Source: Anaerolineales bacterium (lineage in GTDB: Bacteria > Chloroflexota > Anaerolineae > Anaerolineales > Villigracilaceae). From it: a stretch of 64,000 nucleotides of DNA. Both the position numbers and the translations under genes were made by a program. The stretch lies in contig JABFSL010000042.1 in assembly GCA_013140605.1 (NCBI GenBank), positions 31,168 to 95,167 on the forward strand. The letters are read 5' to 3'. This document shows positions 1-64,000 of this stretch, piece by piece. The first letter of the stretch is position 1. Every line of letters starts with the position of its first letter. The notes under the pieces were generated by a model that saw only the letters and a program-made list of their open reading frames with translations, was not told where the DNA came from and made no database searches.

Positions 1-56
1 CAATCTCACACGCTGTTTTACATCCAAAATGAGGTAGAGATTGCTTCGTCATGTTT

Positions 57-2177
57 TTACTTGCAAAGATACAACGTTGTTGCCTGATTTCCCGGTCCCT
101 GATTGCCTGATGCTGTATTACTGAATTCAGACACAACAGAACACGAAGCACTCAGCCAATTCGTAATATCCGTTTTGCCGCCGCGATCACCGCCGTACAT
201 CACGTAACGCAATTCGCTGTTCGCCACCATCGCGGATAAATCTTCTGCGTTGACGACTTCGTCCTGTCCGCCGAAGCCGCCCATGTACAGCACGGGTCGC
301 CCCGTGGCGAGCACGAGTGATGACCCGCTTTGTGATGAGGGCACAGCCACGAGATATTCCACATCCTGCGTATTGGCTTCAAGATAAGTCAGAAGTTTAT
401 CGTTCGCATTCAACGCAGGACTATTGCCTTGCATGGCAGGGCGCAATCCATTTTGCTGATTGCTGCCCGTGTATGCAGTGGGTAAATTTATGTTTGGATT
501 GGACGCCACGGTCATGACTGTCCAGTACATTGGTATGACCAACATCGCAGACAGGATCGTGGCGTAGGCAACCCGCTTCCCGCTTCGCGCAACCATTAGG
601 CTGACTCCCACCATAAAGAGGATTCCCGCTGGGAGCATCCACCACATGTTCTCGCCGTATTGATTCATCGCAAAGAATTGAAAGCCAAGCGTTATCGCGG
701 ATGCAACGATGAGCAGAACGCCAGCCCAATTCCTATCCCTGCCCCATGACCATAATTGAGTAAATCCGATTCCAACCATTGCGCCGAGAGCGGGAGCCAG
801 CATGATGGCGTAATACGAATGGAAAATTCCAGAGACCATGCTGAAGAATACAACGCAGGTCAATAGCCATCCGCCCCAGAGGATAAGAGATTTGTGAACA
901 CCAGACTCGATGGGTAGTTTGATTCTTGATCCGAAGAGCCCCAGCAAAACACTGATGAGTGCGAAGGGTAATAGCCATGACATTTGTTTTGAAAGTGGAT
1001 TTGTGAAGAAGCGGAAGACACCAGGCTCACCCGTCTCCTGGCTGAATTGCGTCCCGCCGTTTTGACCACCCAGTCCGCCAACGGGAGCCTGACCATTCTG
1101 CGGGATCATTCCAACAGGCGCACAGGCCAATACATTTTGGTTTGGAGGTGTTATACACGAGCCATTGATCGTGTTTCCATTTTGCTGAGTAAATGAACAA
1201 GCGTCACCTTGTGTGGAACTGGTGCAGGCATCCAATGCCTGTGGCGGCGGCCCTTGACGAGTACCAGTCAGAGGCTGAATCCCCTGATTGGAATCTGTAC
1301 CAGCAATCGGCGCGGAGGGAGGCGTTCCTCCTCCAGGGCCGCCACTGCTTTCGAGTCGCGAGACTCCGTTATGCCCGAAGATCAATCCCATGACTGTGTT
1401 GTTATCGCTGGAACCAATGTAGGGACGTGAATCTGCGGGAGTCAAATCCACGACGATTGCCCACGATAACGAGACTGCGATAAGTAAAACTGTTGCGATG
1501 CCGAGGTTGATAACTTTGCGCAGCCAGGCTTCTTTTGAGCCGAAGAAATACAGCGCGTAAAAAGCGGGGAGCGGCAAAAAGGCCTGCATCATTTTGATGT
1601 TGAAGCCGAGGCCGACGATGAATGCGCCAAGCAAAAGCCATGTCAGTTTGCCTGACTCGGTGGCTTTGATAAATGTCCACGCCGCGAGAAGTAAAAAGAA
1701 AACGAGCAGACCGTCCATGGTGTTGTTGCGATTCGTGGCAACGAAGACTGGCGTGATCGCCATGACAAATGCCGCGATGATTCCTGCCAGTTCGCCCATA
1801 TATTTTTTGACCATCGCATACAGAAGCGGAATTCCCAAAACTCCCGCGATGATATTTGGAAGTGAAACGCTAAAGCCGCTTACGCCGAGAAAGTATGCGA
1901 AGACCGCTTCGATCCATAATCCCAGCGGAGGCTTGTCCACTGTGACCGAGCCGCCAGGTTCCGCCGCGACAAAGAAGAAATTGCTCCACGATTGCAGCAT
2001 CGATTTGACAGCTGCGGTGTAATACGCATTTGCGTCGCCAATCGCTTCGATGTTGTACATGTGCAGTCCAAACGAGAATGCCATGATGACGATGACGAGG
2101 GCGGTTGAGATCGTTACGCCGAGGAAGAGATTCTTCTTCAAGAACGAGGGTTGAGATTGGATGGTTTCAGTTGTCAT
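57..2177 (-). CDS. GT39/ArnT-like (PMT family) polytopic membrane glycosyltransferase with a Gly/Pro/Gln-rich, 4-Cys extracytoplasmic insert
   Basis: 706 aa; motifs DANAYYTAAVKSM, VDKPPLG, NRNNTMD, GFNIKMMQA and C-terminal RPVLYMGGFGG; many TM segments. Confidence 0.85.
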   Translation of the reverse strand: MTTETIQSQPSFLKKNLFLGVTISTALVIVIMAFSFGLHMYNIEAIGDANAYYTAAVKSMLQSWSNFFFVAAEPGGSVTVDKPPLGLWIEAVFAYFLGVSGFSVSLPNIIAGVLGIPLLYAMVKKYMGELAGIIAAFVMAITPVFVATNRNNTMDGLLVFFLLLAAWTFIKATESGKLTWLLLGAFIVGLGFNIKMMQAFLPLPAFYALYFFGSKEAWLRKVINLGIATVLLIAVSLSWAIVVDLTPADSRPYIGSSDNNTVMGLIFGHNGVSRLESSGGPGGGTPPSAPIAGTDSNQGIQPLTGTRQGPPPQALDACTSSTQGDACSFTQQNGNTINGSCITPPNQNVLACAPVGMIPQNGQAPVGGLGGQNGGTQFSQETGEPGVFRFFTNPLSKQMSWLLPFALISVLLGLFGSRIKLPIESGVHKSLILWGGWLLTCVVFFSMVSGIFHSYYAIMLAPALGAMVGIGFTQLWSWGRDRNWAGVLLIVASAITLGFQFFAMNQYGENMWWMLPAGILFMVGVSLMVARSGKRVAYATILSAMLVIPMYWTVMTVASNPNINLPTAYTGSNQQNGLRPAMQGNSPALNANDKLLTYLEANTQDVEYLVAVPSSQSGSSLVLATGRPVLYMGGFGGQDEVVNAEDLSAMVANSELRYVMYGGDRGGKTDITNWLSASCSVVSEFSNTASGNQGPGNQATTLYLCK

Positions 2178-2204
2178 AGTTGCTCCATGTTATTTTTTTA
2201 CGCT

Positions 2205-2323
2205 GGCGGTCGAGTAGCCCCGCATGATTTTCGCGGGGCGTACCGAAACCACCCATTTCATGTTCACTTGTCATTGGTGGTCTCGATACGACTCTCGCTA
2301 TCGCTCGTGTCTACTCGACCACC
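2205..2323. repeat. Inverted pair of REP-like units (GGTCGAGTAG...CGTAYCGARACC)
   Basis: 2205-2253 ggcggtcgagtag..cgtaccgaaaccacc; 2276-2323 reads ggtggtcgagtag..cgtatcgagaccacc on the minus strand. Confidence 0.7.
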
Positions 2324-2325
2324 GA

Positions 2326-2386
2326 ATTTCACTTCTCACTTCTCACTTTTTACTTTTTACTTTTTACTTTATTATTTTATATTTCA
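2326..2386. repeat. Heptamer tandem repeat (acttctc/acttttt)
   Basis: about 8 degenerate 7-nt units read directly from the sequence. Confidence 0.85.
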
Positions 2387-2454
2387 CCGCCAAAACCCGA
2401 GAGTGAAGCCAGTCACCACTTGCCCCGTAAACCCATGAATTCACACATCCACAC

Positions 2455-2472
2455 CCATGACACCAGTCATGG
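2455..2472. promoter_or_regulatory. Palindrome CCATGAC-N4-GTCATGG, candidate response-regulator operator
   Basis: perfect 7-bp arms in the divergent intergenic region; related half-sites at ~2433 and ~2487. Confidence 0.45.
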
Positions 2473-2537
2473 ATAATATGGAGAAATCATGACGGCACAC
2501 ACAAGGCGTGCAAGTCCCTTCGTGATAAGATTTGCGT

Positions 2538-3899
2538 ATGCACTCCCTGAAAGAATCAACTCGAATTCTTCGTACCGCCGCATGGATCTGGATTGGATTC
2601 CTGCTTGCGATGGCACTCATGGATTTTGTGCTATACACACAAACGAATCTTCCAATTACACAAAACCCGCCATTCCAACAGCTTGCGCCCGGTCAGCAGC
2701 TCCCACCCAATTCGCAGGGACTTGTGCCCGCTCAGCCCAACCTGCTGAGAAATCCGTTCAAGCCTGTCTATCTTTTCTACGGCGCAAACGGATTGATCGC
2801 TTTGCTGTTTCTTATCTTTGCTCATTCAACCTGGATACAGATAAAACTTGGGAAAGCCTTCTATCCCCTGCTTCTGCTCACTATTTCCACAGCGCCAATT
2901 ATTATCAATGTGTTGATCACGCCGCGCTTCCCCCAGGGTCCGTTGGCAAATGCGGAGGGAATGGCGCTTCGTCAATTGCCAGTGCTATTCGTTGCGCTCG
3001 CCCTCGTGGCATGGGAATATGAATTAACGCATGTTATTTTTTTCAGCATCGCCACCACCACACTTGAGCTAAGTCTCATTTATTTCAGCACGATGAACTA
3101 CCGAAGTATTTCTGTTTTTATTTTTATCGCCATCATTCGCATGATCAGTTTTATTGCGGTCGGTGTCTTTATCAGTTTGCTGGTTACACAACTTCGCCAA
3201 CAGCGGGAATCACTGCGGGACGCGAATGCCAATCTCACGCACTATGCGTCCACGCTGGAGCAGCTCACGGTGAGCCGCGAACGCAACCGTCTCGCGCGTG
3301 AACTGCATGATACGCTCGCTCATTCCCTCACCGCAATTTCCGTTTCGCTTGAAACCGCCAAGGCTTATTTCGATATTGACTCAAACAAGACCCGCGAGTT
3401 GATCGATAAATCATTGGAGTCGACCCGCATCGGCGTAGATGAAACCCGCCGCGCGCTTAAAGCCTTGCGCTCATCATCTTTGGAAGACATGGGACTTGGA
3501 CTCGCCATCCAGCGCGCGGCTGAATCCGCGGCGGCGCGCTTCCACCTTAATCTGACGCTTGATCTTAAAAATCCCATGCCTTCTCTCAGCCCGGATGTGG
3601 AGCAGACCATCTATCGCATCGCACAGGAGTGTATTGAAAATATCATCAATCACTCGCGCGCCAAAAATTTCAGCGTGAGCCTGCAAAGTAATGGTCACAC
3701 CACGCTCACTATTCAAGATGACGGCATCGGATTTGATATGAAGTCTGATATATCATCGGGTCATTTTGGTTTGGTGGGCATGCATGAACGCGCCGAACTT
3801 GTGGGCGGTAAGTTGAAAATTGAAAGCCCTGCCCTGAGTGGCGAAGCCGTATCGAAGGGCGAAAAAGGAAAAGGCACGAAGGTTGTGCTGACGATATAA
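2538..3899 (+). CDS. Membrane sensor histidine kinase, HisKA_3 (NarX/LiaS-like)
   Basis: ERNRLARELHDTLAHSL H-box, DDGIGFD and GHFGLVGMHERA ATPase motifs; ATG 2538 chosen over TTG 2532. Confidence 0.92.
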   Translation: MHSLKESTRILRTAAWIWIGFLLAMALMDFVLYTQTNLPITQNPPFQQLAPGQQLPPNSQGLVPAQPNLLRNPFKPVYLFYGANGLIALLFLIFAHSTWIQIKLGKAFYPLLLLTISTAPIIINVLITPRFPQGPLANAEGMALRQLPVLFVALALVAWEYELTHVIFFSIATTTLELSLIYFSTMNYRSISVFIFIAIIRMISFIAVGVFISLLVTQLRQQRESLRDANANLTHYASTLEQLTVSRERNRLARELHDTLAHSLTAISVSLETAKAYFDIDSNKTRELIDKSLESTRIGVDETRRALKALRSSSLEDMGLGLAIQRAAESAAARFHLNLTLDLKNPMPSLSPDVEQTIYRIAQECIENIINHSRAKNFSVSLQSNGHTTLTIQDDGIGFDMKSDISSGHFGLVGMHERAELVGGKLKIESPALSGEAVSKGEKGKGTKVVLTI

Positions 3900-3906
3900 T
3901 AACTGC

Positions 3907-3965
3907 GGACGACAGACAATGGACGGTGGACAGGTAAATGGTCAACGGTCTATTGTCCACCGTCG
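3907..3965. repeat. Inverted heptamer array (ggacgac/agacaat/ggacggt ... cggtcta/ttgtcca)
   Basis: 7-nt periodicity in two opposed halves between the kinase and regulator genes. Confidence 0.7.
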
Positions 3966-3975
3966 AGAATCAACT

Positions 3976-4608
3976 ATGAAAATCCTCCTCTGTGACGACC
4001 AGGCCGTGATCCGTGATGGACTTGAAATGCTCCTCAATCTCGAGAAGGATTTTCAAGTTGTTGGCGCAGCGCAGGATGGCGCGGAAGCGATTGAACTCGC
4101 CGCGCAAAAGCAGCCTGATTTGATTCTGATGGATTTGAAAATGCCAATCATGAACGGCATCGAAGCCACACGCGAGATCAGAACAAAATTCCCCAATATA
4201 AAGATACTCGTGCTGACCACCTACGATGACGATGAATGGGTCTTTGATGCCATTCGCGCGGGTGCGTCGGGGTATTTATTGAAAGATACATCACGTCAGA
4301 AAATTGTCGAAGCCATTCGCGGAACAATGGACGGCAAATCCTTTGTTGACCCCGCCATCGCGGGTAAATTGCTCAATCAAGTCGCCAGCAAGCAGACTCA
4401 GCCCACATCCATATTGACAGACAAGCTAACCGAGCGCGAACTGGATGTGCTGCGCTTAATCGCCAAAGGCATTAACAACAGCGAGATCGCCGCACAGTTA
4501 CACCTATCCGAAGGGACTGTGCGGAATCACGTCAGCGCGATTCTTGAAAAGCTAAATGTCTCTGATCGGACTCAGGCCGCAGTCATTGCGATACAGCACG
4601 GTTTATAA
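3976..4608 (+). CDS. NarL/LuxR-family response regulator
   Basis: [24 protein letters not shown] and [21 protein letters not shown]; start moved from 3919 to 3976. Confidence 0.95.
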
Positions 4609-4618
4609 ATATCCACCC

Positions 4619-4703
4619 GTCATTGCGAGGGCGTTAGCCCGAAGCAATCCCCAATTTGATAATAAGATTGCTTCGTCGGGGAGACCGCCCTCCTCGCAAT
4701 GAC
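4619..4703. repeat. REP-like palindromic element, GTCATTGCGAG..GAAGCAATC..GATTGCTTC..CTCGCAATGAC family
   Basis: nested inverted repeats; same family recurs at 5856, 19561, 51707 and 56405. Confidence 0.85.
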
Positions 4704-4723
4704 GACAATAAAAAGAGGTAACC

Positions 4724-5089
4724 ATGACAGTAAAACATTCAAACGAAGTCGAAGCTAAAAACGTAGCCGCTGGAAAAGACACCAAGATTCAAGTGTTGAT
4801 CTCATCTCAAGAGGGACCAAATTTTGCCCTGCGGAAATTTTCCATGCTGCCCGGCGGAGGAATGCCGCGTCACACCAACACGCTGGAGCATGAGCAATAC
4901 GTTCTGCGCGGACATGCGAAGATCGGACTCGGTGATGAAGTTGTTGAAGTCAAAGCTGGCGATGTGGTCTTTATCCCCGAAGGTATGATTCATTTCTATG
5001 AGAACATCGGCGAAGAGCCGTTTGAATTCCTGTGTATCATCCCCAACAAGGAAGACAAGATCACGATTGTGGATGAATCAAGTTGTTGA
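4724..5089 (+). CDS. Cupin domain protein
   Basis: PRHTNTLEHEQYVLRG and GDVVFIPEGMIH cupin motifs; RBS agagg. Confidence 0.88.
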   Translation: MTVKHSNEVEAKNVAAGKDTKIQVLISSQEGPNFALRKFSMLPGGGMPRHTNTLEHEQYVLRGHAKIGLGDEVVEVKAGDVVFIPEGMIHFYENIGEEPFEFLCIIPNKEDKITIVDESSC

Positions 5090-5093
5090 TGCG

Positions 5094-5120
5094 GTAGGGG
5101 CGAGGTCACCTCGCCCCTAC
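5094..5120. repeat. GTAG-type REP hairpin between convergent genes
   Basis: gtaggggcgagg-tca-cctcgcccctac perfect stem. Confidence 0.8.
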
Positions 5121-5122
5121 AA

Positions 5123-5833
5123 TCACAACGGCGTCTTTGCAGGCATCCCCGCATTACGCGGATACTTCGGTGGCGTGGCGGCGACCTTGTCAATAAGAAC
5201 AAGATAACGGTCATCGGCAACGCCGGGCAGGTTGACGGGGATCAACTGCTTTAATTTTCCACCCAATAATTTCATCGCGTTTTCAGCGGACTGCGCTTCG
5301 GCGGGTCCGCTTTCACCTTTTTGCGCGAGCACTATCCCGCCGACTTTTACCAGCGGAAGAAGATATTCGCTCAACACATTGAGATTCGCCACTGCGCGGG
5401 CCACGGCCCAATCGTAAGTTTCACGATGCGCCGTTTTTTGTCCAAGGTCTTCAGCACGAGCCTGGATGACGTTCACGCCTTCCAGCCCAAGCACGCTGAT
5501 AATGTGCTGGCAGAACATGGCTTTCTTCCCAACAGACTCCACCAATGTCAATTGCATGGAGGGATAAATTATTTTCAAGGGAATGCCCGGGAAACCGGCA
5601 CCAGTTCCCACGTCAATGAGGCGGCGCGGGGGATTTGCATTCCACGCCAGTACGCAGGAAAATGAATCCAGAAAATGTTTGGTGCGGATCGACTCCACAT
5701 CCCGAATGGCGGTGAGATTGAATTTCTGATTCCAATCCAGCAGTTCACGCTCATAAGTGATAAGCGCCATGACTTGCCGTCCTGTCATGTGGACATTGAA
5801 TAATGAGAGCGCATCGCGGACAAGAGATTCCAT
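5123..5833 (-). CDS. rsmG: 16S rRNA (guanine527-N7)-methyltransferase
   Basis: WNQKFNLTAI, HFLDS, DVGTGAGFPG and ARAVA motifs; start moved to ATG 5833. Confidence 0.95.
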   Translation of the reverse strand: MESLVRDALSLFNVHMTGRQVMALITYERELLDWNQKFNLTAIRDVESIRTKHFLDSFSCVLAWNANPPRRLIDVGTGAGFPGIPLKIIYPSMQLTLVESVGKKAMFCQHIISVLGLEGVNVIQARAEDLGQKTAHRETYDWAVARAVANLNVLSEYLLPLVKVGGIVLAQKGESGPAEAQSAENAMKLLGGKLKQLIPVNLPGVADDRYLVLIDKVAATPPKYPRNAGMPAKTPL

Positions 5834-5855
5834 AAGGTGATTATACCTAACGCGC

Positions 5856-5895
5856 GATTGCTTCGGGCGAAAAACAAAGATGCCCTCGCAATGAC
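5856..5895. repeat. Half copy of the GATTGCTTC..CTCGCAATGAC REP-like element
   Basis: gattgcttcgggc..gccctcgcaatgac. Confidence 0.75.
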
Positions 5896-5899
5896 GTAT

Positions 5900-5928
5900 A
5901 AAAAAAGAGGTCGCCAAACGGCGACCTC
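5900..5928 (-). terminator. Intrinsic terminator after the DUF4349 gene
   Basis: gaggtcgcc/ggcgacctc 9-bp stem followed by a T-run on the minus strand. Confidence 0.7.
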
Positions 5929-5942
5929 TCACTTTTTACTTT

Positions 5943-6914
5943 TTACTTCTTCTCAACAGAAACATCTTGCGGCTGTTCGTTCCTGACCTTATTGCCGCGC
6001 ATTTTTCTAAAGAGTGCGCGTACGCCGAGGAAGACAAGATACAGCGAAAGGAAGATGATGATCAGAACCGGCAGAATATAGATCACAAAAGTAATGAGGA
6101 ATTCTGTAAAGCCTTTTAGGAAGTCGATCAGGTTCTGTACAGCTTCAAGAGCCACGCCTTTGGGCTCCCAGGTGCCGATCACAACAGGTTGAATGGTTTC
6201 TTCGGCGATGATGCGTACGCTGATGGCCGAAAGCGCGGCGGCTTCTTCGTAATACTTGATCTGGCCTTTTACCAATTCGATCTGTTCGCGATAATAAACG
6301 AGCTGATTGAAAACATTGACCACATCTTCGGTTTCTGTGGCTTTCTTCAAGATCTCATCCAACTGCGCTTCGGCGGCTTCTAGATTCTTTAGACGGGATT
6401 GCAAATCCACATATTCAGCGGTGACATCCTGACCTGAAATATTTTCAGTTTGGACTTCAACCGTGTCCTTCTTGATCTGATCCATTGCCTTTTCCAATTG
6501 ATCGGAAGGCACGCGGATCACGATCTGCGCTTCGGGCACTTCGATGTAATCGCTTGTGAAGCTTTGATATAGATTCGATGAAACGACAAACCCGCCCATT
6601 TGCTCAGCCATGATCTGGATGTTCTTCATGCGTCCTTCAACATCCGAGACAACAATGGCGAGGTCGGCGTTCTTGATGACGATGCGTTCCACTGCCGCCG
6701 CTGAAACGCCGGAACCAGTGTTTGCTGCGGATTCTTCAGCCGCTCTTGCTTCTGGAGCGCTGGCGGGCAGCGCTGAATCCTGCGCCACCGGTGCACCACC
6801 AGACACGCTATAGTTGTCTACCAATTGCACTGGGGATTCAGCTGAGGCACCGCCACATGCGGCGAGGATCAGGGCGGTAATAATAACGAGACTAAATGGC
6901 AAAATTCTTTTCAT
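5943..6914 (-). CDS. DUF4349-family lipoprotein
   Basis: lipobox LAAC; DVTAEYVDLQSRLKNLE coiled region; C-terminal TM helix. Confidence 0.85.
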   Translation of the reverse strand: MKRILPFSLVIITALILAACGGASAESPVQLVDNYSVSGGAPVAQDSALPASAPEARAAEESAANTGSGVSAAAVERIVIKNADLAIVVSDVEGRMKNIQIMAEQMGGFVVSSNLYQSFTSDYIEVPEAQIVIRVPSDQLEKAMDQIKKDTVEVQTENISGQDVTAEYVDLQSRLKNLEAAEAQLDEILKKATETEDVVNVFNQLVYYREQIELVKGQIKYYEEAAALSAISVRIIAEETIQPVVIGTWEPKGVALEAVQNLIDFLKGFTEFLITFVIYILPVLIIIFLSLYLVFLGVRALFRKMRGNKVRNEQPQDVSVEKK

Positions 6915-6943
6915 GATTTCTTCTCCTTGTTTTCACTACACAA

Positions 6944-6971
6944 AAGACGAACATCATATAGAAATAGTTCC
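6944..6971 (-). promoter_or_regulatory. Candidate ECF sigma-factor promoter GGAACT-N16-CGTCTT
   Basis: on the minus strand 30 nt upstream of the DUF4349 ATG; spacer counted as 16 nt. Confidence 0.6.
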
Positions 6972-7006
6972 AGTCATCCGCCTTCTGCTCTCCGCTTTCC
7001 GAATGA

Positions 7007-7744
7007 CTACCAACCTTCGGCAAGACGAGCCGCATGTTTTTCAGGCAGACCTGAAGAGCGGATGCGCTCCTGCACTTCGGCAATGTTGTACATCACACGG
7101 CGTGGAGTCCAGGTGTTTGCATCAGTATCGTAAATGGCGTATGCGGCGCGCGGGTCACGGTCTCGCGGCTGGCCGACCGAGCCTGGGTTCAGGATCAGTT
7201 TCGGGCGCAGGTTGATCGTTTTATCAGGTTTTGTTTGATCCAGGGTGACGCGGTCGCTTCTTGGATCCAAAGCAAACAGACATTGAATGTGAGAGTGCCC
7301 AACGAAACACCAGGGCGTGGTGAAATGGTCAAAGTTGATCCGCGCCGAAAGCGAGTTCAAAATATATTCCCACAACGGGTCGCGCGGGCTTCCATGCGCA
7401 AGCGTAGCGTCACCGCATACCTTTGTGTTGGAAGAAAGCGAGTTCAGATAATCCATGTTATCCGCAGTCATCACTTTTTCATGATGCATCAATGAACGGC
7501 GTGCGTCACCATTAAAAGTTTCGAACGGCATTTTGCCAATGACTGCCACGTCATGATTTCCAAGCATACAGGTAAGGTTTGGGATCTCCCGCACTTCCTC
7601 AACAACTGCGTTTGGGTCGGGGCCGTAGCCCACAAGATCTCCAAGACACCAGGTTTCATCCACCTGTCCGGCGTCTTTTAACACAGCCTGTAGCGCGGTG
7701 TAATTTGCATGTATATCCGATATGACCAAAACGCGCATGTTCAC
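7007..7744 (-). CDS. Calcineurin-like metallophosphoesterase
   Basis: SDIHAN, GDLVGYG, GNHD, HGS, GHSH and NPGSVGQPRD motifs. Confidence 0.92.
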   Translation of the reverse strand: MNMRVLVISDIHANYTALQAVLKDAGQVDETWCLGDLVGYGPDPNAVVEEVREIPNLTCMLGNHDVAVIGKMPFETFNGDARRSLMHHEKVMTADNMDYLNSLSSNTKVCGDATLAHGSPRDPLWEYILNSLSARINFDHFTTPWCFVGHSHIQCLFALDPRSDRVTLDQTKPDKTINLRPKLILNPGSVGQPRDRDPRAAYAIYDTDANTWTPRRVMYNIAEVQERIRSSGLPEKHAARLAEGW

Positions 7745-8946
7745 TCCAACAGCTTTGATATGTGTTCGATGATCTTTTCCGCCACTTCGATTTTACTCAT
7801 CAGCGGCAGCGTTTCCTTCGACCCATTTGCGAACAGGATCGTCACGCGATTGGTCTCCACCGCAAACCCCGCATCGTCAGCGGAAATATTATTCGCAACA
7901 ATAAAATCCAGATTTTTTGATTGCAGCTTTTCGGATGCGTTTTCGAGAAGGTCGCGACTCTCCGCCGCGAATCCTGCCACGACTTGAAAACGCTTCTTAC
8001 TTAACTGTGAGCTGGCAACTGTTTTAAGGATATCAGGCGCCGCTTCGAGTTTTACCTGCGGAATGCCGTCGCGCTTTTTCAATTTATCCTTTGCAGCCTG
8101 CACCGGGCGGAAGTCTGCCGCCGCCACCGCCATGATCAAAGCATCAGCGGATTCTTTCATCACCGCATTAAGCATTTCCTGCACGCTATTAGCTTTGATC
8201 ACGCGCGCACCCACAGGCGGAGTCAATGCTGTCGGCGCAGTGATCAGGCAAACGCCCGCGCCCGAATCGAGAGCTGCCTGGGCGAGCGCATATCCCTGCT
8301 TGCCGGAGGAATGATTCGTAATGACTCGCACCGGGTCGATCGCTTCCTGAGTCCCGCCCGCAGTGACAACGATCTTTTTACCCGCGAGTTTTCCATTCCT
8401 GCCAAGTATGATTCGAAGGTGACCGATAATTTCGGCAGGCTCGATCATTCGTCCCTTGCCTGTTAGCCCGGAAGCGAGATGCCCGTCAGCGGGACCAATA
8501 ATGATGGCGCCGCCTTCTCTAAGTTTAGTTAGATTTTCCTGCGTGGTGGGGTGATAGTACATACCGCCATCCATTGCGGGGGCGATCACCAACGGGCATT
8601 CCGCAGCCAGCGCTGTGACCGTGAGTAGATTATCCGCGAGGCCGTGTGCGAGCTTTGCGATGGTATGTGCTGTACATGGCGCGATGACCAGCAGGTCTGC
8701 TGTTTTTCCGAAACTGACATGCAGGACATGTGCTTCATTGCCCCACAGATCTTGTTCGACATATGCGCGGCGGCCAGTCACAGATTGGAAGGTAAGCGGT
8801 GTAACGAATTTTTCTCCCGCGCCTGTTATAAGAACGTCCACTTTTGCGCCTGCCTGTGCAAGCTTGGAAGCAACGTCAGCGGCTTTGTAACTTGCAATGG
8901 AGCCTGTCACGCCGAGTAGAATGTGTTTACCAGAGAATACGGACAT
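7741..8946 (-). CDS. coaBC: Bifunctional phosphopantothenoylcysteine decarboxylase/ligase
   Basis: GVTGSIASYKA, APAMDGGM, TAGGTQEAIDPVRVITNHSSGKQG and GFAAES motifs. Confidence 0.97.
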   Translation of the reverse strand: MSVFSGKHILLGVTGSIASYKAADVASKLAQAGAKVDVLITGAGEKFVTPLTFQSVTGRRAYVEQDLWGNEAHVLHVSFGKTADLLVIAPCTAHTIAKLAHGLADNLLTVTALAAECPLVIAPAMDGGMYYHPTTQENLTKLREGGAIIIGPADGHLASGLTGKGRMIEPAEIIGHLRIILGRNGKLAGKKIVVTAGGTQEAIDPVRVITNHSSGKQGYALAQAALDSGAGVCLITAPTALTPPVGARVIKANSVQEMLNAVMKESADALIMAVAAADFRPVQAAKDKLKKRDGIPQVKLEAAPDILKTVASSQLSKKRFQVVAGFAAESRDLLENASEKLQSKNLDFIVANNISADDAGFAVETNRVTILFANGSKETLPLMSKIEVAEKIIEHISKLLE

Positions 8947-8987
8947 ATGGGCTGATTATACTTCCAACTCAACTGGAAAATTGCCCC

Positions 8988-9016
8988 TTGACGCATTTGA
9001 GCGACGCGCATAGAAT
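8988..9016 (+). promoter_or_regulatory. Sigma70-type promoter of the aro operon
   Basis: TTGACG(8988)-17 nt-TAGAAT(9011). Confidence 0.75.
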
Positions 9017-9026
9017 AGCGCCCAAC

Positions 9027-9101
9027 ATGTTAACTACTGTCCGCTTTTATTTTGCGTATTACTTTAACGGCCTCCGCTCGGTTGCCGCTGGTTGCGCTTA
9101 A
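9027..9101 (+). CDS. Phe/Tyr-rich leader peptide MLTTVRFYFAYYFNGLRSVAAGCA (24 aa)
   Basis: 6 Phe/Tyr codons in 7 consecutive positions (9045-9065), lying between the promoter and a terminator. Confidence 0.8.
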   Translation: MLTTVRFYFAYYFNGLRSVAAGCA

Positions 9102-9124
9102 GTAGACAGAAAAAATCTGTATGC

Positions 9125-9158
9125 AAAAAGAGCGAGACCACACGGTCTCGCTCTTTTT
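9125..9158 (+). terminator. Attenuator terminator hairpin upstream of aroH
   Basis: aaaaagagcgagacc-acac-ggtctcgctcttttt. Confidence 0.8.
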
Positions 9159-9163
9159 ATTCC

Positions 9164-9200
9164 CCCTCACCCCAACCCCTCTCCCAAAAGGGGAGAGGGG
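9164..9200. repeat. CCCTCACCCC..CCCCTCTCCC..GGGAGAGGGG REP-like hairpin
   Basis: cccctctccc/gggagagggg stem just before the aroH RBS. Confidence 0.7.
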
Positions 9201-9215
9201 CTACAAGGAGCAATT

Positions 9216-9587
9216 ATGGCAATCCGTGGAATCCGTGGCGCGACAACCGTATCGGCAGATGAACCCGATCTAATTCTCGAAGCCACACGGGAATTGTTGG
9301 AAGCAATTTTGGCGGCAAATGAAAGCATGTTGCCTGAGGATGTAGGCAGCGCGCTTTTCACCGTGACTGACGATCTCGCCTCGACCTTCCCCGCGCAGGC
9401 GGCGAGACAAATGGGCTGGGGACTCGTCCCGATGATGTGCGCAAGGGAAATCCCAGTCCCTGGCAGTTTGCGGAAAGTCATCCGTGTACTTGTCCACTGG
9501 AATACGGAGATGCCGCAATCTGAAATCACGCACGTTTATTTACGCGATGCGGTAAAGTTGAGACCCGACTTGGTTGCCGCGCAATAA
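9216..9587 (+). CDS. aroH: Chorismate mutase, AroH type
   Basis: IRGIRGATTV, FTVTDDLASTFPAQAAR and YLRDAVKLRPDL motifs. Confidence 0.95.
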   Translation: MAIRGIRGATTVSADEPDLILEATRELLEAILAANESMLPEDVGSALFTVTDDLASTFPAQAARQMGWGLVPMMCAREIPVPGSLRKVIRVLVHWNTEMPQSEITHVYLRDAVKLRPDLVAAQ

Positions 9588-9591
9588 AACC

Positions 9592-9641
9592 AAGTCGAAA
9601 GTCAAAAGTCAATACGTGACCTTCGACTTTTGACCTTTGAC
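9592..9641. repeat. Inverted heptamer array (aagtcga/aagtcaa ... ccttcga/gaccttt)
   Basis: 7-nt periodic opposed halves right after the aroH stop. Confidence 0.75.
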
Positions 9642-9664
9642 AGGATTTTTAAGGAGAAGAACCT

Positions 9665-10723
9665 ATGATGATCATAATGAAAGCCAATGCCACGCCGCAG
9701 GAAGTGGAAGCGGTGATCGCACAAATCAAATCAATGGGACTCGCCGTCCATTTATCGCAGGGAGTCGAAGCGACGATTATCGGTGCGATCGGTGAGACAC
9801 ATAATATTCCCATGGAACGCTTCGAAGGCTTGGACGGCGTGGATATTGTCCAGCGTATCACCCAGCCGTACAAGCTCGCTTCACGACAATTCCACCCCGA
9901 AGATTCGATCATCCCATTGAGCGGATTCGCTGTCGGTGGAAATGAGATCGCCATCATTGCGGGACCATGCTCGGTGGAGAGTCGCTCACAGATCATTGAA
10001 ACAGCCATCGCTGTGAAAGAGGCGGGAGCGTCCGCTTTGCGCGGCGGAGTGTTCAAGCCGCGCACATCGCCGTATGCATTTCAAGGATTGGGCGAAGAAG
10101 GTCTTGAACTTCTCGCCGAGGCACGCGAGAAAACGGGCCTGCCCATCGTTGTTGAAATTATGTCGCAGGTGCAGTTGGATTTGATGGTGAAGTACGTGGA
10201 TGTGTTTCAAGTGGGCGCGCGCAATATGCAGAATTTCAATTTACTGCGCGCCATCGGTGAAACACGCACTGCGGTTCTGCTCAAGCGCGGACTTTCCGCT
10301 ACCATCGAAGAACTACTGATGTCTGCTGAATATATTCTGGCTGGGGGAAATCAACGTGTGATGTTGTGTGAGCGCGGAATCCGCACATTCGAAACATCCA
10401 CGCGTAACACTACTGATATCAATGCTGTTCCCGTTTTAAAACACTTAACTCATTTGCCCGTCATCCTTGACCCAAGCCACTCCACAGGCCACGCGGATTA
10501 TGTCGCCGCGATTGCGCGCGCTGGCATTGCCGCAGGCGCAGACGGACTAATTATCGAAGTTCATCCTGATCCTGCAAAAGCAGTTTCGGATGGCAAGCAA
10601 TCTCTCAAACCAGAAAAATTTGCCGAGATGGTCAAGCAGGTTGGTCAGATCGCGCAGATTATGGGACGCAGGCTCGCCGCTGTTCAAGGAAATGTTCAAC
10701 CGTTGAAGCAGGGGTGGGCGTAA
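9665..10723 (+). CDS. aroF: DAHP synthase type I-beta with N-terminal ACT-like domain, copy 1
   Basis: AGPCSVES, FKPRTSPYAFQG, GARNMQNF, LKRG, LCERGIRTF and DPSH motifs. Confidence 0.95.
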   Translation: MMIIMKANATPQEVEAVIAQIKSMGLAVHLSQGVEATIIGAIGETHNIPMERFEGLDGVDIVQRITQPYKLASRQFHPEDSIIPLSGFAVGGNEIAIIAGPCSVESRSQIIETAIAVKEAGASALRGGVFKPRTSPYAFQGLGEEGLELLAEAREKTGLPIVVEIMSQVQLDLMVKYVDVFQVGARNMQNFNLLRAIGETRTAVLLKRGLSATIEELLMSAEYILAGGNQRVMLCERGIRTFETSTRNTTDINAVPVLKHLTHLPVILDPSHSTGHADYVAAIARAGIAAGADGLIIEVHPDPAKAVSDGKQSLKPEKFAEMVKQVGQIAQIMGRRLAAVQGNVQPLKQGWA

Positions 10724-10731
10724 ATAAATTT

Positions 10732-10799
10732 GTAGGGGCGACCCTTGTGGTCGCCCTTGATTTACATAAATATTGGGCGGGGACGAGCCCCGCCCCTAC
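10732..10799. repeat. Paired GTAG-type REP units (REPIN-like) between the two aroF copies
   Basis: gtaggggcgacc..ggtcgccc and gggcggggac..ccccgcccctac. Confidence 0.8.
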
Positions 10800-10824
10800 A
10801 AAACATAAAAAAGGAAATATCACC

Positions 10825-11859
10825 ATGATGATCATCATGCACCCCGGTGCCCCCAGAGAACAAATAGACGCTGTCATTGCCGAAATTGAAAAACATAAAT
10901 TATCTTCCCATCCCATCTTTGGCGTTGAGCAAACCATCATCGGCGCAGTCGGCGACGGTCACTATGTTGCAAAGGAAATCTTTGAAGCATTGCCCGGCGT
11001 ATTGGAAGTTCAACGTATTTCCAAGCCTTACAAACTTGCCTCACGACAATTCCACGAACAGGATTCTATATTTCAACTCGACGGCTTCTCCGTTGGCGGC
11101 ACAGAAATCCCAATTATTGCAGGCCCGTGCTCGGTTGAGTCCCGTGCGCAGATTCTTGAGATCGCGCAGGCGGTCAAGGAAGCGGGCGCAAATGCTCTTC
11201 GCGGTGGCGTCTTCAAACCGCGCACGTCGCCATATGCCTTTCAAGGTCTCGGCGAAGAAGGTCTCGAATACATGGTTGAAGCCCGCGAAAAAACAGGCTT
11301 GCCCATCGTTGCCGAAGTAATGGCAGTTTCGCAAATCAAGATGATGGAAAAATATGTGGATGTTTTCCAACTCGGCGCGCGTAATATGCAAAACTTCAAT
11401 CTGCTGCGTGCCATTGGTGAAACACGTACTCCTGTCCTTTTCAAACGCGGCATGTCCGCCACCATCGAAGAAATGTTGATGGCAAGCGAGTACATCATCA
11501 GCGGCGGCAACACGCGCGTCATGTTGTGCGAGCGCGGCATCCGCACATTTGAAACTTCCACGCGCAACACCACTGACATCAATGCCATCCCCGTCCTCAA
11601 AAAACTTACGCACCTTCCCGTCATCCTCGATCCCTCGCACTCCACTGGCGACTCCGCGTATGTCTCCGCAATTGCAAAAGGCGGTGTTGCTGCTGGTGCC
11701 GATGGCATCATTGTTGAAGTGCATCAAGATCCCGCGCACGCAATTTCGGATGGCAAGCAATCTCTCACCCCTGAGGCATTTGCCAAAATGGTGAAGCAGA
11801 TCAAAGCGGTGGCAGAAGCGGTGGATCGTCGTTTGGTTCCGCAACATGCCACAGCCTGA
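10825..11859 (+). CDS. aroF: DAHP synthase type I-beta with ACT-like domain, copy 2
   Basis: same catalytic motifs as copy 1; start at 10825 after RBS aagga. Confidence 0.95.
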   Translation: MMIIMHPGAPREQIDAVIAEIEKHKLSSHPIFGVEQTIIGAVGDGHYVAKEIFEALPGVLEVQRISKPYKLASRQFHEQDSIFQLDGFSVGGTEIPIIAGPCSVESRAQILEIAQAVKEAGANALRGGVFKPRTSPYAFQGLGEEGLEYMVEAREKTGLPIVAEVMAVSQIKMMEKYVDVFQLGARNMQNFNLLRAIGETRTPVLFKRGMSATIEEMLMASEYIISGGNTRVMLCERGIRTFETSTRNTTDINAIPVLKKLTHLPVILDPSHSTGDSAYVSAIAKGGVAAGADGIIVEVHQDPAHAISDGKQSLTPEAFAKMVKQIKAVAEAVDRRLVPQHATA

Positions 11860-12700
11860 CTTTAATCTCGCAGAGTCAAAGATCGCAATCATCGGATTGG
11901 GATTAATGGGCGGCTCGCTCGCTTTGGGATTGCGTGGAAAATGTGCCGCGCTCTACGGGATTGACCCGCATCTTCCCACGCTCGAAACTGCTCTGTCCCA
12001 ACATATAGTGGATTACGCTGACAGTGACCCTGCCAGCCTTCTCCCAGAAGTTGACCTTGTAATCCTATCAGCCCCCGTCCCCGCGATTTTGACTCTGCTT
12101 GAGAAGTTGCCAACGTTCACACAAAATCCCTGCATTATCATGGACATGGGCTCAACGAAAAAGTTGATCGTCGAATCCATGTCGCGCCTGCCCAAACGCT
12201 TTGACCCCATCGGCGGACATCCCATCTGCGGCAAGGAAAAACTCTCCCTCGCCAACGCCGAACGGACTCTCTACTACGCCGCGCCATTTTTGCTGACCCC
12301 GCTTGAACGAACATCACCACGAGCATTATCTGCTGCCAATCAAATCATCGAAGCGGTTGGCGCGAAAGCCAAAATTCTCGAAGCAGTTGAACATGACCGC
12401 ATCCTCGCATCCACAAGTCATTTGCCATTTTTGATTTCCTCCGCGCTGGCGCTTGCAACGCCGCAAGATGTTTCATCATTTATTGGCCCAGGCTTCAAAT
12501 CTACAAGCCGCCTAGCTGGCACATCTTCTTCGATGATGCTGGGCGTCCTGCAATCCAACCGTGAAAATGTTTTGAACGCGCTTCATGGAATGCAAAATCA
12601 ACTGGCAGACCTCGAATCCGCTTTGGATTCAAGTGATTTCTTGAAACTTGAATCCGTTTTGAACGAAGCACAGAAAAAATATCAAGATTTCTCTGTGTGA
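11846..12700 (+). CDS. tyrA: Prephenate/arogenate dehydrogenase
   Basis: IIGLGLMGGSLA, DMGSTK, GGHPICG, HDRILASTSHLP and FKSTSRLA motifs. Confidence 0.92.
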   Translation: MPQPDFNLAESKIAIIGLGLMGGSLALGLRGKCAALYGIDPHLPTLETALSQHIVDYADSDPASLLPEVDLVILSAPVPAILTLLEKLPTFTQNPCIIMDMGSTKKLIVESMSRLPKRFDPIGGHPICGKEKLSLANAERTLYYAAPFLLTPLERTSPRALSAANQIIEAVGAKAKILEAVEHDRILASTSHLPFLISSALALATPQDVSSFIGPGFKSTSRLAGTSSSMMLGVLQSNRENVLNALHGMQNQLADLESALDSSDFLKLESVLNEAQKKYQDFSV

Positions 12701-12759
12701 AAAACACACGCAGATACCCATCCGTTTATCCGCTTTGCGAAGCAATCCGTTACCTCATT

Positions 12760-14064
12760 ATGAAAATCACTCCCATCACACACCCGCTGAAAGCAACTGT
12801 CCGCGTGCCAGGCTCCAAATCGCTGACCAACCGTGCCTTGCTGATTGCATCCCTCGCAGACGGAACTACGCATTTAACCAATGCCTTGTTCTCCGACGAT
12901 TCGCGTTACTTCGCCAAGGCTTTGCAAACCCTTGGCTTCGACGTCCAATTGGATGAGGTTGCTTACTCGATGATTGTTACTGGTCTCGGCGGAAAAATCC
13001 CTGCAAAGAAAGCCGAGCTATTCATTGGGAATGCAGGCACAGCCGCAAGATTCCTCTCTGCGTTTCTCACACTCGGAAATGGTGAGTATGTCTTGGATGG
13101 CGAGCCGCGCATGCGTGAACGTCCGATAGGGGATTTGGTTGATTCGCTTACACAACTTGGCGCAATGATTATGCCTGTTGAACGTTCAACGTTAAATGTT
13201 CGACGCCAAATATGCCCGCCAGTGAAAATTGCTTCCAATGGCTTGCCTGGCGGAAAGACAGCGATTGCGGGCGATATTTCATCTCAATTTTTATCCGCCC
13301 TGCTCATGGTCGCTCCATACGCTCAAAGTGAAATTGAAATTACCCTTTCGACAGACCTCAACTCCAAACCCTATGTGGATATGACCATTGCGATTATGAA
13401 AGACTTCGGCGTGGAAATCGAACGCGACAACTATTCACAATTCACCATTCGCTCAGCCTCCTACTTACCACTTACCAATTACCCCATAGAGTCCGACGCT
13501 TCCGCCGCATCCTACTTCTTCGCCGCTCCAGCCATCTGCGGTGGGACTGTCCGCGTGGAAAACATCTCACGCAAATCTATCCAAGGCGATATTGCATTTC
13601 TCGATGTCTTTAAGCAAATGGGATGTCAGGTTATAGAAGGGGAGAATTTCATCGAAGTTACTGGAACAGAGTCATTGATCGGTGTAGATGTGGACATGCG
13701 CGATATCCCCGACACAGCCCAAACCCTCGCAGTCATTGCTCCCTTTGCATCTTCTCCAACAAGAATTCGTGGCATCGCTTCGGCTCGTGTCAAAGAGACT
13801 GACCGTGTTTCAGCAACCTGTACTGAACTCAAACGGCTCGGAGTAGAAGTTGAAGAACACGAAGACGGCATGACCATATACCCAACCTTCAACCTTCAAC
13901 CTTCAACCTTCAAACCTGCCACCGTTCAAACCTACAATGACCACCGCATGGCGATGGCGTTCTCATTAATCGGCTTGCGCTTCGATGGCGTGACCATTGA
14001 AAACCCATCCTGCGTTTCCAAAACATTCCCAAATTATTTTGAAGTTCTTGAGGCGCTGCAATGA
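12760..14064 (+). CDS. aroA: EPSP synthase with two heptamer-derived insertions
   Basis: PGSKSLTNRALL, GNAGTAARF, SSQFLSALL, RVKETDR and DHRMAMAF motifs; start moved to 12760. Confidence 0.97.
   Translation: MKITPITHPLKATVRVPGSKSLTNRALLIASLADGTTHLTNALFSDDSRYFAKALQTLGFDVQLDEVAYSMIVTGLGGKIPAKKAELFIGNAGTAARFLSAFLTLGNGEYVLDGEPRMRERPIGDLVDSLTQLGAMIMPVERSTLNVRRQICPPVKIASNGLPGGKTAIAGDISSQFLSALLMVAPYAQSEIEITLSTDLNSKPYVDMTIAIMKDFGVEIERDNYSQFTIRSASYLPLTNYPIESDASAASYFFAAPAICGGTVRVENISRKSIQGDIAFLDVFKQMGCQVIEGENFIEVTGTESLIGVDVDMRDIPDTAQTLAVIAPFASSPTRIRGIASARVKETDRVSATCTELKRLGVEVEEHEDGMTIYPTFNLQPSTFKPATVQTYNDHRMAMAFSLIGLRFDGVTIENPSCVSKTFPNYFEVLEALQ
13177..13204 (+). repeat. In-frame heptamer array inside aroA (gttgaac gttcaac gttaaat gttcgac)
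   Basis: 4 x 7 nt, encoding VERSTLNVR. Confidence 0.8.
13883..13917 (+). repeat. In-frame heptamer array inside aroA (caacctt x4 + caaacct)
   Basis: 4 perfect units plus 1 variant, encoding TFNLQPSTFKP. Confidence 0.9.
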
Positions 14065-14891
14065 TAAAACTCGGCCTGATCGGTTATCCTGTTAGTCATA
14101 GCATGTCTCCAAAGATTCAAAATGCTGCCCTGCAAGCCGCAGGTTTGCAAGGTGACTATTCCCTATTCCCTATTCACCCCGATGATGACCAGGGCTTGAA
14201 AGGCTTACTCAATAAAGTCCGCTCGGGCGAAATTGTCGGACTCAACGTCACCATTCCGCACAAACAAAATGTGATTCGATTTATGGACGAACTCACGCCC
14301 ACAGCCAAATCCATTGGCGCAGTCAACACCATTTATATGCGAGACGATAAACTCATCGGCGACAATACCGACGCGCATGGTTTTTTATCTGACCTCAAAA
14401 GATTTCTTGAAGATAGTCAATCATCAATCGGCAATCGGCAATCGGCAATTGTATTGGGGGCAGGTGGTTCTGCTCGTTCGGTTGTGTATGCTTTATGCAA
14501 TGACGGTTGGAAAGTTGCCCTTGCCGCCCGCCGGCATGAACAGGCAGAACAACTTGCAAGTTCATTTTCAACTTACGAAATGCAAATCGCAACTTTCACT
14601 GACCTTCAACTTGCAACCTTCGACCTGCTGGTAAACACCACCCCACTAGGCATGACTCCAAACATAAATACATCGCCGCTACCCGAAGGGATTTTATTGC
14701 CCAGCCATGCGGTTATTTATGATTTGGTCTACAATCCACGCGAGACAAAATTTGTGCGGGATGCCCGTTTACAAGGACTGCGAGCGACCACAGGTTTGGG
14801 TATGCTCATCGAACAAGCCGCGCTTGGATTCGAATTGTGGACGGGGAAAAAACTTCCCAACGAAGTATTCCGAAACGCTGTCGATAACTGA
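14061..14891 (+). CDS. aroE: Shikimate dehydrogenase
   Basis: HSMSPKIQN, GLNVTIPHK, GAVNT, NTDAHGF, GAGGSARS and GLGMLIEQA motifs. Confidence 0.96.
   Translation: MIKLGLIGYPVSHSMSPKIQNAALQAAGLQGDYSLFPIHPDDDQGLKGLLNKVRSGEIVGLNVTIPHKQNVIRFMDELTPTAKSIGAVNTIYMRDDKLIGDNTDAHGFLSDLKRFLEDSQSSIGNRQSAIVLGAGGSARSVVYALCNDGWKVALAARRHEQAEQLASSFSTYEMQIATFTDLQLATFDLLVNTTPLGMTPNINTSPLPEGILLPSHAVIYDLVYNPRETKFVRDARLQGLRATTGLGMLIEQAALGFELWTGKKLPNEVFRNAVDN
14416..14450 (+). repeat. In-frame heptamer array inside aroE (gtcaatc atcaatc ggcaatc ggcaatc ggcaatt)
   Basis: 5 x 7 nt, encoding SQSSIGNRQSAI. Confidence 0.9.
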
Positions 14892-14906
14892 TCACTGGAG
14901 ACAACA

Positions 14907-16082
14907 ATGCCTTTACGCTTCCTAACGGCTGGAGAATCCCACGGCCCATCGCTCACAGCCATCCTTGATGGAATGCCCGCTGGACTTTCCATCACAACTG
15001 AAATCATCAACAAGGAACTCGCCCGCCGCCAGCAGGGGTACGGTTCAGGCGGACGCATGAAAATTGAAAAGGACACCGTGCAAATCCTCGGCGGCGTGAT
15101 GAGCGGCGAAACCACTGGCGCGCCGATTGCATTGCTCGTCCAAAACGATGACCATGTCAAATGGAAGGGCAAAGCCATCGAGCCAATGACCGCTCCGCGC
15201 CCAGGTCACGCGGACTTAACTGGCGCGGTGAAATATGGTTATAAAGATTTGCGCCCCGCACTTGAACGCGCCTCCGCCCGTGAAACCACCATGCGAGTCG
15301 CGGCGGGTGCAGTGTGCAAGCATTTTCTCGAACAATTCGGAATCATCATCGGCGGATATGTTTCATCCATTGGCGAAATCCAAACTGATTTTGGTGATAT
15401 GCCTTTTGAAGAGCGCTTCATCCGCGCGGAAGAATCCGATGTGCGCTGTCCCATCGAATCATCCGCAGATCAAATGCGTGCTGAGATTGAAAAAACCATT
15501 CATGGCAAAAATACATTGGGTGGCGTGCTTGAAATTGTCGCGCTCAATCTTCCAGTGGGCCTTGGCAGTTTTGTCCAATGGGATTGCCGCCTCGAAGCCA
15601 AGCTTGCAATGGCGATCATGAGTGTTCAAGCTATCAAAGGTGTCGAAGTCGGCGATGCATTTGAAAACGCAAAACGAATCGGCACGCAAGCCCACGACCC
15701 AATCAACCTAATTCCTAATTCCCAATCCCTAATTCGTAATTCAAACCGCGCAGGCGGAACCGAAGGTGGAATTAGTAATGGACAGCCGATCATCATCCGC
15801 GCGGCGATGAAACCGATAGCCACCACGCTTCTTCCCCAGCCGACAGTTGATCTGGCGTCAGGGACAGAATCACCCACCAAATATGAACGCTCCGACTTCT
15901 GCCCCGTGCCTCGCGCCGTCCCGATTCTTGAAGCAATGGTCGCCTTTGTCCTGGCTGATGCTCTCATCGAAAAACTCGGCGGCGACTCAATGAATGAAAT
16001 GAAACCGCGCTTTGAATCTTTGCGAAAAGCCACGCTTGAAGACCTCCCAATGGATAATATTCCACACGTATTTTGGGGATAA
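14907..16082 (+). CDS. aroC: Chorismate synthase
   Basis: TAGESHG, RRQQGYGSGGRM, PRPGHADL, ERASARET and AAMKPIAT motifs. Confidence 0.97.
   Translation: MPLRFLTAGESHGPSLTAILDGMPAGLSITTEIINKELARRQQGYGSGGRMKIEKDTVQILGGVMSGETTGAPIALLVQNDDHVKWKGKAIEPMTAPRPGHADLTGAVKYGYKDLRPALERASARETTMRVAAGAVCKHFLEQFGIIIGGYVSSIGEIQTDFGDMPFEERFIRAEESDVRCPIESSADQMRAEIEKTIHGKNTLGGVLEIVALNLPVGLGSFVQWDCRLEAKLAMAIMSVQAIKGVEVGDAFENAKRIGTQAHDPINLIPNSQSLIRNSNRAGGTEGGISNGQPIIIRAAMKPIATTLLPQPTVDLASGTESPTKYERSDFCPVPRAVPILEAMVAFVLADALIEKLGGDSMNEMKPRFESLRKATLEDLPMDNIPHVFWG
15707..15741 (+). repeat. In-frame heptamer array inside aroC (cctaatt family)
   Basis: 5 x 7 nt, encoding LIPNSQSLIRNS just before NRAGG. Confidence 0.88.
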
Positions 16083-16087
16083 TTTTC

Positions 16088-16684
16088 ATGTTTATTGATT
16101 TTGACTGGACACACATATGTCTTGGCCTTATCTTGCTGGGGGGTTCCCTAATCTTTTTATGGCAAAAAAATAAAAGCATCTCATATCTATTTTTCTTTAC
16201 CATTTTTTGGATATACATGATGGCTGTTGTAAGTGTAATTGTTTTTCCATTTTATATTCCTGAAAACTTCTCTAAGTTCGGCAACAAATTAAGCATCAAC
16301 CTTATGCCATTTGATTTTGGGGGTTGCTTTGACGACCTGCCTGCTTTATGCTTCAGGAGTATTTATGAAAATATCCTCCTTACAGTCCCGTTTGGATTTG
16401 GAGTCAGCTTTATTACCCGTATCAATCCTAAAAGAATCGCCTGGCTTGCCATTTCTGTTGGACTTGTTTTTGAGATCGCCCAACTTGTCATTGTATTAAT
16501 CTTCCATGCTTCGTTTCGCACTGTGGACATCAACGATGTCATCCTTAACGCCGCAGGAGTTCTGCTTGGCTACGGAATCTTCTGTGTTTTCGGAGTGATA
16601 TATTCCTTTATCATTCAAAAACTCGCACAACAACCCCGTCATATTTTTGCCTATATTTATGATGTGGTTCACAATCAAAACTGA
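16088..16684 (+). CDS. VanZ-like membrane protein
   Basis: NLMPF, ENILLTVPFGF, FEIAQL and DINDVILNAAG motifs; AT-rich. Confidence 0.85.
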   Translation: MFIDFDWTHICLGLILLGGSLIFLWQKNKSISYLFFFTIFWIYMMAVVSVIVFPFYIPENFSKFGNKLSINLMPFDFGGCFDDLPALCFRSIYENILLTVPFGFGVSFITRINPKRIAWLAISVGLVFEIAQLVIVLIFHASFRTVDINDVILNAAGVLLGYGIFCVFGVIYSFIIQKLAQQPRHIFAYIYDVVHNQN

Positions 16685-16701
16685 TAACTGGATATTAAAC
16701 C

Positions 16702-18273
16702 ATGCATATCTTCCTCTACGGCCCGCCTGGGACAGGCAAATCTACAGTCGGAAAAAAACTTGCTCATAATCTCAATCTCCCTTTCATTGACCTTGACCGC
16801 GTCATCGAAACCAAAGCGGGTATATCCATTTCGCACATTATGGAACAACAGGGTGAATCTGCATTTCGTGACCTTGAATCCGCGGCGCTGAAAGAGGTTG
16901 TATCAGGTCACGCTTTTAGCGTGGCAAATACTGAAGACCTCGGCGGGTTACAAACCCACCCTACAGAATCAGTAATCGCTCTTGGCGGCGGCGCATTGTT
17001 ACGCGACGAAAATCGTAACTTCGCTGAAAGCCACGGTAGTGTCATTTTGTTGGTGGCAGAGTTATCTACTTTGCTTGAGCGATTGCATTACGAATCTGGG
17101 AATCGTCCTTTGCTGGCTGGAGACTTGCGCGAAAAACTTTCATCGCTATTGGCAAAGCGCCATGACCATTACAACTCTTTCCCATTGCTTATCCATATGG
17201 ATGGCAAAACTGCCGAACAGAATGCTCATCAAGCGCAAATTGCATTGGGGCGACATCACCTGTCCGCGATGGGAGAGTATGATGTCATCGTAGGTCAGGT
17301 TTCCAACCTGACAAACTTCCCCATGCAAAACCCCATCATTGTCACTGATGAAAATGTGGCGAAGTTTCATCTTGAAAAAATCAAGCAAGTTTTAGGAAGT
17401 GATATTAAATCTATTATTGTCCCCGCTGGCGAAGAGCATAAAAACCTCGAAACCATTTCCTATTTATGGAAATCTTTTCTTGAAAACGGACTTGACCGCA
17501 AGAGCACAGTCATTGCTTTGGGTGGCGGTGTGGTTGGGGACATGACAGGCTTTGCCGCATCCACGTACATGCGTGGAATTAATTGGATTGGCATACCAAC
17601 GACCCTGCTTTCGATGGTGGATGCTTCGCTGGGCGGGAAGACTGGATTTGACCTGCCCGAAGGAAAAAATCTGATCGGTTCTTTTTACCCGCCGAAACTT
17701 GTTCTGGCTGACCCAAACCTTTTGTTTACGCTGCCAGAACGCGAACTGCGCTCCGGCATGGCGGAAGTGGTTAAGCATGGAATTATCTCTGACCCTGAAT
17801 TATTTAATTTATGCTTGCGCGGATTGGATTGGGTGAAAGATAATCTCGAAGAAGTTGTCAAACGCGCGATGGCGGTGAAGATCAAAGTCATCGAGGAAGA
17901 TCCGTATGAAAAAGGATTCCGCGCGGCATTGAATTTGGGACACACGGTCGGACATGCAGTGGAGCTTGTCAGTAAATTTAAACTTCGGCATGGAGAGGCG
18001 ATTGCCATCGGCATGGTGGCTGAGGCGAAGTATTCTGCCCGGGTTGGGCTGGCAGGCGTCGGGTTGGTGGAGGCGGTGACAGAGTCGCTCAAAGCGTTGG
18101 GATTGCCCATTCAAATTCCCGAAGAAATGCCGCGCGAGGAAATTATCCGTGCGATGCGAGTGGATAAGAAGAAGAATGCGAAGACCATTAGGTTTGCTTT
18201 GCCTGTTGAGATCGGCAAAGTGGAGTTGGTCGCGGTGCGTGTGACGGATTTGGAAGAGGTAATTGGACGATAG
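16702..18273 (+). CDS. aroKB: Shikimate kinase / 3-dehydroquinate synthase fusion
   Basis: GPPGTGKS P-loop, ALGGG; GEEHK, GGGVVGD, PTTLLSMVDASLGGKTG and LNLGHTVGHA motifs. Confidence 0.95.
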   Translation: MHIFLYGPPGTGKSTVGKKLAHNLNLPFIDLDRVIETKAGISISHIMEQQGESAFRDLESAALKEVVSGHAFSVANTEDLGGLQTHPTESVIALGGGALLRDENRNFAESHGSVILLVAELSTLLERLHYESGNRPLLAGDLREKLSSLLAKRHDHYNSFPLLIHMDGKTAEQNAHQAQIALGRHHLSAMGEYDVIVGQVSNLTNFPMQNPIIVTDENVAKFHLEKIKQVLGSDIKSIIVPAGEEHKNLETISYLWKSFLENGLDRKSTVIALGGGVVGDMTGFAASTYMRGINWIGIPTTLLSMVDASLGGKTGFDLPEGKNLIGSFYPPKLVLADPNLLFTLPERELRSGMAEVVKHGIISDPELFNLCLRGLDWVKDNLEEVVKRAMAVKIKVIEEDPYEKGFRAALNLGHTVGHAVELVSKFKLRHGEAIAIGMVAEAKYSARVGLAGVGLVEAVTESLKALGLPIQIPEEMPREEIIRAMRVDKKKNAKTIRFALPVEIGKVELVAVRVTDLEEVIGR

Positions 18274-18324
18274 ACAGTAGACCGTGGACGATAAAAACGG
18301 TCTGCGGTCTACCGTCCACGGTCT
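18265..18324. repeat. Inverted heptamer array (ggacgat agacagt agaccgt ggacgat / cggtctg cggtcta ccgtcca)
   Basis: overlaps the aroB stop; same family as 3907-3965. Confidence 0.8.
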
Positions 18325-18333
18325 TAAGGAGAG

Positions 18334-18771
18334 ATGATGAAAATACTAATCCTGCACGGCCCAAATTTGAATTTGCTTGGAACGCGTGAGCCTGAGGTAT
18401 ACGGCTCAATGACGTTGAATGATATCAATGAGAAGATGATTGTATTGGGCAAAGAATTGGATGCGGAAATAACCTGCCTGCAATCGAATCACGAAGGCGC
18501 GTTGATCGATGCGTTGCAGGATGCTCGCACATGGGCGAATGGTGTGGTGTTCAACCCTGGCGGATATACACATACATCCGTTGCGCTGCGTGATGCGATC
18601 TCTGCGATTGTGATTCCTGTCATCGAGGTGCATTTGTCTAATGTGTATGCGCGTGAGGAGTTTCGGCATACGTCTTTGGTCTCGGCGGTATGCAAAGGCA
18701 AAGTCAGCGGCTTTGGCTGGCATTCGTATGAGTTGGGCTTGCGCGGGCTCATTGATATAATCAAGGTGTGA
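18334..18771 (+). CDS. aroQ: Type II 3-dehydroquinate dehydratase
   Basis: GPNLNLLGTREPEVYG, QSNHEG, NPGGYTHTS and EVHLSN motifs. Confidence 0.97.
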   Translation: MMKILILHGPNLNLLGTREPEVYGSMTLNDINEKMIVLGKELDAEITCLQSNHEGALIDALQDARTWANGVVFNPGGYTHTSVALRDAISAIVIPVIEVHLSNVYAREEFRHTSLVSAVCKGKVSGFGWHSYELGLRGLIDIIKV

Positions 18772-19553
18772 ACACTCAAACCATACAAACTGCTGAACCT
18801 TTTTTTCTGCCTGGTGGGCGAACAGGTATATTGCTAATTCATGGATTTACCGGAACACCCAAGGAAATGCGCTGGATGGGGGAATACTTAAACCGTGAAC
18901 TTGGTTTCACTTGTCTTGGTATCCGACTGGCGGGACATGCAACCCGCCCCAAGGATATGGTTCGCTCGCGCTGGACCGATTGGACGGCTTCTGTTGAAGA
19001 TGGTTACAATCTCTTGCGCGGCTCGGTGGATAATATTTATTTTGTTGGGCTTTCGATGGGGGGCGCATTGTCGTTACTTATGTCTACGAAATTGGATGTG
19101 AAGGGTGTGCTGACCATATCAGCGCCTTATCAATTAACAGAAGAACATCCCGCGTGGCAGATACAACTCTATAGTTATTTCAAAACGTATCTTCCAAAAA
19201 CCAAGGGTGAGCCTGGGGCAGGCTGGTTTGATAAGGACGCTTACAAGGATCACATTTCGTATCCATTGAACCCGATCCGCTCGGCGGCGGAGTTGAAGAT
19301 ATTGCTCGACAAGATGCACTTTGCTTTGCCGAAAGTAAATGTGCCTGTCATGTTGATCCATTCCAAAGATGATGCGTATGTGCTTCCTGAAAATATGGAG
19401 AAAATTTACGCAGGGCTGGTTGCTCTGCATGCATCAGACAAGACAAAACTTTACGTGACTGGATCAGGCCATGTCGTTACGCGTGATGCGGCTCGTCATC
19501 AGGTGTTTGAAGCCGCGCGGGATTTCATTCGACGAATTGATAGTCAATCTTAA
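18768..19553 (+). CDS. Alpha/beta-fold carboxylesterase
   Basis: HGFTG oxyanion motif, GLSMGG nucleophile elbow, SGHV catalytic His. Confidence 0.9.
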   Translation: MNTQTIQTAEPFFLPGGRTGILLIHGFTGTPKEMRWMGEYLNRELGFTCLGIRLAGHATRPKDMVRSRWTDWTASVEDGYNLLRGSVDNIYFVGLSMGGALSLLMSTKLDVKGVLTISAPYQLTEEHPAWQIQLYSYFKTYLPKTKGEPGAGWFDKDAYKDHISYPLNPIRSAAELKILLDKMHFALPKVNVPVMLIHSKDDAYVLPENMEKIYAGLVALHASDKTKLYVTGSGHVVTRDAARHQVFEAARDFIRRIDSQS

Positions 19554-19560
19554 GTAGGTT

Positions 19561-19648
19561 ATGTCGTTGCGAGGGCGATGTTTTTCGCCCGAAGCAATCT
19601 CCAGTTAAGAGGAGATTGCTTCGTCGCTACCGCTCCTCGCAACGACAT
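19561..19648. repeat. REP-like element (GTCGTTGCGAG..GAAGCAATC..GATTGCTTC..CTCGCAACGAC)
   Basis: nested inverted repeats ending immediately before the MFS ATG. Confidence 0.88.
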
Positions 19649-20788
19649 ATGAGAGGCATTTTGAATCGCAACTTATTTTTTGTGGCCGCGGCTTTATTTC
19701 TTTGGGGCTTCGGCGAAGGGATGTTCTTTAATTTTGTGCCGATCTATCTTGACGTGCAATTTTTGTTGAGCAAATATCAGATCGGGTTGATCCTTGGCGC
19801 GTTCGGTTTTTCAATGGCAATCACGCATATCCCGGCAGGCCGCCTCGCTGATAGATTTGGGCGCAGGCCTTTGCTGATCGGCGCATGGCTGCTTGGATTG
19901 TTCTCAACATTGGTCATGGGGTTTGCGCAGGTCTTGCCGCTTTTTTTAATTGGATTATTTGCTTATGGATTGACGGCCTTTGTTTCATCGCCATTAAGCA
20001 GTTATGTGACCGCTGCGCGCGGCAAGTGGCCTGTTGGAACTGTACTCTCGCTCACCACTGCGACCTTTGGCATGGGTATGGTGCTGGGGCCCGTCACTGG
20101 CGGATGGATCGGAGACCATTACGGCATGCGCATGAGTTTTTATGTTGCGGCTGTTGTGTTCGTTTTCTCGAACTTGTTTATGAGTCTCATCGAGCATCAG
20201 CCAATTGATCATCACGATCCTGATTCTCCTCCGCTGAGTTTGAGAAGCAATCGACGGTTCATCACTTTAATGGGTGTGCTTGCATTTGCGACGTTCTCAA
20301 TGTATCTTGCTCAGCCGCTAACGCCGAATTTTCTCGAAGGTGTGCGCAGACTTTCATTGAGTCAGACAGGATTGGTCTTTACTGCGGGCGCGTTGGGAAA
20401 CTCGTTGCTGGCAATTACTTTCAGCCGTGCCAATCCTCGCCGCGGATATTTATTTACACAAGCGTTGGTGATTTTGTTTGCGTTTTTTATTTGGAAAGGC
20501 ACAACCCTGCCTGTCTTTGCGTTGGGATATTTTCTGCTGGGCGGGTTCCGTGCAAGCCGCCCAATGGCGATGGCGCAGGCGCGTGAGCTTGTACATGATT
20601 CACAGATGGGAATCACCTATGGCATCATGGAAACTATCAGTTCGGTCATCTTCATCGTCACTCCGCCGATTGCTGGTTATTTATTCGAGCGTGACCCGAT
20701 GATTATTTATCCGCTTGCGATTGGTTTGATTCTTGCTTCGATTGTTGTGAGTTCCATGTTTTTGCCGCGAAAGGAAGCCCATGCTTGA
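19649..20788 (+). CDS. MFS transporter
   Basis: GRLADRFGRRP motif A; about 12 TM segments; start uncertain (19616 or 19649). Confidence 0.9.
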   Translation: MRGILNRNLFFVAAALFLWGFGEGMFFNFVPIYLDVQFLLSKYQIGLILGAFGFSMAITHIPAGRLADRFGRRPLLIGAWLLGLFSTLVMGFAQVLPLFLIGLFAYGLTAFVSSPLSSYVTAARGKWPVGTVLSLTTATFGMGMVLGPVTGGWIGDHYGMRMSFYVAAVVFVFSNLFMSLIEHQPIDHHDPDSPPLSLRSNRRFITLMGVLAFATFSMYLAQPLTPNFLEGVRRLSLSQTGLVFTAGALGNSLLAITFSRANPRRGYLFTQALVILFAFFIWKGTTLPVFALGYFLLGGFRASRPMAMAQARELVHDSQMGITYGIMETISSVIFIVTPPIAGYLFERDPMIIYPLAIGLILASIVVSSMFLPRKEAHA

Positions 20789-21419
20789 GATACTCTCTTT
20801 CACACTTGGCCCCGCTTCAACCAATGCCTATCTGGTTGCTGACCCCGAAACAAAAGAAGCGGCTGTCATTGACCCATCCTGGGATGGACATATCATCCTC
20901 AAAGCCGCTCAGGATCGCGGCTGGCGGATTGGTCATCTCTGGTACACGCACGCGCATTTCGATCATATTGGCGGGGCGGCGGCGATTGCCGATGCGCTCA
21001 ATCCATTGCCGCATGTTGCTCTCCATCCCGATGACCATGTCCTCTGGCGCGCGGGCGGTGGCGGTGCGCTCTTCGGCTTTGACATTGATCCTGGTCCCGA
21101 ACCGACGATTGATTTTGCGCATGGCATGATTCTCAAACTCGGCTCCAATGAATTTGAAGTGCGCCATACACCGGGGCATACCCGCGGACTTTGTGTGCTG
21201 TATGTAGCAAAGGAAAATATCTGTTTTTGCGGCGACCTGATCTTCAACGGCAGTGTTGGCCGCACCGACCTGCCCGGCGGCGATTTTGCAACTTTGGCAA
21301 ACAGCATCCGCACGCAAATTTTTACCATGCCCGATGAAACCCGTCTGCTTTCTGGTCATGGTTCTGAAACGACTGTGGGGCGTGAGAAAATTTATAATCC
21401 ATTTGTTGGAATAAATTAA
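20781..21419 (+). CDS. Metallo-beta-lactamase-fold hydrolase (glyoxalase II-like)
   Basis: THAHFDH, HTPGHT, GDLIF, GRTDLPGG and GHG motifs. Confidence 0.93.
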   Translation: MLEILSFTLGPASTNAYLVADPETKEAAVIDPSWDGHIILKAAQDRGWRIGHLWYTHAHFDHIGGAAAIADALNPLPHVALHPDDHVLWRAGGGGALFGFDIDPGPEPTIDFAHGMILKLGSNEFEVRHTPGHTRGLCVLYVAKENICFCGDLIFNGSVGRTDLPGGDFATLANSIRTQIFTMPDETRLLSGHGSETTVGREKIYNPFVGIN

Positions 21420-21458
21420 TTCCCGTATAATCTGAAAAAAAACAGTGAGGAGATAAAA

Positions 21459-22583
21459 ATGAAAAATCCAAATGCACAAAATCAAAAGACTAATTCAACG
21501 CCGCCTTCCGAACCAAGACCATCTTTCCTCTCTTTAATTCCACGCTGGCTGATCGGATTGGTTATAGGAGTAATTGTTATTGCTGTCCTTGCCAATTTTA
21601 GCAAGTCATTTTGGTATTTTGAAGTGGTTGAGAACGATCAAGTTGGTGTAACCATTGAAGCGGGCGAAATCCAGGGTGTTGTACAACCGGGTATTGCTTA
21701 TGATTTTGGCCTGTTTGTGGATCTGGTTAAGATTACGACCAGCGCAGTTGCCATCACAGTGGATGACCCCGAATTGATCACAATTGATAAACAACGCATT
21801 GGATTGGAAGTAACCGCTGATGTGTTTCGTCCGCGTGAAGCTGATGTTGTTATCTCGAATTATTCGCGATATCGAAATATTTATTTGAACGACGAATCCC
21901 TCCAACAACGCATGACAGCCTTTACCTTGCAGGCCATGAAGGTTTGCGTTGGCGACAAGAAATTTGATGAGGCAGTGATCGGATCGGGCCGTGACGATCT
22001 GCGTGCCTGCATTGACGAAGAGTTGAGCGGGCTGGCTGAACCGCTGGGCTTGGAAGTACGAAATGTGGCCGTACCGCAAATTTCAATTTCGCCCGAAGTA
22101 CAGGCCGGGCTTGACGCAATTGTGCAAAGCCGTTTGGCTACTGAAAAGGCAAAGCAGGATGCTGAAAAGGCCAAGCAGGAAGCCATTGCCCAACAGGCTG
22201 TGGAGGAGGGTCGAATCCGTGTGGAACAGTCGAAATTGCAGGAAGAGGCGCGCCAACAAGCCATTCTTCAGGAACTAAAACAGCAGCAATTGGCGGCAGA
22301 GTTGGCCGTGATCGAACAGGAGACTGTCAATGCTCAAGCGCAATTGAATCTCACAAAGGCGCAGCAACAGGTCGCGGATGAACAGGCAAGAGTGGATATT
22401 GCCAAGGAATTGGCGCTTGCTCAAATGTACGCCAGCCATCCAGAATATGTTGCTTTGCAAATCGCGCTGGCAAATTCAACAGCCATCAAAGACACAGATA
22501 AACTCATTTTCACGCCGGATGGCGTCTTCCCGAATTTGATCTTCTCGAACGGCACACTGCCAACATTCAATGTAAATCCGTAA
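21459..22583 (+). CDS. SPFH/band-7 domain membrane protein with coiled-coil tail
   Basis: N-terminal TM helix, band-7-like core, AQQ/EQ-rich coiled coil. Confidence 0.8.
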   Translation: MKNPNAQNQKTNSTPPSEPRPSFLSLIPRWLIGLVIGVIVIAVLANFSKSFWYFEVVENDQVGVTIEAGEIQGVVQPGIAYDFGLFVDLVKITTSAVAITVDDPELITIDKQRIGLEVTADVFRPREADVVISNYSRYRNIYLNDESLQQRMTAFTLQAMKVCVGDKKFDEAVIGSGRDDLRACIDEELSGLAEPLGLEVRNVAVPQISISPEVQAGLDAIVQSRLATEKAKQDAEKAKQEAIAQQAVEEGRIRVEQSKLQEEARQQAILQELKQQQLAAELAVIEQETVNAQAQLNLTKAQQQVADEQARVDIAKELALAQMYASHPEYVALQIALANSTAIKDTDKLIFTPDGVFPNLIFSNGTLPTFNVNP

Positions 22584-22624
22584 GATCTCAATCTGATACA
22601 TCCCGCATGATCCAATTTTAAATG

Positions 22625-22664
22625 ATAACAAAACAGGATGACCAAAGTCATCCTGTTTTGTTAT
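22625..22664. terminator. Bidirectional terminator between convergent genes
   Basis: ataacaaaacaggatgac-caaa-gtcatcctgttttgttat, 18-bp perfect stem. Confidence 0.8.
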
Positions 22665-22670
22665 TAACTT

Positions 22671-23870
22671 TTATTCAACATGGTCGAGATATTTTAATCC
22701 CGAACCTGTGTTGAAGATCACAACGCGCTCATCAGGTTCGATCCATTTTTGCGTGATGAGTTCCTTCAATGCGGCCAGTGTCGCGGCGCCTTCAGGAGCG
22801 GCGAAGATACCTTCCTGCACGGCCAGATTTTTCTGCGCTTCAAGGATGGCCGCATCGCTGACGGCTACTGCCGTCCCTGCGCTTTCGCGGATGTTTGCAA
22901 GAATGAGACGGTCTGCGAAACTCTTTGGCACGCGTAAACCGGATGCCATCGTTTGCGCACCCAGCCAAAAGTCACAGAATGATGCGCCTGAGTTGAATGC
23001 CTTGATGACCGGCGCGCATCCTTCCGCCTGTACCGATACCATGCGCGGACGTTTTGTATCGTTCAGCCAGCCAAGTTCTTCGAGTTCGTTAAAGGCCTTC
23101 CACATGCCGACGAGTCCCGTGCCGCCGCCGGTTGGGTAGATGATCACATCGGGCAGTGTCCAGTCGAAGGATTCTGCCAGCTCGTAGCCCATGATCTTTT
23201 TGCCTTCCATGCGATACGGCTCTTTGAAGGTTGAGACATCGAACCAGCCTTCGGCGTGGGCTTTTTCGCCAGCCATGCCGGCCGCGTCGCTGATGAGTCC
23301 ATCCACAAGGATAACTTCAGCGCCCGCAATTCGGCTTTCGATGATATTTGCGGTTGGCGTGTCTTTCGGCATATAGATTAGCGCCTGCATACCGGCACGC
23401 GCGGCGTAAGCCGCCATGGCACCGCCAGCGTTGCCAGCGGTGGGGATAATAACTTTTTTAATGCCCAGTTCCCTGGCCTTGGATATGGCGGCTGAAAGTC
23501 CGCGCGCTTTGAATGAGCCAGTGGGATTACTGCTTTCATCTTTAACAAAAAGATTGGAGAGCCCCAGATCGTTTCCTGTTCTGGGGAGATGCAAGATGGC
23601 TGTGTCGCCTTCGCCCAGCGTAACCATGTTTTGAGGTTCACGCACGGGCAACAGTTCATGCCAGCGCCACATGCCTTTGAGCCGCATATGGACTTCGTCG
23701 CGGTCTACATGCTGCTTTGCAGCAGCAAGATCGTAATTGACAATAAGGGGTGACTGGCAATTGGGACAATACGTATGAATTTCAGCGGCCGAGAATAATG
23801 TCCCGCAATCGGAGCATTGCAGTTCGGTCATGTATGAGATTTTTTCAGGGATGTTCACTTTGTTGGGCAT
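22671..23870 (-). CDS. Threonine synthase-like PLP enzyme (stand-alone paralog)
   Basis: N-terminal CxxC..CxxC, PTGSFKARG PLP lysine, TAGNAG, PTGGGTG; start set to ATG 23870 behind TGnTACAAT; substrate unverified. Confidence 0.85.
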   Translation of the reverse strand: MPNKVNIPEKISYMTELQCSDCGTLFSAAEIHTYCPNCQSPLIVNYDLAAAKQHVDRDEVHMRLKGMWRWHELLPVREPQNMVTLGEGDTAILHLPRTGNDLGLSNLFVKDESSNPTGSFKARGLSAAISKARELGIKKVIIPTAGNAGGAMAAYAARAGMQALIYMPKDTPTANIIESRIAGAEVILVDGLISDAAGMAGEKAHAEGWFDVSTFKEPYRMEGKKIMGYELAESFDWTLPDVIIYPTGGGTGLVGMWKAFNELEELGWLNDTKRPRMVSVQAEGCAPVIKAFNSGASFCDFWLGAQTMASGLRVPKSFADRLILANIRESAGTAVAVSDAAILEAQKNLAVQEGIFAAPEGAATLAALKELITQKWIEPDERVVIFNTGSGLKYLDHVE

Positions 23871-23900
23871 GGGATATTGTAGCATTTATGGTTATTGATT

Positions 23901-24290
<390 letters not shown>

Positions 24291-24301
24291 AGCGTTCTCC
24301 T

Positions 24302-25945
24302 TTATGCTCCGTTCTTATCTTCAATGGTATGGATTAGTTGATCAACAAATTTTCGAGGCTGCAACGAGCCTTTTTGATACAAGGCTTCGATATTGCCGTT
24401 CAATCTTCTTCGTTCTTCAACGGTGATGTCTTTTGCGCTGACAACAACCACCGGAATATCCCTGGTGCGCGGATCGAGTTTGAGTTCCTCCACCAGGCCA
24501 AATCCATCCATGCCGGGCATGGTCAGGTCGGTGATGATAAGGTCGGGCAATTTTTGACGCGCCATTGCCAGTCCTTCCCAGCCGTCATTGGCATGATATA
24601 CCCGATAGGATTTTTTTCCTTCGAGCAGGCGGCGGATGAGCAAGGCATCGTCCGGGTTATCGTCAATCAATAGCACTGTGGTTGTCTTCTCATCCAGGTT
24701 TTCAAGCGCGGCTTCCAATCCTTCGCGCGGGGCGGGCGCTTGCGACTCGCTTAAGTGGACATCCACTGCAAATTGATCTTCGAGCACATGCTTTTCAACC
24801 GGGAAGGTATGTCCTGTACAATTGACCACCACAGTTTCATCTTTTCCAATAATGTCATTTCGAAGCATTTTTTCAAGGCCTGCAAATGCCACCGCTGTTG
24901 CCGGCTCCACAGCCATGCCTTCGCTTTTCGCAAGCGCACGCATGGATGCAAAGGCTTCAGCGTCTGTTACAGATTCCATGATGCCGCCAAATTTTTGCGT
25001 GAGATTCCACAGATAGGTGTACGATTTGCCCGGGTCGCCGGTGGAAAGAATAATGATGCGCGTATCGGGAATGACAGGTTCTGCAGTATCTTTGCCAGCT
25101 TTGAAGGCCTTCACCATAGGTGAACAACCTTCGGCCTGGATGACTGCCAGTTTGGGAACGCGTTCGATCAAACCCATTTTATGAAGTTCTGTAAATCCCT
25201 GATACACACCCAGCGGCCCCAATCCGCCGCTTACTGATTGGATATACCAATCCGGCGCTCTCCAGCCAAGCTGCTCCACGATCTCGTATGCGATGGTCTT
25301 CATGGATTCGCGGGCGGGGATGGAACTGGAGCCGCGGTCGAGCCACAAATGTTTTCTTTGGGCGAATTGGGATGCGATCTGTTTTGTCTGATCGTAATTG
25401 CCGCTGACTCGAATAACCTCCGCGCCGAAGAGAGCGGCTTCTCGCAGCTTTTCCTGCGGAACGAGGCTGGTCATAAAGACCCAGAGCTTGATCCCAGCCC
25501 GGGCACAGGCGGCGGCGTATGCGACAGCGGCATTGCCGGTCGAAGCGATGACTGCCTCGCGGATGCCGCCTTCATTCATTGCGGCGACAGCCACAGCGGC
25601 CTGACGGTCTTTGAAGGAACTGGTCGGCCCGTAGCGTTCATCCTTCAAGTAAACAGAATCATGCCCGAGCGCAGGGGCGAAGCGTTGCGACAGCCAGAGC
25701 GGAGTCCCGCCAGCGGGGTAGAGGTCCAAAGCGTTGAGATTGTTGAGCGGTAAGACATCCGAATAACGCCACATGTTGGCGGGGCGGTTGGGCAGGCCGC
25801 GCAAAATTTCGCGTTTGAATGCGGTGTAATCATAACGGGCTTCGAGCCATTGCGCGCCGCAGTGAACGCAGGTTGCGGGTATGAAGGCTTCGTAGGGTTG
25901 CTGCTTCCCGCAAATATTACATTCCAAAAATTTCGGTGTCGCCAT
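24302..25945 (-). CDS. Threonine synthase-like PLP enzyme fused to a C-terminal receiver domain
   Basis: CxxC..CxxC, PTSSFKDRQ, STGNAA, EPATA; then IDDNPDD..ITDLTMPGMDG..SAK..QKG; start moved from 26188 to 25945. Confidence 0.88.
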   Translation of the reverse strand: MATPKFLECNICGKQQPYEAFIPATCVHCGAQWLEARYDYTAFKREILRGLPNRPANMWRYSDVLPLNNLNALDLYPAGGTPLWLSQRFAPALGHDSVYLKDERYGPTSSFKDRQAAVAVAAMNEGGIREAVIASTGNAAVAYAAACARAGIKLWVFMTSLVPQEKLREAALFGAEVIRVSGNYDQTKQIASQFAQRKHLWLDRGSSSIPARESMKTIAYEIVEQLGWRAPDWYIQSVSGGLGPLGVYQGFTELHKMGLIERVPKLAVIQAEGCSPMVKAFKAGKDTAEPVIPDTRIIILSTGDPGKSYTYLWNLTQKFGGIMESVTDAEAFASMRALAKSEGMAVEPATAVAFAGLEKMLRNDIIGKDETVVVNCTGHTFPVEKHVLEDQFAVDVHLSESQAPAPREGLEAALENLDEKTTTVLLIDDNPDDALLIRRLLEGKKSYRVYHANDGWEGLAMARQKLPDLIITDLTMPGMDGFGLVEELKLDPRTRDIPVVVVSAKDITVEERRRLNGNIEALYQKGSLQPRKFVDQLIHTIEDKNGA

Positions 25946-25946
25946 T

Positions 25947-28739
25947 TTATTTTTCCGTTTTCTCGATCGGTTCAGCGAGTTTTGCTTCAAGCGGCAGTTC
26001 CACAAAGAAGGTACAGCCTTCGCCTGGGATGCCGGTACTTTCTGCCCAAATGTGACCGCCATGCATTTCCACGAGACGGCGGCTGATGGGCAGGCCGAGA
26101 CCTGTGCCGCCGGCTTTGCGTGTGGTGGATGAATCCACTTGTGTAAACTCCTGGAAGACCGCTTCCAATTTGTCGGTGGGGATGCCAATGCCGGTGTCGT
26201 GGACAGCGATCAAGGCATGCTCATTTTGTAATGAGGCGCTCAGGGAGATTTTGCCTTTCTCTGTAAACTTAATTGCGTTGTTGACGATGTTGATCATGAT
26301 CTGGCGCAGGCGGGTGCGGTCTGCAAATATTTCCAATTCCTGATCTGAATTGCTCTCGATAAACAGCGAGAGATTTTTTTCGCTTGCCAGCGTGGATGTG
26401 ATGCTGGTTACTTCTTCGAGGATTTCGTGAACCCTGAGTTTTTCAGGCGCCAGGTTCATCTTGCCTGATTCGATCTTGGCCATATCCAACACATCGTTGA
26501 TCAGGTGCAGGAGGTGTTGTCCATTTTTCTGGATCAACCCCAGGTCGTTGGCCATGTTTTCTGTCAGCGGGCCATCCAGTTCTTCGAGCATTACATCAGA
26601 GAAACCGAGGATGGAGTTGAGCGGTGTGCGTAATTCGTGTGACATGTTGGCGAGGAAGGATGACTTGAGGCGATCCAACTCGCGCAATTGAGTTACAGTT
26701 GCAGATTGTTCCATGTATAGACGGGCGTTTTGTAAAGCCACTGCCACTTGTGATGCAAGGGTGGTGTAGATGTTGGCATCTTCCGTGCTGAAATGCCCCA
26801 CTAAATCGGATTGGACATCGAACACACCGATAACCTTATCGCCTGAGATCATTGGCACAGCCATTTCTGAGCGGGTTTCAGGGAGAAATGGGTTGGGGAG
26901 AAAATCAGGGTCACTCCGTATATCATTCACGATGATGGCGCTGCGCGCGCGGGTGGCGCGTGCCATAAGGGATTTTTCATCGTCCATTTGAATGGAGTGA
27001 CCTGCGGCAACCATTTGCCTGCCGACTTCGCCCGCGCCTGCCGCGAGTAACAGCGTATTCCATGATTGATCGGCGAGATAGATGTGAGTATGGTAGATCT
27101 TGAAGCGTTCCTTTGTCAGGTCCACAACGGATTGCAGTAATTCATCCGGGTTCAACACGGTGGAGGCTGTTGAGCTAACGACGGCCACCGTTTCCAGTTG
27201 GTTCGCGCGCTGCGCCAAAATCGCTTCGTCACGCTTGCGCTGGGTAATGTCACGTTGGACGGCTACAAACTGGAGAATTTCTCCGCGTTCATCTGCAATA
27301 GGTGAGATGGTGAGTTGGGCGTTGTAAAAAGAGCCGTCTTTGTGACGATTTGTTACTTCACCGCTCCATGTCTGACCCGATAGAATGGTTCCCCACATAA
27401 CTTTATAGAAGTTTGCATCCTGTTCCCCGCTCTTAAGCAGGCGCGGGTTGCCTCCCATAGCCTCATTCACTGTATAGCCAGTGGTTTTCTCAAAAGCGGG
27501 ATTGGCGAATTGAATAGTGCCTGTGCGGTCGGTGATGACAACCATATCGGCTGTAGACTCGACCGCGCGAGCCAGACGGCGGGTTTCTGCCAGCGACTTC
27601 TGTGTCTCTTCGAACAAGCGCAGGTTTTCGAGGTGTACGCTGACCCGTTCCGCAATGGCGAGTGCCATCTCGGCGGCCTGCGGCGGAATTTCCTTCCAGC
27701 CTGCCACAGCCAATTGGCCGATGGTCTCACCGCGCACTGTGAGAGGCTGCGTAAAATTTACTTCCTGCGTAATGGGTGATTCTTTGATGGATGTGACTTG
27801 ATTGGAATCGTAAACAAAACCGAGGGTGGAAAGATCCTTGTTGGTGGTGTAGGTCTGCCAGCTTTCGTGGGTGAGGCGGCGGGTGGCTGATTCTGCTTCG
27901 GCGCGGGCGCGTGATGCATCTGCCAGCAGGCGGATGTTTTCCACTTGTTGCGCAACTTGTTTTGCGATTGCGCTGACCATTACCTTGTCGTCGCTTGTGA
28001 ATGGATGGGATGGGTCGGGTTCCAAATACAAGGTCCCGACATGTTCATCCATGACATTCACAGATTCGCGGAAACCTTCATCAGATTGCGGCTTTTCCAC
28101 ATCATAAGGTAAGACAGAGGCCTGATCGTAAGAATAGCCAACGCGTTCACTGTGATGAATCGCGTCGAGATAAGAATCCCAGTTTTCGTGCATGAAGCGG
28201 CGGGTGGCTGATTCTGCTTCGGCGCGGGCACGTTCCGTGGCGGTGAGCAGGCGCAGGTTCTGGATTTGAAGCGAAGCCTGTTGGGCAACGGCGTTGAGCA
28301 GGCTGGTTTCATCTTTTGTCCAAGGACGTTCAGACGGCGGTTCGATCTGCATTTCACCGATCAATTGTCCGCTGGCTGTTAGTGGAGCAGTGATGGCATC
28401 TGTCCCTTCGTTTGTTTCAGGTGACAGCAATTGAAGCGACTTCACTCCATCCTTGGAATATGAATAGCCCATATGCTCCTTCTCATAAAGCATGGGAGCT
28501 GTGGGACGCTGCGGCGTATCATTAATAATGGGTGCGTCTTCCTGTATGGCGGAGCGTTTTTCGCTTTCCAAAAACTGCGTTTCCAGTTCGCAAAGGCGTT
28601 TATATAACTCCTTGATTTCCGCATGAAATACAGATGGAGAAATGGACGGGTCGGCCTTGATACTTTCCATATCTGCGAAAAGCGCATCAAGCCGCTGACG
28701 AAATTGGTTGTTGAACATGCCTGCTATCTCCTGAACCAT
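25947..28739 (-). CDS. Soluble histidine kinase: three partial GAF-like units, PAS, GAF, HisKA, HATPase
   Basis: NMSHELRTPLNSI, NNAIKFT, DTGIGI and GGTGLGL motifs; PAS (ITDRTGTIQFANPAFE); no TM segment. Confidence 0.93.
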   Translation of the reverse strand: MVQEIAGMFNNQFRQRLDALFADMESIKADPSISPSVFHAEIKELYKRLCELETQFLESEKRSAIQEDAPIINDTPQRPTAPMLYEKEHMGYSYSKDGVKSLQLLSPETNEGTDAITAPLTASGQLIGEMQIEPPSERPWTKDETSLLNAVAQQASLQIQNLRLLTATERARAEAESATRRFMHENWDSYLDAIHHSERVGYSYDQASVLPYDVEKPQSDEGFRESVNVMDEHVGTLYLEPDPSHPFTSDDKVMVSAIAKQVAQQVENIRLLADASRARAEAESATRRLTHESWQTYTTNKDLSTLGFVYDSNQVTSIKESPITQEVNFTQPLTVRGETIGQLAVAGWKEIPPQAAEMALAIAERVSVHLENLRLFEETQKSLAETRRLARAVESTADMVVITDRTGTIQFANPAFEKTTGYTVNEAMGGNPRLLKSGEQDANFYKVMWGTILSGQTWSGEVTNRHKDGSFYNAQLTISPIADERGEILQFVAVQRDITQRKRDEAILAQRANQLETVAVVSSTASTVLNPDELLQSVVDLTKERFKIYHTHIYLADQSWNTLLLAAGAGEVGRQMVAAGHSIQMDDEKSLMARATRARSAIIVNDIRSDPDFLPNPFLPETRSEMAVPMISGDKVIGVFDVQSDLVGHFSTEDANIYTTLASQVAVALQNARLYMEQSATVTQLRELDRLKSSFLANMSHELRTPLNSILGFSDVMLEELDGPLTENMANDLGLIQKNGQHLLHLINDVLDMAKIESGKMNLAPEKLRVHEILEEVTSITSTLASEKNLSLFIESNSDQELEIFADRTRLRQIMINIVNNAIKFTEKGKISLSASLQNEHALIAVHDTGIGIPTDKLEAVFQEFTQVDSSTTRKAGGTGLGLPISRRLVEMHGGHIWAESTGIPGEGCTFFVELPLEAKLAEPIEKTEK

Positions 28740-28779
28740 CCATCAGAAACAATCAGAGATTGGGACATAAAAGCATCCA

Positions 28780-31563
28780 TTAATTATTATGATCCTTCAT
28801 GCCTAACTGGGCGATGGTAAGCGGCGCGCCGAGGGCATGTCCCAATTCACGCGCTGCAATTTGAAGCACGGCTTCCACTGTGGTGGCGCTCTGGATCTTC
28901 TGGCTGATGGTGTTTAACATACTTTCACGTTCAGCCTGCTGCTGTGATTTGGAAAATGATTTGGCGTTCTGCAAAGCGGTGGATACCTGAGACGCAAGAG
29001 TGGTATAGATATTGGCATCCTCTTCCGAGAAGGCGTTGATGCGCTCCGATTGCACATCCAGCACACCCAGGATCTGATCGCCGATGTTCAATGGCACCGC
29101 CATTTCGGAAGCGGTATCAGGCAGAACCGGATTGGGCAGCCAGCCTGGCTCATTATGCACATCATTGACAATCACGGCTTGCCTGGTGCGGGCAGAGCGC
29201 GCCACAAGCGATTGCTCCTGCGCTATTGGAATAACCGCAGTGCCATCCGTGCCTTCATGTGGGTCGCCTTCCTTATAACCACAGGCGACAATCTTAAGCT
29301 CCGCTGTGTTTTCGTCATAGATAAAAATGTGGGCATGGTACAAGCCGAATTGACGCTGGGTCAAATGCACCACCGAGTGCAGCATTTTATCAACATCCAG
29401 TTCTCTGGATGAAACGGAACTGACCTCGGCAACCGCCGCGAGCTGGTGGGCGCGTTTATCGAGTTCGATCTCGCCGCGTTTGGTTTCTTCAAACAGGCGC
29501 AGGTTTTCGATATGGGCACCAAGGCGTTCGGCAACCGCATTGGCAAGTTCAAGGGATTCTGCATCATCAGATCCAAGGCCCTGAATAACGAGTTTGCCAA
29601 CGGTCTCATCATGGATTTTGAGCGGCAGGGTGGTGGAAGACTCTTCGGTCTGTTGATCTGCATTTTGATCGTATGGCCGCACTTCCTTCAAATCATATTT
29701 AAAGCTCAAGCCTTCACCGGCATTTGTCTCCACATAATCTTTCCAGCCTTCACGTGTAAGGCGGCGTGAGGCTTCTTCCGCCTCGAAACGATAACGTTCC
29801 GCGCTATCAAGCAGGCGCAGACTTTCGATCTGCTGTGCCACCTGACGCGCCACGATGTTGACCAGTTCGGAAGTGCGCGCAATCGGCGATTGGTTTTCCA
29901 TTTCCACAACTAAATTTCCGAGCGATTCACCAATGACCGCAATTGACGCAGTCAAAGTGTTATCGTTTATTTGCAATTGAGATTGTTCCACCGGGGTGAT
30001 TGGTGCGATCTTACTTTGCTCGTACACAAAACCGATCTCTTCGGGTTTATGTATGGCATCCAGGTAATCTTTCCAATTGGCGCGTGACTGGCGTTGAGCT
30101 TGAGATTCAACGTCAGCGCGGGCTTGTTCCGTCTCTGCAAGGAAGGTGGCGTTTTGGATGGCGATGGCTAATTGTCCCGCCAGAGCTTCAAACGCGGTTA
30201 ATTCTTCCTGATTCAACTTGTTGACTTCGTGGCTTTGCATATCCAGCACACCCACCACTCGTTCACCGATAATCAGCGGAACAGCCATTTCAGAACGGGT
30301 CTCTGGCAGGAGCGGATTTGGTTTGAAGGTGGTGCTGGCGCTGGTATTTGAGATAATCACAGAGCGTTTCTCGATTGCGGCCCGTCCGTTGATCGATGCG
30401 TTATTTAACGGTAGTTGGTGCGCACGCGCAACCAGTTCCGCGCCGACTGTTCCAGTACCAGATTGCAGAATCAGGGCGGTCCGACTCGGATTCGTCAAAT
30501 AGACTTGCACATAGTAAAGATCAAATCGTGAACGGATGAGTTCGGTGGCGTCATTTAACATAACATCCAGAGAACGTACTTGCGATACAGCGCGCGCTAC
30601 TTCGGCGGCGAGTTTAAGGCTATGGGTACCTTCTGCTACGCGTTGTTCCAGTGTGCCAAACAGATTCTTCAACTGTAAAGCCATTGAGTTGAAGGCCGCG
30701 CCAAGCACGGAAACTTCGTCGCGACCAGCCACATCTATGAACTGGTCCAGATTACCCTGCTGCAGGGATGCGGTGCTGTGGGTTAGGATTCTCAAGCGGC
30801 TGGTAATCGAAACCACGATCAGGTAGCTTAGAAAGAGGCCGAGAACCAAACCAATGACCAGAACGATGAAGCCGGTAAGGAGCGCTTGTTGGAACGAGGC
30901 TTGCGCCAATGTGTTTGAGAATTCAGCATAAGTATTGTTAACATCGATCAACGTCTGAAGGCTGGCGCGGGCAGCTTGAAGGTTTTGGAGCGCCTCATTC
31001 ACAAGGGCATCATCCGGGGTTCCTGTTTGAACTGATACCAGATAATTTTCAATGGCGCTCTTATATACACTGAACGCTGTATGGAATGATTTCAGAGCCG
31101 CAAGTTCCTGTTGCTGTAAGCCGAGCTTGCCTGCGTCCCGTAAGGATTGCGTGAATTCAGGGCTGACGGTTGTTACCCATTCAGTGTCATAGCGGGCGAT
31201 GGTATCAGCTGTCAATTTGTTATCTGACTGAATTGCATCAATGTTCTCCGCTGCTTCCTGTTCTGTGGCTTCATCAAGGTTCTCGATCTGATATTGCGCA
31301 TCTGCCAGGGCGGTGTCTGCGTGATTAATGGCGACAATCGGGATCAACATGAAGTCATAGATATTGGAGAGTTGATAACGCATGGATTGCAGGCCGCTAT
31401 AAGCGGCGCCCGCAACACCCAGTGTGCCTAGAAAAAGTACAAATGCCATTAAGGCCATTTTCCAGGCAAGGGAGATATTTCCAAGAAATCCCAAAAGGAA
31501 CAACTGTTGGCCTGCTGGTGATTTGGAAGCTTGTCCGGTCTTGAATAACTGATTAGTGGTCAT
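28780..31563 (-). CDS. Membrane sensor without output domain: 4HB-like periplasmic domain, HAMP, GAF, two partial GAF units, GAF, partial-GAF tail
   Basis: 2 TM segments; HAMP (RDEVSVLGAAFNSM); LPETRSEMAVP GAFs; no H-box, GGDEF or MCP signalling domain. Confidence 0.85.
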   Translation of the reverse strand: MTTNQLFKTGQASKSPAGQQLFLLGFLGNISLAWKMALMAFVLFLGTLGVAGAAYSGLQSMRYQLSNIYDFMLIPIVAINHADTALADAQYQIENLDEATEQEAAENIDAIQSDNKLTADTIARYDTEWVTTVSPEFTQSLRDAGKLGLQQQELAALKSFHTAFSVYKSAIENYLVSVQTGTPDDALVNEALQNLQAARASLQTLIDVNNTYAEFSNTLAQASFQQALLTGFIVLVIGLVLGLFLSYLIVVSITSRLRILTHSTASLQQGNLDQFIDVAGRDEVSVLGAAFNSMALQLKNLFGTLEQRVAEGTHSLKLAAEVARAVSQVRSLDVMLNDATELIRSRFDLYYVQVYLTNPSRTALILQSGTGTVGAELVARAHQLPLNNASINGRAAIEKRSVIISNTSASTTFKPNPLLPETRSEMAVPLIIGERVVGVLDMQSHEVNKLNQEELTAFEALAGQLAIAIQNATFLAETEQARADVESQAQRQSRANWKDYLDAIHKPEEIGFVYEQSKIAPITPVEQSQLQINDNTLTASIAVIGESLGNLVVEMENQSPIARTSELVNIVARQVAQQIESLRLLDSAERYRFEAEEASRRLTREGWKDYVETNAGEGLSFKYDLKEVRPYDQNADQQTEESSTTLPLKIHDETVGKLVIQGLGSDDAESLELANAVAERLGAHIENLRLFEETKRGEIELDKRAHQLAAVAEVSSVSSRELDVDKMLHSVVHLTQRQFGLYHAHIFIYDENTAELKIVACGYKEGDPHEGTDGTAVIPIAQEQSLVARSARTRQAVIVNDVHNEPGWLPNPVLPDTASEMAVPLNIGDQILGVLDVQSERINAFSEEDANIYTTLASQVSTALQNAKSFSKSQQQAERESMLNTISQKIQSATTVEAVLQIAARELGHALGAPLTIAQLGMKDHNN

Positions 31564-31596
31564 AATTTGTTACCTCGGCTAACTGGCAATAATTTA

Positions 31597-33474
31597 TCAG
31601 TTGAGATTGGAGTCATTGCCAACATCCTGACGGCTGGCAATACTGGCACTGACACGAGATGCTCCGAGCGCCAGCCCAATTTCGCGGATGGCTGTTTGCA
31701 ACGTATCGTCCACTGTAGTGGCTCGCTGTATCTTCTGGCCGATGGCATTGACCAGAGACTCAAGATCTGCTTGCGCTTTGGATTGCTCAAACGCGCGCAC
31801 GTTTTGAATGGATGTGGATACCTGCGAAGCCAGTGTGACCTGGATATTGATATCTGAATCGGTGAAGCGGCCAACTTGATCCGATTGCACATCGAAGACG
31901 CCAATCACCTTTCCACCGACGATCATGGGCACAGCCAGTTCTGAGCGGGTGTTTGGGAGCAGGGCATTGGGCAGGAAGTCTGCCGCCTGTGTTACATCAT
32001 TGACGGTAACGCCTTTTCGTTCGCGGGCAGCGCGGGCTACCAGTGATTGTTCGCGGTTGAGCGGGATGGAGAGTCCCTTTGCCATCATTTGACGTCCCGC
32101 TTCGCCCGCGCCTGAAGCCAGCACCAGATTTTCGCCGGACTCATCCAATAGATAGATGTGAGAGTGATATAAGTTGAAGCGTTCTTTTGAGAGGTTCACC
32201 ACTTCCTGTAAGAGTTTTTCGCTTTCCAGAATTGTGGCGGTCGCGGTTCCCACTTCAGCCACTGTCGCGAGTTCCGTGGCGCGGCGACGAACTTCTTCGA
32301 ATGCCTGTTGCAGGCGGGAGGTCATGGAGTTGAACGTTTGCGCCAGGAGGCCAACCTCGTCACCGGAAGAAACTTCAGCCTGTACATCGAAGTTGCCCGA
32401 GGCGATCTGTTCAGCGGTGTTTGTCAACGATGTGACTGGCCGGGTAATTTGTCGTGATAGTGCGATTGAAACAATAATGGTGAGGGCCAGAACGACCATG
32501 ATCGTAATAATTGAATATGTAAAGGTTTGGGTACTGGTTGTTTGAGCAGTACTAATATCCTCAGCCGCGAGTTGTTCACCCAATGCTTCGATCTTTGTCG
32601 ATAGCGGCTCAATCTCGCGGGCGGCAGCGATCATCGCCGCGTCGTATTCAGCGATTTCCCTGTCCTTGGTCACGAGCACATCGAAGGCCGTTTGGTAGGT
32701 ACCGGCCAGGTTTCTTAGCTCGGTCTTTTCGGCGACTTGGAGCAGGTCGGATGCAGTCGCTTGGTTTTTGAACTGGGTGACCAATGTATGAACATCATCA
32801 ATATATCCTTGATCCTTACGCGCCAGATAATCCTTTTCATTACGACGGATTTGCAACAGGGTAATTTCCAGATTTTCCAATCCTGCCTGATCGGAGATTT
32901 TAACTTCAATATCATGCGCCACATTACGCACGTCACCCAAAAAGCCGGTATTTTCATCTTCACCATATTGCCTGGAGACTTCAACGAGTGTGAGGAAGCT
33001 CTGATTGTATTTATCAGTGAGTTGGGTTAGTGAAGCGATATCAGCCTCATATTGCGCCTGGGTCATATCACCTGTCGAAACAGTCGCCGCTAAAGGTCCA
33101 AAGGGAGCCAGTAATTTAATGTGTTCGTGCATCAAGGCAATATTTTCGTTGTAAGGAATCACATAGTTGGTGTAGGCCGTATCATATCCTTCGTTTTGCC
33201 AGCGCAGAATAAAGTTTTTCTCATAACGGCGGGCTTGCAGCAAGTAGATTTGCAATTCGTCCGATAAATTTTGAACCTGGCCGCCTTGTGACAGAGCGTG
33301 TTCATAAGTGGTCTGTACTTGATTTAACCCCCGCAGAGTGACGCCAGCAATAATCAGCGCAAAAACGAACATGACACTGAAAGCCAGCATCAATTTAAGC
33401 GAGAGGCGAAGGTCACCCCAGAAGCCAAAGTGCTTCTCTGATGAAATCGAATTAGAAGTTGAGGTTATGTTCAT
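31597..33474 (-). CDS. Membrane sensor without output domain: chemoreceptor-like helical periplasmic domain, HAMP, GAF, partial-GAF tail
   Basis: two LQARRYEKNF/LQIRRNEKDY helical modules; DEVGLLAQTFNSM HAMP; one full GAF. Confidence 0.85.
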   Translation of the reverse strand: MNITSTSNSISSEKHFGFWGDLRLSLKLMLAFSVMFVFALIIAGVTLRGLNQVQTTYEHALSQGGQVQNLSDELQIYLLQARRYEKNFILRWQNEGYDTAYTNYVIPYNENIALMHEHIKLLAPFGPLAATVSTGDMTQAQYEADIASLTQLTDKYNQSFLTLVEVSRQYGEDENTGFLGDVRNVAHDIEVKISDQAGLENLEITLLQIRRNEKDYLARKDQGYIDDVHTLVTQFKNQATASDLLQVAEKTELRNLAGTYQTAFDVLVTKDREIAEYDAAMIAAAREIEPLSTKIEALGEQLAAEDISTAQTTSTQTFTYSIITIMVVLALTIIVSIALSRQITRPVTSLTNTAEQIASGNFDVQAEVSSGDEVGLLAQTFNSMTSRLQQAFEEVRRRATELATVAEVGTATATILESEKLLQEVVNLSKERFNLYHSHIYLLDESGENLVLASGAGEAGRQMMAKGLSIPLNREQSLVARAARERKGVTVNDVTQAADFLPNALLPNTRSELAVPMIVGGKVIGVFDVQSDQVGRFTDSDINIQVTLASQVSTSIQNVRAFEQSKAQADLESLVNAIGQKIQRATTVDDTLQTAIREIGLALGASRVSASIASRQDVGNDSNLN

Positions 33475-33492
33475 TTTTTGCTCCGGAACCCA

Positions 33493-35478
33493 TTAGTTGC
33501 TTTTGTGCTCATCGGCCAGCACTTCGGGATCAAGCGCGACCATGGTGTGCCGCATCCCCAGCGCGTGACCGAGTTCGCGAGCCGCAGTCTGCAGCGCCGC
33601 TTCGATGGTTGGCGCGTTTTGGATTTTCTGAGTAATCAAGTTGATGGCTTCCTGCTGGGCAGCGCGTTTGCGGTTGAGTTCCTCCAAGCGGCGGCGCTCA
33701 GTAACATCCTGATTTGCGCCATACCAGCGGATAATCTTTCCATCCTTATCACGCTCTACATTAATGTTTACTGTAATGTAGCCTAGTTCACCGTCTGAAA
33801 AAATGATACGGTGTTCCAGTGCCGTGTGGAGGTGGCGTTCTTTGGAGTCCATAACTTTTTGAATCTCACCCCCTACAAGCGCTGCATCATCGGGGTGGAC
33901 AAAATTCCGTGCATAGTCAGCAGAGGATATTTTGTACCCGCCAACCTTTTCGGCAGTGGTGCGGAAAATCGAATAGAACTGATCGTTGAAGGTAAAGAGA
34001 TCTTTCTCCACATCGTATTCCCAGTTGGCAAGGCGGGCGATCTTGAGCGCATCGGACAAAAGAACCTGACTACGTTGGATTTCCGTGTACGACTGCGCAT
34101 TTTGCACGGCAATAGCAACCTGGTTCGCGATGGATTGCAGTGAGTCAACATCCTCCTGCTTTAGGCCGTCAATAATATTGTGTTGCACATCCAACACGCC
34201 CAGAACTTCATCCCCGATGGAGATCGGAATTGCTGTTTCGGATTTGGTATCAGGCAGCAACTGGTTGGGCAGCCAGTCGGGGTTTTGAGCCGTATCCGAT
34301 ACCAGAATCGGCTGGTTGCTGTCTGCCGCACGACCTACAAGGCCGCGGCCTTTCGGGACTTTATGCTCTTTTGCCAGCATCGTTGCACCGGCTTCCCCTG
34401 TGCCGCCCGCCATAACCAGATTTTCATTAGCTTCATCGTAAAAGTAGATTTGAGTATGATAGTAGCCGAAGGCATTGTTTACCTGATTCACCACCTCGAT
34501 CACCAGTTCCTTCCGATTAAGAATTGTGGAAAGACGACGGCTTACTTGAGTGGATGTGGCAAGCGCTTTGGTGCGGTCTGCCACGCGTTGTTCCAACCCG
34601 CTGAGGATATCTTTCAGTTGCGTGATCATGCTGTTGAATGAGCGGGCGAGCATGCCAATTTCATCAGTGCTTGTGGCATCAGCATAAGCGTCGAGATTCC
34701 CTTTGGCAATTTGATTGGCGGTCAGAGCTAGTTGACTAACTGGTGTTACCACTGAGCGAACGATGAAAAAGCCCAGAGTGATTGTGATTAAAACGGTTGC
34801 TATGATTAACGTGATAAGAAACGTTATGGAACGGTTGATTAAGGACTGGACATCCGTTTCCTTTTTTTGGATCTCCACGTGTTGTAATTGAACTGCCCGG
34901 TCAATGGCGGAACGGTGAGATTCGTAATCTGGTGTGAGTATCTCATCAAAAATTTTATCGGCTTCCTGAAGTTTGTCCGCTCGAATGGCTGGTATCAATT
35001 GATTATTGACAACTTCAAAGAAATTTTTAGCAGGCAGGTAGGAGTCAATAAGGAGCGCCTGCTCAATATCCTTGTTTTCAATTTCTTCAGAAGCCAGTGT
35101 TTCGACCCAGTAGGCATGCCGCGCCTTATACTCATTTTGCAGCACGGGTATTTTTTCGATCAAACTGTCCACTGATGCCGTGTTCCCCTCCTTGGCGGCT
35201 TCCAATAATAGCGATGTTGTGAGATATGACTCAATGATGTAGGCCGGGGGCGGCAAAATATCGGCCACTAATTCTTGATTCTGTGTAAGCTGTTTATACA
35301 GTGGACCATTAACCTGTACCGTGCTCATTGTATTAAAAGCAAAAGCTGCAAAGGTACCCAAACCAACCACACTGATCGCTATTAATGTGGATAATTTGAT
35401 TCCGACGCGTAAGTTTGAAAAAAAGGGAAATAATCTTGGACGCGGGTTGCCGGATGAATTAAGGTCAGGTGTTTTCAT
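33493..35478 (-). CDS. Membrane sensor without output domain: MCP-like ligand-binding domain, HAMP, GAF, PAS/PAC, partial-GAF tail
   Basis: [25 protein letters not shown]-type head; [15 protein letters not shown]; WEYD..HPDD PAS_3. Confidence 0.85.
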
Positions 35479-37856
35479 ATTTTAGCCTCTTCATGGTTTG
35501 AAAAATCAATAATTGATGGGATCGATTCTTTGGTAGTCGCTATACACGGGAGGGTAACGATAAAACGTGAACCTTTACTCATTTCGCTTTCCACCTTTAC
35601 CTGCCCGCCATGTTGTTCGGCAATGGCTTTGACAATTGCCAGTCCCAGCCCATTGCCTTCCACCTTGTTATGTTCTCCATCGCGCACGCGATAGAAGCGG
35701 TCAAAAATAAAGGGCAGGTCTGCGGCGGGAATTCCCAAACCGTTATCCCGCACATCCACTTGAATATTTTCCCTGTTCATATTCATGGACACTATGATGT
35801 GCCCGCCTTGCTGTGTGTACTTGATGGCATTTCCCACTAAATTGCGGAACAATTGCTTTAATTGCAGGCGGTCGCCGTTTACATGCTCGGGAAAATCAAG
35901 CGGATGGAATTGAAGCGCCTGCTCTTTAACCTCTGCTTGCGGATTGAATTCATCAATTACATCCACGAGCAATTCGGTCACTTCCACCGGCTCATGGTTT
36001 TGCGCCGTATTCAGATCCGACTGAACGAGATGCATCATGCTTTGCACAAGTTCACTCATGGAGGCTGCCGCATTTTGAATTCGCTGCATGAACCTCATCT
36101 GCACATCATTGAGCGGACCAGCTTGTGAGAGCAGTTCACTAAAGCCCACAATCGCTGTGATGGGATTTTTTAGATCATGCGATGCGGTCGCAATGAATTC
36201 ATTCTTCACGCGCTCGATATTTTTGAAACGCGTTACATCCTGCAAAATGGCGACCAGTCCGCCGGACTCTATCGAGGTAATGAGCGCCATAAAGGTGCGT
36301 TGATCGGGCCATGTGATTTCTCCCGTTTTGGATAGGCCGCTCAGACGGGCCTCTTCCAGCATCTTCAAAAGCGCATCGCAGCCATGCCCTGCTTCCAAAG
36401 GACGGTTCAGAATGGCATTGAAATCTGTGAATAAATCTTCGCCCGCGGGGTTGAGCAGGCTCAAATTCCCATCCGCGTCGAACATAAAAATCGCCTCGTC
36501 CGCGTTTTGCAAAACAGCAGAGAGACGTTTTTGTTGTTTTGCAACATCCTCATATAACAACGCATTTTCCATTGCAATGGCCGCCTGACTGGCAATGGCC
36601 TGCAACAGCAATAGATGTTCCAGTTGGAAGTAATGGATTTTTTCATGCGCCAATACCAGCAAGCCCAGCAGGTGTTGACGGCCAAACATTGGGACGATCA
36701 CCGCCGAGCGGGTTGGGTCATTTATGACAGACTGCCAGCGCGGTTCGTTATGCACATCATCAAGGATCAGACTCTCGCGTGTCTCGTTGATCTCTTTCAT
36801 GAAATTTTCAAAGTTTGGACAATCGCTTTGAGTGGAAGCGGAAGTGCTGTATGTTTTTTCTAATGGGTGGTGCGGGTCAAGTACAACAATATGCCCCATG
36901 ATCGCACCCAGGGTTTCGACTGTCCGCCGCAGGACAACACTGGTCAACTCGTTGATATCCAGCCGCGCACTTAATTCCTTGCCGATCTCAGGCAGCATGC
37001 TCAACTGGCGGTTGCGGCGGCGGATCGCATCTTCAAATGATTTGGTGCGGAGCTTGGCGCGAATGCGCGCAAACAATTCGCGGCGATCAAATGGTTTCGT
37101 AATGTAATCGTCAGCGCCCAAATTCAAACCCGCCTGAATTTGATCCGGGTGCAGGCGTGCCGCAGTGAAGATAATGACCGGGATATGCTCGATGACTGGG
37201 TCAGCGCGGATTTCCTTTAATACAGCAAATCCATCCTTATCCGGCATATTCACATCCAGAAGGATCAGGTCTGGCATTTCAGTGCGTGTTTTTTCCAACG
37301 CCTCCGCCCCGTTAAACGCCGATATATAGGAATAGCCTTCACTGTTCATATAACGTGACAACAGGGTCACGTTATCGGGCATGTCATCAACGATCAATAT
37401 TTTGAAAGGTTCTATTTCTTCCGCCGCCGGCACCGTGATTGGAGCATGCCCAATGGATTTCATGACATTCCCAACGATCTGACAAATGCGTTCTGGCCGC
37501 ACAGGCTTGATGATGGTTTCATCCACCTTTAAACGTCGCGCAGTTTCCTTTAGGCCGGGCACATCATAAGCAGTGATCAAAATGGTATGTGTGGGCCTGC
37601 CGCCGGAATTGGACTGGATTTTCTCGATCAATTCCAGGCCATTCATGCCGGGCATCATCATATCGGTGATGAGCATATCCACTGAATTGCCCGCGACCCG
37701 TTCCAGCGCTTCGCTTCCGCTGCAGGCGGAAATCACATTAACCTCGGTCCCCATTTGCGAGATGGCGCGGGCCAAAGTTGCCGCTGTGGCGGGATGATCA
37801 TCCACAACCAAAATGCGGATGGAATTTGAAGCTTTGAGAGAATCATGGTTTTCCAT
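35475..37856 (-). CDS. Hybrid histidine kinase REC-REC-GAF-PAS-HisKA-HATPase
   Basis: ITDMMMPG and LLDVNMPD receivers; ASHDLKNP H-box; GNAIKYT and GLGLAI motifs. Confidence 0.93.
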
Positions 37857-37940
37857 GGTTCATATTTTCCCTGAAATATGCGGGTTAACCGTTAGGGAGA
37901 TGATGTAAAAGGTTGGGAAAAGTTGGGACGCCTGCGGCGG

Positions 37941-37978
37941 AAAAACCCGCCTCCGGCTAAGCTGGAAGCGGGTTTTTA
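37941..37978 (-). terminator. Intrinsic terminator after the response regulator gene
   Basis: aaaaacccgc..gcgggtttt hairpin. Confidence 0.65.
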
Positions 37979-38006
37979 TCCAATAAACAGGATCAGCGCT
38001 GGAAAT

Positions 38007-38801
38007 TTAATCTGCCACGAGACGATAGCCCAGTCCGCGCACGTTGATCAAATAAGCGGGCGCATGAGCATCATTTTCGATTGCCTGCCGCAGTTGATGA
38101 ATATGCCATTTGGTTAATTCCTGCGCTTCGCGCGCATCTGCCTGATAGCCCTGCGCTTCGGCCACCAAAGTTTGCCAATCGACCGCATTCGGCGAATGCC
38201 GCATAAGCACCAAAAGATAGTTGAACGATGTGGGCGGCAAATTGATGACGCGTTCGCCGATCTTCAAACGTTGACCGTGAAGATCAAGAATCAATGCGCC
38301 GCGCTTAATGAAGCGGTCTGTTGTTGGGGTTGTCTGTGTTGTTTCCACAGTTTCCCCGCTTTCCAAATTTTTTAATTCAGTCTGCAATGATTCGATCTGC
38401 ATCACGATCTCACGCTTGCGTCTTTCCTTTTGACGCCCTGCGAGGATCACTTTTGTTTTTGCAATGATCACTTCCGGCTTAAGTGGTTTCAACAAATAAT
38501 CAGTCGCGCCGCGCCGCAGGGCTTCCACTGCCGAGTTCAGGTCAGGCTGGGCGGTAAATAGAATCACTGGCAGGGTTGGGTATCTGGCATGGATGACATT
38601 GAGAACATCCAGCCCGCTTAGTCCGGGCATGCGCAGATCCATGTAGGCCATGTCGAAATTGGAACTTTGCAATAAGGAGAGACCCTGCTCGCCGTTTTCA
38701 GCGGTAGTGACTTCAAAGCCCGCCTGTATCAAAACACGAGCCAGTGTTTTTCGCAGCAGCGGTTCATCGTCAATGATCAAAATGTGTCCGCTGATATTCA
38801 T
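38007..38801 (-). CDS. OmpR-like response regulator (REC, coiled linker, winged helix)
   Basis: IIDDE, YMDLRMPG, DYLLKP; HIHQLRQAIE..INVRGLGYRL. Confidence 0.92.
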   Translation of the reverse strand: MNISGHILIIDDEPLLRKTLARVLIQAGFEVTTAENGEQGLSLLQSSNFDMAYMDLRMPGLSGLDVLNVIHARYPTLPVILFTAQPDLNSAVEALRRGATDYLLKPLKPEVIIAKTKVILAGRQKERRKREIVMQIESLQTELKNLESGETVETTQTTPTTDRFIKRGALILDLHGQRLKIGERVINLPPTSFNYLLVLMRHSPNAVDWQTLVAEAQGYQADAREAQELTKWHIHQLRQAIENDAHAPAYLINVRGLGYRLVAD

Positions 38802-41461
38802 TGGTTTTCCCTTTTTTCAATGGGCAGCCACACACTGAATGTAGCTCCGCGCTGTGAGTTGTTTTCAGCTTGAATGCGCCCGCCGTGTTTGGTGACAATA
38901 TCATAGGAAATGGTCAGGCCGAGACCGGTACCGGTTTCCTTGTCTGTTATAAACGCTTCGAAGATGCTGTGCAGGATGGATGGATTGATGCCGATGCCGG
39001 TATCTGCTACTTTCAGAAGGATTTCCCCGCTCTGCATTAAGTATTGTGTGGAAATGGTCAGGCGGCCGCCGCTCGTCATGGCTTCCGCGGCGTTCATTAC
39101 CAAATTGAGCAAAACCTGTCTGATCTGATCCACCAGGCCGGGGATGGTTGGAAGGTTCGGGTCGGGGTAAAACTCAAAGGATATTTCATTATGGCGCAAA
39201 TGTGTGGCGATCAATGCGTACACATCTTCAATGAGGTCGTTGACCTGCATTGGTTGAAAATCCTCCATTTGAGCAGGACGATAGGTGGCGCGCAGGCGGG
39301 CGATCAAGGCAGCCATCCGTTCGGATTCCGAAAGCACGATATCAAGGTCTTGTTTTCCCTGCGGAGAGATCCCTTTTTCTTCACGCAACAAAAAGAGCGC
39401 GTTCTGTATCGCTTGCAAGGGGTTGTTCAATTCATGTGAAACAGAAGCGAGCAGGCGTCCCATTGTGGCGAGACGTTCATTTTGTACCAATTGATCGCGC
39501 ATGGCTTTTTCGGTTTGCAGGGATGTTTGCAGGTGGGCATATAAGTTCGCTTTTTGCAAAGCGATGGCCAGTTGGTCTGCGACCGCGCTGACCAGTTGAA
39601 TATCGCGTGGCCCAAGTGAGCGCGGCGGGATCTGTTGAATATCCAGTACCCCCAGGATACGCCCGTCAATTTTGACAGGCACAGCCAGTTCTGATTTTGT
39701 GTCTGGCAGTAATGGGTTTCGAACGAAAAAATGTATTTGGTCCACATCATTTGTAAAAAATGGGGACCCGGTTTCTGCTGTATACCCTACGATGCCTTCG
39801 CCCGCGCGCAGGCGATGATTTTTTTCCTTTAGTTTCACGCCAATTTCAGTACTGCCTGTGTGCATAATTAAGTCGCCGTTTTGCGGCTCAACGGTATAAA
39901 CCTGAACATGGTAGTACTCGAAGTTTTTTTGCAGCAACTCCACCGCATCCTGCAATAATTCGTGCGGATCCAGCGATGCAACCAGCTTTTGATTAATGCT
40001 GTATAAGGCGTTTGATTCTTTCAAAGCCTGTTGAATGCTTTCCAGCAAATGCGCATTTTCAATGGCAATAGCGGCCTGCGTTCCGAGCGCGCTGAGCAGG
40101 CGGGTTTCATCTTCTGTAAACGCATCCACCAAACTACTTTGCACGCTGATGGTGCCCAATTTTTTTTCGCCGCTTTGTACCGGGGCGACCATGAGCGAAC
40201 GATAGGAAGGAGGCGTGTTACCAAAAGCCACAAAACGCGGGTCTGTGCCAACATCTGTAATGTTGATCGTTTCACCTTTGACGATGACTTGCCCTGCCAC
40301 GCCTTCGTTGGGGCGTATTTTTATTGTTTTCCAATTCGTGGCGTCTTCAGCGTAGCCGATGACTGCCTCTGCTGTGAGAATTTGCTGCTCTTCATCCAAA
40401 AGATGAATCACAGCCTGTTCTGTTGAGGGTATTAATTCCTTTGTTGAATTAACGATCAACTGCAATACCGTACTTAACCCAACACGTTCCGTCTCGCTTA
40501 AGGCGCGCCCTATATTTGCAAGCGCATTTGTTTCTCTAAGCCGTTTTTGAATCTCAACTTCCTGCTGAACTGTCCAAAGAACAAGCGCAATTTGATCACC
40601 GGCTTGTTGCGCTTGTTCAATCTCTTCAGGTGTGAATTGATGTGGGGCGCTATATGTGAGAACAGCCGCGCCCAGTTTATATCCTCTTGCAATAAAAGGT
40701 ATGCCGAGCATGGATTGAATTGGAAATGCAGAATCTTTGGAAAGTGTGGAATTGACGGCGTACTGAGAATTTGGCACATCATTAACAGCCAGGATTTGTC
40801 TGGTTCGCAATACCGACTCTGTTATTTCTGATGCCACCGATTCCATTATGGTTTTGGAATCGACCTGCTCCGACTGTACAGTTGATATTATGAGAGCTGT
40901 CTTTTCCTGGGGCGCATCCCAATGAACGAGATACCCATAATCGGCGATAAATAAGTTTACAAGGTGATTAAGTAGAAAGTAATACTTCTCACCGGGTTTT
41001 TTGATGTTCAGAATATCACTGGTTGTTATCTTGAGCAGAGTGAGATAACGTTCCCGGGAGCGCAATTGATTTTCTGTTTGCAGGCGGGCATCAAGAATTT
41101 GTCTTAATCGTCCTGTGATCACACCTATAAGGATAAAAATAATGCTGCCAAATGGATAACCACCATAAAATACAGACTCCCAGGCATATCCACCATATTC
41201 GATTAAAAGGATGGCGGTAAGAATGACTGCCAGCAAACTAGCTGTAACGCCTCCCAACATACCTAAAAACCATCCCGCCACAATGATGGGAATTGCCGCT
41301 AACATGACAATGCCATCTCCATATAATTGGATGAGCCATGCTGCGCTGATCCAATAGACTGCCGTCAGGCCAACAACAATCCCCCATTTCTGGAGATGCG
41401 ATAGGGATCTCATTCCCATTATTTTAGCATCTCCAAATTTGGGGGATTTCATTTGTAACAA
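38798..41461 (-). CDS. Membrane histidine kinase with three GAF domains
   Basis: N-terminal TM bundle; 3 GAFs; SVSHELNNPL, NAAEAM, DTGIGI and GTGLGL motifs; start uncertain. Confidence 0.92.
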   Translation of the reverse strand: MLQMKSPKFGDAKIMGMRSLSHLQKWGIVVGLTAVYWISAAWLIQLYGDGIVMLAAIPIIVAGWFLGMLGGVTASLLAVILTAILLIEYGGYAWESVFYGGYPFGSIIFILIGVITGRLRQILDARLQTENQLRSRERYLTLLKITTSDILNIKKPGEKYYFLLNHLVNLFIADYGYLVHWDAPQEKTALIISTVQSEQVDSKTIMESVASEITESVLRTRQILAVNDVPNSQYAVNSTLSKDSAFPIQSMLGIPFIARGYKLGAAVLTYSAPHQFTPEEIEQAQQAGDQIALVLWTVQQEVEIQKRLRETNALANIGRALSETERVGLSTVLQLIVNSTKELIPSTEQAVIHLLDEEQQILTAEAVIGYAEDATNWKTIKIRPNEGVAGQVIVKGETINITDVGTDPRFVAFGNTPPSYRSLMVAPVQSGEKKLGTISVQSSLVDAFTEDETRLLSALGTQAAIAIENAHLLESIQQALKESNALYSINQKLVASLDPHELLQDAVELLQKNFEYYHVQVYTVEPQNGDLIMHTGSTEIGVKLKEKNHRLRAGEGIVGYTAETGSPFFTNDVDQIHFFVRNPLLPDTKSELAVPVKIDGRILGVLDIQQIPPRSLGPRDIQLVSAVADQLAIALQKANLYAHLQTSLQTEKAMRDQLVQNERLATMGRLLASVSHELNNPLQAIQNALFLLREEKGISPQGKQDLDIVLSESERMAALIARLRATYRPAQMEDFQPMQVNDLIEDVYALIATHLRHNEISFEFYPDPNLPTIPGLVDQIRQVLLNLVMNAAEAMTSGGRLTISTQYLMQSGEILLKVADTGIGINPSILHSIFEAFITDKETGTGLGLTISYDIVTKHGGRIQAENNSQRGATFSVWLPIEKRENQ

Positions 41462-41475
41462 CCCTGTAAGAAAGT

Positions 41476-43002
41476 TTACTTGGCGTATTCTGTAGACCGT
41501 GTTTCGCGTATTACCGTCACGCGGATCTGACCTGGATACTGCATCGTTTCTTCGATCTTCTTGGCGATGTCGCGCGCCAATCTTGCAGATGATAAGTCAT
41601 CAATTTGATCGGGCTTGACGAGGATGCGTACTTCGCGTCCTGCCTGAATGGCGAAGGCTTGCTGTACGCCTTCGAAGGACATGGACATTTCTTCGAGTGA
41701 GCGGATGCGTTTGATGTACGCTTCCAAATCTTCGCGGCGGGCACCGGGGCGCGCACCGGAGATCGCGTCTGCTGCTTCAGCGATGACCGCTTCAACAGTA
41801 TCCTGATCAATTTCATGGTGGTGGGATGCGATGGCGTTGACCACGATCGGGTTGACGCCGTAGCGTTTGCAAAATTCCGCGCCGAGGCCTGCGTGCGTGC
41901 CATCCTGGTTGTGATCCATGGCTTTGCCGATATCATGCAGGAATCCGCCCTGTTTGGAAAGCTCGATGTTTGCGCCAAGTTCCGCAGCGAGAATACCCGC
42001 CAGTTTGGAAACTTCCACCGCATGGGCGAGTTGATTTTGTCCGTAGGATGTGCGGAATTTCAAACGGCCCATCATGCGCAGGACTTCGATATGCAAGCCA
42101 GTGACATTGGCTTCATAGGCCGCCTGCTCGCCCGCTTCATTGATAATCTTTTCAACAGCCTTGGTTTCATCTTCCACGATCTTTTCAATATGCGCGGGAT
42201 GAATGCGGCCATCCAGAATTAATTTTGATAACGCGCGGCGGCCGATTTCACGGCGCACCGAGTCGAAACAGGAGACGGTAACAGAATCTGGAGTGTCGTC
42301 CACGATCACATCCACACCTGCGGCCTGTTCGAAGGCTTTGATGTTGCGTCCGTTGCGGCCGACGATGCGTCCCTTCATTTCTTCGCTTGGCAGGGTGACT
42401 ACGGCGCGGGTGACTTCAGCCACGTGTTCAGAAGCCACGCGCTGGATTGCATCCGCGATCAATTTGCGGGCGCGTTTCTCGCCTTCTTCACGCGCTTCCG
42501 CTTCGATCTGGCGGATGATGCGTGCCATGTCGCCGCGGGCTTCCTTTTCAACCGCCGCAAAGAGATCCTTGCGGGCATCGTCTTGAGTCATATTCGCAAC
42601 CTGCTCAAGTTTCTTGAATTGATCTTCGTACAGCTTGTCAATATCGTTGGCGCGTTTGTCAACTTGTGACTGGCGTTTGTTCAATGTTGCTTCGCGCTGT
42701 TCGATTTTGTCGAAACGGCTGTCAAGTTCGCCGCGGCGTTTGTCAAGCCGCTCTGTTTCGCGGTTCAACTCGATGCGGCGTTCCTTCATTTCGGATTCGG
42801 CGGCTTGTACGATCTTGGTGGCGCTTTCACGCGAACCGCTTTCGATCAGACGCGCCTGTGAAGTTGCCGCTTTCAAAATATCGTCTGCTTTTTCGTGCCT
42901 GGCTTTTGCGGCCTGGTCAGCTTGATATCGATGGAAAAAATACCCAGCTATAACACCCACAACGAGCGCCAGTATATCTATAATAATACTTAGCGGGTTC
43001 AT
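41476..43002 (-). CDS. rny: Ribonuclease Y
   Basis: N-terminal TM helix and coiled coil; KH motif GRIVGRNGRNI; RTSYGQN; HDIGK HD domain. Confidence 0.97.
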   Translation of the reverse strand: MNPLSIIIDILALVVGVIAGYFFHRYQADQAAKARHEKADDILKAATSQARLIESGSRESATKIVQAAESEMKERRIELNRETERLDKRRGELDSRFDKIEQREATLNKRQSQVDKRANDIDKLYEDQFKKLEQVANMTQDDARKDLFAAVEKEARGDMARIIRQIEAEAREEGEKRARKLIADAIQRVASEHVAEVTRAVVTLPSEEMKGRIVGRNGRNIKAFEQAAGVDVIVDDTPDSVTVSCFDSVRREIGRRALSKLILDGRIHPAHIEKIVEDETKAVEKIINEAGEQAAYEANVTGLHIEVLRMMGRLKFRTSYGQNQLAHAVEVSKLAGILAAELGANIELSKQGGFLHDIGKAMDHNQDGTHAGLGAEFCKRYGVNPIVVNAIASHHHEIDQDTVEAVIAEAADAISGARPGARREDLEAYIKRIRSLEEMSMSFEGVQQAFAIQAGREVRILVKPDQIDDLSSARLARDIAKKIEETMQYPGQIRVTVIRETRSTEYAK

Positions 43003-43658
43003 GATATATCCTCATCTTCAAAATTTTTCGCTTGATCATCTGTGTGAGTCTCGCTCCACAGCCGGGTGACAATGGGTGCGATGACGGAGTAGGGGAAACC
43101 GCGCCGCGCGAGGAACTCAGATAGCTTTTTGCGAAATTCGTTCCACTCCAGACCTGTGAGCCTGCCCAGCCTTTTTTGGGCAGCTTCGTAGGCCAGAGCC
43201 TCTTCATCCACTCCTGAAACTGCGGAGTGGACTGTTTCATCGTCGAGTCCCTTTTGGCGAAGTTCCATTGCCAGGGCTCGGCGGCTGCGTGGTCGAAAGG
43301 TGCTGCGATTCTCAACCCACGCCTGTGCAAATTCATTGTCGTTGGCAAGCCCGGCCTTGCGAAGTCTTTCGATGGTTTCCTCGATCACTTCTTCGGGCAT
43401 TTCATGTTTACGCAGGTTTTGCCGTATTTCTTTTTCTGAACGGGCGCGATAACTCAGGAAGAGCAGGGCTTGTTGATAAGCCCATTCGCGCGCGTCTTCT
43501 GCCAGTAATTGGGCGATCTTTTCATCGCTTAGTTCTTCGCCAATTTTTAACCACGCGGCTGTGATGCGCGCCACTCCAAAAGCGTACTCTCCATCGAGGT
43601 GGATGTTCACCCGATTGGGGTTCTTCTTTTGGACAGAGATGGCGGTTATCTTTTTCAT
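42999..43658 (-). CDS. recX: RecX regulatory protein
   Basis: NRVNIHLDG, LSYRARSEKEI, NDNEFAQAWV and FLARRGF motifs. Confidence 0.93.
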   Translation of the reverse strand: MKKITAISVQKKNPNRVNIHLDGEYAFGVARITAAWLKIGEELSDEKIAQLLAEDAREWAYQQALLFLSYRARSEKEIRQNLRKHEMPEEVIEETIERLRKAGLANDNEFAQAWVENRSTFRPRSRRALAMELRQKGLDDETVHSAVSGVDEEALAYEAAQKRLGRLTGLEWNEFRKKLSEFLARRGFPYSVIAPIVTRLWSETHTDDQAKNFEDEDIS

Positions 43659-43666
43659 TTAAAGTA

Positions 43667-43849
43667 CACAGCCAAGGCTTCCGATGTTCGGCCTTGGCTG
43701 TGAAAAATGTCTGGGTTGGCTGAGCAGGCCCCAGGTCCGGTTTGAGGCGGGTGGGGATAGTTCAAAAGTAAATGACGGTTTACGTCATGTACAGCGCAGG
43801 TGTGGGCGTGAAGCCTATCCTTGTCTAAAAAATCATAAATAGACTTCAC
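43667..43849 (-). other. Structured leader (four hairpins) coinciding with a 64-codon ORF that overlaps the recX start
   Basis: stems at 43667-43702 (12 bp perfect), 43711-43734, 43772-43788 and 43808-43849; identity unknown. Confidence 0.4.
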
Positions 43850-44108
43850 AAATTAACTCCCATCGCCTTTGGCGGGAGAGAGATCGTGCACCATTTTCCA
43901 GTCAGTTTCAAGTAAGGCCGCGAGCGGCGGAAGTTTCTAAGGAATCCCTAAGGATTTTTTGAATTATACATGATAATCATGAATTGTTAACATAACTTTT
44001 TCATGGCGGAGGGGTAATAGCATTTATAGAATCGTGACAAATGGAACTATGTGGATTTGACGAGTCGTGCAATAATTTGGATTGTTTAAAAAACCCAATG
44101 GAGGCAAT

Positions 44109-46370
44109 ATGGCTAAGATTACTCGTGAAGATGCTCTCGAATATCACCGTTTGAAAGGGAAACCCGGCAAAATTTCAATCATGCCGACCAAGCCGATGGA
44201 TACACAGCGGGATCTGGGACTGGCTTATACACCCGGCGTGGCGGAACCGGTGCTGGAGATCGAAAAGAATCCAGAGGATGCCTACGAATACACATCCAAG
44301 GGGAATTTGGTGGCGGTGGTTTCGAATGGCACGGCGATTTTAGGCCTGGGTGACCGCGGCGCATTGGCAAGCAAGCCCGTTATGGAAGGCAAGGGGGTGC
44401 TATTCAAGAAATTTGCAGACATTGACGTTTTCGACATCGAAGTAAACTCGCATGACCCCGATGAGATCATTAAAATCGTCGCGGCGATCTCTCCGACTTT
44501 TGGCGGGATCAATCTCGAAGACATTAAAGCCCCTGAATGTTTTTACATCGAAGAAGAACTCAAGAAGATGCTGGACATTCCCGTCTTCCATGATGACCAG
44601 CATGGTACGGCAATCATCTCATCCGCGGGTCTGGCGAATGCGTTGGAAATCGTTGGAAAGAAACATGAGGAGATTAAAATTGTTATTTCCGGCGCGGGTG
44701 CGGCGGCAATCTCCTGCGCAGAGTTGGCGATCAAGTGGGGCGTGAAGCGCGAGAACATCATGTTGTGCGATAGCAAAGGCGTGGTGTACAAAGGCCGCAA
44801 GGAAAACATGAATAAGTATAAGGAACGCTTCCTCGTTGACACAGATGCGCGGACTCTGTCCGATGCGCTGCGCGGCGCGGATGTGTTCTATGGCTTATCG
44901 GTGGCGAATGTGATGACGCCTGAAATGGTCAAATTGATGGCGGCGGACCCGATCATCTTTGCGATGGCGAATCCTGACCCGGAGATCAGGCCTGAACTGG
45001 CGAAAGCGGCGCGCAACGACGTGATCATTGCGACAGGCCGCTCTGATTTTGCAAACCAGGTCAATAACGTATTGGGCTTCCCGTTCATTTTCCGCGGCGC
45101 ACTGGATGTGCGCGCGAGACAAATCAACGATGATATGAAGTTTGCGGCTTCCAAAGCGTTGGCCGCGCTTGCAAAAGAGGATGTGCCGGATTCTGTCATC
45201 CGTGCGTATGGCGGCGAGAGTATCAAGTTTGGGCGCGAGTACATCATTCCCAAGCCGTTTGATCCGCGGGTGTTGTTGTGGGAAGCGCCCGCTGTCGCTG
45301 AGATGGCGATGATAACCGGCGTGGCTCGCAAGAAGATCGACCTCGATGAATATCGCGAACAACTTGCGTATCGTCAGGGCAAGGGCGAGCGCATCCGCTA
45401 TTTCTTCCAGAACAAGGCGCGTTCCTCAGGCGGTACAAAACGGGTGGTGTTCGCGGAAGGCGAAGAGCAAAAGATCATCCGCGCCGCGTATCAAATTCAA
45501 GAGGAAGGCATTGCCACTCCTGTTTTGATCGGGCGTAAGAGCGTGATCGAAGATCAACTGAACGATCTCAGCATTGATTACAAGCCTGAGATCGTTGACC
45601 CCGACCAGTTCCCCAAGATCGATGCGTATGCCAAGGCGTATTATGAACTGCGTCAACGCAAAGGCATGATGATGAGTGATGCCGCCAAGAAGGCGCGTGA
45701 TCCCAATATCCTCGGTTCATTGATGGTGAAGATGGGTGACGCGGATGCGTTTATCTCCGGCCTCACCTTTGATTATCCCGAAGTGATCCGCCCCGCTTTG
45801 CAGATTCACCACACGGCTCCGGGTGTGGCACGTGCGGCTGGTGTATACATTATGATCTTTGAAGAAAAGGTTTTCCTCTTCACAGATGCCACCGTCAACA
45901 TTGACCCAACTGCTGAAGACCTGGCGGACATTGCCGCCCTCGCAGCGGATTATGCCAAGAAGTTGGAGATCGACCCGCATGTGGCTTTCCTCTCCTTCTC
46001 GAACTTTGGTTCCACGCCCCATCCGCTTTCGGATAAGGTGCGCAAGGCCGTGGAGTTGATCAAAGCCCGCCGCCCTGACTTACGTGTGGATGGTGAAATG
46101 CAGGCCGATACCGCCGTTGTTCCAGAGATCGCAGAATCGCGCTATCCGTTCAGCGCGGTCAAGGATGCCAACGTGCTGGTGTTCCCGTCGCTTGAATCTG
46201 CGAATATCGCTTACAAGCTTTTGGCCCGCCTTGGTAACGCCAAGGCCATTGGACCAATTCTCCTCGGCGTAGGCGCTCCTGTGCATGTCCTGCAAACTGG
46301 TGACGATGTGAATGCCATTGTGCAGATCGCTTCCGTGGCTGTCATGGATGCGATGGGACGCGAGAAGTAA
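44109..46370 (+). CDS. maeB: NADP-dependent malic enzyme with phosphotransacetylase-like domain
   Basis: [38 protein letters not shown] and DGEMQAD motifs; start at 44109. Confidence 0.96.
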
Positions 46371-46389
46371 AGTAATAAGTAATAAGTGG

Positions 46390-46422
46390 AACTCGCCTCG
46401 AAATTTTTTCGAGGCGAGTTTT
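46390..46422 (+). terminator. Intrinsic terminator after maeB
   Basis: aactcgcctcgaa/ttcgaggcgagtt stem plus T-run. Confidence 0.75.
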
Positions 46423-46458
46423 GTTATACTCGGCTTTATTTTGAAAACAGGAAAATAC

Positions 46459-47703
46459 ATGACAAATCTCGAATCTATTGCGCGCAAAATAACCACCATA
46501 CTATTCGCGCAACAATCCCTCGCTTCGGCGGGGTTTATCGCCGCTGCCACACTTAATTCCATTGTTGGCAAGGAACTCAGCGGGCATTCGAATTGGGCGG
46601 GTGTGCCTTCGGCTGTTTATCTTTTAGCGGGCGCGTTTGCCGCATTTATGTGGGGATATGTTTTCGATGCCATCGGTCGGCGCGGCGGATTGACTACTGG
46701 TTTAAGTATCGGCGTTGTTGGTTCTGGTGTGGCTTTCTATGCCATCGCGATCCATTCATTCGCGATCTTTCTTTTCGGCATGATCTTGATGGGTATCGCA
46801 AACGCAGCAGTTCAACTTGGACGCTTTGCGGCGGCGGAAGTGAATCGTCCCGAACATCGCGGACGCGCAATTTCAAACGTGGTTATCGGCGGAACGGTCG
46901 GCTCGGTGGTTGGTCCGTTCGTGGCTGGGCCTGCTGGTTCGCTGATCGGTTCGTGGGGAATTGATGAACTGGCTGGCGCGTATCTTGTCAGTCTCGTACT
47001 GTTTGCAATTGCGGCCATCGTTGTGTTTCTTGGATTGCGCCCCGACCCGCGCGAGATCGGCAAAGAGGTGGCGGAACAATTCCCAGAAACAGTGGCAGGT
47101 TCAGGTCAAGTAAGAAGCGTGCTTGAGATTCTTCGTCAGCCCGCCGCAAGAGTCGCAGTCATCAGCATGGTGTTGGGGCAAATGGTGATGGTGCTGGTGA
47201 TGGTTATCACATCACTTCATATGCGCGGACATAATCACGGCCTGCCCGATATTTCGCTTGTGATTTCTTCGCATACGTTTGGCATGTATGCATTTTCCAT
47301 CATCTCCGGCCGTCTCGCGGATCGGTGGGGGCGTGGGCCTGTCATCATGATCGGCTCGGCTACGCTTGTGATTGCGTGTATCGCGGCCACGATCTCCCCC
47401 GATGTTCTTCCGCTGGGTGTGGCATTATTTTTGCTTGGCCTTGGTTGGAATTTTTGTTTTGTCGGCGGCTCCACTTTGCTGGCCGATCAACTTTCTCCGC
47501 TTGAACGCGCACGCACGCAGGGTTTCAATGACTTGCTTGTGGGGCTTGCCTCTGCGCTTGGAAGTTTGGAAAGTGGATTCATTTTCGCCGCGCTCGGATA
47601 CAACACGATGGCGTATATCAGCGCGGCCTTCGCGCTCATCCCCCTGATCTTCGCTTCTTTCTGGACCTTGAAGCTGGTACGAAAAACCCAGGCATTCTCT
47701 TAA
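46459..47703 (+). CDS. MFS transporter
   Basis: DAIGRRGG and GRLADRWGRG motif A; about 12 TM segments; start moved to 46459. Confidence 0.9.
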   Translation: MTNLESIARKITTILFAQQSLASAGFIAAATLNSIVGKELSGHSNWAGVPSAVYLLAGAFAAFMWGYVFDAIGRRGGLTTGLSIGVVGSGVAFYAIAIHSFAIFLFGMILMGIANAAVQLGRFAAAEVNRPEHRGRAISNVVIGGTVGSVVGPFVAGPAGSLIGSWGIDELAGAYLVSLVLFAIAAIVVFLGLRPDPREIGKEVAEQFPETVAGSGQVRSVLEILRQPAARVAVISMVLGQMVMVLVMVITSLHMRGHNHGLPDISLVISSHTFGMYAFSIISGRLADRWGRGPVIMIGSATLVIACIAATISPDVLPLGVALFLLGLGWNFCFVGGSTLLADQLSPLERARTQGFNDLLVGLASALGSLESGFIFAALGYNTMAYISAAFALIPLIFASFWTLKLVRKTQAFS

Positions 47704-47704
47704 G

Positions 47705-47736
47705 AAAAAAGAGCGAGACGATGGTCTCGCTCTTTT
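47705..47736. terminator. Bidirectional terminator
   Basis: aaaagagcgagac-gatg-gtctcgctctttt. Confidence 0.75.
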
Positions 47737-47747
47737 CATTTGCTTCT

Positions 47748-48050
47748 TTATTTTTCCGAACTTTTGCTGGTTTCGCTCGCGGCAGGTTTGCTTTCAGTTG
47801 AAGATTCCTTCGATGTGCTTTTCTTTTCTTCCTTGTCGGATTTCTTCGCGCTGGAAGTATCTCCCGAAGGTGACTTGTGATCGGTAGCGTAAAAGCCCGA
47901 ACCTTTAAAGATGATCTTGGTTGGGGTGATGACCTTCTTGAGCGCCTTCTTGCGGCACTCGGGACAGGTCTTTAGTGGATTGTCTGTGAAGGATTGATGG
48001 CGTTCGAATTGGATACCACAAGCTTCACAACGATAAGTATAGACTGGCAT
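47748..48050 (-). CDS. FmdB-family zinc-ribbon protein
   Basis: MPVYTYRCEACG..CPEC..FKGSGFYATD; low-complexity tail. Confidence 0.92.
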   Translation of the reverse strand: MPVYTYRCEACGIQFERHQSFTDNPLKTCPECRKKALKKVITPTKIIFKGSGFYATDHKSPSGDTSSAKKSDKEEKKSTSKESSTESKPAASETSKSSEK

Positions 48051-48150
48051 TTTTTCTCCTTGCATTTCTTTCGGAACAACGCTTGAGATTATAGCGTGAT
48101 TGACAGGCACGGACAAGCCTGTGACGCGCCATGTTATAATTTTCTAATAA

Positions 48151-48183
48151 AGGTGACAGTCACTTTAAAAGTGACTGTCACCT
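48151..48183. repeat. Perfect 33-bp palindrome AGGTGACAGTCACTTT-A-AAAGTGACTGTCACCT
   Basis: 16-bp perfect arms between a TGnTATAAT box (48132-48140) and the Rdx gene. Confidence 0.8.
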
Positions 48184-48200
48184 AAATCACGGAGAATTCC

Positions 48201-48443
48201 ATGCTCAAAATCGAGATCACCTACTGCGCGGTTTGACATTACACCAATCGGGCCGTGAGCCTGATGGACGAATTACTCAAGGATTATGAGCACTTGATCG
48301 AATCGGTGGCGTTAATTCCCTCGGACGGGGGCAGGTTCGAGGTCAGCGTGAACGGGAATTTGATCTATTCGAAATTACAGACGAAACGTCACGCTGAGGC
48401 GGGCGAAGTCGTCAATCTTATTCATAAAATGGTTGAAGGATAA
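48201..48443 (+). CDS. Rdx/SelW-family selenoprotein (CxxU), in-frame UGA at 48234
   Basis: RBS ggaga; MLKIEITYCAV-TGA-HYTNRAVSL continues in frame into ORF 48255-48443 (GGRFEV..IYSK Rdx motif). Confidence 0.88.
48244..48267 (+). promoter_or_regulatory. Candidate bacterial SECIS hairpin
   Basis: cca-a-tcgggc-cgtga-gcctga-tgg stem-loop beginning 8 nt after the UGA. Confidence 0.55.
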
Positions 48444-48446
48444 AGA

Positions 48447-49433
48447 ATGGCAAAAAAAGGCAGAGTGTTTTCGGGCGCGCGCCCAACGGGGAAGCAGCAT
48501 CTGGGGAATTATTTGGGTGCAATTAATAATTATGTTGCGATGCAGAATGATTACGAATGTATCTACTGCATTGTGGATGTTCACGCGTTGACCACGGTCG
48601 AGACCACGCAGGAATTAAAACAGAATACTTTGGAAATGGCGTTGGATTGGCTCGCGGCGGGCATTCGCCCCGAAGATTCCATCGTCTTCGTTCAGTCACA
48701 TGTGCCGCAGGTGATGGAACTGCACACCTATCTTTCAATGGTGACGCAATTCGGCAAGTTGACCGATCTGCCGACCTTCAAAGAGAAGGTGCGCCAACAG
48801 CCTGAAAATATTAATTATGGGCTGGTCGGCTATCCTGTGTTAATGACCGCGGACATTGTGCTTTATAAAACGGACATCGTCCCCGTGGGTATTGACCAGG
48901 CTCCGCATATTGAATTTGCGCGCGAGATCGTGCGTTCATTTAATTATCGTTATCACACAAAGGTGCTGGTCGAGCCGCAAGTGAAACATACCGAAGTGCT
49001 GAAAGTCCTTGGCATTGACGGCAAGGATAAGATGGGCAAGAGTTTGAATAATCACATCGAACTCGCCACCACACCCGAAGTGACGGTTAAGCGTGTCAAG
49101 GAAATGGTTACCGACCCTGCGCGTTTGCGCCGCACTGACCCGGGCAACCCTGACATTTGCAATGTGTTCACCATGCACAAACTTTTCTCCCCGAAGGAAG
49201 AAGTGGACATGATCAATGTCGAATGCCGCAAAGCCGGCATCGGCTGCGTGGATTGCAAACTTCGTTTTGCCAATAACCTTAACAAACATCTTGAACCTTT
49301 CCGTGCCAAACGCGCAGAACTGGCTGCCGATCCAAACAAGATTCAAGACATATTGCACGACGGCGCCAACCGTGCCCGCGCCATCGCCGAGCAGACAATG
49401 ATCGAAGTACGCGAGGCGATGCAATTACCTTAG
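48447..49433 (+). CDS. trpS: Tryptophan--tRNA ligase
   Basis: FSGARPTG..HLGNYLG, YPVLMTADI, VPVGIDQ and KMGKS motifs. Confidence 0.96.
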   Translation: MAKKGRVFSGARPTGKQHLGNYLGAINNYVAMQNDYECIYCIVDVHALTTVETTQELKQNTLEMALDWLAAGIRPEDSIVFVQSHVPQVMELHTYLSMVTQFGKLTDLPTFKEKVRQQPENINYGLVGYPVLMTADIVLYKTDIVPVGIDQAPHIEFAREIVRSFNYRYHTKVLVEPQVKHTEVLKVLGIDGKDKMGKSLNNHIELATTPEVTVKRVKEMVTDPARLRRTDPGNPDICNVFTMHKLFSPKEEVDMINVECRKAGIGCVDCKLRFANNLNKHLEPFRAKRAELAADPNKIQDILHDGANRARAIAEQTMIEVREAMQLP

Positions 49434-49481
49434 TCCGCTAGTCTGCTGGTCGACTAGTCCACTAGTTGACCAGCAGACTAA
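49431..49481. repeat. Inverted heptamer array (tagtccg ctagtct gctggtc / gactagt ccactag ttgacca gcagact)
   Basis: 7-nt periodic opposed halves at the trpS stop. Confidence 0.75.
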
Positions 49482-49487
49482 ATTCCC

Positions 49488-49925
49488 ATGCGCCTATTAA
49501 TCCAGCGAGTTTCCCACGCAAGTGTTGCTGTCGAACAAAAGACCATTTCCATGATCGGGAATGGTCTGCTGATTTTATTGGGCATCGGTCACGATGATGG
49601 GGAAGAGCAAACTGTGTTCCTTGCAGAAAAAACCGCGAACTTGCGAATATTTGAAGATGAACAAGGCAAGACCAATCTCTCAGTATTGGATGTTAATGGT
49701 GAAGCCATCGTTGTTTCACAATTCACCTTGTATGCTGATACTCGTAAAGGACGCCGTCCTTCTTTTATAGATGCGGCATTACCTGAAGCCGCTTCTCCAT
49801 TGGTGGATCGTTTCGTTGAATTGCTGCGCTCCCATGGCGTGCCGACTCAAACAGGTCAATTTGGAGCGCATATGGAAGTGGAAATTCATAATGATGGCCC
49901 TGTAACCATCTGGCTGGAAAAATAA
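49488..49925 (+). CDS. dtd: D-aminoacyl-tRNA deacylase
   Basis: [20 protein letters not shown] and NDGPVT motifs. Confidence 0.96.
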
Positions 49926-49930
49926 ATCCA

Positions 49931-50422
49931 ATGTCTTCTCATCCCAACTTATTCCAACGCGGCTTGCTCTATATTTTTATGCAAAAATCAGTCACAGCCA
50001 TTATCACTCCCATCCTGCACAGGGTCGATGGTTTTTTCTGGAAAATAAGCGGGGGACGTTTATTCTTCTCCAGTTGGCTCGTTGGAATACCGGCGTTTCG
50101 GATCACCTCGATAGGTGCAAAAAGCAAACAACCGCGCACCCTTGTTTTGTATGGATTTAGCGAAGGCGAGCAAATCGCATTGATCGCCTCAAACTTTGGG
50201 CAGGCCCATAACCCTTCCTGGTATTACAACCTCAAGGCCAACCCGAAATGTCAGGTTGAATGGAAGGGAGTATCACGCGAATATGTCGCTCGTGAAGCCG
50301 TTGGTGAAGAGCGGGAAAGATTTTGGCGGCTGGCTGTCTCCTATTACAAGGGCTACGATCTATACAAAATCCGTGCCGCGCACCGGCATATTCCGGTGCT
50401 AATTTTGGAGCCAACAAAATAA
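49931..50422 (+). CDS. Deazaflavin (F420)-dependent nitroreductase-family oxidoreductase (DDN-like)
   Basis: GAKSKQPRT, IASNFG..PSWYYNLKANP and RHIPVLIL motifs. Confidence 0.88.
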   Translation: MSSHPNLFQRGLLYIFMQKSVTAIITPILHRVDGFFWKISGGRLFFSSWLVGIPAFRITSIGAKSKQPRTLVLYGFSEGEQIALIASNFGQAHNPSWYYNLKANPKCQVEWKGVSREYVAREAVGEERERFWRLAVSYYKGYDLYKIRAAHRHIPVLILEPTK

Positions 50423-50595
50423 TTGTCAAGATGAGAATTTCATGATAAAGTTGCGCTCGTAGGATGCAAGTGGCTTTTCGTTGTGGAAGTAAAAAGACGA
50501 GGCTCAAAGCGCAACCTTTGAGTCGTTTTGTTTAACCGCCCGATGAAAGACATACTGCGTCACCTTATTTTTTTATTTGCTGTAGGAGGCAAAAA

Positions 50596-50805
50596 ATGTC
50601 TGATCGTGTAATCGGTACGGTTAAATGGTTCAATGGTACAAAGGGTTTCGGCTTCATCGAACGTGAAGGCGGCCCGGATGTCTTCGTCCACTTCTCTGCC
50701 ATCAAGGGCGACGGCTTCAAGAACCTTCAGGAAGGCCAGAAAGTCGAATTCACAATCGAAAAAGGCCCCAAAGGTTTGCAAGCTGCTGACGTCGTAGTTC
50801 TGTAA
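50596..50805 (+). CDS. Cold-shock protein
   Basis: [22 protein letters not shown] and GPKGLQA motifs. Confidence 0.97.
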
Positions 50806-50818
50806 ATCATAACCAACC

Positions 50819-50854
50819 AAAAAGAGTCCCGCTGAAAAGCGGGACTCTTTTTTT
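50819..50854 (+). terminator. Intrinsic terminator after the csp gene
   Basis: aaagagtcccgc-tgaaaa-gcgggactcttttttt. Confidence 0.85.
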
Positions 50855-50930
50855 ATTTTGGATGAAGGGGTGCGTCGCACCTTACTTAATGAGGAAATCT
50901 GACCGAGTAGATTCTACTGCTTTATTGGAT

Positions 50931-51695
50931 TTATCCACCCGTCTGGTGCGACGCACTCGTATCATGCGGGACCCAAAGCTGGGCATCTGTTTCGACAGCC
51001 ATCGCCCCAGTTGACAGCATATCCGCCGCATCTTGTTCTGTCCACACACCGCCAGCCCCGATGATTGGAATCCCGATCATCGCCGCCGAGCGGACAATGT
51101 CCAACGAGCGCGGAAATAACGATTGACCATACAGTCTTCCCGTAATTGGTTTGTTGTCACGCATCATCGCCCCGCGCGGACTTGATATGCTGATCGCCGC
51201 CGCGCCACTTTGAATCAACTTTGGGCCTAAAGACAATATCTGTTCAGTGGGCAGCGAAAATATTAACGGCAATTCCCCGACACACATTTCTAAATTCAAT
51301 AGAATAATATCGTCTGACAATAGCGGGGCAAAGCCAAGCTCAATCGCCATGACATTCTCGATGTTTTCAAGACTTCTTACCATTTGCTGAGTTTCTTCTG
51401 GACGGTCAGCCATCAAGTTGACAATGATGGGCATATCCGCGCGGTTCCAGCGTGCGCCATGTTTTTTGAGCACGGATGACAGCCCGGAATTCGGTAGGCC
51501 CGTATGCAGCAGGAATCCGCCGGGGAATTCGATCAAAGCCGGTTGGGCAGCAGGCAGGCGCGAGCGCAGAGAGATCGGATTCGTGATGAACGCGCCGAAC
51601 GAATCCAAATCAATCCCATTGCGCGGATCGGGCGCGAATCCAAGTGATCCCGCCGCATTCATGATTGGTTTGCTAAAATAGAGGTCACGTTTCAT
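50931..51695 (-). CDS. Degenerate dihydroorotate dehydrogenase-like FMN-barrel protein
   Basis: KPIMNAAG, TGLPNSG, TGRLYG and IPIIGAGGV match family-1 DHOD; catalytic NxSCP loop absent. Confidence 0.75.
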   Translation of the reverse strand: MKRDLYFSKPIMNAAGSLGFAPDPRNGIDLDSFGAFITNPISLRSRLPAAQPALIEFPGGFLLHTGLPNSGLSSVLKKHGARWNRADMPIIVNLMADRPEETQQMVRSLENIENVMAIELGFAPLLSDDIILLNLEMCVGELPLIFSLPTEQILSLGPKLIQSGAAAISISSPRGAMMRDNKPITGRLYGQSLFPRSLDIVRSAAMIGIPIIGAGGVWTEQDAADMLSTGAMAVETDAQLWVPHDTSASHQTGG

Positions 51696-51706
51696 ATGTT
51701 GTGTTC

Positions 51707-51792
51707 ATGTCGTTGCGAGCGCTCTTTGCGAAGCAACCTCCAACGATGAGGAGATTGCTTCGTCGCCGCAAAGCGGCTTCTCGCAACGACAT
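51707..51792. repeat. REP-like element (GTCGTTGCGAG family)
   Basis: atgtcgttgcgag..gaagcaacctc..gagattgcttc..ctcgcaacgacat. Confidence 0.88.
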
Positions 51793-51808
51793 AATGATCA
51801 GGAGAATC

Positions 51809-52969
51809 ATGCAGGCATTAACTGGAATCAAAGTGTTAGATTTAAGCCGCGTGCTGGCTGGCCCTTATTGTACGATGGTTCTCGGTGACCTGGGAGCGGA
51901 TGTGATCAAAGTGGAGCCGCCCGAAGGTGACGAGACACGCGGTTGGGGGCCGCCGTTTGCAGGAGGGGAGAGTGCGTATTATTTATGCGTCAACCGCAAC
52001 AAGCGCGGCATTGTGATCAACTTGAAAACCGATGAAGGCAAAAAGATATTGCGTGACCTCGCGCTGCGGAGTGATGTGCTGGTTGAAAATTTCCGTCCGG
52101 GCACATTGAATAAATTTGGTCTGGATTATGAAACTCTGCATGAGTTGAATCCAAAGTTGATCTATTGCTCAATCACAGGTTTTGGACAAACGGGTTCCAT
52201 GAAGGATAAGCCCGGTTATGATTTTATGATCCAGGCGCTGGGCGGATTGATGAGCATTACAGGTGTGCCAGATGGCGAGCCGATGAAAACAGGCGTGGCC
52301 GTCGTGGACTTGTTCGCGGGGCAGAATGCGATCATTGCTATTCTCGCCGCGTTGCAAGCGCGCACGCTGACAGGGCACGGACAGCATCTTGATATTTCAT
52401 TGTTTGATTCGCAATTAGGCTGGCTGGCGAACGTTGCCAGTAATTATTTAATTTCTGGCAAACTGCCAAAGCGTCACGGCAACGCGCACGCGAATATCGT
52501 GCCGTATCAAAGTTTTCAGGCCAGTGACGGTTGGTTTGCGATTGCGGTGGGGAATGATAAACAGTTTGCGCGCTTATGTGAAATGCTTGGTAAACCCGAG
52601 ATTGCACTTGATGAAAAATTCGCCACGAATTCCGGGCGTGTGGAAAATCGCGCTGAGATCATCTCTTTGCTGGCTTCTATTTTCAAGAATGCTTCTGTCT
52701 CTGAGTGGTTGACAAAACTTGACGAAGCCGAAATCCCATGCGGACCGATTCAAAATTTTGAGCAGGTCTTTTCCATGCCAACTGTGCAAGAACGCGAGAT
52801 GCTTGTGAAGATGAATCATCCTACGATTGGTGAGTTGCCTTTGGTTGGTTCACCGTTGAAGATGACTGATACACCCGTGGAGTATCGTCTACATCCGCCG
52901 TTGATGGGGGAGCATACGGATGAGGTGTTGCGGGAGTTGGGGTATCTTGATGATGGAAGGGATGAATAA
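51809..52969 (+). CDS. CaiB/BaiF family (class III) CoA-transferase
   Basis: VLDLSRVLAGP, GADVIKVE, NRNKR, VENFRPG and SITGFG motifs; start at 51809 after RBS ggaga. Confidence 0.95.
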   Translation: MQALTGIKVLDLSRVLAGPYCTMVLGDLGADVIKVEPPEGDETRGWGPPFAGGESAYYLCVNRNKRGIVINLKTDEGKKILRDLALRSDVLVENFRPGTLNKFGLDYETLHELNPKLIYCSITGFGQTGSMKDKPGYDFMIQALGGLMSITGVPDGEPMKTGVAVVDLFAGQNAIIAILAALQARTLTGHGQHLDISLFDSQLGWLANVASNYLISGKLPKRHGNAHANIVPYQSFQASDGWFAIAVGNDKQFARLCEMLGKPEIALDEKFATNSGRVENRAEIISLLASIFKNASVSEWLTKLDEAEIPCGPIQNFEQVFSMPTVQEREMLVKMNHPTIGELPLVGSPLKMTDTPVEYRLHPPLMGEHTDEVLRELGYLDDGRDE

Positions 52970-53009
52970 AAATTAATGCTAAAAATAATTGGGTTTATAC
53001 TATGCCCAA
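52792..53009 (+). repeat. Direct repeat A1: CoA-transferase 3' end plus TTGGGTTTATACTATGCCCAA
   Basis: aligns with 53816-54033. Confidence 0.9.
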
Positions 53010-53815
53010 CGATTTTCTATTTCAGAGTCATTGCATTTGAAATCTTCATGTTTGCGTTGGCACACTTTCCTTCAGTTAATAAAGGATTAAAATAATGTCA
53101 GAAGAACAACAAATGAGAAAAGTTATTTTTGCAATCAATATCACGATAGACGGCTGCTGCGGACATGAATCGGTAGTCGCCGACGACGAACTGCACGAGT
53201 ACTTCACCGGGCTCCTGCGGGATTCAGGCGTTGAAATTTTCGGGCGCAACACGTATCACTTGATGTATCCGTACTGGCACGATGTCGCAGTGAATCAATC
53301 GGAAACGAAAGTGACCAACGAATTCGCGCGTACATTCGATTCCATGCAAAAGATCGTCTTTTCAACGACGTTGAAGAGCGTAGAGTGGAACAACACGACG
53401 CTCCTCCACTCAAATCTTCGAGAAGAGATTATGAAGTTAAAACAACAGCCAGGAAAAAATATTTCCATTGGTGGACTGAACATCGCAGCGCAAGTTGCAC
53501 AATGGGATCTCATCGACGAGTATCACTTTGTCGTTCACCCGATCATTGCGGGAAAAGGTCCCCGCTTGTTCGAAACGGGCAGGAACCTTACATTAAAACT
53601 TGTCGGGTCAAAAACGTTTCGTTCGGGAGTTGTTGCGTTACATTATAAGAAATAATTCTTTATGGAAACCAAAGGATTGCTGTTCGGTTCCATCGGTTTG
53701 GAAAGAGTGAGACATGTATTTCTAACGGTGGCATTATCGATCTCCTGATGAGTAGTGCTGCCTGGCGTGGTTGGTCAATTCTTCGGAGAGACGCTTCAAA
53801 CAATGCACCTGAATC
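53010..53815. mobile_element. Small acquired segment (one DHFR-like gene) bracketed by repeats A1 and A2
   Basis: flanking direct repeats; no recombinase gene inside. Confidence 0.5.
53095..53655 (+). CDS. DHFR/RibD C-terminal-like reductase
   Basis: NITIDG, FGRNTY, KIVFSTTL, DLIDEYHFVVHPIIAGKGPRLF and SGVVALHY motifs. Confidence 0.9.
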   Translation: MSEEQQMRKVIFAINITIDGCCGHESVVADDELHEYFTGLLRDSGVEIFGRNTYHLMYPYWHDVAVNQSETKVTNEFARTFDSMQKIVFSTTLKSVEWNNTTLLHSNLREEIMKLKQQPGKNISIGGLNIAAQVAQWDLIDEYHFVVHPIIAGKGPRLFETGRNLTLKLVGSKTFRSGVVALHYKK

Positions 53816-53993
53816 ACGCGAGATACTTGTGAAAATGGATCATCCCACCATTGGTGAATTGCCTTTAGTCGGCTCGCCGTTGAAGATGAGCGACACGCCC
53901 GTGGAATATCGTCTCCCGCCGCCGTTGATGGGGGAGCATACGGAGGATGTGTTGAGGGAGTTGGGATATGGGGATGATGGAAGGAAGGTGTAA
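53816..53993 (+). pseudogene. Orphan 3' fragment of the CaiB/BaiF gene (repeat A2 extends to 54033)
   Basis: EILVKMDHPTIGELPLVGSPLKMSDTPVEYRLPPPLMGEHTEDVLRELGY versus host EMLVKMNHPTIGELPLVGSPLKMTDTPVEYRLHPPLMGEHTDEVLRELGY. Confidence 0.9.
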
Positions 53994-54141
53994 AACTCCA
54001 AACTCTAAATAGTTGGGTTTATACTATGCCCAATGTTTATTTGCCCAGAACTGCTTACACAAACGGTTAAGGTGTGTGCATTATCAATAATATTGACAAA
54101 TAATTTTGTTATTTCTACTAAATAATAACGAGGAAAATAAA

Positions 54142-54747
54142 ATGCCAAAATACCAGGGACACCGAAATATAGTTCACCCAGATGGAAGTAATGATTCTTC
54201 ATGGCTAGTATATACATGCGCTAACTGTAATACAAATGTGTCTGGTGCAGTAGTGTCAGCTTTTAATAACGGTTATGGGGTTGTCAAGTGGTTGCTATGT
54301 TCTAGCTGTGGGGAAGGTTCTGTGCAATTATCCAATACCCTTATTTATCCCAGTGCTTCATTCGGGCCAATCATTGATGGATTGCCCGATGATGTAAAGA
54401 TTGCATATACAGAAGCTCGGAATTGCATATCAACTAATGCGATAACTGCTTGCGAACTTATGTGCCGCAAAATATTAATGCATGTTGCTGTTGAGAAGGG
54501 TGCCAAGGAAGGAGATACCTTTGCGGCATATCTGACACATCTTGAGGGGTTAGGATATATAACCCCTCCTATGAAAATATGGGTCGGGTTAATTCGTGAA
54601 AATGGAAATGAGGCTACGCATTTATTAGCAACACCTCCAAGAGAACGAGTAGAAAGCACTTTGTTTTTTACGGCGGAACTTCTACGCTTGGTTTATGAAA
54701 TGGAATTTTTGGCAAGGAAATATGTTCCAAAAGCACCAAACCCATAA
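54142..54747 (+). CDS. Zinc-ribbon + DUF4145 (HEPN-like) protein
   Basis: CxxC..CxxC; AYTEARNC..ACELMCRKIL; IRENGNEATH; AT-rich. Confidence 0.8.
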   Translation: MPKYQGHRNIVHPDGSNDSSWLVYTCANCNTNVSGAVVSAFNNGYGVVKWLLCSSCGEGSVQLSNTLIYPSASFGPIIDGLPDDVKIAYTEARNCISTNAITACELMCRKILMHVAVEKGAKEGDTFAAYLTHLEGLGYITPPMKIWVGLIRENGNEATHLLATPPRERVESTLFFTAELLRLVYEMEFLARKYVPKAPNP

Positions 54748-54803
54748 AATTGTATTGGGAATATTGACTGGAGCTTGAAGTAGATGACATCATCACCATC
54801 CCT

Positions 54804-54961
54804 TCATAAAAAATCTCCGAGTTCTTCAAGAACTCGGAGATTTGGTTTTAACTTATGCTGTTTCGATCAATTCCATTGCTTCCAACATTTCTTCGTTGCT
54901 GGAGAACTTGAATTCCAGGAGTCCACGTTTTTTTGGCTTCTTCCGCTCGACTACTTCGAGC
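54804..54961 (-). pseudogene. Direct repeat B1: frameshifted orphan 3' end of the FAD oxidoreductase gene plus its terminator
   Basis: aligns with 61506-61664; encodes EEAKKRGLLEFKFSSNEEMLEAMELIETA*; 1-nt deletion; hairpin aaatctccgagttct/agaactcggagattt. Confidence 0.9.
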
Positions 54962-55044
54962 CATGTTTTGCTTCTGAAGGAAACGACTGCTATCAAGCTT
55001 GAAAATGGGGGAATACAACAAAGTACCCAAATGACCGAACTACA

Positions 55045-55073
55045 TTGACAGACATAGTACTTTGATGTATATT
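55045..55073 (+). promoter_or_regulatory. Sigma70 promoter TTGACA-17-TATATT of the padR operon
   Basis: -10 box ends 6 nt before ATG 55080, consistent with a leaderless mRNA. Confidence 0.7.
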
Positions 55074-55079
55074 GTACCT

Positions 55080-55421
55080 ATGGATGAGTCAACAACCCCC
55101 AACAAAATCTCCTCAGACCTCCTTAGAGGTCATACCGATACGATTATCCTGAAGTTATTGCTAAGCGGTGACAAATATGGGTATGAAATATCGAAATTGA
55201 TCCATATAAATTCCTCCGGTGAGTATGAACTCAAGGAAGCTACCATGTACTCAAGTCTAAAGAGGCTGGAGGGTGACGGCTGTATCACTTCCTATTGGGG
55301 TGATGAGTCCCAGGGCGGCAGAAGACGGTATTACCAGATCACCGCAAGAGGTAAAAAGGCGTATTCTGAAAATAAAGATAACTGGGAATACGCAAAGCGC
55401 GTACTCGATAACTTATTGTAA
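55080..55421 (+). CDS. PadR-family transcriptional regulator
   Basis: DLLRGHTD, YGYEI, ATMYSSLKRLE and RRRYYQIT motifs. Confidence 0.93.
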   Translation: MDESTTPNKISSDLLRGHTDTIILKLLLSGDKYGYEISKLIHINSSGEYELKEATMYSSLKRLEGDGCITSYWGDESQGGRRRYYQITARGKKAYSENKDNWEYAKRVLDNLL

Positions 55422-55436
55422 AGGAGATGTGATGTT

Positions 55437-56363
55437 ATGAACGAGAAATTAAACCAATATTTGGATGGCGTTTTTGCACCCTATGATGGAGTAAAAAGCG
55501 TCGCCGAGCTAAAGGCCGATCTGCTCTCCGATTTGCAGGAGCGGTTCCGTGAACTCAAGGCCGAAGGCAAGGACGATGAAACGGCCTTTGCGATGACCGT
55601 TGACAGTATCGGCGACATCGAACAAACGGTACAGGAGGTCGCTAGTCTCTCCCGCTCATTGGAGCGGCAGGTGCTAATAAACTTCAGCGGGAGCAACCTG
55701 CCAGAGAGCGACTTTGCAGGCGTTACTGTGCATAAAGGGAAATTTGAAGGAAGTGCATTGCACGACTCCAACTTTGCAGGTGCAGCCTTGACTGGCAGCT
55801 CGTTTGTAGGCAGCGATGTGCGTGATACCAATTTTGCAAACGCAGACTTAACTGGCAGCTCGTTTAAGGCCAGCGATGTGCGCGAAGTCAATTTTGACGG
55901 GGCAAATCTGACAGATTGCACCCTGTACGCGAGTGACTTTACGGGTGCAAGCTTCAACAAAGCCATTCTTGTGCGCACCCAAATCAACGCGTCAGAGCTG
56001 AGCGGGGCAAAATTCAGCGATGTAAAACTGGTTGACGTAAAGCTGACGGCTACCGACCTTAGGAAAATAGTCTTTGAGAAGTGTACCTTCAACGGTGTGG
56101 ACTTCAAATACTGTGACCTGCAAGGGCAGTGCCTGGACGGAATGACCTTTATTGGCGTCCACTTTGACAGGGTGGAGCTGAAGGAAGTTACGTTTAAAGG
56201 CGCAACATTTAAAAATGTGTCCTTCCTTCCGTCGTTTGCCTTGACGAATAAATACTACCGTGCCATCAAAGCCATTAACTTTGACGGTGCCATGATGGAT
56301 AAGCTGACCTACGCCGCACTCAAAGGTTTGGGAGTCGATTTATCAAAAGTTACTGTTATCTAA
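55437..56363 (+). CDS. Pentapeptide-repeat protein with N-terminal helical (HAAS/permease-prefix-like) domain
   Basis: YLDGVF..ELKADLLSDLQERF..SIGDIE; many A(D/N)Lxx/SxFxx pentapeptide coils. Confidence 0.88.
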   Translation: MNEKLNQYLDGVFAPYDGVKSVAELKADLLSDLQERFRELKAEGKDDETAFAMTVDSIGDIEQTVQEVASLSRSLERQVLINFSGSNLPESDFAGVTVHKGKFEGSALHDSNFAGAALTGSSFVGSDVRDTNFANADLTGSSFKASDVREVNFDGANLTDCTLYASDFTGASFNKAILVRTQINASELSGAKFSDVKLVDVKLTATDLRKIVFEKCTFNGVDFKYCDLQGQCLDGMTFIGVHFDRVELKEVTFKGATFKNVSFLPSFALTNKYYRAIKAINFDGAMMDKLTYAALKGLGVDLSKVTVI

Positions 56364-56404
56364 GGGTTCGTAAAAATATAATTTCCCTCACCTGCCGCCG
56401 AACC

Positions 56405-56508
56405 ATGTCTTTGCGAAGGCGCACTTGCTCTTCGCCCGAAGCAATCCCCTCGCTGATACGGAGATTGCTTCGCCGCCAAAGACCAAGAGCGGCGGCTCGC
56501 AACGACAT
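56405..56508. repeat. REP-like element (GAAGCAATC..GATTGCTTC family)
   Basis: atgtctttgcga..gaagcaatc..gagattgcttc..ctcgcaacgacat. Confidence 0.85.
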
Positions 56509-56551
56509 TGCGGGAAGTTAATAATTTACAGACCCTAAGGAGAAGAAGAAT

Positions 56552-57313
56552 ATGCTAAACAATTCAATCCAAGTGAAAGGGCTGCAAAAGTCCTATAAGA
56601 AACTTCATGTTCTAAAGGGTGTCGATTTTGAGGTGGAAAAAGGCAGTATTTTCGCCCTGCTCGGCTCCAACGGTGCGGGCAAGACCACGATTGTCAAAAT
56701 CCTCACCACGCTGCTCAAACAGGATAGCGGAACTGCCAGCGTCAACGGCTTCGACGTTGCGGCAAAGCCCGACGATGTGCGGCAGTCGATCAGCTTGACC
56801 GGGCAATTCGCCGCCGTGGATGAAATTTTGACTGGTCGGGAAAATCTGATAATGATTGCCAGGCTGCGGCATCTCAAAGATCCGCATCAGGTCACGGATG
56901 ATCTGCTGAACCGCTTCGGCCTGACCGACGCTGCCGATCGCGGAGTATCCACCTATTCGGGCGGTATGCGCCGCAGACTCGACATCGCCATGAGCCTGGT
57001 AGGGAAACCGCAGATCATTTTCCTCGACGAGCCCACTAACGGGCTTGACCCCGAAGCGCGTATCGAGGTTTGGAAGACTGTCAAAGAGCTTGCTAATAAC
57101 GGCACGACGGTACTTCTGACTACACAGTATTTGGACGAAGCTGAACAGCTCGCCGACAGAATTGCCATTCTGCATGAAGGGAAAATTATCGCGAACGGCA
57201 CACTCGCGGAACTGAAGAAGCTGTTTCCGCCCGCAAAGGTGGAATATATTGAAAAACAGCCGAGCTTGGAGGAAATATTCCTCGCAATCGTCGGCAAGAA
57301 AGAGGAAAAGTAA
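56552..57313 (+). CDS. ABC exporter ATP-binding protein (DrrA-like)
   Basis: GSNGAGKT, YSGGMRRRLD and FLDEPT motifs. Confidence 0.95.
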   Translation: MLNNSIQVKGLQKSYKKLHVLKGVDFEVEKGSIFALLGSNGAGKTTIVKILTTLLKQDSGTASVNGFDVAAKPDDVRQSISLTGQFAAVDEILTGRENLIMIARLRHLKDPHQVTDDLLNRFGLTDAADRGVSTYSGGMRRRLDIAMSLVGKPQIIFLDEPTNGLDPEARIEVWKTVKELANNGTTVLLTTQYLDEAEQLADRIAILHEGKIIANGTLAELKKLFPPAKVEYIEKQPSLEEIFLAIVGKKEEK

Positions 57314-58081
57314 ATGGAAACGATAAAGAACTATTTTTTCAGCGACATGGGCGTCATGCTTGAACGTTCCATGCGCCATATTTTCCGCAGCATGGATACC
57401 ATCATCACGACCACCATCATGCCGATTGCGCTTATGCTGTTGTTCGTCTATGTGTTCGGCGGCGCCATTCAAACCGGCACGGATAACTATGTGAATTACC
57501 TGTTGCCCGGTATACTGCTGATTACCATTGCAAACAGTATAGGCTATGTGTCTTTCCGCCTGTTTACCGATGTGCAACGGGGAATATTCGAGCGTTTCCA
57601 CTCCATGCCGATTGCGCGTTCGGCCGCGCTGTGGGGGCACGTGCTGACCTCACTGGTGTCCAATACGATTTCGGTTGTCGTCATCATTCTCGTGGCGCTC
57701 GTGATGGGCTTCCGCTCGCCGGCAGGCGTATTGTCATGGCTTGCCGTGGCCGGTATACTCGCGCTGTTTTCGCTGGCCTTGACCTGGATTGCGGCGATTG
57801 CCGGGTTGTCCGCAAAATCGTTGGATGGCGCAATTGCAATTGCCTATCCGATTCACCTCCTGCCGTTAATTAGCTCGGCATTTGTGCCGACCGCGACGAT
57901 GCCTTTGGCCGTTCGCGTCTTTGCCGAAAATCAGCCTGTGACCTCGATAATAGAGACCATCCGTGCGTTGCTGTCAGGTCAGCCGGTGGGCAATGATATC
58001 TGGATTGCGCTCGCGTGGTGCGTCGGGATTATGCTCGTGGCTTATGTCTTTGCGATGAGGGTGTATAAAAAACGGGTGTAA
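57314..58081 (+). CDS. ABC-2 type permease (DrrB-like)
   Basis: YVFGGAI, YLLPGILL, ERFHSMPI, SSAFVP and NQPVT motifs. Confidence 0.93.
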   Translation: METIKNYFFSDMGVMLERSMRHIFRSMDTIITTTIMPIALMLLFVYVFGGAIQTGTDNYVNYLLPGILLITIANSIGYVSFRLFTDVQRGIFERFHSMPIARSAALWGHVLTSLVSNTISVVVIILVALVMGFRSPAGVLSWLAVAGILALFSLALTWIAAIAGLSAKSLDGAIAIAYPIHLLPLISSAFVPTATMPLAVRVFAENQPVTSIIETIRALLSGQPVGNDIWIALAWCVGIMLVAYVFAMRVYKKRV

Positions 58082-58180
58082 TGAAAACTTGAAAAAATCT
58101 TTTCATTTTCTGTGTATCCATTTTTCTCTTCGCAGATTCAAGTATCAAGTGCAACTTTGAAGACAGTCAAAAGAGGTAAC

Positions 58181-58690
58181 ATGGAATTTAGCATTCTTTA
58201 TCAGGAACTTCAAAATAGCACAGAGATGATCCGTGCTTTATTGTCGGGAGTCGCACCAGAGGCAGCACGCCTCAAACCGAGTGCGGAGTCGTGGTCAATG
58301 CTCGAGGCGGTGTGTCACTTATACGATGTAGAGCGCGAAGATTTTCGAGAACATCTCGATTTCATTCTTTACCGCCAAAATGAAAAATGGCATGAGATTG
58401 ACTCCGATCGTTTGGTAACAGAGCGAAAATATAACGAACAGAACTTCGCTGACATGCTGGAAAAATTCTTTGCCGAACGTGAAAAATCACTTGCCTGGCT
58501 CAATGAATTGCAGAATCCAGATTGGGGGAAAACTTTTACAACGGAGTACCGCACAATCAGTGCGGGAGAGATGTTCGCCTGTTGGGTTGCGCATGACAAT
58601 CTCCATATCCGCCAATTGGTGGAACTCAGGCGCATGAGGCTGGAAAATATCACAAAGCCTTACAATCTCGAATACGCAGGTGATTGGTAA
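58181..58690 (+). CDS. DinB/YfiT-family metalloprotein
   Basis: WSMLEAVCHL and WVAHDNLHIRQL motifs; start at 58181 after RBS gagg. Confidence 0.88.
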   Translation: MEFSILYQELQNSTEMIRALLSGVAPEAARLKPSAESWSMLEAVCHLYDVEREDFREHLDFILYRQNEKWHEIDSDRLVTERKYNEQNFADMLEKFFAEREKSLAWLNELQNPDWGKTFTTEYRTISAGEMFACWVAHDNLHIRQLVELRRMRLENITKPYNLEYAGDW

Positions 58691-58747
58691 CTGATAGATG
58701 CGAAATGCACAAGCGAAGGTTCTGTTCAAATGGTATAGGAGATTCTA

Positions 58748-59053
58748 ATGATTGCGAGAACTTGGCACGGCATAACTGAAGCATCGAAAGCCGATGAGTA
58801 CTTTGACTACCTAAACAAAACAGGTGTTGCTGCATATCGCGCGACACAAGGAAATCTAGGCGTGTATGTGCTACGCAGGATTGAGGGAAACAAAGCTCAT
58901 TTTCTATTGCTTACGCTCTGGGAATCCGAAGATGCCATAAAAAGGTTTGCGGGCTCAAATATAGAGAAAGCTAAGTATTACCCTGAAGATGAGCAGTTTC
59001 TTCTTGAGCTTGAGCCAACAGTTACGCATTATGAAGTCATGGTTAAGCCGTAG
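58748..59053 (+). CDS. Antibiotic biosynthesis monooxygenase (ABM)-like protein
   Basis: MIARTWHG, GNLG, TLWES..IKRFAG and YYPED motifs; RBS aggag. Confidence 0.85.
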   Translation: MIARTWHGITEASKADEYFDYLNKTGVAAYRATQGNLGVYVLRRIEGNKAHFLLLTLWESEDAIKRFAGSNIEKAKYYPEDEQFLLELEPTVTHYEVMVKP

Positions 59054-59089
59054 AAATTATCGAAACAGGAAAAGCAGCAGGGTTGTTCC

Positions 59090-59263
59090 GCGTAACACAG
59101 TTACAGCGACAGATGGGAGCCTGCGCGTTTTAAAAGCATTTTTCCTTGGACAGTCCGCCACCTTCGGCAGGCTGGCTTCGAGTTTTCTCTGCTCCCAAGC
59201 AGAGTCTACGCCCACCCAGTGCCACAGCCCGTAGGGCTAGTCCGCGAACGCAAACCGTTAGAA
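59090..59263 (+). repeat. Degenerate integron attC-like site
   Basis: GCGTAAC-ACAGT ... GCAAACC-GTTAGAA ends with internal hairpins (ctctgct/agcagag, gccc/gggc); imperfect R boxes and longer than usual. Confidence 0.55.
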
Positions 59264-59320
59264 AGCACTTGTCAGAATTATGCTGATAGTTTTTACCTCC
59301 TAAAATGGCAGAATCAGAAT

Positions 59321-59900
59321 ATGCTTAATCAAAATTTCGTAATAATTGGCACTCTAATTGGCACTACAGGTGCTTTCGCGTATGTATGGGACACAATTAA
59401 GGGGAATGTCAAACCTAATAGAGTCTCTTTTTTATTATGGTCAATCGCTCCGATGATTGCCTTTGCAGCCCAAATAAAACAAGGGGTGGGTTTAGAGTCA
59501 TTAATGACTTTTAGTACTGGTTTTCTGCCTCTTTTAACTTTTATCGCCTCCTTTACCAATAAAAATGCCGAATGGAAATTAACAAGGTTTGATTTAGCAT
59601 GTGGCTTTTTGTCTTTGGTAGGTCTGATTATTTGGCTGATAACAAAGGTTGGTAATGTGGCTATTTTCTTTAGCATCGTGGCTGATGGTCTGGCTGCACT
59701 ACCAACACTGGTTAAGGCCTATAAACATCCAGAAACGGAGGTTGCATGGCCTTGGCTGGCAACTTGCTTTGGCGTTACTTTAACATTACTAACGTTAAAG
59801 GAGTGGACATTTGCCAATAGCGGTTTTTATCATTTATATCTTTATTGTGGACTTAATGATTTTTATCTGTGTGCAATTCAAGTTAGGAAAGCGGGCTTAA
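59321..59900 (+). CDS. Hypothetical polytopic membrane protein, apparent +1 frameshift near the 3' end
   Basis: PNRVSFLLW and PTLVKAYKHPETE; removing one T at ~59823-59827 restores a last TM helix (FIIYIFIVDLMIFICVQFKLGKRA*) stopping at 59900. Confidence 0.65.
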
Positions 59901-59927
59901 AATACCCTCGCACTCGGAAGGCTATCT

Positions 59928-61397
59928 ATGACACCCAAAAACATCTTCGCTGGTCTTGAGCCTGCCGCTCTGTGGGCCTGCTTCTCGCGCATTACTGAAA
60001 TCCCCAGGCCGTCCGGACAAGAGTCCGCAATCGCTGAATGGCTTGCCAATTGGGCGAGCACTCAAGGCTTCTTGTCTCGCCGAGACACCGCCGGGAACAT
60101 CTGCGTTTACGTTCCCGCATCTATGGATTCGCTCGCCTCGCGAACGGTCGCGTTGCAGGCCCACCTGGACATGGTATGTGTCCGCTCCGACGATAGCACT
60201 TCCGATCCCGCCGCGGGCAGCATCCGGATTCTCCGCGAAGGAGACTGGATAGTAGCCCCATCTTCCACCCTCGGCGCGGATAACGGGATCGGGATAGCTG
60301 CGGCGATGTGCCTCGCTGAGAGCAAAGCCACGCCTCACGGCCCCCTTGAACTGCTGTTCACTGTCGAGGAAGAAACCACATTCAAGGGCGCAGACGAACT
60401 GGACCCCAGCCTAATTCAGGCTAATGTGATGCTGAACCTTGACCATGAGACCGCAGGCGAACTGTGTGTTGGATGCGCCGGGGCTACCTGGACTATCCTT
60501 CGCTGGCCTGCCCCCGCTCAACCATCTCCTGAGGGTTGGCTTGTCGTAGATATTGTTCTCTCGGGGCTCAGCGGTGGGCATTCAGGTAAAGACATTCACA
60601 AGAACCAGCTGAACGCCATCAAGGGAATGGTCTGGCTCGTTAGGAGGCTTGCTAAGGATGTCCCGTTCCGTCTCTGCGCGCTTGAAGGCGGCGACGCGGT
60701 CAATGCCATTCCCATTTGGGCACATGCGACCATCTCGTTTCCGCCCACCGAGGCTCATTCCTTCAAAGCAGCCCTTGCTGACGCCCGCTCTCGTCTCGCG
60801 AGCCGTTTTTCCCTCACCGACCCCGGGCTTTCCCTTTCCACGGCCAATATCGATCTGCAAGGCATCAAGTGCTGGAGCGACGAGAGCCGGGATCGGCTGC
60901 TTGACCTCCTCACTGCTGTCCCTTCAGGGGTGGTCGCAATGGAGCAACACGCTCCCGATATGGTTGAGACATCCAACAACCTGGGGATTGTCGCCTTGAG
61001 AGACGATGTTGTAGAGGTTCACTGCCTATCCCGATCTTCAGTAGCTGACGCTCAAGAAGAGACCGTAGCCTCGATAGAATCCGTCGCCCAGTTGGCCGGG
61101 GCCGAATTCGCCATTGTCCCACCAGTCATAGGTCCATGGCGTCTCCCCTCCGATTCTGCCCTATTGGCCATCGTGCAAGCCACATATCAGGATCTCTTCC
61201 GCCGAGCGCCTATCTTGGCTACGATACATGCAGGCGTCGAATGCGGAACCATCCAACAACGCATCCCAGGTCTGGACGTTCTCTCTCTGGGTCCAGAAAT
61301 CCACTATCTCCACAGGCCAGGAGAGCGCGTTAATATTCCCTCTGTGGTGGAGTTTTATGCACTGCTTTGTGAAGTTGTCCGGAGGCTAGCGGCTTAG
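59928..61397 (+). CDS. M20 aminoacyl-histidine dipeptidase (PepD-like)
   Basis: IPRPSG, LQAHLDMV, LGADNGIG, TVEEET, GGHSG, SNNLG and HAGVECG motifs; more GC-rich than its neighbour. Confidence 0.88.
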   Translation: MTPKNIFAGLEPAALWACFSRITEIPRPSGQESAIAEWLANWASTQGFLSRRDTAGNICVYVPASMDSLASRTVALQAHLDMVCVRSDDSTSDPAAGSIRILREGDWIVAPSSTLGADNGIGIAAAMCLAESKATPHGPLELLFTVEEETTFKGADELDPSLIQANVMLNLDHETAGELCVGCAGATWTILRWPAPAQPSPEGWLVVDIVLSGLSGGHSGKDIHKNQLNAIKGMVWLVRRLAKDVPFRLCALEGGDAVNAIPIWAHATISFPPTEAHSFKAALADARSRLASRFSLTDPGLSLSTANIDLQGIKCWSDESRDRLLDLLTAVPSGVVAMEQHAPDMVETSNNLGIVALRDDVVEVHCLSRSSVADAQEETVASIESVAQLAGAEFAIVPPVIGPWRLPSDSALLAIVQATYQDLFRRAPILATIHAGVECGTIQQRIPGLDVLSLGPEIHYLHRPGERVNIPSVVEFYALLCEVVRRLAA

Positions 61398-61460
61398 GAA
61401 CTCATTTCCGTTCCCTATCAGGGCTTCCTGCTCTTGACTGTTCCCCAGAACCTCGGGGCG

Positions 61461-61486
61461 GCCTAACACAGCATGGACCCGACTGG
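61461..61486 (+). repeat. Truncated attC-like left arm
   Basis: GCCTAAC (perfect RYYYAAC)-ACAGC-ATGGACCC-GACTGG, 63 nt after the pepD-like stop; no right arm. Confidence 0.55.
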
Positions 61487-61505
61487 TAGATAGTTTCATG
61501 GTTCC

Positions 61506-61664
61506 TCACAAAAAATCTCCGAGTTCTTTAAGAACTCGGAGATTTGGTTTTAGCTTACGCTGTTTCGATCAATTCCATTGCTTCAAGCATTTCTTCGTTT
61601 CTGGAGAACTTGAATTCCACAAGTCCGCGTTTCTTGGCTTCTTCAGCTTCGACCGCTTCGAGCC
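61506..61664 (-). repeat. Direct repeat B2: functional 3' end and terminator of the FAD oxidoreductase gene
   Basis: aligns with 54804-54961. Confidence 0.9.
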
Positions 61665-62868
61665 GTTTGATGTCGTCTTTCATGATGACGGGCTTGCTTA
61701 ACCCGCGCATCTTTTCGGTGACATCGTCCATGCTGGCGTTTGCGGGCTGAATGGTCTGGAGATAGTCCCAGACGGCTCTGGCGGCGTTGGTCCCATCTTT
61801 GCGCGCATAACCGACCAAACCTTCGCTGGCTTTGCGTGACCATCCGCCTACGAATACACCGTCAATTGTGGATTCATAGGAGATGCCGTCCACAGGGAAT
61901 TTCGGTTCTTTGTTTTTGATGAACTCGTTCCATTCAGTCGGCAGGCCAAAGGATTCGTCCACTTTATCGCCGATGGCGAAGATGACCGTGTCTACATCAA
62001 TGGTGCGTTTGACGCCTGTTCCCTTTGCGCTGATCTTTCCGTCTCTTTCAGTGAGGATGTTATCCTCCACTTCCAATTTGGTCAGCGCGCCGTTCTCTCC
62101 GAACATCGCAGTGGGCGAGGCGAGGAAGTCAAAATGAAACTTGGCCTCGCTGGTTTTGGGATCTGCCTTCGCGAGAGCATCCAACACTTTTTGCCGACCA
62201 GCTTCCAGGTCCTGATTGATCGCTTGCACGACAGGCTGAACCCGCGCCATTTCCTTTTCGAATTCATCCAGATCCAGATATGAGATCAGATGCTTCATTT
62301 CTTCCTTGGTGAAATTTACTTCATTTGGGCCGCGTCGTACAACTGCGATGACCTCGTCCACTTTTTGGACGTTGATCAGATGTCGTGCAATATCCACCAT
62401 CACATTGCCCGCGCCGATGATGGCACAGCGTTTTCCAAAGCGGAAATTTTTCTGGCTGTAAGGCGGCAGGTTGTTGTACGCATATACAACTTCCTTGGCG
62501 TGATACACGCCTTCAAGTTCTTCGCCGGGCAGGCCGAGCCATTTGGTTCCCTGCGCGCCCGCGCTGACAAGCACAGCATCAAAGCCAAGTTCGCGCAATT
62601 CATTGAGCGTAATATCGCCATTGTCTCCGACAACAAGGTTGCCGTAATATTCAAGGTTGGGGTTATCCATCGCGCCGCGGAACTGCTTGCGCAACCCTTC
62701 CTTCATCATATGCTTTTCAGGATAAATCCCATACTCGGCCAAACCGCCCGGTTTAATATCGCGATTAAAAAGTGCAACACGAACGCCTTGATTTGCCAAT
62801 TCGCGCGCGCCGAACAAGCCCGCCGGGCCCGCTCCTATTACTGCTACAGAATAAATTTTCTCACTCAC
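61555..62868 (-). CDS. FAD-dependent oxidoreductase, ferredoxin-NADP+/adrenodoxin reductase-like
   Basis: GAGPAG, GGLAEYGI, GAGNV and GGWSRKASEGLVG motifs; GTG 62868 after RBS ggagg. Confidence 0.85.
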   Translation of the reverse strand: MSEKIYSVAVIGAGPAGLFGARELANQGVRVALFNRDIKPGGLAEYGIYPEKHMMKEGLRKQFRGAMDNPNLEYYGNLVVGDNGDITLNELRELGFDAVLVSAGAQGTKWLGLPGEELEGVYHAKEVVYAYNNLPPYSQKNFRFGKRCAIIGAGNVMVDIARHLINVQKVDEVIAVVRRGPNEVNFTKEEMKHLISYLDLDEFEKEMARVQPVVQAINQDLEAGRQKVLDALAKADPKTSEAKFHFDFLASPTAMFGENGALTKLEVEDNILTERDGKISAKGTGVKRTIDVDTVIFAIGDKVDESFGLPTEWNEFIKNKEPKFPVDGISYESTIDGVFVGGWSRKASEGLVGYARKDGTNAARAVWDYLQTIQPANASMDDVTEKMRGLSKPVIMKDDIKRLEAVEAEEAKKRGLVEFKFSRNEEMLEAMELIETA

Positions 62869-63203
62869 TTCAACCTCCGTCAAATAAGACAAAAACTGTA
62901 CGATTATATTTGGGAATTATACAATCAACAAGCTGTAAAACTGGATTCTCATCATGCTTTTATAATTATTTCATTATCCTACAAGTCGAACAGGAATTGA
63001 AAAAGTTACCCGTGACCACATTAGACTTTCATGAGAAACCCATACCCCCCGCTTTTTCTCCGTGCTTTCGTGAAATCCGTGCACTGATGGTTTAATTATG
63101 GCAATTCCCAATGACCTTAAAAATCAAAATAGTTATCAGGTTGTAACTGTGTTAATATTGGCGTAAGTCATCATCGACCGGCGTTTTTTCAACAGGAGAC
63201 ACC

Positions 63204-63992
63204 ATGAACAATGAACCCAAAAAAGATCCCAGCGCCCGTTTGCGAAACGTATTGGGCAATCAATCTGCGCTCAGCCATCTCCCTAAAAAGAGGAATGACA
63301 CAACAGATTTTATGCCAGAGCATGAATCCAGAAAAGAGCCGTCTGTAAAAAAGGATGTGACGCATCATGCTGCGCCCGAGCCTGATCCTGTTACGAAGAA
63401 ACGTAGGTTTAACTTTTGGCCCGCCATCTGGACGATTGCGAGCGTTCTTTCTCTTACCATCAATTTGGTTCTGGCCATTCTACTATTTTCGACCTGGATG
63501 AATCTCCCATCCCTGAATGTTAACGGCGCCACAGATGTTGTCACCGATATTGGTACCGGGGTGCTCGGAGGTTTATATACAAATTTTGAAAAAATGGATC
63601 GCGCCCATATTACGCGCACAATTCCTGTTCAAACCACGATCCCGGTCAAATTTGATCTGGCACTTAACCAACAAACGAACGTGGTTTTGAGTCAGGACGT
63701 GACGATCAGTAATGCGCTTGTCACTGTAAACACTGGCGGCTTGAATATATCAAGAGCGTTGGCAACCATTGTTCTGCCCCAGGGAACGACCCTGCCTGTT
63801 GTGTTAAATTTGACCGTCCCTGTGGATACCACTGTGCCGGTCTCGTTGAATGTGGATGTTGATATTCCTTTAAATGAAACACAGCTGCATGATCCGTTCG
63901 TGGGCTTGCGTCAGGTGGTTGAACCATACTATTGCATGATCAATCCCGAAGCTCTTAATCTGGATGGACAGAAAGTTTGCGTGAATAAATAA
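63204..63992 (+). CDS. Hypothetical single-pass membrane protein with a beta-rich external domain
   Basis: RBS aggag; charged N-terminus, one TM helix, V/P/T-rich C-terminus with 2 Cys. Confidence 0.7.
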   Translation: MNNEPKKDPSARLRNVLGNQSALSHLPKKRNDTTDFMPEHESRKEPSVKKDVTHHAAPEPDPVTKKRRFNFWPAIWTIASVLSLTINLVLAILLFSTWMNLPSLNVNGATDVVTDIGTGVLGGLYTNFEKMDRAHITRTIPVQTTIPVKFDLALNQQTNVVLSQDVTISNALVTVNTGGLNISRALATIVLPQGTTLPVVLNLTVPVDTTVPVSLNVDVDIPLNETQLHDPFVGLRQVVEPYYCMINPEALNLDGQKVCVNK

Positions 63993-64000
63993 CGGTACAT

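Follow-up and report, generated by a model that had tools for sequence, protein, structure and literature searches.

Stratified 3'-end duplicates between two convergent genes of an uncultured Anaerolineales bacterium: a hotspot that probably grows by homology-anchored capture of relatives' DNA

How can a short interval between two conserved genes accumulate layer upon layer of accessory DNA, with displaced copies of the neighbouring 3' ends between the layers and no integrase among the cargo? This question is raised by a window of 64,000 nucleotides (the whole stretch of DNA that was analysed, to which all positions refer) from an uncultured Anaerolineales bacterium, whose 3.9-Mb genome, G000 in the following, is a MAG of 132 contigs. 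The variable interval lies between two converging intact genes. One encodes a CaiB-like family III CoA-transferase (CaiB; CoA_transf_3; 51701–52969, plus strand) and was assigned by means of Pfam and NCBIfam profiles; its top NCBIfam match, succinate-glutarate CoA-transferase, scored 450 bits, which is well below the model cut-off of 750 bits. As the alignments of relatives begin at about residue 33, the true start of CaiB is probably near 51797. The other gene, the conserved right flank, encodes an FAD/NAD(P) oxidoreductase (FADred; Pyr_redox_2, GltD-like; 61555–62892, minus strand) and was assigned by profiles and synteny. Further outwards are the conserved left-flank gene DHOdh (DHO_dh family by Pfam match; 50931–51695, minus strand), whose synteny is kept in all relatives, and a gene without family assignment (unk262; 63204–63992, plus strand), which is syntenic in relatives. 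The order DHOdh-CaiB-[interval]-FADred-unk262 is kept in the related genomes.

A sequence-only reading of this window had claimed that CaiB and FADred each possess a displaced copy of their 3' end, about 1.0 kb and 6.7 kb away. A repeat finder confirmed both. The first pair, D1 (52792–53014 and 53816–54038; 223 nt, 83% identity, spacing 1024 nt), covers the final ~180 nt of CaiB and ~45 nt downstream. The second pair, D2 (54804–54933 and 61506–61635; 130 nt, 92%, spacing 6702 nt), lengthens in alignments to ~160 nt at 90% and covers the final ~110 nt of FADred and a terminator hairpin. Each has exactly two copies in the genome (within-genome BLAST E-values of 4e-60 and 5e-55). The in-gene copy D1a (52792–53014, plus strand) contains 58 codons, the stop codon and ~45 nt; the displaced copy D1b (53816–54038, plus strand) extends from residue 363 to the stop codon and includes a 21-nt motif, TTGGGTTTATACTATGCCCAA. 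This motif (52990–53010, plus strand) belongs to the CaiB 3' flank, is confined to this locus and is identical in both D1 copies; it could be a recombination core. On the other side, the displaced fragment D2a (54804–54965, minus strand; hairpin at 54811–54843) contains the last ~36 codons of FADred and the stop codon, and D2b (61506–61667, minus strand; hairpin at 61513–61545) is the in-gene end.

The differences between the copies are mainly silent, as had been noted. For D1, 17.5 synonymous and 11.5 non-synonymous differences were counted (dN/dS 0.13, dS 0.69); for D2, dN/dS is 0.11–0.15, and the pairs overall show dN/dS values of 0.11–0.15 at dS values of 0.45–0.8. The encoded C-termini of the CoA-transferase and the flavoprotein are 84–92% identical in amino acids between copies, and a pair in the related genome G001 follows the same pattern, 20 nucleotide differences causing only 6 amino-acid differences. 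The low dN/dS indicates that the copies remained functional while they diverged in separate lineages, and that they did not arise by duplication in place; judged by its substitution pattern, each pair is a set of two working alleles of different lineages. D1a is 82–87% identical to relatives, equal to the CaiB gene body, and D2b matches best G003 (91%), as does the FADred gene body. In contrast, D1b is 94.7% identical to species G016 and 92% identical to L068/L059, whereas every flanking gene stays at a background of 82–86%. Because D1b is far closer to G016 than are the flanks and D1a, it was imported from another lineage and is, by this comparison, demonstrably a foreign allele. In G000, the in-gene copies thus look native and the displaced ones foreign. 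The idea that an element had restored the 3' end of its target is at odds with this polarity. In the last part of the in-gene CaiB 3' end of L068, 72/75 positions agree with D1b, which is a weak signal of a reciprocal mosaic, given the small counts.

The layer order of G000 is CaiB, RibD_C, CaiB fragment-DUF4145-FADred fragment, PadR to M20, FADred. Stratum 1 (53015–53815, plus strand) consists of a RibD_C (DHFR-family) gene (53095–53655) and a 160-nt spacer, and has suffered a 34-nt deletion between CAGAG repeats at ~53022. Between both displaced fragments, a DUF4145 gene (54106–54747, plus strand), which is close to absent among sludge relatives, is the sole cargo of a central mini-locus. 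Stratum 2 (54966–61505; GC 58–60%) has all its genes on the plus strand: PadR (55062–55421, with a promoter-like site at 55045–55073), a Qnr-like pentapeptide protein (55437–56363), an ABC ATPase (56552–57313), an ABC-2 permease (57314–58081), DinB_2 (58112–58690), ABM (58748–59053), a membrane protein (59219–59959), and an M20 beta-Ala-His dipeptidase (59928–61397). Two structured intergenic segments (56364–56551 and 59054–59218) are multi-copy repeats of another kind. A check for integrons by paired R-box palindromes at gene boundaries and by Rfam models found no matches. The sequence-only reading had proposed back-to-back islands bounded by the duplicates; the bounding duplicates are there, and strata nested about the central mini-locus (D1b-DUF4145-D2a) describe the layout better than two islands side by side.

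A comparison with relatives revealed that the interval is empty in G020 and L076 (14–21 bp) and measures 46–120 bp in many more distant relatives. In several species it spans ~1.2 kb with a membrane protein and a SAM methyltransferase; in other genomes the cargo is GNAT, APH(6), TIR/ParA-TIR, STAND, ECF sigma/anti-sigma or a sugar operon, and the largest interval, in G001, exceeds 12 kb. DUF4386, Zn-ADH, RibD_C and methyltransferase families recur in varying order. Displaced 3' fragments were found in three further lineages (four including G000), with abrupt boundaries that differ from event to event. FADred fragments start at residue ~411 in G000 (protein match; nucleotide similarity reaches ~409), 354 in G001 and 359 in L075; CaiB fragments start at residue 363 (G000 and fragment f1 of L068), ~383 (f3), ~389 (L059) and ~395 (f2). 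G000 carries one orphan fragment per flank; the metagenome contigs L068/L075 carry three CaiB fragments in series, followed by one FADred fragment, in the same layering. From ~52984 to ~53825, the RibD_C block of G000 is ~97% identical to L068/L075, whose flanks reach only ~77–81%. The block opens a few bases upstream of the 21-nt motif and both its ends fall within CaiB-homologous sequence, which is the pattern expected of crossovers in repeats. For D1b as well as for the RibD_C block, one boundary therefore lies within sequence homologous to the recipient, with alleles of different lineages on either side. Together with the foreign origin of D1b, the empty or differently loaded intervals bear out the earlier proposal of a hotspot that takes up relatives' DNA by means of a homologous anchor.

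We consider it probable, though far from assured, that the CaiB-FADred interval is a stratified recombination hotspot which grows by homology-anchored capture of relatives' DNA, without an element-encoded integrase. Incoming DNA of a related species would bring a piece of a flanking gene and whatever lay downstream of it in the donor. The first junction would be created by RecA-type homologous recombination, once the gene piece has paired with its resident counterpart. The second would form without homology, by a homology-facilitated illegitimate join (HFIR) of the linear fragment; alternatively, the fragment might circularise first and enter through one crossover of the Campbell type. The process would leave the host gene intact and a diverged second copy of its 3' end inside the interval. 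Repeated events at both flanks would drive older layers inward, and an existing layer could spread between species by ordinary homologous recombination, with the gene copies as arms. The recombination pathway, the order of events and the route of DNA entry are inferred. For the second junction, the earlier reading had left the choice between an illegitimate and a site-specific join; the breakpoints, which differ between independent events, favour the former over a fixed att site. Note that simple HFIR predicts the donor's allele in the gene and the resident's allele in the displaced copy. G000 shows the opposite, and extra assumptions are needed: the polarity agrees with a Campbell-type crossover close to the distal limit of the homology, or with a previous import. 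Ku is absent from the genome, hence canonical end-joining cannot account for circularisation or illegitimate joins. A ComEC homologue is present, which is weak evidence for competence, as ComEC is also widespread among bacteria that are not competent. HFIR, a rare event in the laboratory, is the mechanism put forward for comparable series of orphaned 3' regions at T6SS/Rhs loci (PMC5361080); the frequency of the scars found here runs counter to this rarity and was counted against the capture model.

Could the strata instead be what is left of site-specific integrative elements of the tycheposon, CIME or satellite kind, which targeted the 3' ends of CaiB and FADred, carried these ends in their attP sites and have lost their integrases, or depend on an integrase from elsewhere that acts in trans? 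The sequence-only reading had named decayed elements mobilised in trans as its other option. The succession of gene 3' end, cargo and partial copy is the classic architecture, and stacked integrations are known from Prochlorococcus islands (10.1101/2020.12.28.424599). The 21-nt motif, unique to the locus and without a mismatch inside an 83% repeat, would suit an attachment core, and the junctions of the RibD_C module are alike in two species. The genome encodes four tyrosine recombinases (PF00589), all on contigs other than that of the window. In G000, where every cargo ORF was compared with Pfam and NCBIfam, no integrase or transposase was detected, in line with the sequence-only reading. Nor did Pfam reveal a recombinase in relatives (L068/L075, L060, L135, L034, L061, L067, L073), of which most of the larger cargo ORFs were scanned. 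Overall, no integrase, excisionase or recognisable remnant was seen in roughly 15 cargo sets; the cargo of G001, read by eye only, contains one truncated transposase-like ORF. The junctions do not share a fixed crossover core: the 5' breakpoints of the fragments vary in every independent event, and the cargo joins at varying points within ~50 nt past the motif. Moreover, the motif is part of the native CaiB 3' flank and is also present where no cargo comes after (joint of 53003 to 54052), modules of 0.8–1 kb that hold one gene of housekeeping type do not resemble known elements, and the repeats are 160–280 nt of diverged sequence instead of short identical cores. We therefore regard an origin from integrative elements as unlikely.

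A second alternative dispenses with a special capture step: double homologous recombination in both flanking genes would swap whole intervals, and the fragments would be hitch-hiking scars of rare accidents, such as a partial tandem duplication or the loss of a second full gene copy. Most cargo-bearing relatives have no fragment, as expected if two-sided recombination dominates (a like argument was made for T6SS loci in PMC5361080), and the accessory families recur in varied orders, an ECF sigma/anti-sigma pair occupying different positions in G001 and L075. Against such accidents speak at least 5 or 6 independent fragment origins at this one locus and at both flanks. The genome as a whole tells the same: in 8/8 cases, two-copy 3'-end fragments lie downstream of the intact gene on the same strand, six of these scars being located elsewhere in the genome. 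(A control count gave 12 partial duplicates of the 5'-end type, mostly from multi-copy paralogue families, so that these counts do not show an enrichment of the 3' type.) Of the six, the E2 acyltransferase scar on contig C20 was checked; its locus is polymorphic within the genus, and a fragment is also present in G007. In addition, the paired copies are different alleles (dS as given above), which rules out duplication in place, and the deletion of a second xenologous gene would each time have to spare just the final 30–90 codons. Interval exchange without capture thus appears quite improbable as the source of the fragments.

An artefact of assembly, with a chimeric contig fusing two strains or species, is hardly credible. 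The genome is indeed a fragmented MAG and the assemblies of the relatives G001, G003 and G004 break within the interval, but Logan contigs, built independently for each of two drinking-water samples, contain 51500–54886, 53372–56455 and 61348–62622 with zero differences and read across all junctions at an even depth of ~13 and ~10. The junctions lie where there is no homology from which graph chimeras could form, and a like architecture occurs in independent assemblies of other studies (L068, L075, L059, G001). The Logan contigs of one run are interrupted nowhere but at an exact repeat of 30 nt, which the other run passes through. The mis-assembly check called for by the sequence-only reading thus left the architecture standing. 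Joints that skip a layer, as in an excised or empty form, were not found at 97% likeness in the assembled contigs of the source runs, which drop rare variants.

Homology-anchored capture may be compared with several known systems. HFIR is usually reported with a deletion of recipient DNA. It is known from bacteria capable of natural transformation (de Vries & Wackernagel 2002, Prudhomme 2002, Meier & Wackernagel 2003, as cited in PMC5361080 and PMC2884548), and, as at our locus, a homologous anchor and a non-homologous junction put foreign DNA beside a conserved gene. HFIR was defined in laboratory crosses, whereas the present case is drawn from natural genomes and differs in its 100–280-nt diverged duplications, its recurrence at one site and the native/foreign polarity, which needs extra assumptions. 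Closest in layout are the C-terminal displacement arrays of Rhs, CDI and T6SS effector-immunity loci (Jackson 2009, Poole 2011, as referred to by Kirchberger 2017, PMC5361080). There as here, strings of orphan 3' fragments lie downstream of, and co-oriented with, one intact gene, newer layers adjoin that gene, no integrase is involved, and HFIR followed by spread of the array through homologous recombination has been proposed. In those arrays, the displaced ends are polymorphic toxin domains accompanied by immunity genes, the variable tip being under selection; at our locus they are conserved C-termini of housekeeping enzymes, the cargo consists of unrelated accessory genes, and layers are added at both members of a convergent gene pair. 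Integrase-driven islands at the 3' ends of tRNAs or other genes, such as tycheposons and CIME accretion (10.1101/2020.12.28.424599), share the cargo between a full and a partial target 3' end and the stacking of arrivals that push older ones inward, but have tyrosine recombinases or their recognisable remnants and a fixed core; at our locus, no recombinase was found and the breakpoints vary. The core-gene hotspots of horizontal transfer (Oliveira, Touchon & Rocha 2017, PMC5635113) resemble our locus as short intervals between conserved genes with rapid gene turnover; many contain no mobile-element genes, and exchange is thought to proceed via homologous recombination in the flanks.

Most bacterial horizontal-transfer hotspots lack mobile-element genes, and the entry of DNA without two-sided homology has been argued mainly from laboratory crosses. 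The 'minimal mobile elements' of Neisseria are similar rapid-turnover intervals between conserved genes. We know of no description of such elements or of hotspots in which serial diverged duplicates of flanking-gene 3' ends serve as stratigraphic markers. In an uncultured lineage, the locus and its relatives have kept scars at the junctions of several captures that took place independently; these scars record the order of layers, and one of them, D1b, names the source lineage of its allele. One-anchor capture thereby becomes testable on natural data with respect to breakpoint spectra, donor identification and rates, and housekeeping genes join toxin loci as sites of the displacement architecture. 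Should the six further scars have arisen likewise, Anaerolineales of water and sludge systems might gain genes in this way to a major extent. More speculatively, and with considerable doubt, the genus may gain genes by a general recombinase-free route: small cassettes with a 3'-end piece of a conserved gene as built-in homology arm would loop out as circles between gene-end copies and re-insert by a single crossover in relatives that possess the target gene, needing only host RecA and leaving a stratigraphy at many loci. The cargo of the hotspot includes genes of resistance type (APH(6), the Qnr-like pentapeptide protein, the DHFR-family protein) and of defence type (TIR, STAND).

A family III CoA-transferase gene (CaiB, 51701-52969, + strand) and a convergent gene for a Pyr_redox_2 flavoprotein (FADred, 61555-62892, - strand) each have a second, displaced copy of their 3' end in the interval between them, as the sequence-only reading had claimed. 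A repeat finder returned both pairs: D1 comprises the 3' end of CaiB (D1a, 52792-53014) and its displaced copy (D1b, 53816-54038), 223 nt with 83% identity at a spacing of 1024; D2 comprises the displaced copy (D2a, 54804-54933) and the 3' end of FADred (D2b, 61506-61635) with 92% identity, and alignment extends it to about 160 nt with 90% identity at a spacing of 6702. Genome-wide, D1 and D2 occur exactly twice each (E-values 4e-60 and 5e-55). The first cargo gene after CaiB is RibD_C (53095-53655), followed by the CaiB fragment D1b, DUF4145 (54106-54747), the FADred fragment D2a with a terminator hairpin, and a co-oriented run coding for PadR, a pentapeptide protein, an ABC ATPase and permease, DinB_2, ABM, a membrane protein and an M20 dipeptidase. 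No recombinase was found among the cargo genes between CaiB and FADred in the window, and the four PF00589 matches of the genome are all on other contigs, so that the reported lack of an integrase holds as well.

The listed start of the CaiB ORF (51701-51796) precedes the start of the relatives' alignment (residue ~33) by about 32 codons, and the upstream stretch 51720-51780 acts as repeat sequence in read layouts; the coding sequence probably begins near 51797. GC content is 58-60% in the gene for the M20 beta-Ala-His dipeptidase (59928-61397); the membrane-protein gene that overlaps it on the upstream side has about 39-41%, and the region as a whole about 48%. The difference suggests a separate foreign origin of the dipeptidase gene within the PadR to M20 cargo.

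The window belongs to contig C82 of a metagenome-assembled genome (132 contigs, 3.9 Mb, 96% complete), and the public runs matching it best are drinking-water metagenomes. Two samples were assembled independently of each other in Logan, and their contigs match 51500-54886, 53372-56455 and 61348-62622 without a single difference and at even depth. Their sole break, in one run, falls on a 30-nt exact repeat within D2; the other run passes through it. A chimeric assembly, against which the sequence-only reading had cautioned, is rejected because these per-run contigs cross all junctions. No joints of excised or alternative forms were found at 97% likeness in the assembled contigs of the source runs.

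The copies differ mostly at silent positions, as had been noticed before. Of the differences in D1, 17.5 are synonymous and 11.5 non-synonymous (dN/dS 0.13, dS 0.69), and dN/dS of D2 is 0.11-0.15; these ratios match the values for between-species orthologues over the same codons. A duplication in place or a target-site duplication is rejected, since dS between copies is 0.45-0.8 under purifying selection and D1b is nearer to another species than the host gene is. Judged by these comparisons, the copies are to be regarded as alleles rather than as the outcome of a local duplication. For the related genome G016, nucleotide identity is 82-86% in all flanking genes, 82-83% in D1a and 94.7% in D1b. 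The latter also shares 92% identity with the CaiB ends inside the gene at two metagenome loci (L068 and L059), whereas the best match of the CaiB body does not exceed 88.5%; D1b was therefore imported. D2b follows the FADred body, the nearest genome being G003 for both, and D2a is a more distant allele. In both pairs of this genome, the copy within the gene looks native and the displaced one foreign. In the same polarity comparison, both copies of the FADred pair of G001, another relative, are at equal distance from the relatives. A sliding-window comparison of CaiB with 14 relatives gave no clear step that would mark a homologous crossover, and 52556-52700 is a generally variable region.

The gene order DHOdh-CaiB-interval-FADred-unk262, including the outer conserved flanking genes, is kept in 14 genomes of the same genus and at 80 metagenome loci. 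The interval is empty in G020 and L076 (14-21 bp) and in many distant relatives (46-120 bp); in several species it is about 1.2 kb long and contains a membrane protein and a SAM methyltransferase. Other genomes have intervals of variable length (>12 kb in G001) with GNAT, APH(6), lipoprotein, LuxR, TIR, ParA-TIR, STAND, subtilase/PatG, ECF sigma/anti-sigma or a sugar operon. None of the window's cargo was found in the closest species, G003, on whose contigs 3.2 kb downstream of FADred and 0.24 kb downstream of CaiB are available. Relatives from activated-sludge metagenomes show several other layouts: CaiB-motif-RibD_C, the CaiB site without RibD_C, the PadR module joined straight to CaiB, and RibD_C leading into a CaiB fragment joined at a different point. 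The hotspot put forward by the sequence-only reading, which had suggested looking for empty sites and alternative cargo among strains, is supported by these alignments, by the recurrent fragments described below and by the import of D1b. Damage to the flanking gene may occur at times: the CaiB match of G011 ends at residue 307, adjoining an APH-like ORF (by eye), and that of G010 is split into two pieces that overlap, suggestive of a frameshift.

Displaced fragments recur at this hotspot. In G001, a FADred fragment of 281 nt starts at residue 354 and is 92.9% identical to the intact gene, which is on another contig; the 20 nucleotide differences alter only 6 residues. L059 carries a CaiB fragment. 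The loci L068 and L075, which represent one population in two samples, contain a whole series: CaiB, RibD_C, a first CaiB fragment, four genes, a second fragment, two genes, a third fragment, two genes and a FADred fragment. Their nesting is that of the CaiB-FADred interval in the window: the innermost unit has cargo enclosed by a CaiB end and a FADred end (D1b-DUF4145-D2a in the window). The 5' breakpoints of the fragments are different in each independent case. A pair of ECF sigma and anti-sigma genes (191 and 211 aa; L075:12129-13326 by Pfam, 3370-4567 of the G001 locus by eye) directly follows CaiB in G001 and lies beyond the FADred fragment in L075; thus, one module occupies different strata.

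The RibD_C module is shared between species. The window and L068 are about 97% identical from ~52984 to ~53825, that is, in RibD_C, the spacer and the junction into the fragment, as against about 77-81% in the flanks, and both ends of this block are inside CaiB-homologous sequence. The far side of the fragment is DUF4145 in the window and a membrane protein gene in L068; owing to this difference, the right-hand crossover lies inside the fragment. The in-gene end of L068 matches D1b at 72/75 positions in the 3' part, versus 59/75, which hints at an exchange between the copies. As the 3' part is suggestive and the 5' part uninformative, we do not take this reciprocal mosaic as proof of a single Campbell crossover. 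At ~53022, near the left end of the module, the window lacks 34 nt that L068 has (11224-11257) and that are flanked there by a CAGAG pentamer on either side; short direct repeats seem to have given rise to a small deletion. Metagenomes very commonly contain RibD_C proteins with 85-93% identity, one of them in a Bacteroidota MAG, and one homologue with 90% identity is found in the middle of the interval at the same hotspot. The protein (DHFR family) has 2,722 homologues at E<=1e-40, and metagenomes from groundwater and sludge contain pieces with 95-99% nucleotide identity; conservation or mobility is unusually high for an accessory protein of 186 aa.

In a self-comparison of the genome, six further long genes each had one additional copy of their terminal 80-155 nt, located 0.25-3.5 kb downstream and on the gene's own strand (C20:5307-6213, C25:6203-9798, C51:41441-42370, C85:30333-31285, C86:596-943, C99:176191-179852). 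These duplicates are diverged (78-90% identity) and follow an intact gene; with the two pairs of the window, polarity is the same in 8/8 cases. The C20 case, an E2 acyltransferase gene with a single cargo gene of 183 aa, varies among genomes of the genus; in G007, this cargo is present together with a fragment. Cargo of the six includes a nucleotidyltransferase-like gene, a membrane protein, hydrolases, an HD-GYP sensor and a small gene pair (DUF4160/DUF2442 by eye). A control count gave 12 partial repeats of the 5' type, mostly multi-copy paralogue families, versus 8 of the 3' type; a genome-wide enrichment is not claimed.

Variable breakpoints, long diverged repeats, the lack of a recombinase, a process acting alike on both flanks and crossovers inside the repeats argue for capture, in which the flanking gene would serve as homologous anchor and the second junction would be non-homologous. 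The pattern matches homology-facilitated illegitimate recombination (HFIR), which was defined in transformable bacteria and has been put forward to account for the orphan 3' regions of T6SS and Rhs loci (PMC5361080; also PMC2884548), and we infer that the locus works like an HFIR-type sequential displacement. This kind of displacement is known from T6SS and Rhs loci; new here is that its architecture affects housekeeping genes and that both members of a convergent pair contribute. The layout would be no different if a circularised fragment had been inserted by a single crossover, and the native/foreign polarity is fitted better by such a distal Campbell crossover than by textbook HFIR. After capture, modules would spread by ordinary homologous recombination. 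The absence of Ku from the genome counts as a weak point of the capture model; ComEC is present, but is by itself a poor indicator of DNA uptake. Decayed or trans-mobilised site-specific elements comparable to tycheposons, the main rival, would be sustained by a 21-nt motif that is unique to the locus and identical in both D1 copies; however, this motif is part of the native CaiB flank and cargo joins at several positions beyond it. Such elements are considered less likely than capture. An integron or CALIN reading is unlikely: no attC-like pairs and no Rfam matches were found, and the structured intergenic segments are multi-copy genomic repeats.

These segments (56364-56551 and 59054-59218) are strongly folded (dG -70 and -49 kcal/mol) and contain hairpins of the type GAAGCAATC...GATTGCTTC. 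Contig depth there is 3-5x that of the adjacent DNA, and these are positions at which many contigs from metagenomes stop or change over to other sequence, indicating that the segments belong to a multi-copy repeat family that is common among related organisms; joints connect 56449 to ~51749, upstream of CaiB. A perfect palindrome of 33 nt, AAATCTCCGAGTTCTTnAAGAACTCGGAGATTT, preceded by an A-run and followed by a T-run, is located at 54811-54843 and 61513-61545. The genome has more than 10 such sites (C18, C19, C39, C57, C83, C87, C102, C115, C118, C119, C128); the palindrome is also present downstream of FADred in several species, and looks like a conserved bidirectional terminator or a REP-like family. 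In G001, a copy directly adjoins the truncated end of the FADred fragment.

Follow-up and report, generated by a model that had tools for sequence, protein, structure and literature searches.

The window, a stretch of 64,000 nt, contains two convergent core genes, one coding for a CoA-transferase and the other for a pyridine-nucleotide oxidoreductase, and the gap between them is hypervariable. The features of this gap and its edges are as follows.

52792-53009: repeat A1, the 3' end of the CoA-transferase gene
53023-53655, plus strand: RibD_C gene block; a cassette flanked by attC sites in G010 is 91% identical
53816-54110, plus strand: repeat A2 plus about 75 nt; A2 is an 83% copy of the CoA-transferase 3' end
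54804-54962: repeat B1, a 90% copy of B2
58181-58705, plus strand: DinB-family gene, 94% identical to another copy in the same genome
58748-59053, plus strand: ABM/HmoA-like monooxygenase gene (101 aa; Pfam ABM), the open reading frame of the ABM cassette
59051-59898, plus strand: 848-nt stretch comprising the segment 1 attC and the membrane-protein gene, absent in L148
59084-59266, plus strand: segment 1, the decayed attC of the ABM cassette, a covariance-model match orthologous to the attC of L149
59321-59959, plus strand: membrane-protein gene (212 aa), no family match
59928-61397, plus strand: pepD, beta-Ala-His dipeptidase, M20C (TIGR01893, 432 bits; cut-off 344)
61461-61487, plus strand: segment 2, the 5' stub of the attC of the pepD cassette (R'', spacer and start of L'')
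61485-61499, minus strand: methyltransferase remnant, the first five codons (MKLST), seen by alignment with the G012 and G032 sequences
61506-61664: repeat B2, which forms the genuine 3' end of the oxidoreductase gene and its terminator
61555-62892, minus strand: pyridine-nucleotide oxidoreductase gene

Recombination sites of the attC type act as a folded single strand, in which the R'' and R' boxes are paired, the spacer is unpaired, and L'' and L' form an imperfect stem with extra-helical bases. Since the integrase IntI cuts at G|TT in R', each cassette ends in its own attC. The initial annotation had proposed that two such sites are present in the window, namely a 174-nt imperfect palindrome after the ABM gene and a truncated site after pepD. 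Inspection of the sequence confirmed that both lie on the strand of the genes and that both start with TAAC-ACAG.

In segment 1 the R'' box reads GCGTAAC (59090-59096), with GCGTAAC-ACAG starting at 59090, and the R' box reads GTTAGAA (59257-59263), with CAAACC-GTTAGAA stopping at 59263. The sequence of the proposed palindrome and its TAAC-ACAG and GTTAG ends are real; its description as one 174-nt palindrome was rejected, as MFE folds leave the ends unpaired on either strand. When the window was searched with a covariance model of 29 other copies from the same genome (segment 1 excluded; the model, being derived from repeats of this genome, is not independent of the attC family), segment 1 was the only significant match in the 64 kb. 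It matched the full model (positions 1-142), both R boxes included, with 38.9 bits (E 1.3e-7), compared to 100-166 bits for intact copies and 90.9 bits for the orthologous site in L149. In the latter sequence the ABM gene (94% amino acid identity) is followed 40 nt later by this full attC, and in L139 the same R'' box follows the gene. BLAST of region 59054-59330 against the genome gave 49 matches, which are grouped in arrays (one of them, C128:66572-66659, is 93% identical over 88 nt, E 6e-30). The Rfam matches in region 52500-63300, obtained at permissive E-values, were all irrelevant and included no family of the attC type.

Segment 1 is damaged in several places. Its central loop carries a 28-nt insert, its 3' arm a hairpin insert, and its L'' box lacks the GCGT/ACGC pairs beside the spacer. 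Neither an intact L box nor a canonical fold was found. Folding of the bottom strand, suggested earlier as a check for extrahelical bases, yielded a non-canonical MFE structure (z = -0.89) and did not bear out the expectation for this copy, whereas intact family copies (z -2.0 to -2.9) do form a long stem with a bulge. What segment 1 keeps are the ends, TAAC...GTTA, and some of the L stem. Although full-length, it is a decayed copy within a family of attC sites of about 130 nt. The idea that both segments are chance palindromes in spacer DNA could draw on the shortness of segment 2 (27 nt) and on the overall fold of segment 1, which is no better than that of shuffled sequences. Its probability is negligible in view of the covariance-model E-value, the match to other copies (93% over 88 nt) and the orthologous full sites after the same genes in other contigs.

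The family itself was characterised genome-wide. With nhmmer, 61 copies were found on 17 contigs; within an array the copies lie on the same strand and are spaced 0.6-2 kb apart. An alignment of the 29 copies has the inverse core sites GCCYAAC ... GTTRGGC, in which AAC and GTT are invariant. In the RNAalifold consensus, an R box of 5 bp is followed by a spacer and by an imperfect L stem, the 5' arm of which has additional bases, with a variable loop. In this consensus 88% of cells were paired, compared to 25-43% when the partners were slid, and double changes occurred in 51 cells as opposed to 25.6 in shuffles, a value attained by none of 500 shuffles. When intact bottom strands were folded as DNA, the long stem formed, its '' arm carrying a bulge. 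Further, the 6 nt beyond GTTR of R' in one site should be the reverse complement of R'' in the next. Of 30 neighbour pairs, 14 match in this way perfectly and 22 at five or more of the six positions, compared to a mean match of 3.1/6 between R'' and R' of the same site and 3.0/6 in random pairs. Each site comes after a same-strand open reading frame, mostly a single one, as seen in the G032 array, and one array is headed by intI and attI.

Conservation across the whole 130 nt, beyond the ends, the large number of copies and the presence of a separate REP-like family in the genome would also be compatible with an interspersed element of the REP/MITE type, or with terminators, whose likeness to attC is superficial. 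Such elements would not be expected to obey the boundary rule, to adjoin intI and attI, to accompany one same-strand open reading frame each or to covary in their stem. Moreover, conservation over the whole length is typical of attC sites in sedentary chromosomal integrons such as the Vibrio cholerae repeats (VCR). We consider this explanation extremely improbable. By all criteria tested the repeats are attC sites, and they are predicted to be recombined by IntI.

An integrase gene was to be sought elsewhere in the genome, and it was found on contig C72 together with the other parts of a complete integron, outside the window:

C72 101-243, minus strand: attC, matched by the attC family
C72 near 1040-1100: attI, beside intI
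C72 1150-2118, plus strand: intI (TIGR02249)

The IntI protein scores 449 bits against TIGR02249 (cut-off 265), a value above cut-off being reached in none of 14 control genomes. The gene is divergent from the attC. When reverse-complemented, R'' of the first cassette is identical to the attI junction GTTGGGCAGGCAC (13 of 13 positions). On the contig of the window, no match to intI was obtained. The attC family is present in 32 of 36 species of the genus; like this genome, the genus mostly carries chromosomal integrons with one conserved attC family of about 130 nt and arrays at many loci. The suggested likeness to long attC-type repeats of Anaerolineae is borne out by a family that behaves as attC in a member of the Anaerolineales. 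The initial annotation was to be abandoned if no covariance-model match and no similar repeats beside other genes of the lineage turned up; both exist.

After pepD, the initial annotation had noted a perfect RYYYAAC box with a spacer and an L''-like box, cut off about 20 nt before repeat B2. The R'' box GCCTAAC is indeed located at 61461-61467 and is followed by ACAGCATGGACCCGACTGGT through 61487; B2 begins at 61506, 18 nt past segment 2. About 27 nt are retained: R'' and the spacer are there, but L'' stops after about 13 nt. This is no complete site and is too short to be scored alone with the covariance model. A search of the genome with this stretch gave four significant matches (E 5e-6 to 7e-4), each of them the 5' end of an attC copy. 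In addition, segment 2 with the 60 nt upstream of it is orthologous to the start of a full attC of 143 nt (60.8 bits, E 4e-13) that follows pepD in L144. The site had been thought to be broken at the insertion junction of the island, a view that the alignment does not support. In G012 and G032, a methyltransferase gene adjoins the oxidoreductase gene. In the window only 15 nt of it are left, which overlap the attC stub at GGT, at the deletion junction. We infer that the attC of pepD was cut not by an insertion but by a deletion into the neighbouring methyltransferase gene at this GGT microhomology. A deletion between short GGTGG-like repeats would have taken the rest of the site and nearly the whole methyltransferase gene.

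ABM and pepD occur as cassettes with their own attC on other contigs. Homologues of pepD (88-89%) followed by an attC are present in the metagenome contigs L144 and L146, and no DNA match to pepD was found among 60 relatives. The G+C content is 59% in 60001-61000, within pepD, as opposed to 43-44% in the preceding 1-kb bins (58001-60000). The ABM gene was also observed in a non-cassette operon, HIT-ABM-Rce1 (91-93% amino acid identity). The membrane-protein gene between the two is flanked by GTTAGAAAGC (59257) and GTTAGGAAAGC (59882), has a 76% DNA match in G013 and is placed after the pepD attC in L144. It was compared with the gene after ABM in L139 and is unrelated to it. The R' of segment 1, GTTAGAAAGC, is not the complement of the R'' of segment 2, GGCGGCCTAAC; the boundary rule thus fails within the window, and the stretch between the two sites is not one clean cassette. 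A search of the genome for attC sites with the partners expected for the two segments (GCTTTCTAAC, GTTACGCGGAA and GTTAGGCCGCC) gave chance matches, none of them at an attC.

In L148, which by eye is about 98% identical to the window, alignment shows that CCC replaces the 848-nt stretch and that ABM is fused to pepD; the same fused junction is found in L143-L145. Neither IntI acting at GTT sites nor a simple microhomology deletion predicts the junction observed in L148 and L144, AAGCCG-CCC-AAAATACCC, and both routes were rejected. This polymorphism of 59051-59898 between nearly identical sequences might suggest that segment 1 still works, that the ABM cassette and its neighbour are mobilised by IntI and that the L148 difference is a recent event of this kind. 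The genome does encode an intact intI, segment 1 still has its TAAC...GTTA ends and some of the L stem, and the membrane-protein gene lies between GTTAGAAAGC and GTTAGGAAAGC. However, the end points in L148 and L144 (AAGCCG|CCC|AAAATACCC) are not at the G|TT of either R', and this form lacks the whole attC, unlike the product of an attC x attC excision. Together with the low score of segment 1 relative to intact copies and its non-canonical fold, this makes a working site distinctly improbable. Judged from their sequence, segments 1 and 2 are probably inert for recombination now.

The proposal that part of the island is a captured cassette array was strengthened by the remaining cargo. The RibD_C block and the DinB gene have homologues directly beside attC sites elsewhere, the DinB copy at C19:19204-19729 coming directly after the attC at 19755-19917. 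In the window there is no attC upstream of ABM and none after RibD_C or DinB, and the cassette origin of the latter two rests on these homologues. We conclude that ABM and pepD are former cassettes and that, by sequence comparison, RibD_C and DinB probably are as well.

The same intergenic locus in the sister species G032 holds seven attC sites in the same orientation, an attI and the start codon of intI; no intI was found anywhere in this closed genome. The G032 attI resembles that on C72 with a score of 95 (shuffles: mean 35, maximum 54, measured with a shorter query from the window and not with the G032 attI). Region 53816-54110 of the window aligns throughout with the sequence leading up to this attI, the similarity of 54034-54110 being short. 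An attI is absent from the window, and region 54021-54145 was no better than shuffles when compared with the intI/attI region of the same genome; hence the link to a platform rests on the G032 alignment.

As an alternative to a platform, the cassettes could have come singly, IntI having inserted each of them downstream of the CoA-transferase gene at an attG-like secondary site. The palindrome RTTGGGTTTATACTATGCCCAAY, with GTTRRRY-like and RYYYAAC-like halves, is found after each of the CoA-transferase ends, at 52988-53010 and 54013-54035, and again in G032, and secondary-site insertion is an accepted origin of clusters of attC sites lacking an integron integrase (CALIN; Cury et al. 2016, PMC4889954). 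Yet none of the window cassettes starts at a G|TT junction, the RibD_C homology beginning 13 nt inside the 5' boundary of the G010 cassette. Moreover, a true attI heads the G032 array at the same locus, and the sequence that precedes it there is also present in the window. We therefore regard secondary-site insertion as unlikely.

With the G032 gap offering attI and seven intact cassettes but no intI, the window locus most likely descended from such an integrase-less platform and would later have been eroded and rearranged. The ABM gene would have kept its own attC, a copy that lost part of its L'' box and gained two inserts, and pepD only the first 27 nt or so of its own. That both segments are relics of integron cassettes at a locus eroded from an integrase-less platform is, in our judgement, highly probable.

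A broader and rather doubtful idea is that the gap between the CoA-transferase and oxidoreductase genes serves as a lineage-wide landing pad for entire variable blocks that include integrase-less platforms with attI and arrays. The two flanking core genes would provide the homology by which such blocks recombine from one species into another, and every transfer would leave behind a diverged second copy of a gene 3' end (Campbell-type 'allele stacking'). Traces of this would be the A1/A2 and B1/B2 pairs of the window and, in G032, the B-A junction. If so, cassettes of Anaerolineales would for the most part spread without the help of an integrase, and attC sites, once parked in the gap, would decay.

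Two short motifs read without tools correctly pointed to integron relics. The locus documents how an array erodes, by loss of an L box, by inserts inside an attC, by a microhomology deletion that cuts an attC, and by fusion of two cassette genes once the attC between them is lost. As the element type, integrons of Chloroflexota and integrase-less arrays have already been described (PMC4889954), the contribution lies mainly in annotation and evolutionary detail.

CALIN are defined by the lack of an integrase, and loss of intI, rearrangement and secondary-site insertion have been proposed as their origins (Cury et al. 2016, PMC4889954). Like them, the window has a bona fide attC family at a chromosomal locus, with intI not nearby but elsewhere in the genome, and all of these origins would fit. 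With regard to the label CALIN-like of the initial annotation, true attC remnants are present and intI is not matched on the contig. When at least two clustered attC sites (within about 4 kb) and no nearby intI are demanded, the window offers one scorable attC and a 27-nt stub 2.2 kb away; it is a decayed cassette remnant that, strictly taken, would fall below the definition. In addition, non-cassette genes (the PadR-ABC operon) and second copies of the 3' ends of the genes on either side lie among its cassettes. The integrase-less attI platform of G032 occupies the same intergenic locus, with attI, the intI start codon, seven cassettes and no intI; it differs from the window, in which only the sequence leading up to attI is recognisable. 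The VCR are attC sites of about 120-130 nt in a sedentary chromosomal integron. They share with the present family a long attC that a lineage conserves from end to end, arrays in which most open reading frames are small, and the general R''/L''...L'/R' architecture, in which the spacer is unpaired and the '' arm has additional bases. The present family belongs to another sequence family and another phylum (Chloroflexota, Anaerolineales), and its copies are spread over many separate arrays, whereas the VCR form one super-array.

The island, a variable block between the CoA-transferase and oxidoreductase genes, had been described in the initial annotation as in part a captured cassette array with two attC-like remnants, one after the ABM gene (segment 1) and one after pepD (segment 2). 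The features concerned are the following.

52969: end of the CoA-transferase gene, convergent with the oxidoreductase gene; island flank
58748-59053: ABM gene
59090-59263: segment 1, with the ends GCGTAAC-ACAG (at 59090) and CAAACC-GTTAGAA (up to 59263)
59928-61397: pepD (TIGR01893)
61461-61487: segment 2, GCCTAAC-ACAGCATGGACCCGACTGGT
61506-61664: repeat B2 (160 nt, starting 18 nt past segment 2), 90% identical to B1 (54804-54962)
61555-62892, minus strand: oxidoreductase gene; island flank

Compared by BLAST with the window's own genome, both segments matched attC copies. Segment 1 gave 49 clustered matches in the 3.9-Mb assembly, the significant matches of segment 2 were 5' ends of attC copies only, and a DNA profile made from five full copies retrieved 61 family copies on 17 contigs. 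Copies of one cluster lie on a single strand, spaced mostly by 0.6-2 kb, and a canonical copy reads GCCTAAC-AAA-GCGTGCACCTGACGTGTGGG ... CCCACACGCAGGTAACGC-AAACC-GTTAGGC. The arrays are spread over many loci (C128, 58.4-71.2 kb; C118, 39.4-44.5 kb; C123, 14.8-16.7 kb; C126, C21, C63 and others), several of them mid-way along long contigs; further arrays occur in the related genomes G032 and G025.

The repeat family has the properties of attC sites. The consensus fold of 29 aligned copies consists of a 5-bp R''/R' box, an unpaired spacer and an L''/L' stem whose 5' arm has extra bases. Pairing was found in 88% of the alignment cells as compared to 25-43% with slid partners, and double-sided changes in 51 cells, a number attained in none of 500 shuffles (25.6 in shuffles). 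Since integron recombination cuts at G|TT, the bases past GTT are part of the following cassette, and they are expected to be complementary to the R'' of the following site. The family obeys this rule: of 30 neighbour pairs, 14 complied at all of the 6 nt past GTTR and 22 at five or more of them, while the R''/R' ends of one and the same site matched at 3.1 of 6 positions versus 3.0 at random. An integron integrase gene, sought as proposed in the initial annotation, was located on contig C72 of the same genome, divergent from an attC (TIGR02249, 449 bits; cut-off 265, exceeded in none of 14 control genomes). The attI junction upstream of the C72 array, ...AAACATA|GTTGGGCAGGCAC, and the R'' of the first cassette (GTGCCTGCCCAAC) are exact reverse complements of each other. 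Upstream of the GTT crossover (C72, 1000-1100), there are repeated TATACAGCG / CGCTGTATAA boxes, which are kept in the intI-less platform of G032 and are candidate IntI binding sites.

Similar repeats are widespread in the lineage: the covariance model of the family, R1, had matches in 32 of the genus's 36 species and also in some of the order's other families. IntI scored above the cut-off in 33 of the 61 genomes surveyed, and the names of its relatives include Anaerolineales bacterium and Ca. Villigracilis.

Both proposed ends of segment 1 are real. Folding revealed no single long palindrome, so the original 'palindrome' was loose wording. R1, whose training set excluded segment 1, matched it over its full length (59084-59266, plus strand; 38.9 bits, E 1.3e-7) and had no other significant match in the 64-kb window; intact copies score 100-166 bits. 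Unlike intact copies, segment 1 has a 28-nt loop insert and, in its 3' arm, a hairpin insert of a kind found in four other copies; the GCGT/ACGC pairs beside the spacer are gone. Folding of bottom strands, likewise suggested at the outset, gave the consensus stem with its bulge on the '' arm for intact copies (z -2.0 to -2.9) but no canonical fold for segment 1 (z -0.89). In the metagenome contig L149, the ABM gene (94% amino acid identity) is followed by the same 40-nt spacer and a 90.9-bit attC within an array, and the DNA of contig L139 is about 92% identical to that of the window over a stretch that begins 55 nt ahead of ABM and ends with the R'' box. Segment 1 is therefore the ABM cassette's own attC in decayed form. 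Where the window has a single R''-like box, both contigs have a pair 12 nt apart, a difference suggestive of a slip deletion. The ABM attC of L139 (4340-4965) opens normally with two R'' boxes and L'', and then has an unrelated interruption of about 550 nt ending in AATAAATAGTTGGGCAGC, which resembles the attI junction.

Segment 2 was present after pepD and close before B2, as described. Homologues of pepD occur in metagenome contigs (88-89%). Downstream of pepD, contigs L143-L145 have a full 143-nt attC (60.8 bits, E 4e-13), which is colinear with the window over its first ~27 nt and the 60 nt ahead of them; the pepD attC of L146 has the same start and a different, degenerate remainder. These alignments show both segments to be orthologous to full attC sites; with family membership and the attC properties of the family also shown, their identification as integron remnants is supported. 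Their recombination activity has presumably been lost.

The last attC is indeed broken, but at what looks like a deletion scar into a methyltransferase gene and not at an insertion junction of the island. The site breaks off at ...GACTGGT and is directly joined to GGTAGATAGTTTCAT. On the opposite strand this reads ATGAAACTATCTACC (MKLST), codons 1-5 of a methyltransferase gene that adjoins the oxidoreductase gene in G012 and G032. Since a GGTGG-like motif at the join is common to the attC (…CTGGTGGGAG…) and the gene (…GGTGGAAAG…), the break is read as a microhomology deletion, which would have removed about 115 nt of the attC, any further cassettes and nearly the whole methyltransferase gene. 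G+C is 59% in the 1-kb bin that contains most of pepD, compared to 43-44% in the two preceding bins, and pepD had no DNA match among 60 related genomes; with an attC of the lineage's type, this suggests that the gene was recruited to the local pool of cassettes from a source richer in G+C.

From DinB to a point within pepD, contig L148 is by eye about 98% identical to the window. It lacks 59051-59898 (segment 1 and a membrane gene), and its ABM, 112 amino acids long, is fused to the pepD leader. The same junction occurs in L143-L145, which are more distant and have the membrane gene after the pepD attC. In the fused ABM (L148, 180-518; L143, 4651-4989; L144, 3250-3588), stop codon and attC are gone, and the frame continues for 11 codons in the pepD leader, so that ABM overlaps with the start of pepD. 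Two cassette genes are here seen on the way to a two-gene operon. The window, L139 and L149 all have ABM with its attC, which makes the fused form look derived; simple descent, however, does not fit the occurrence of this form in both a close and a distant relative. The junction was reproduced neither by IntI action at GTT nor by a simple deletion at a microhomology.

Further genes of the island have cassette counterparts in other places: RibD_C shares 91% identity with a G010 cassette flanked by attCs (homology begins 13 nt inside the cassette boundary), and DinB shares 94% with a copy on C19 that immediately follows an attC. The operon inside the island at 55062-58081 (PadR, pentapeptide-repeat protein, ABC ATPase, ABC-2 permease) is not a cassette; it is single-copy in its genome and has 75-88% identical counterparts at another locus in G032 and other relatives. 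A separate REP/MITE-like family of CGAAGCAATC...GATTGCTTCG hairpins (51706-51795, 56360-56539, 4634-4678, 5848-5895, 19579-19627) has more than 80 copies in this genome and many in the genus, with up to 98% identity over 175 nt. One copy overlaps the GTG annotated as the start of the CoA-transferase ORF, which therefore probably begins further downstream.

The gap between the flanking genes ranges in relatives from a few nucleotides (G020) over 0.35-2 kb to 7-12 kb. The sister species G032 carries a cassette array at this locus. Its gap contains, in the window's orientation, an oxidoreductase 3'-end copy joined to a CoA-transferase 3'-end copy, the start codon and leader of an otherwise missing intI, an attI with homology to the C72 attI (local score of 95; shuffles, of a shorter window query only, had a mean of 35 and a maximum of 54), seven cassettes, each with an attC site of 66-138 bits, and the methyltransferase gene. 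This closed genome has at least 52 attC matches at several places, and intI was found nowhere in it. Together with the ~75 nt that follow it, the window's A2 (a CoA-transferase 3'-end copy) can be aligned with G032 to about 35 nt before attI, where the window has a DUF4145 gene instead. We infer that the window cargo descends from an integrase-less platform.

The island blocks are bounded by diverged duplicates of the 3' ends of both flanking genes (A1/A2, 52792-53009 and 53816-54033, 83%; B1/B2). The direct B-A junction in G032 (L037, 8040-7800) is that expected of tandem stacking of two gap alleles by Campbell-type integration of a circularised homologous segment. A palindrome, RTTGGGTTTATACTATGCCCAAY, follows each CoA-transferase end (52988-53010, 54013-54035; L037, about 7775-7750). 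One half has the appearance of a GTTRRRY core and the other that of a RYYYAAC core, and AATAGTTGGG is similar to the attI junction CATAGTTGGG; the palindrome is a possible secondary site of recombination.

The 'CALIN-like' array of the initial annotation thus stands as integron relics and not as a CALIN in the strict sense, the window having only one site plus a stub; Chloroflexi integrons and integrase-less arrays (CALIN) as such are already known (PMC4889954).
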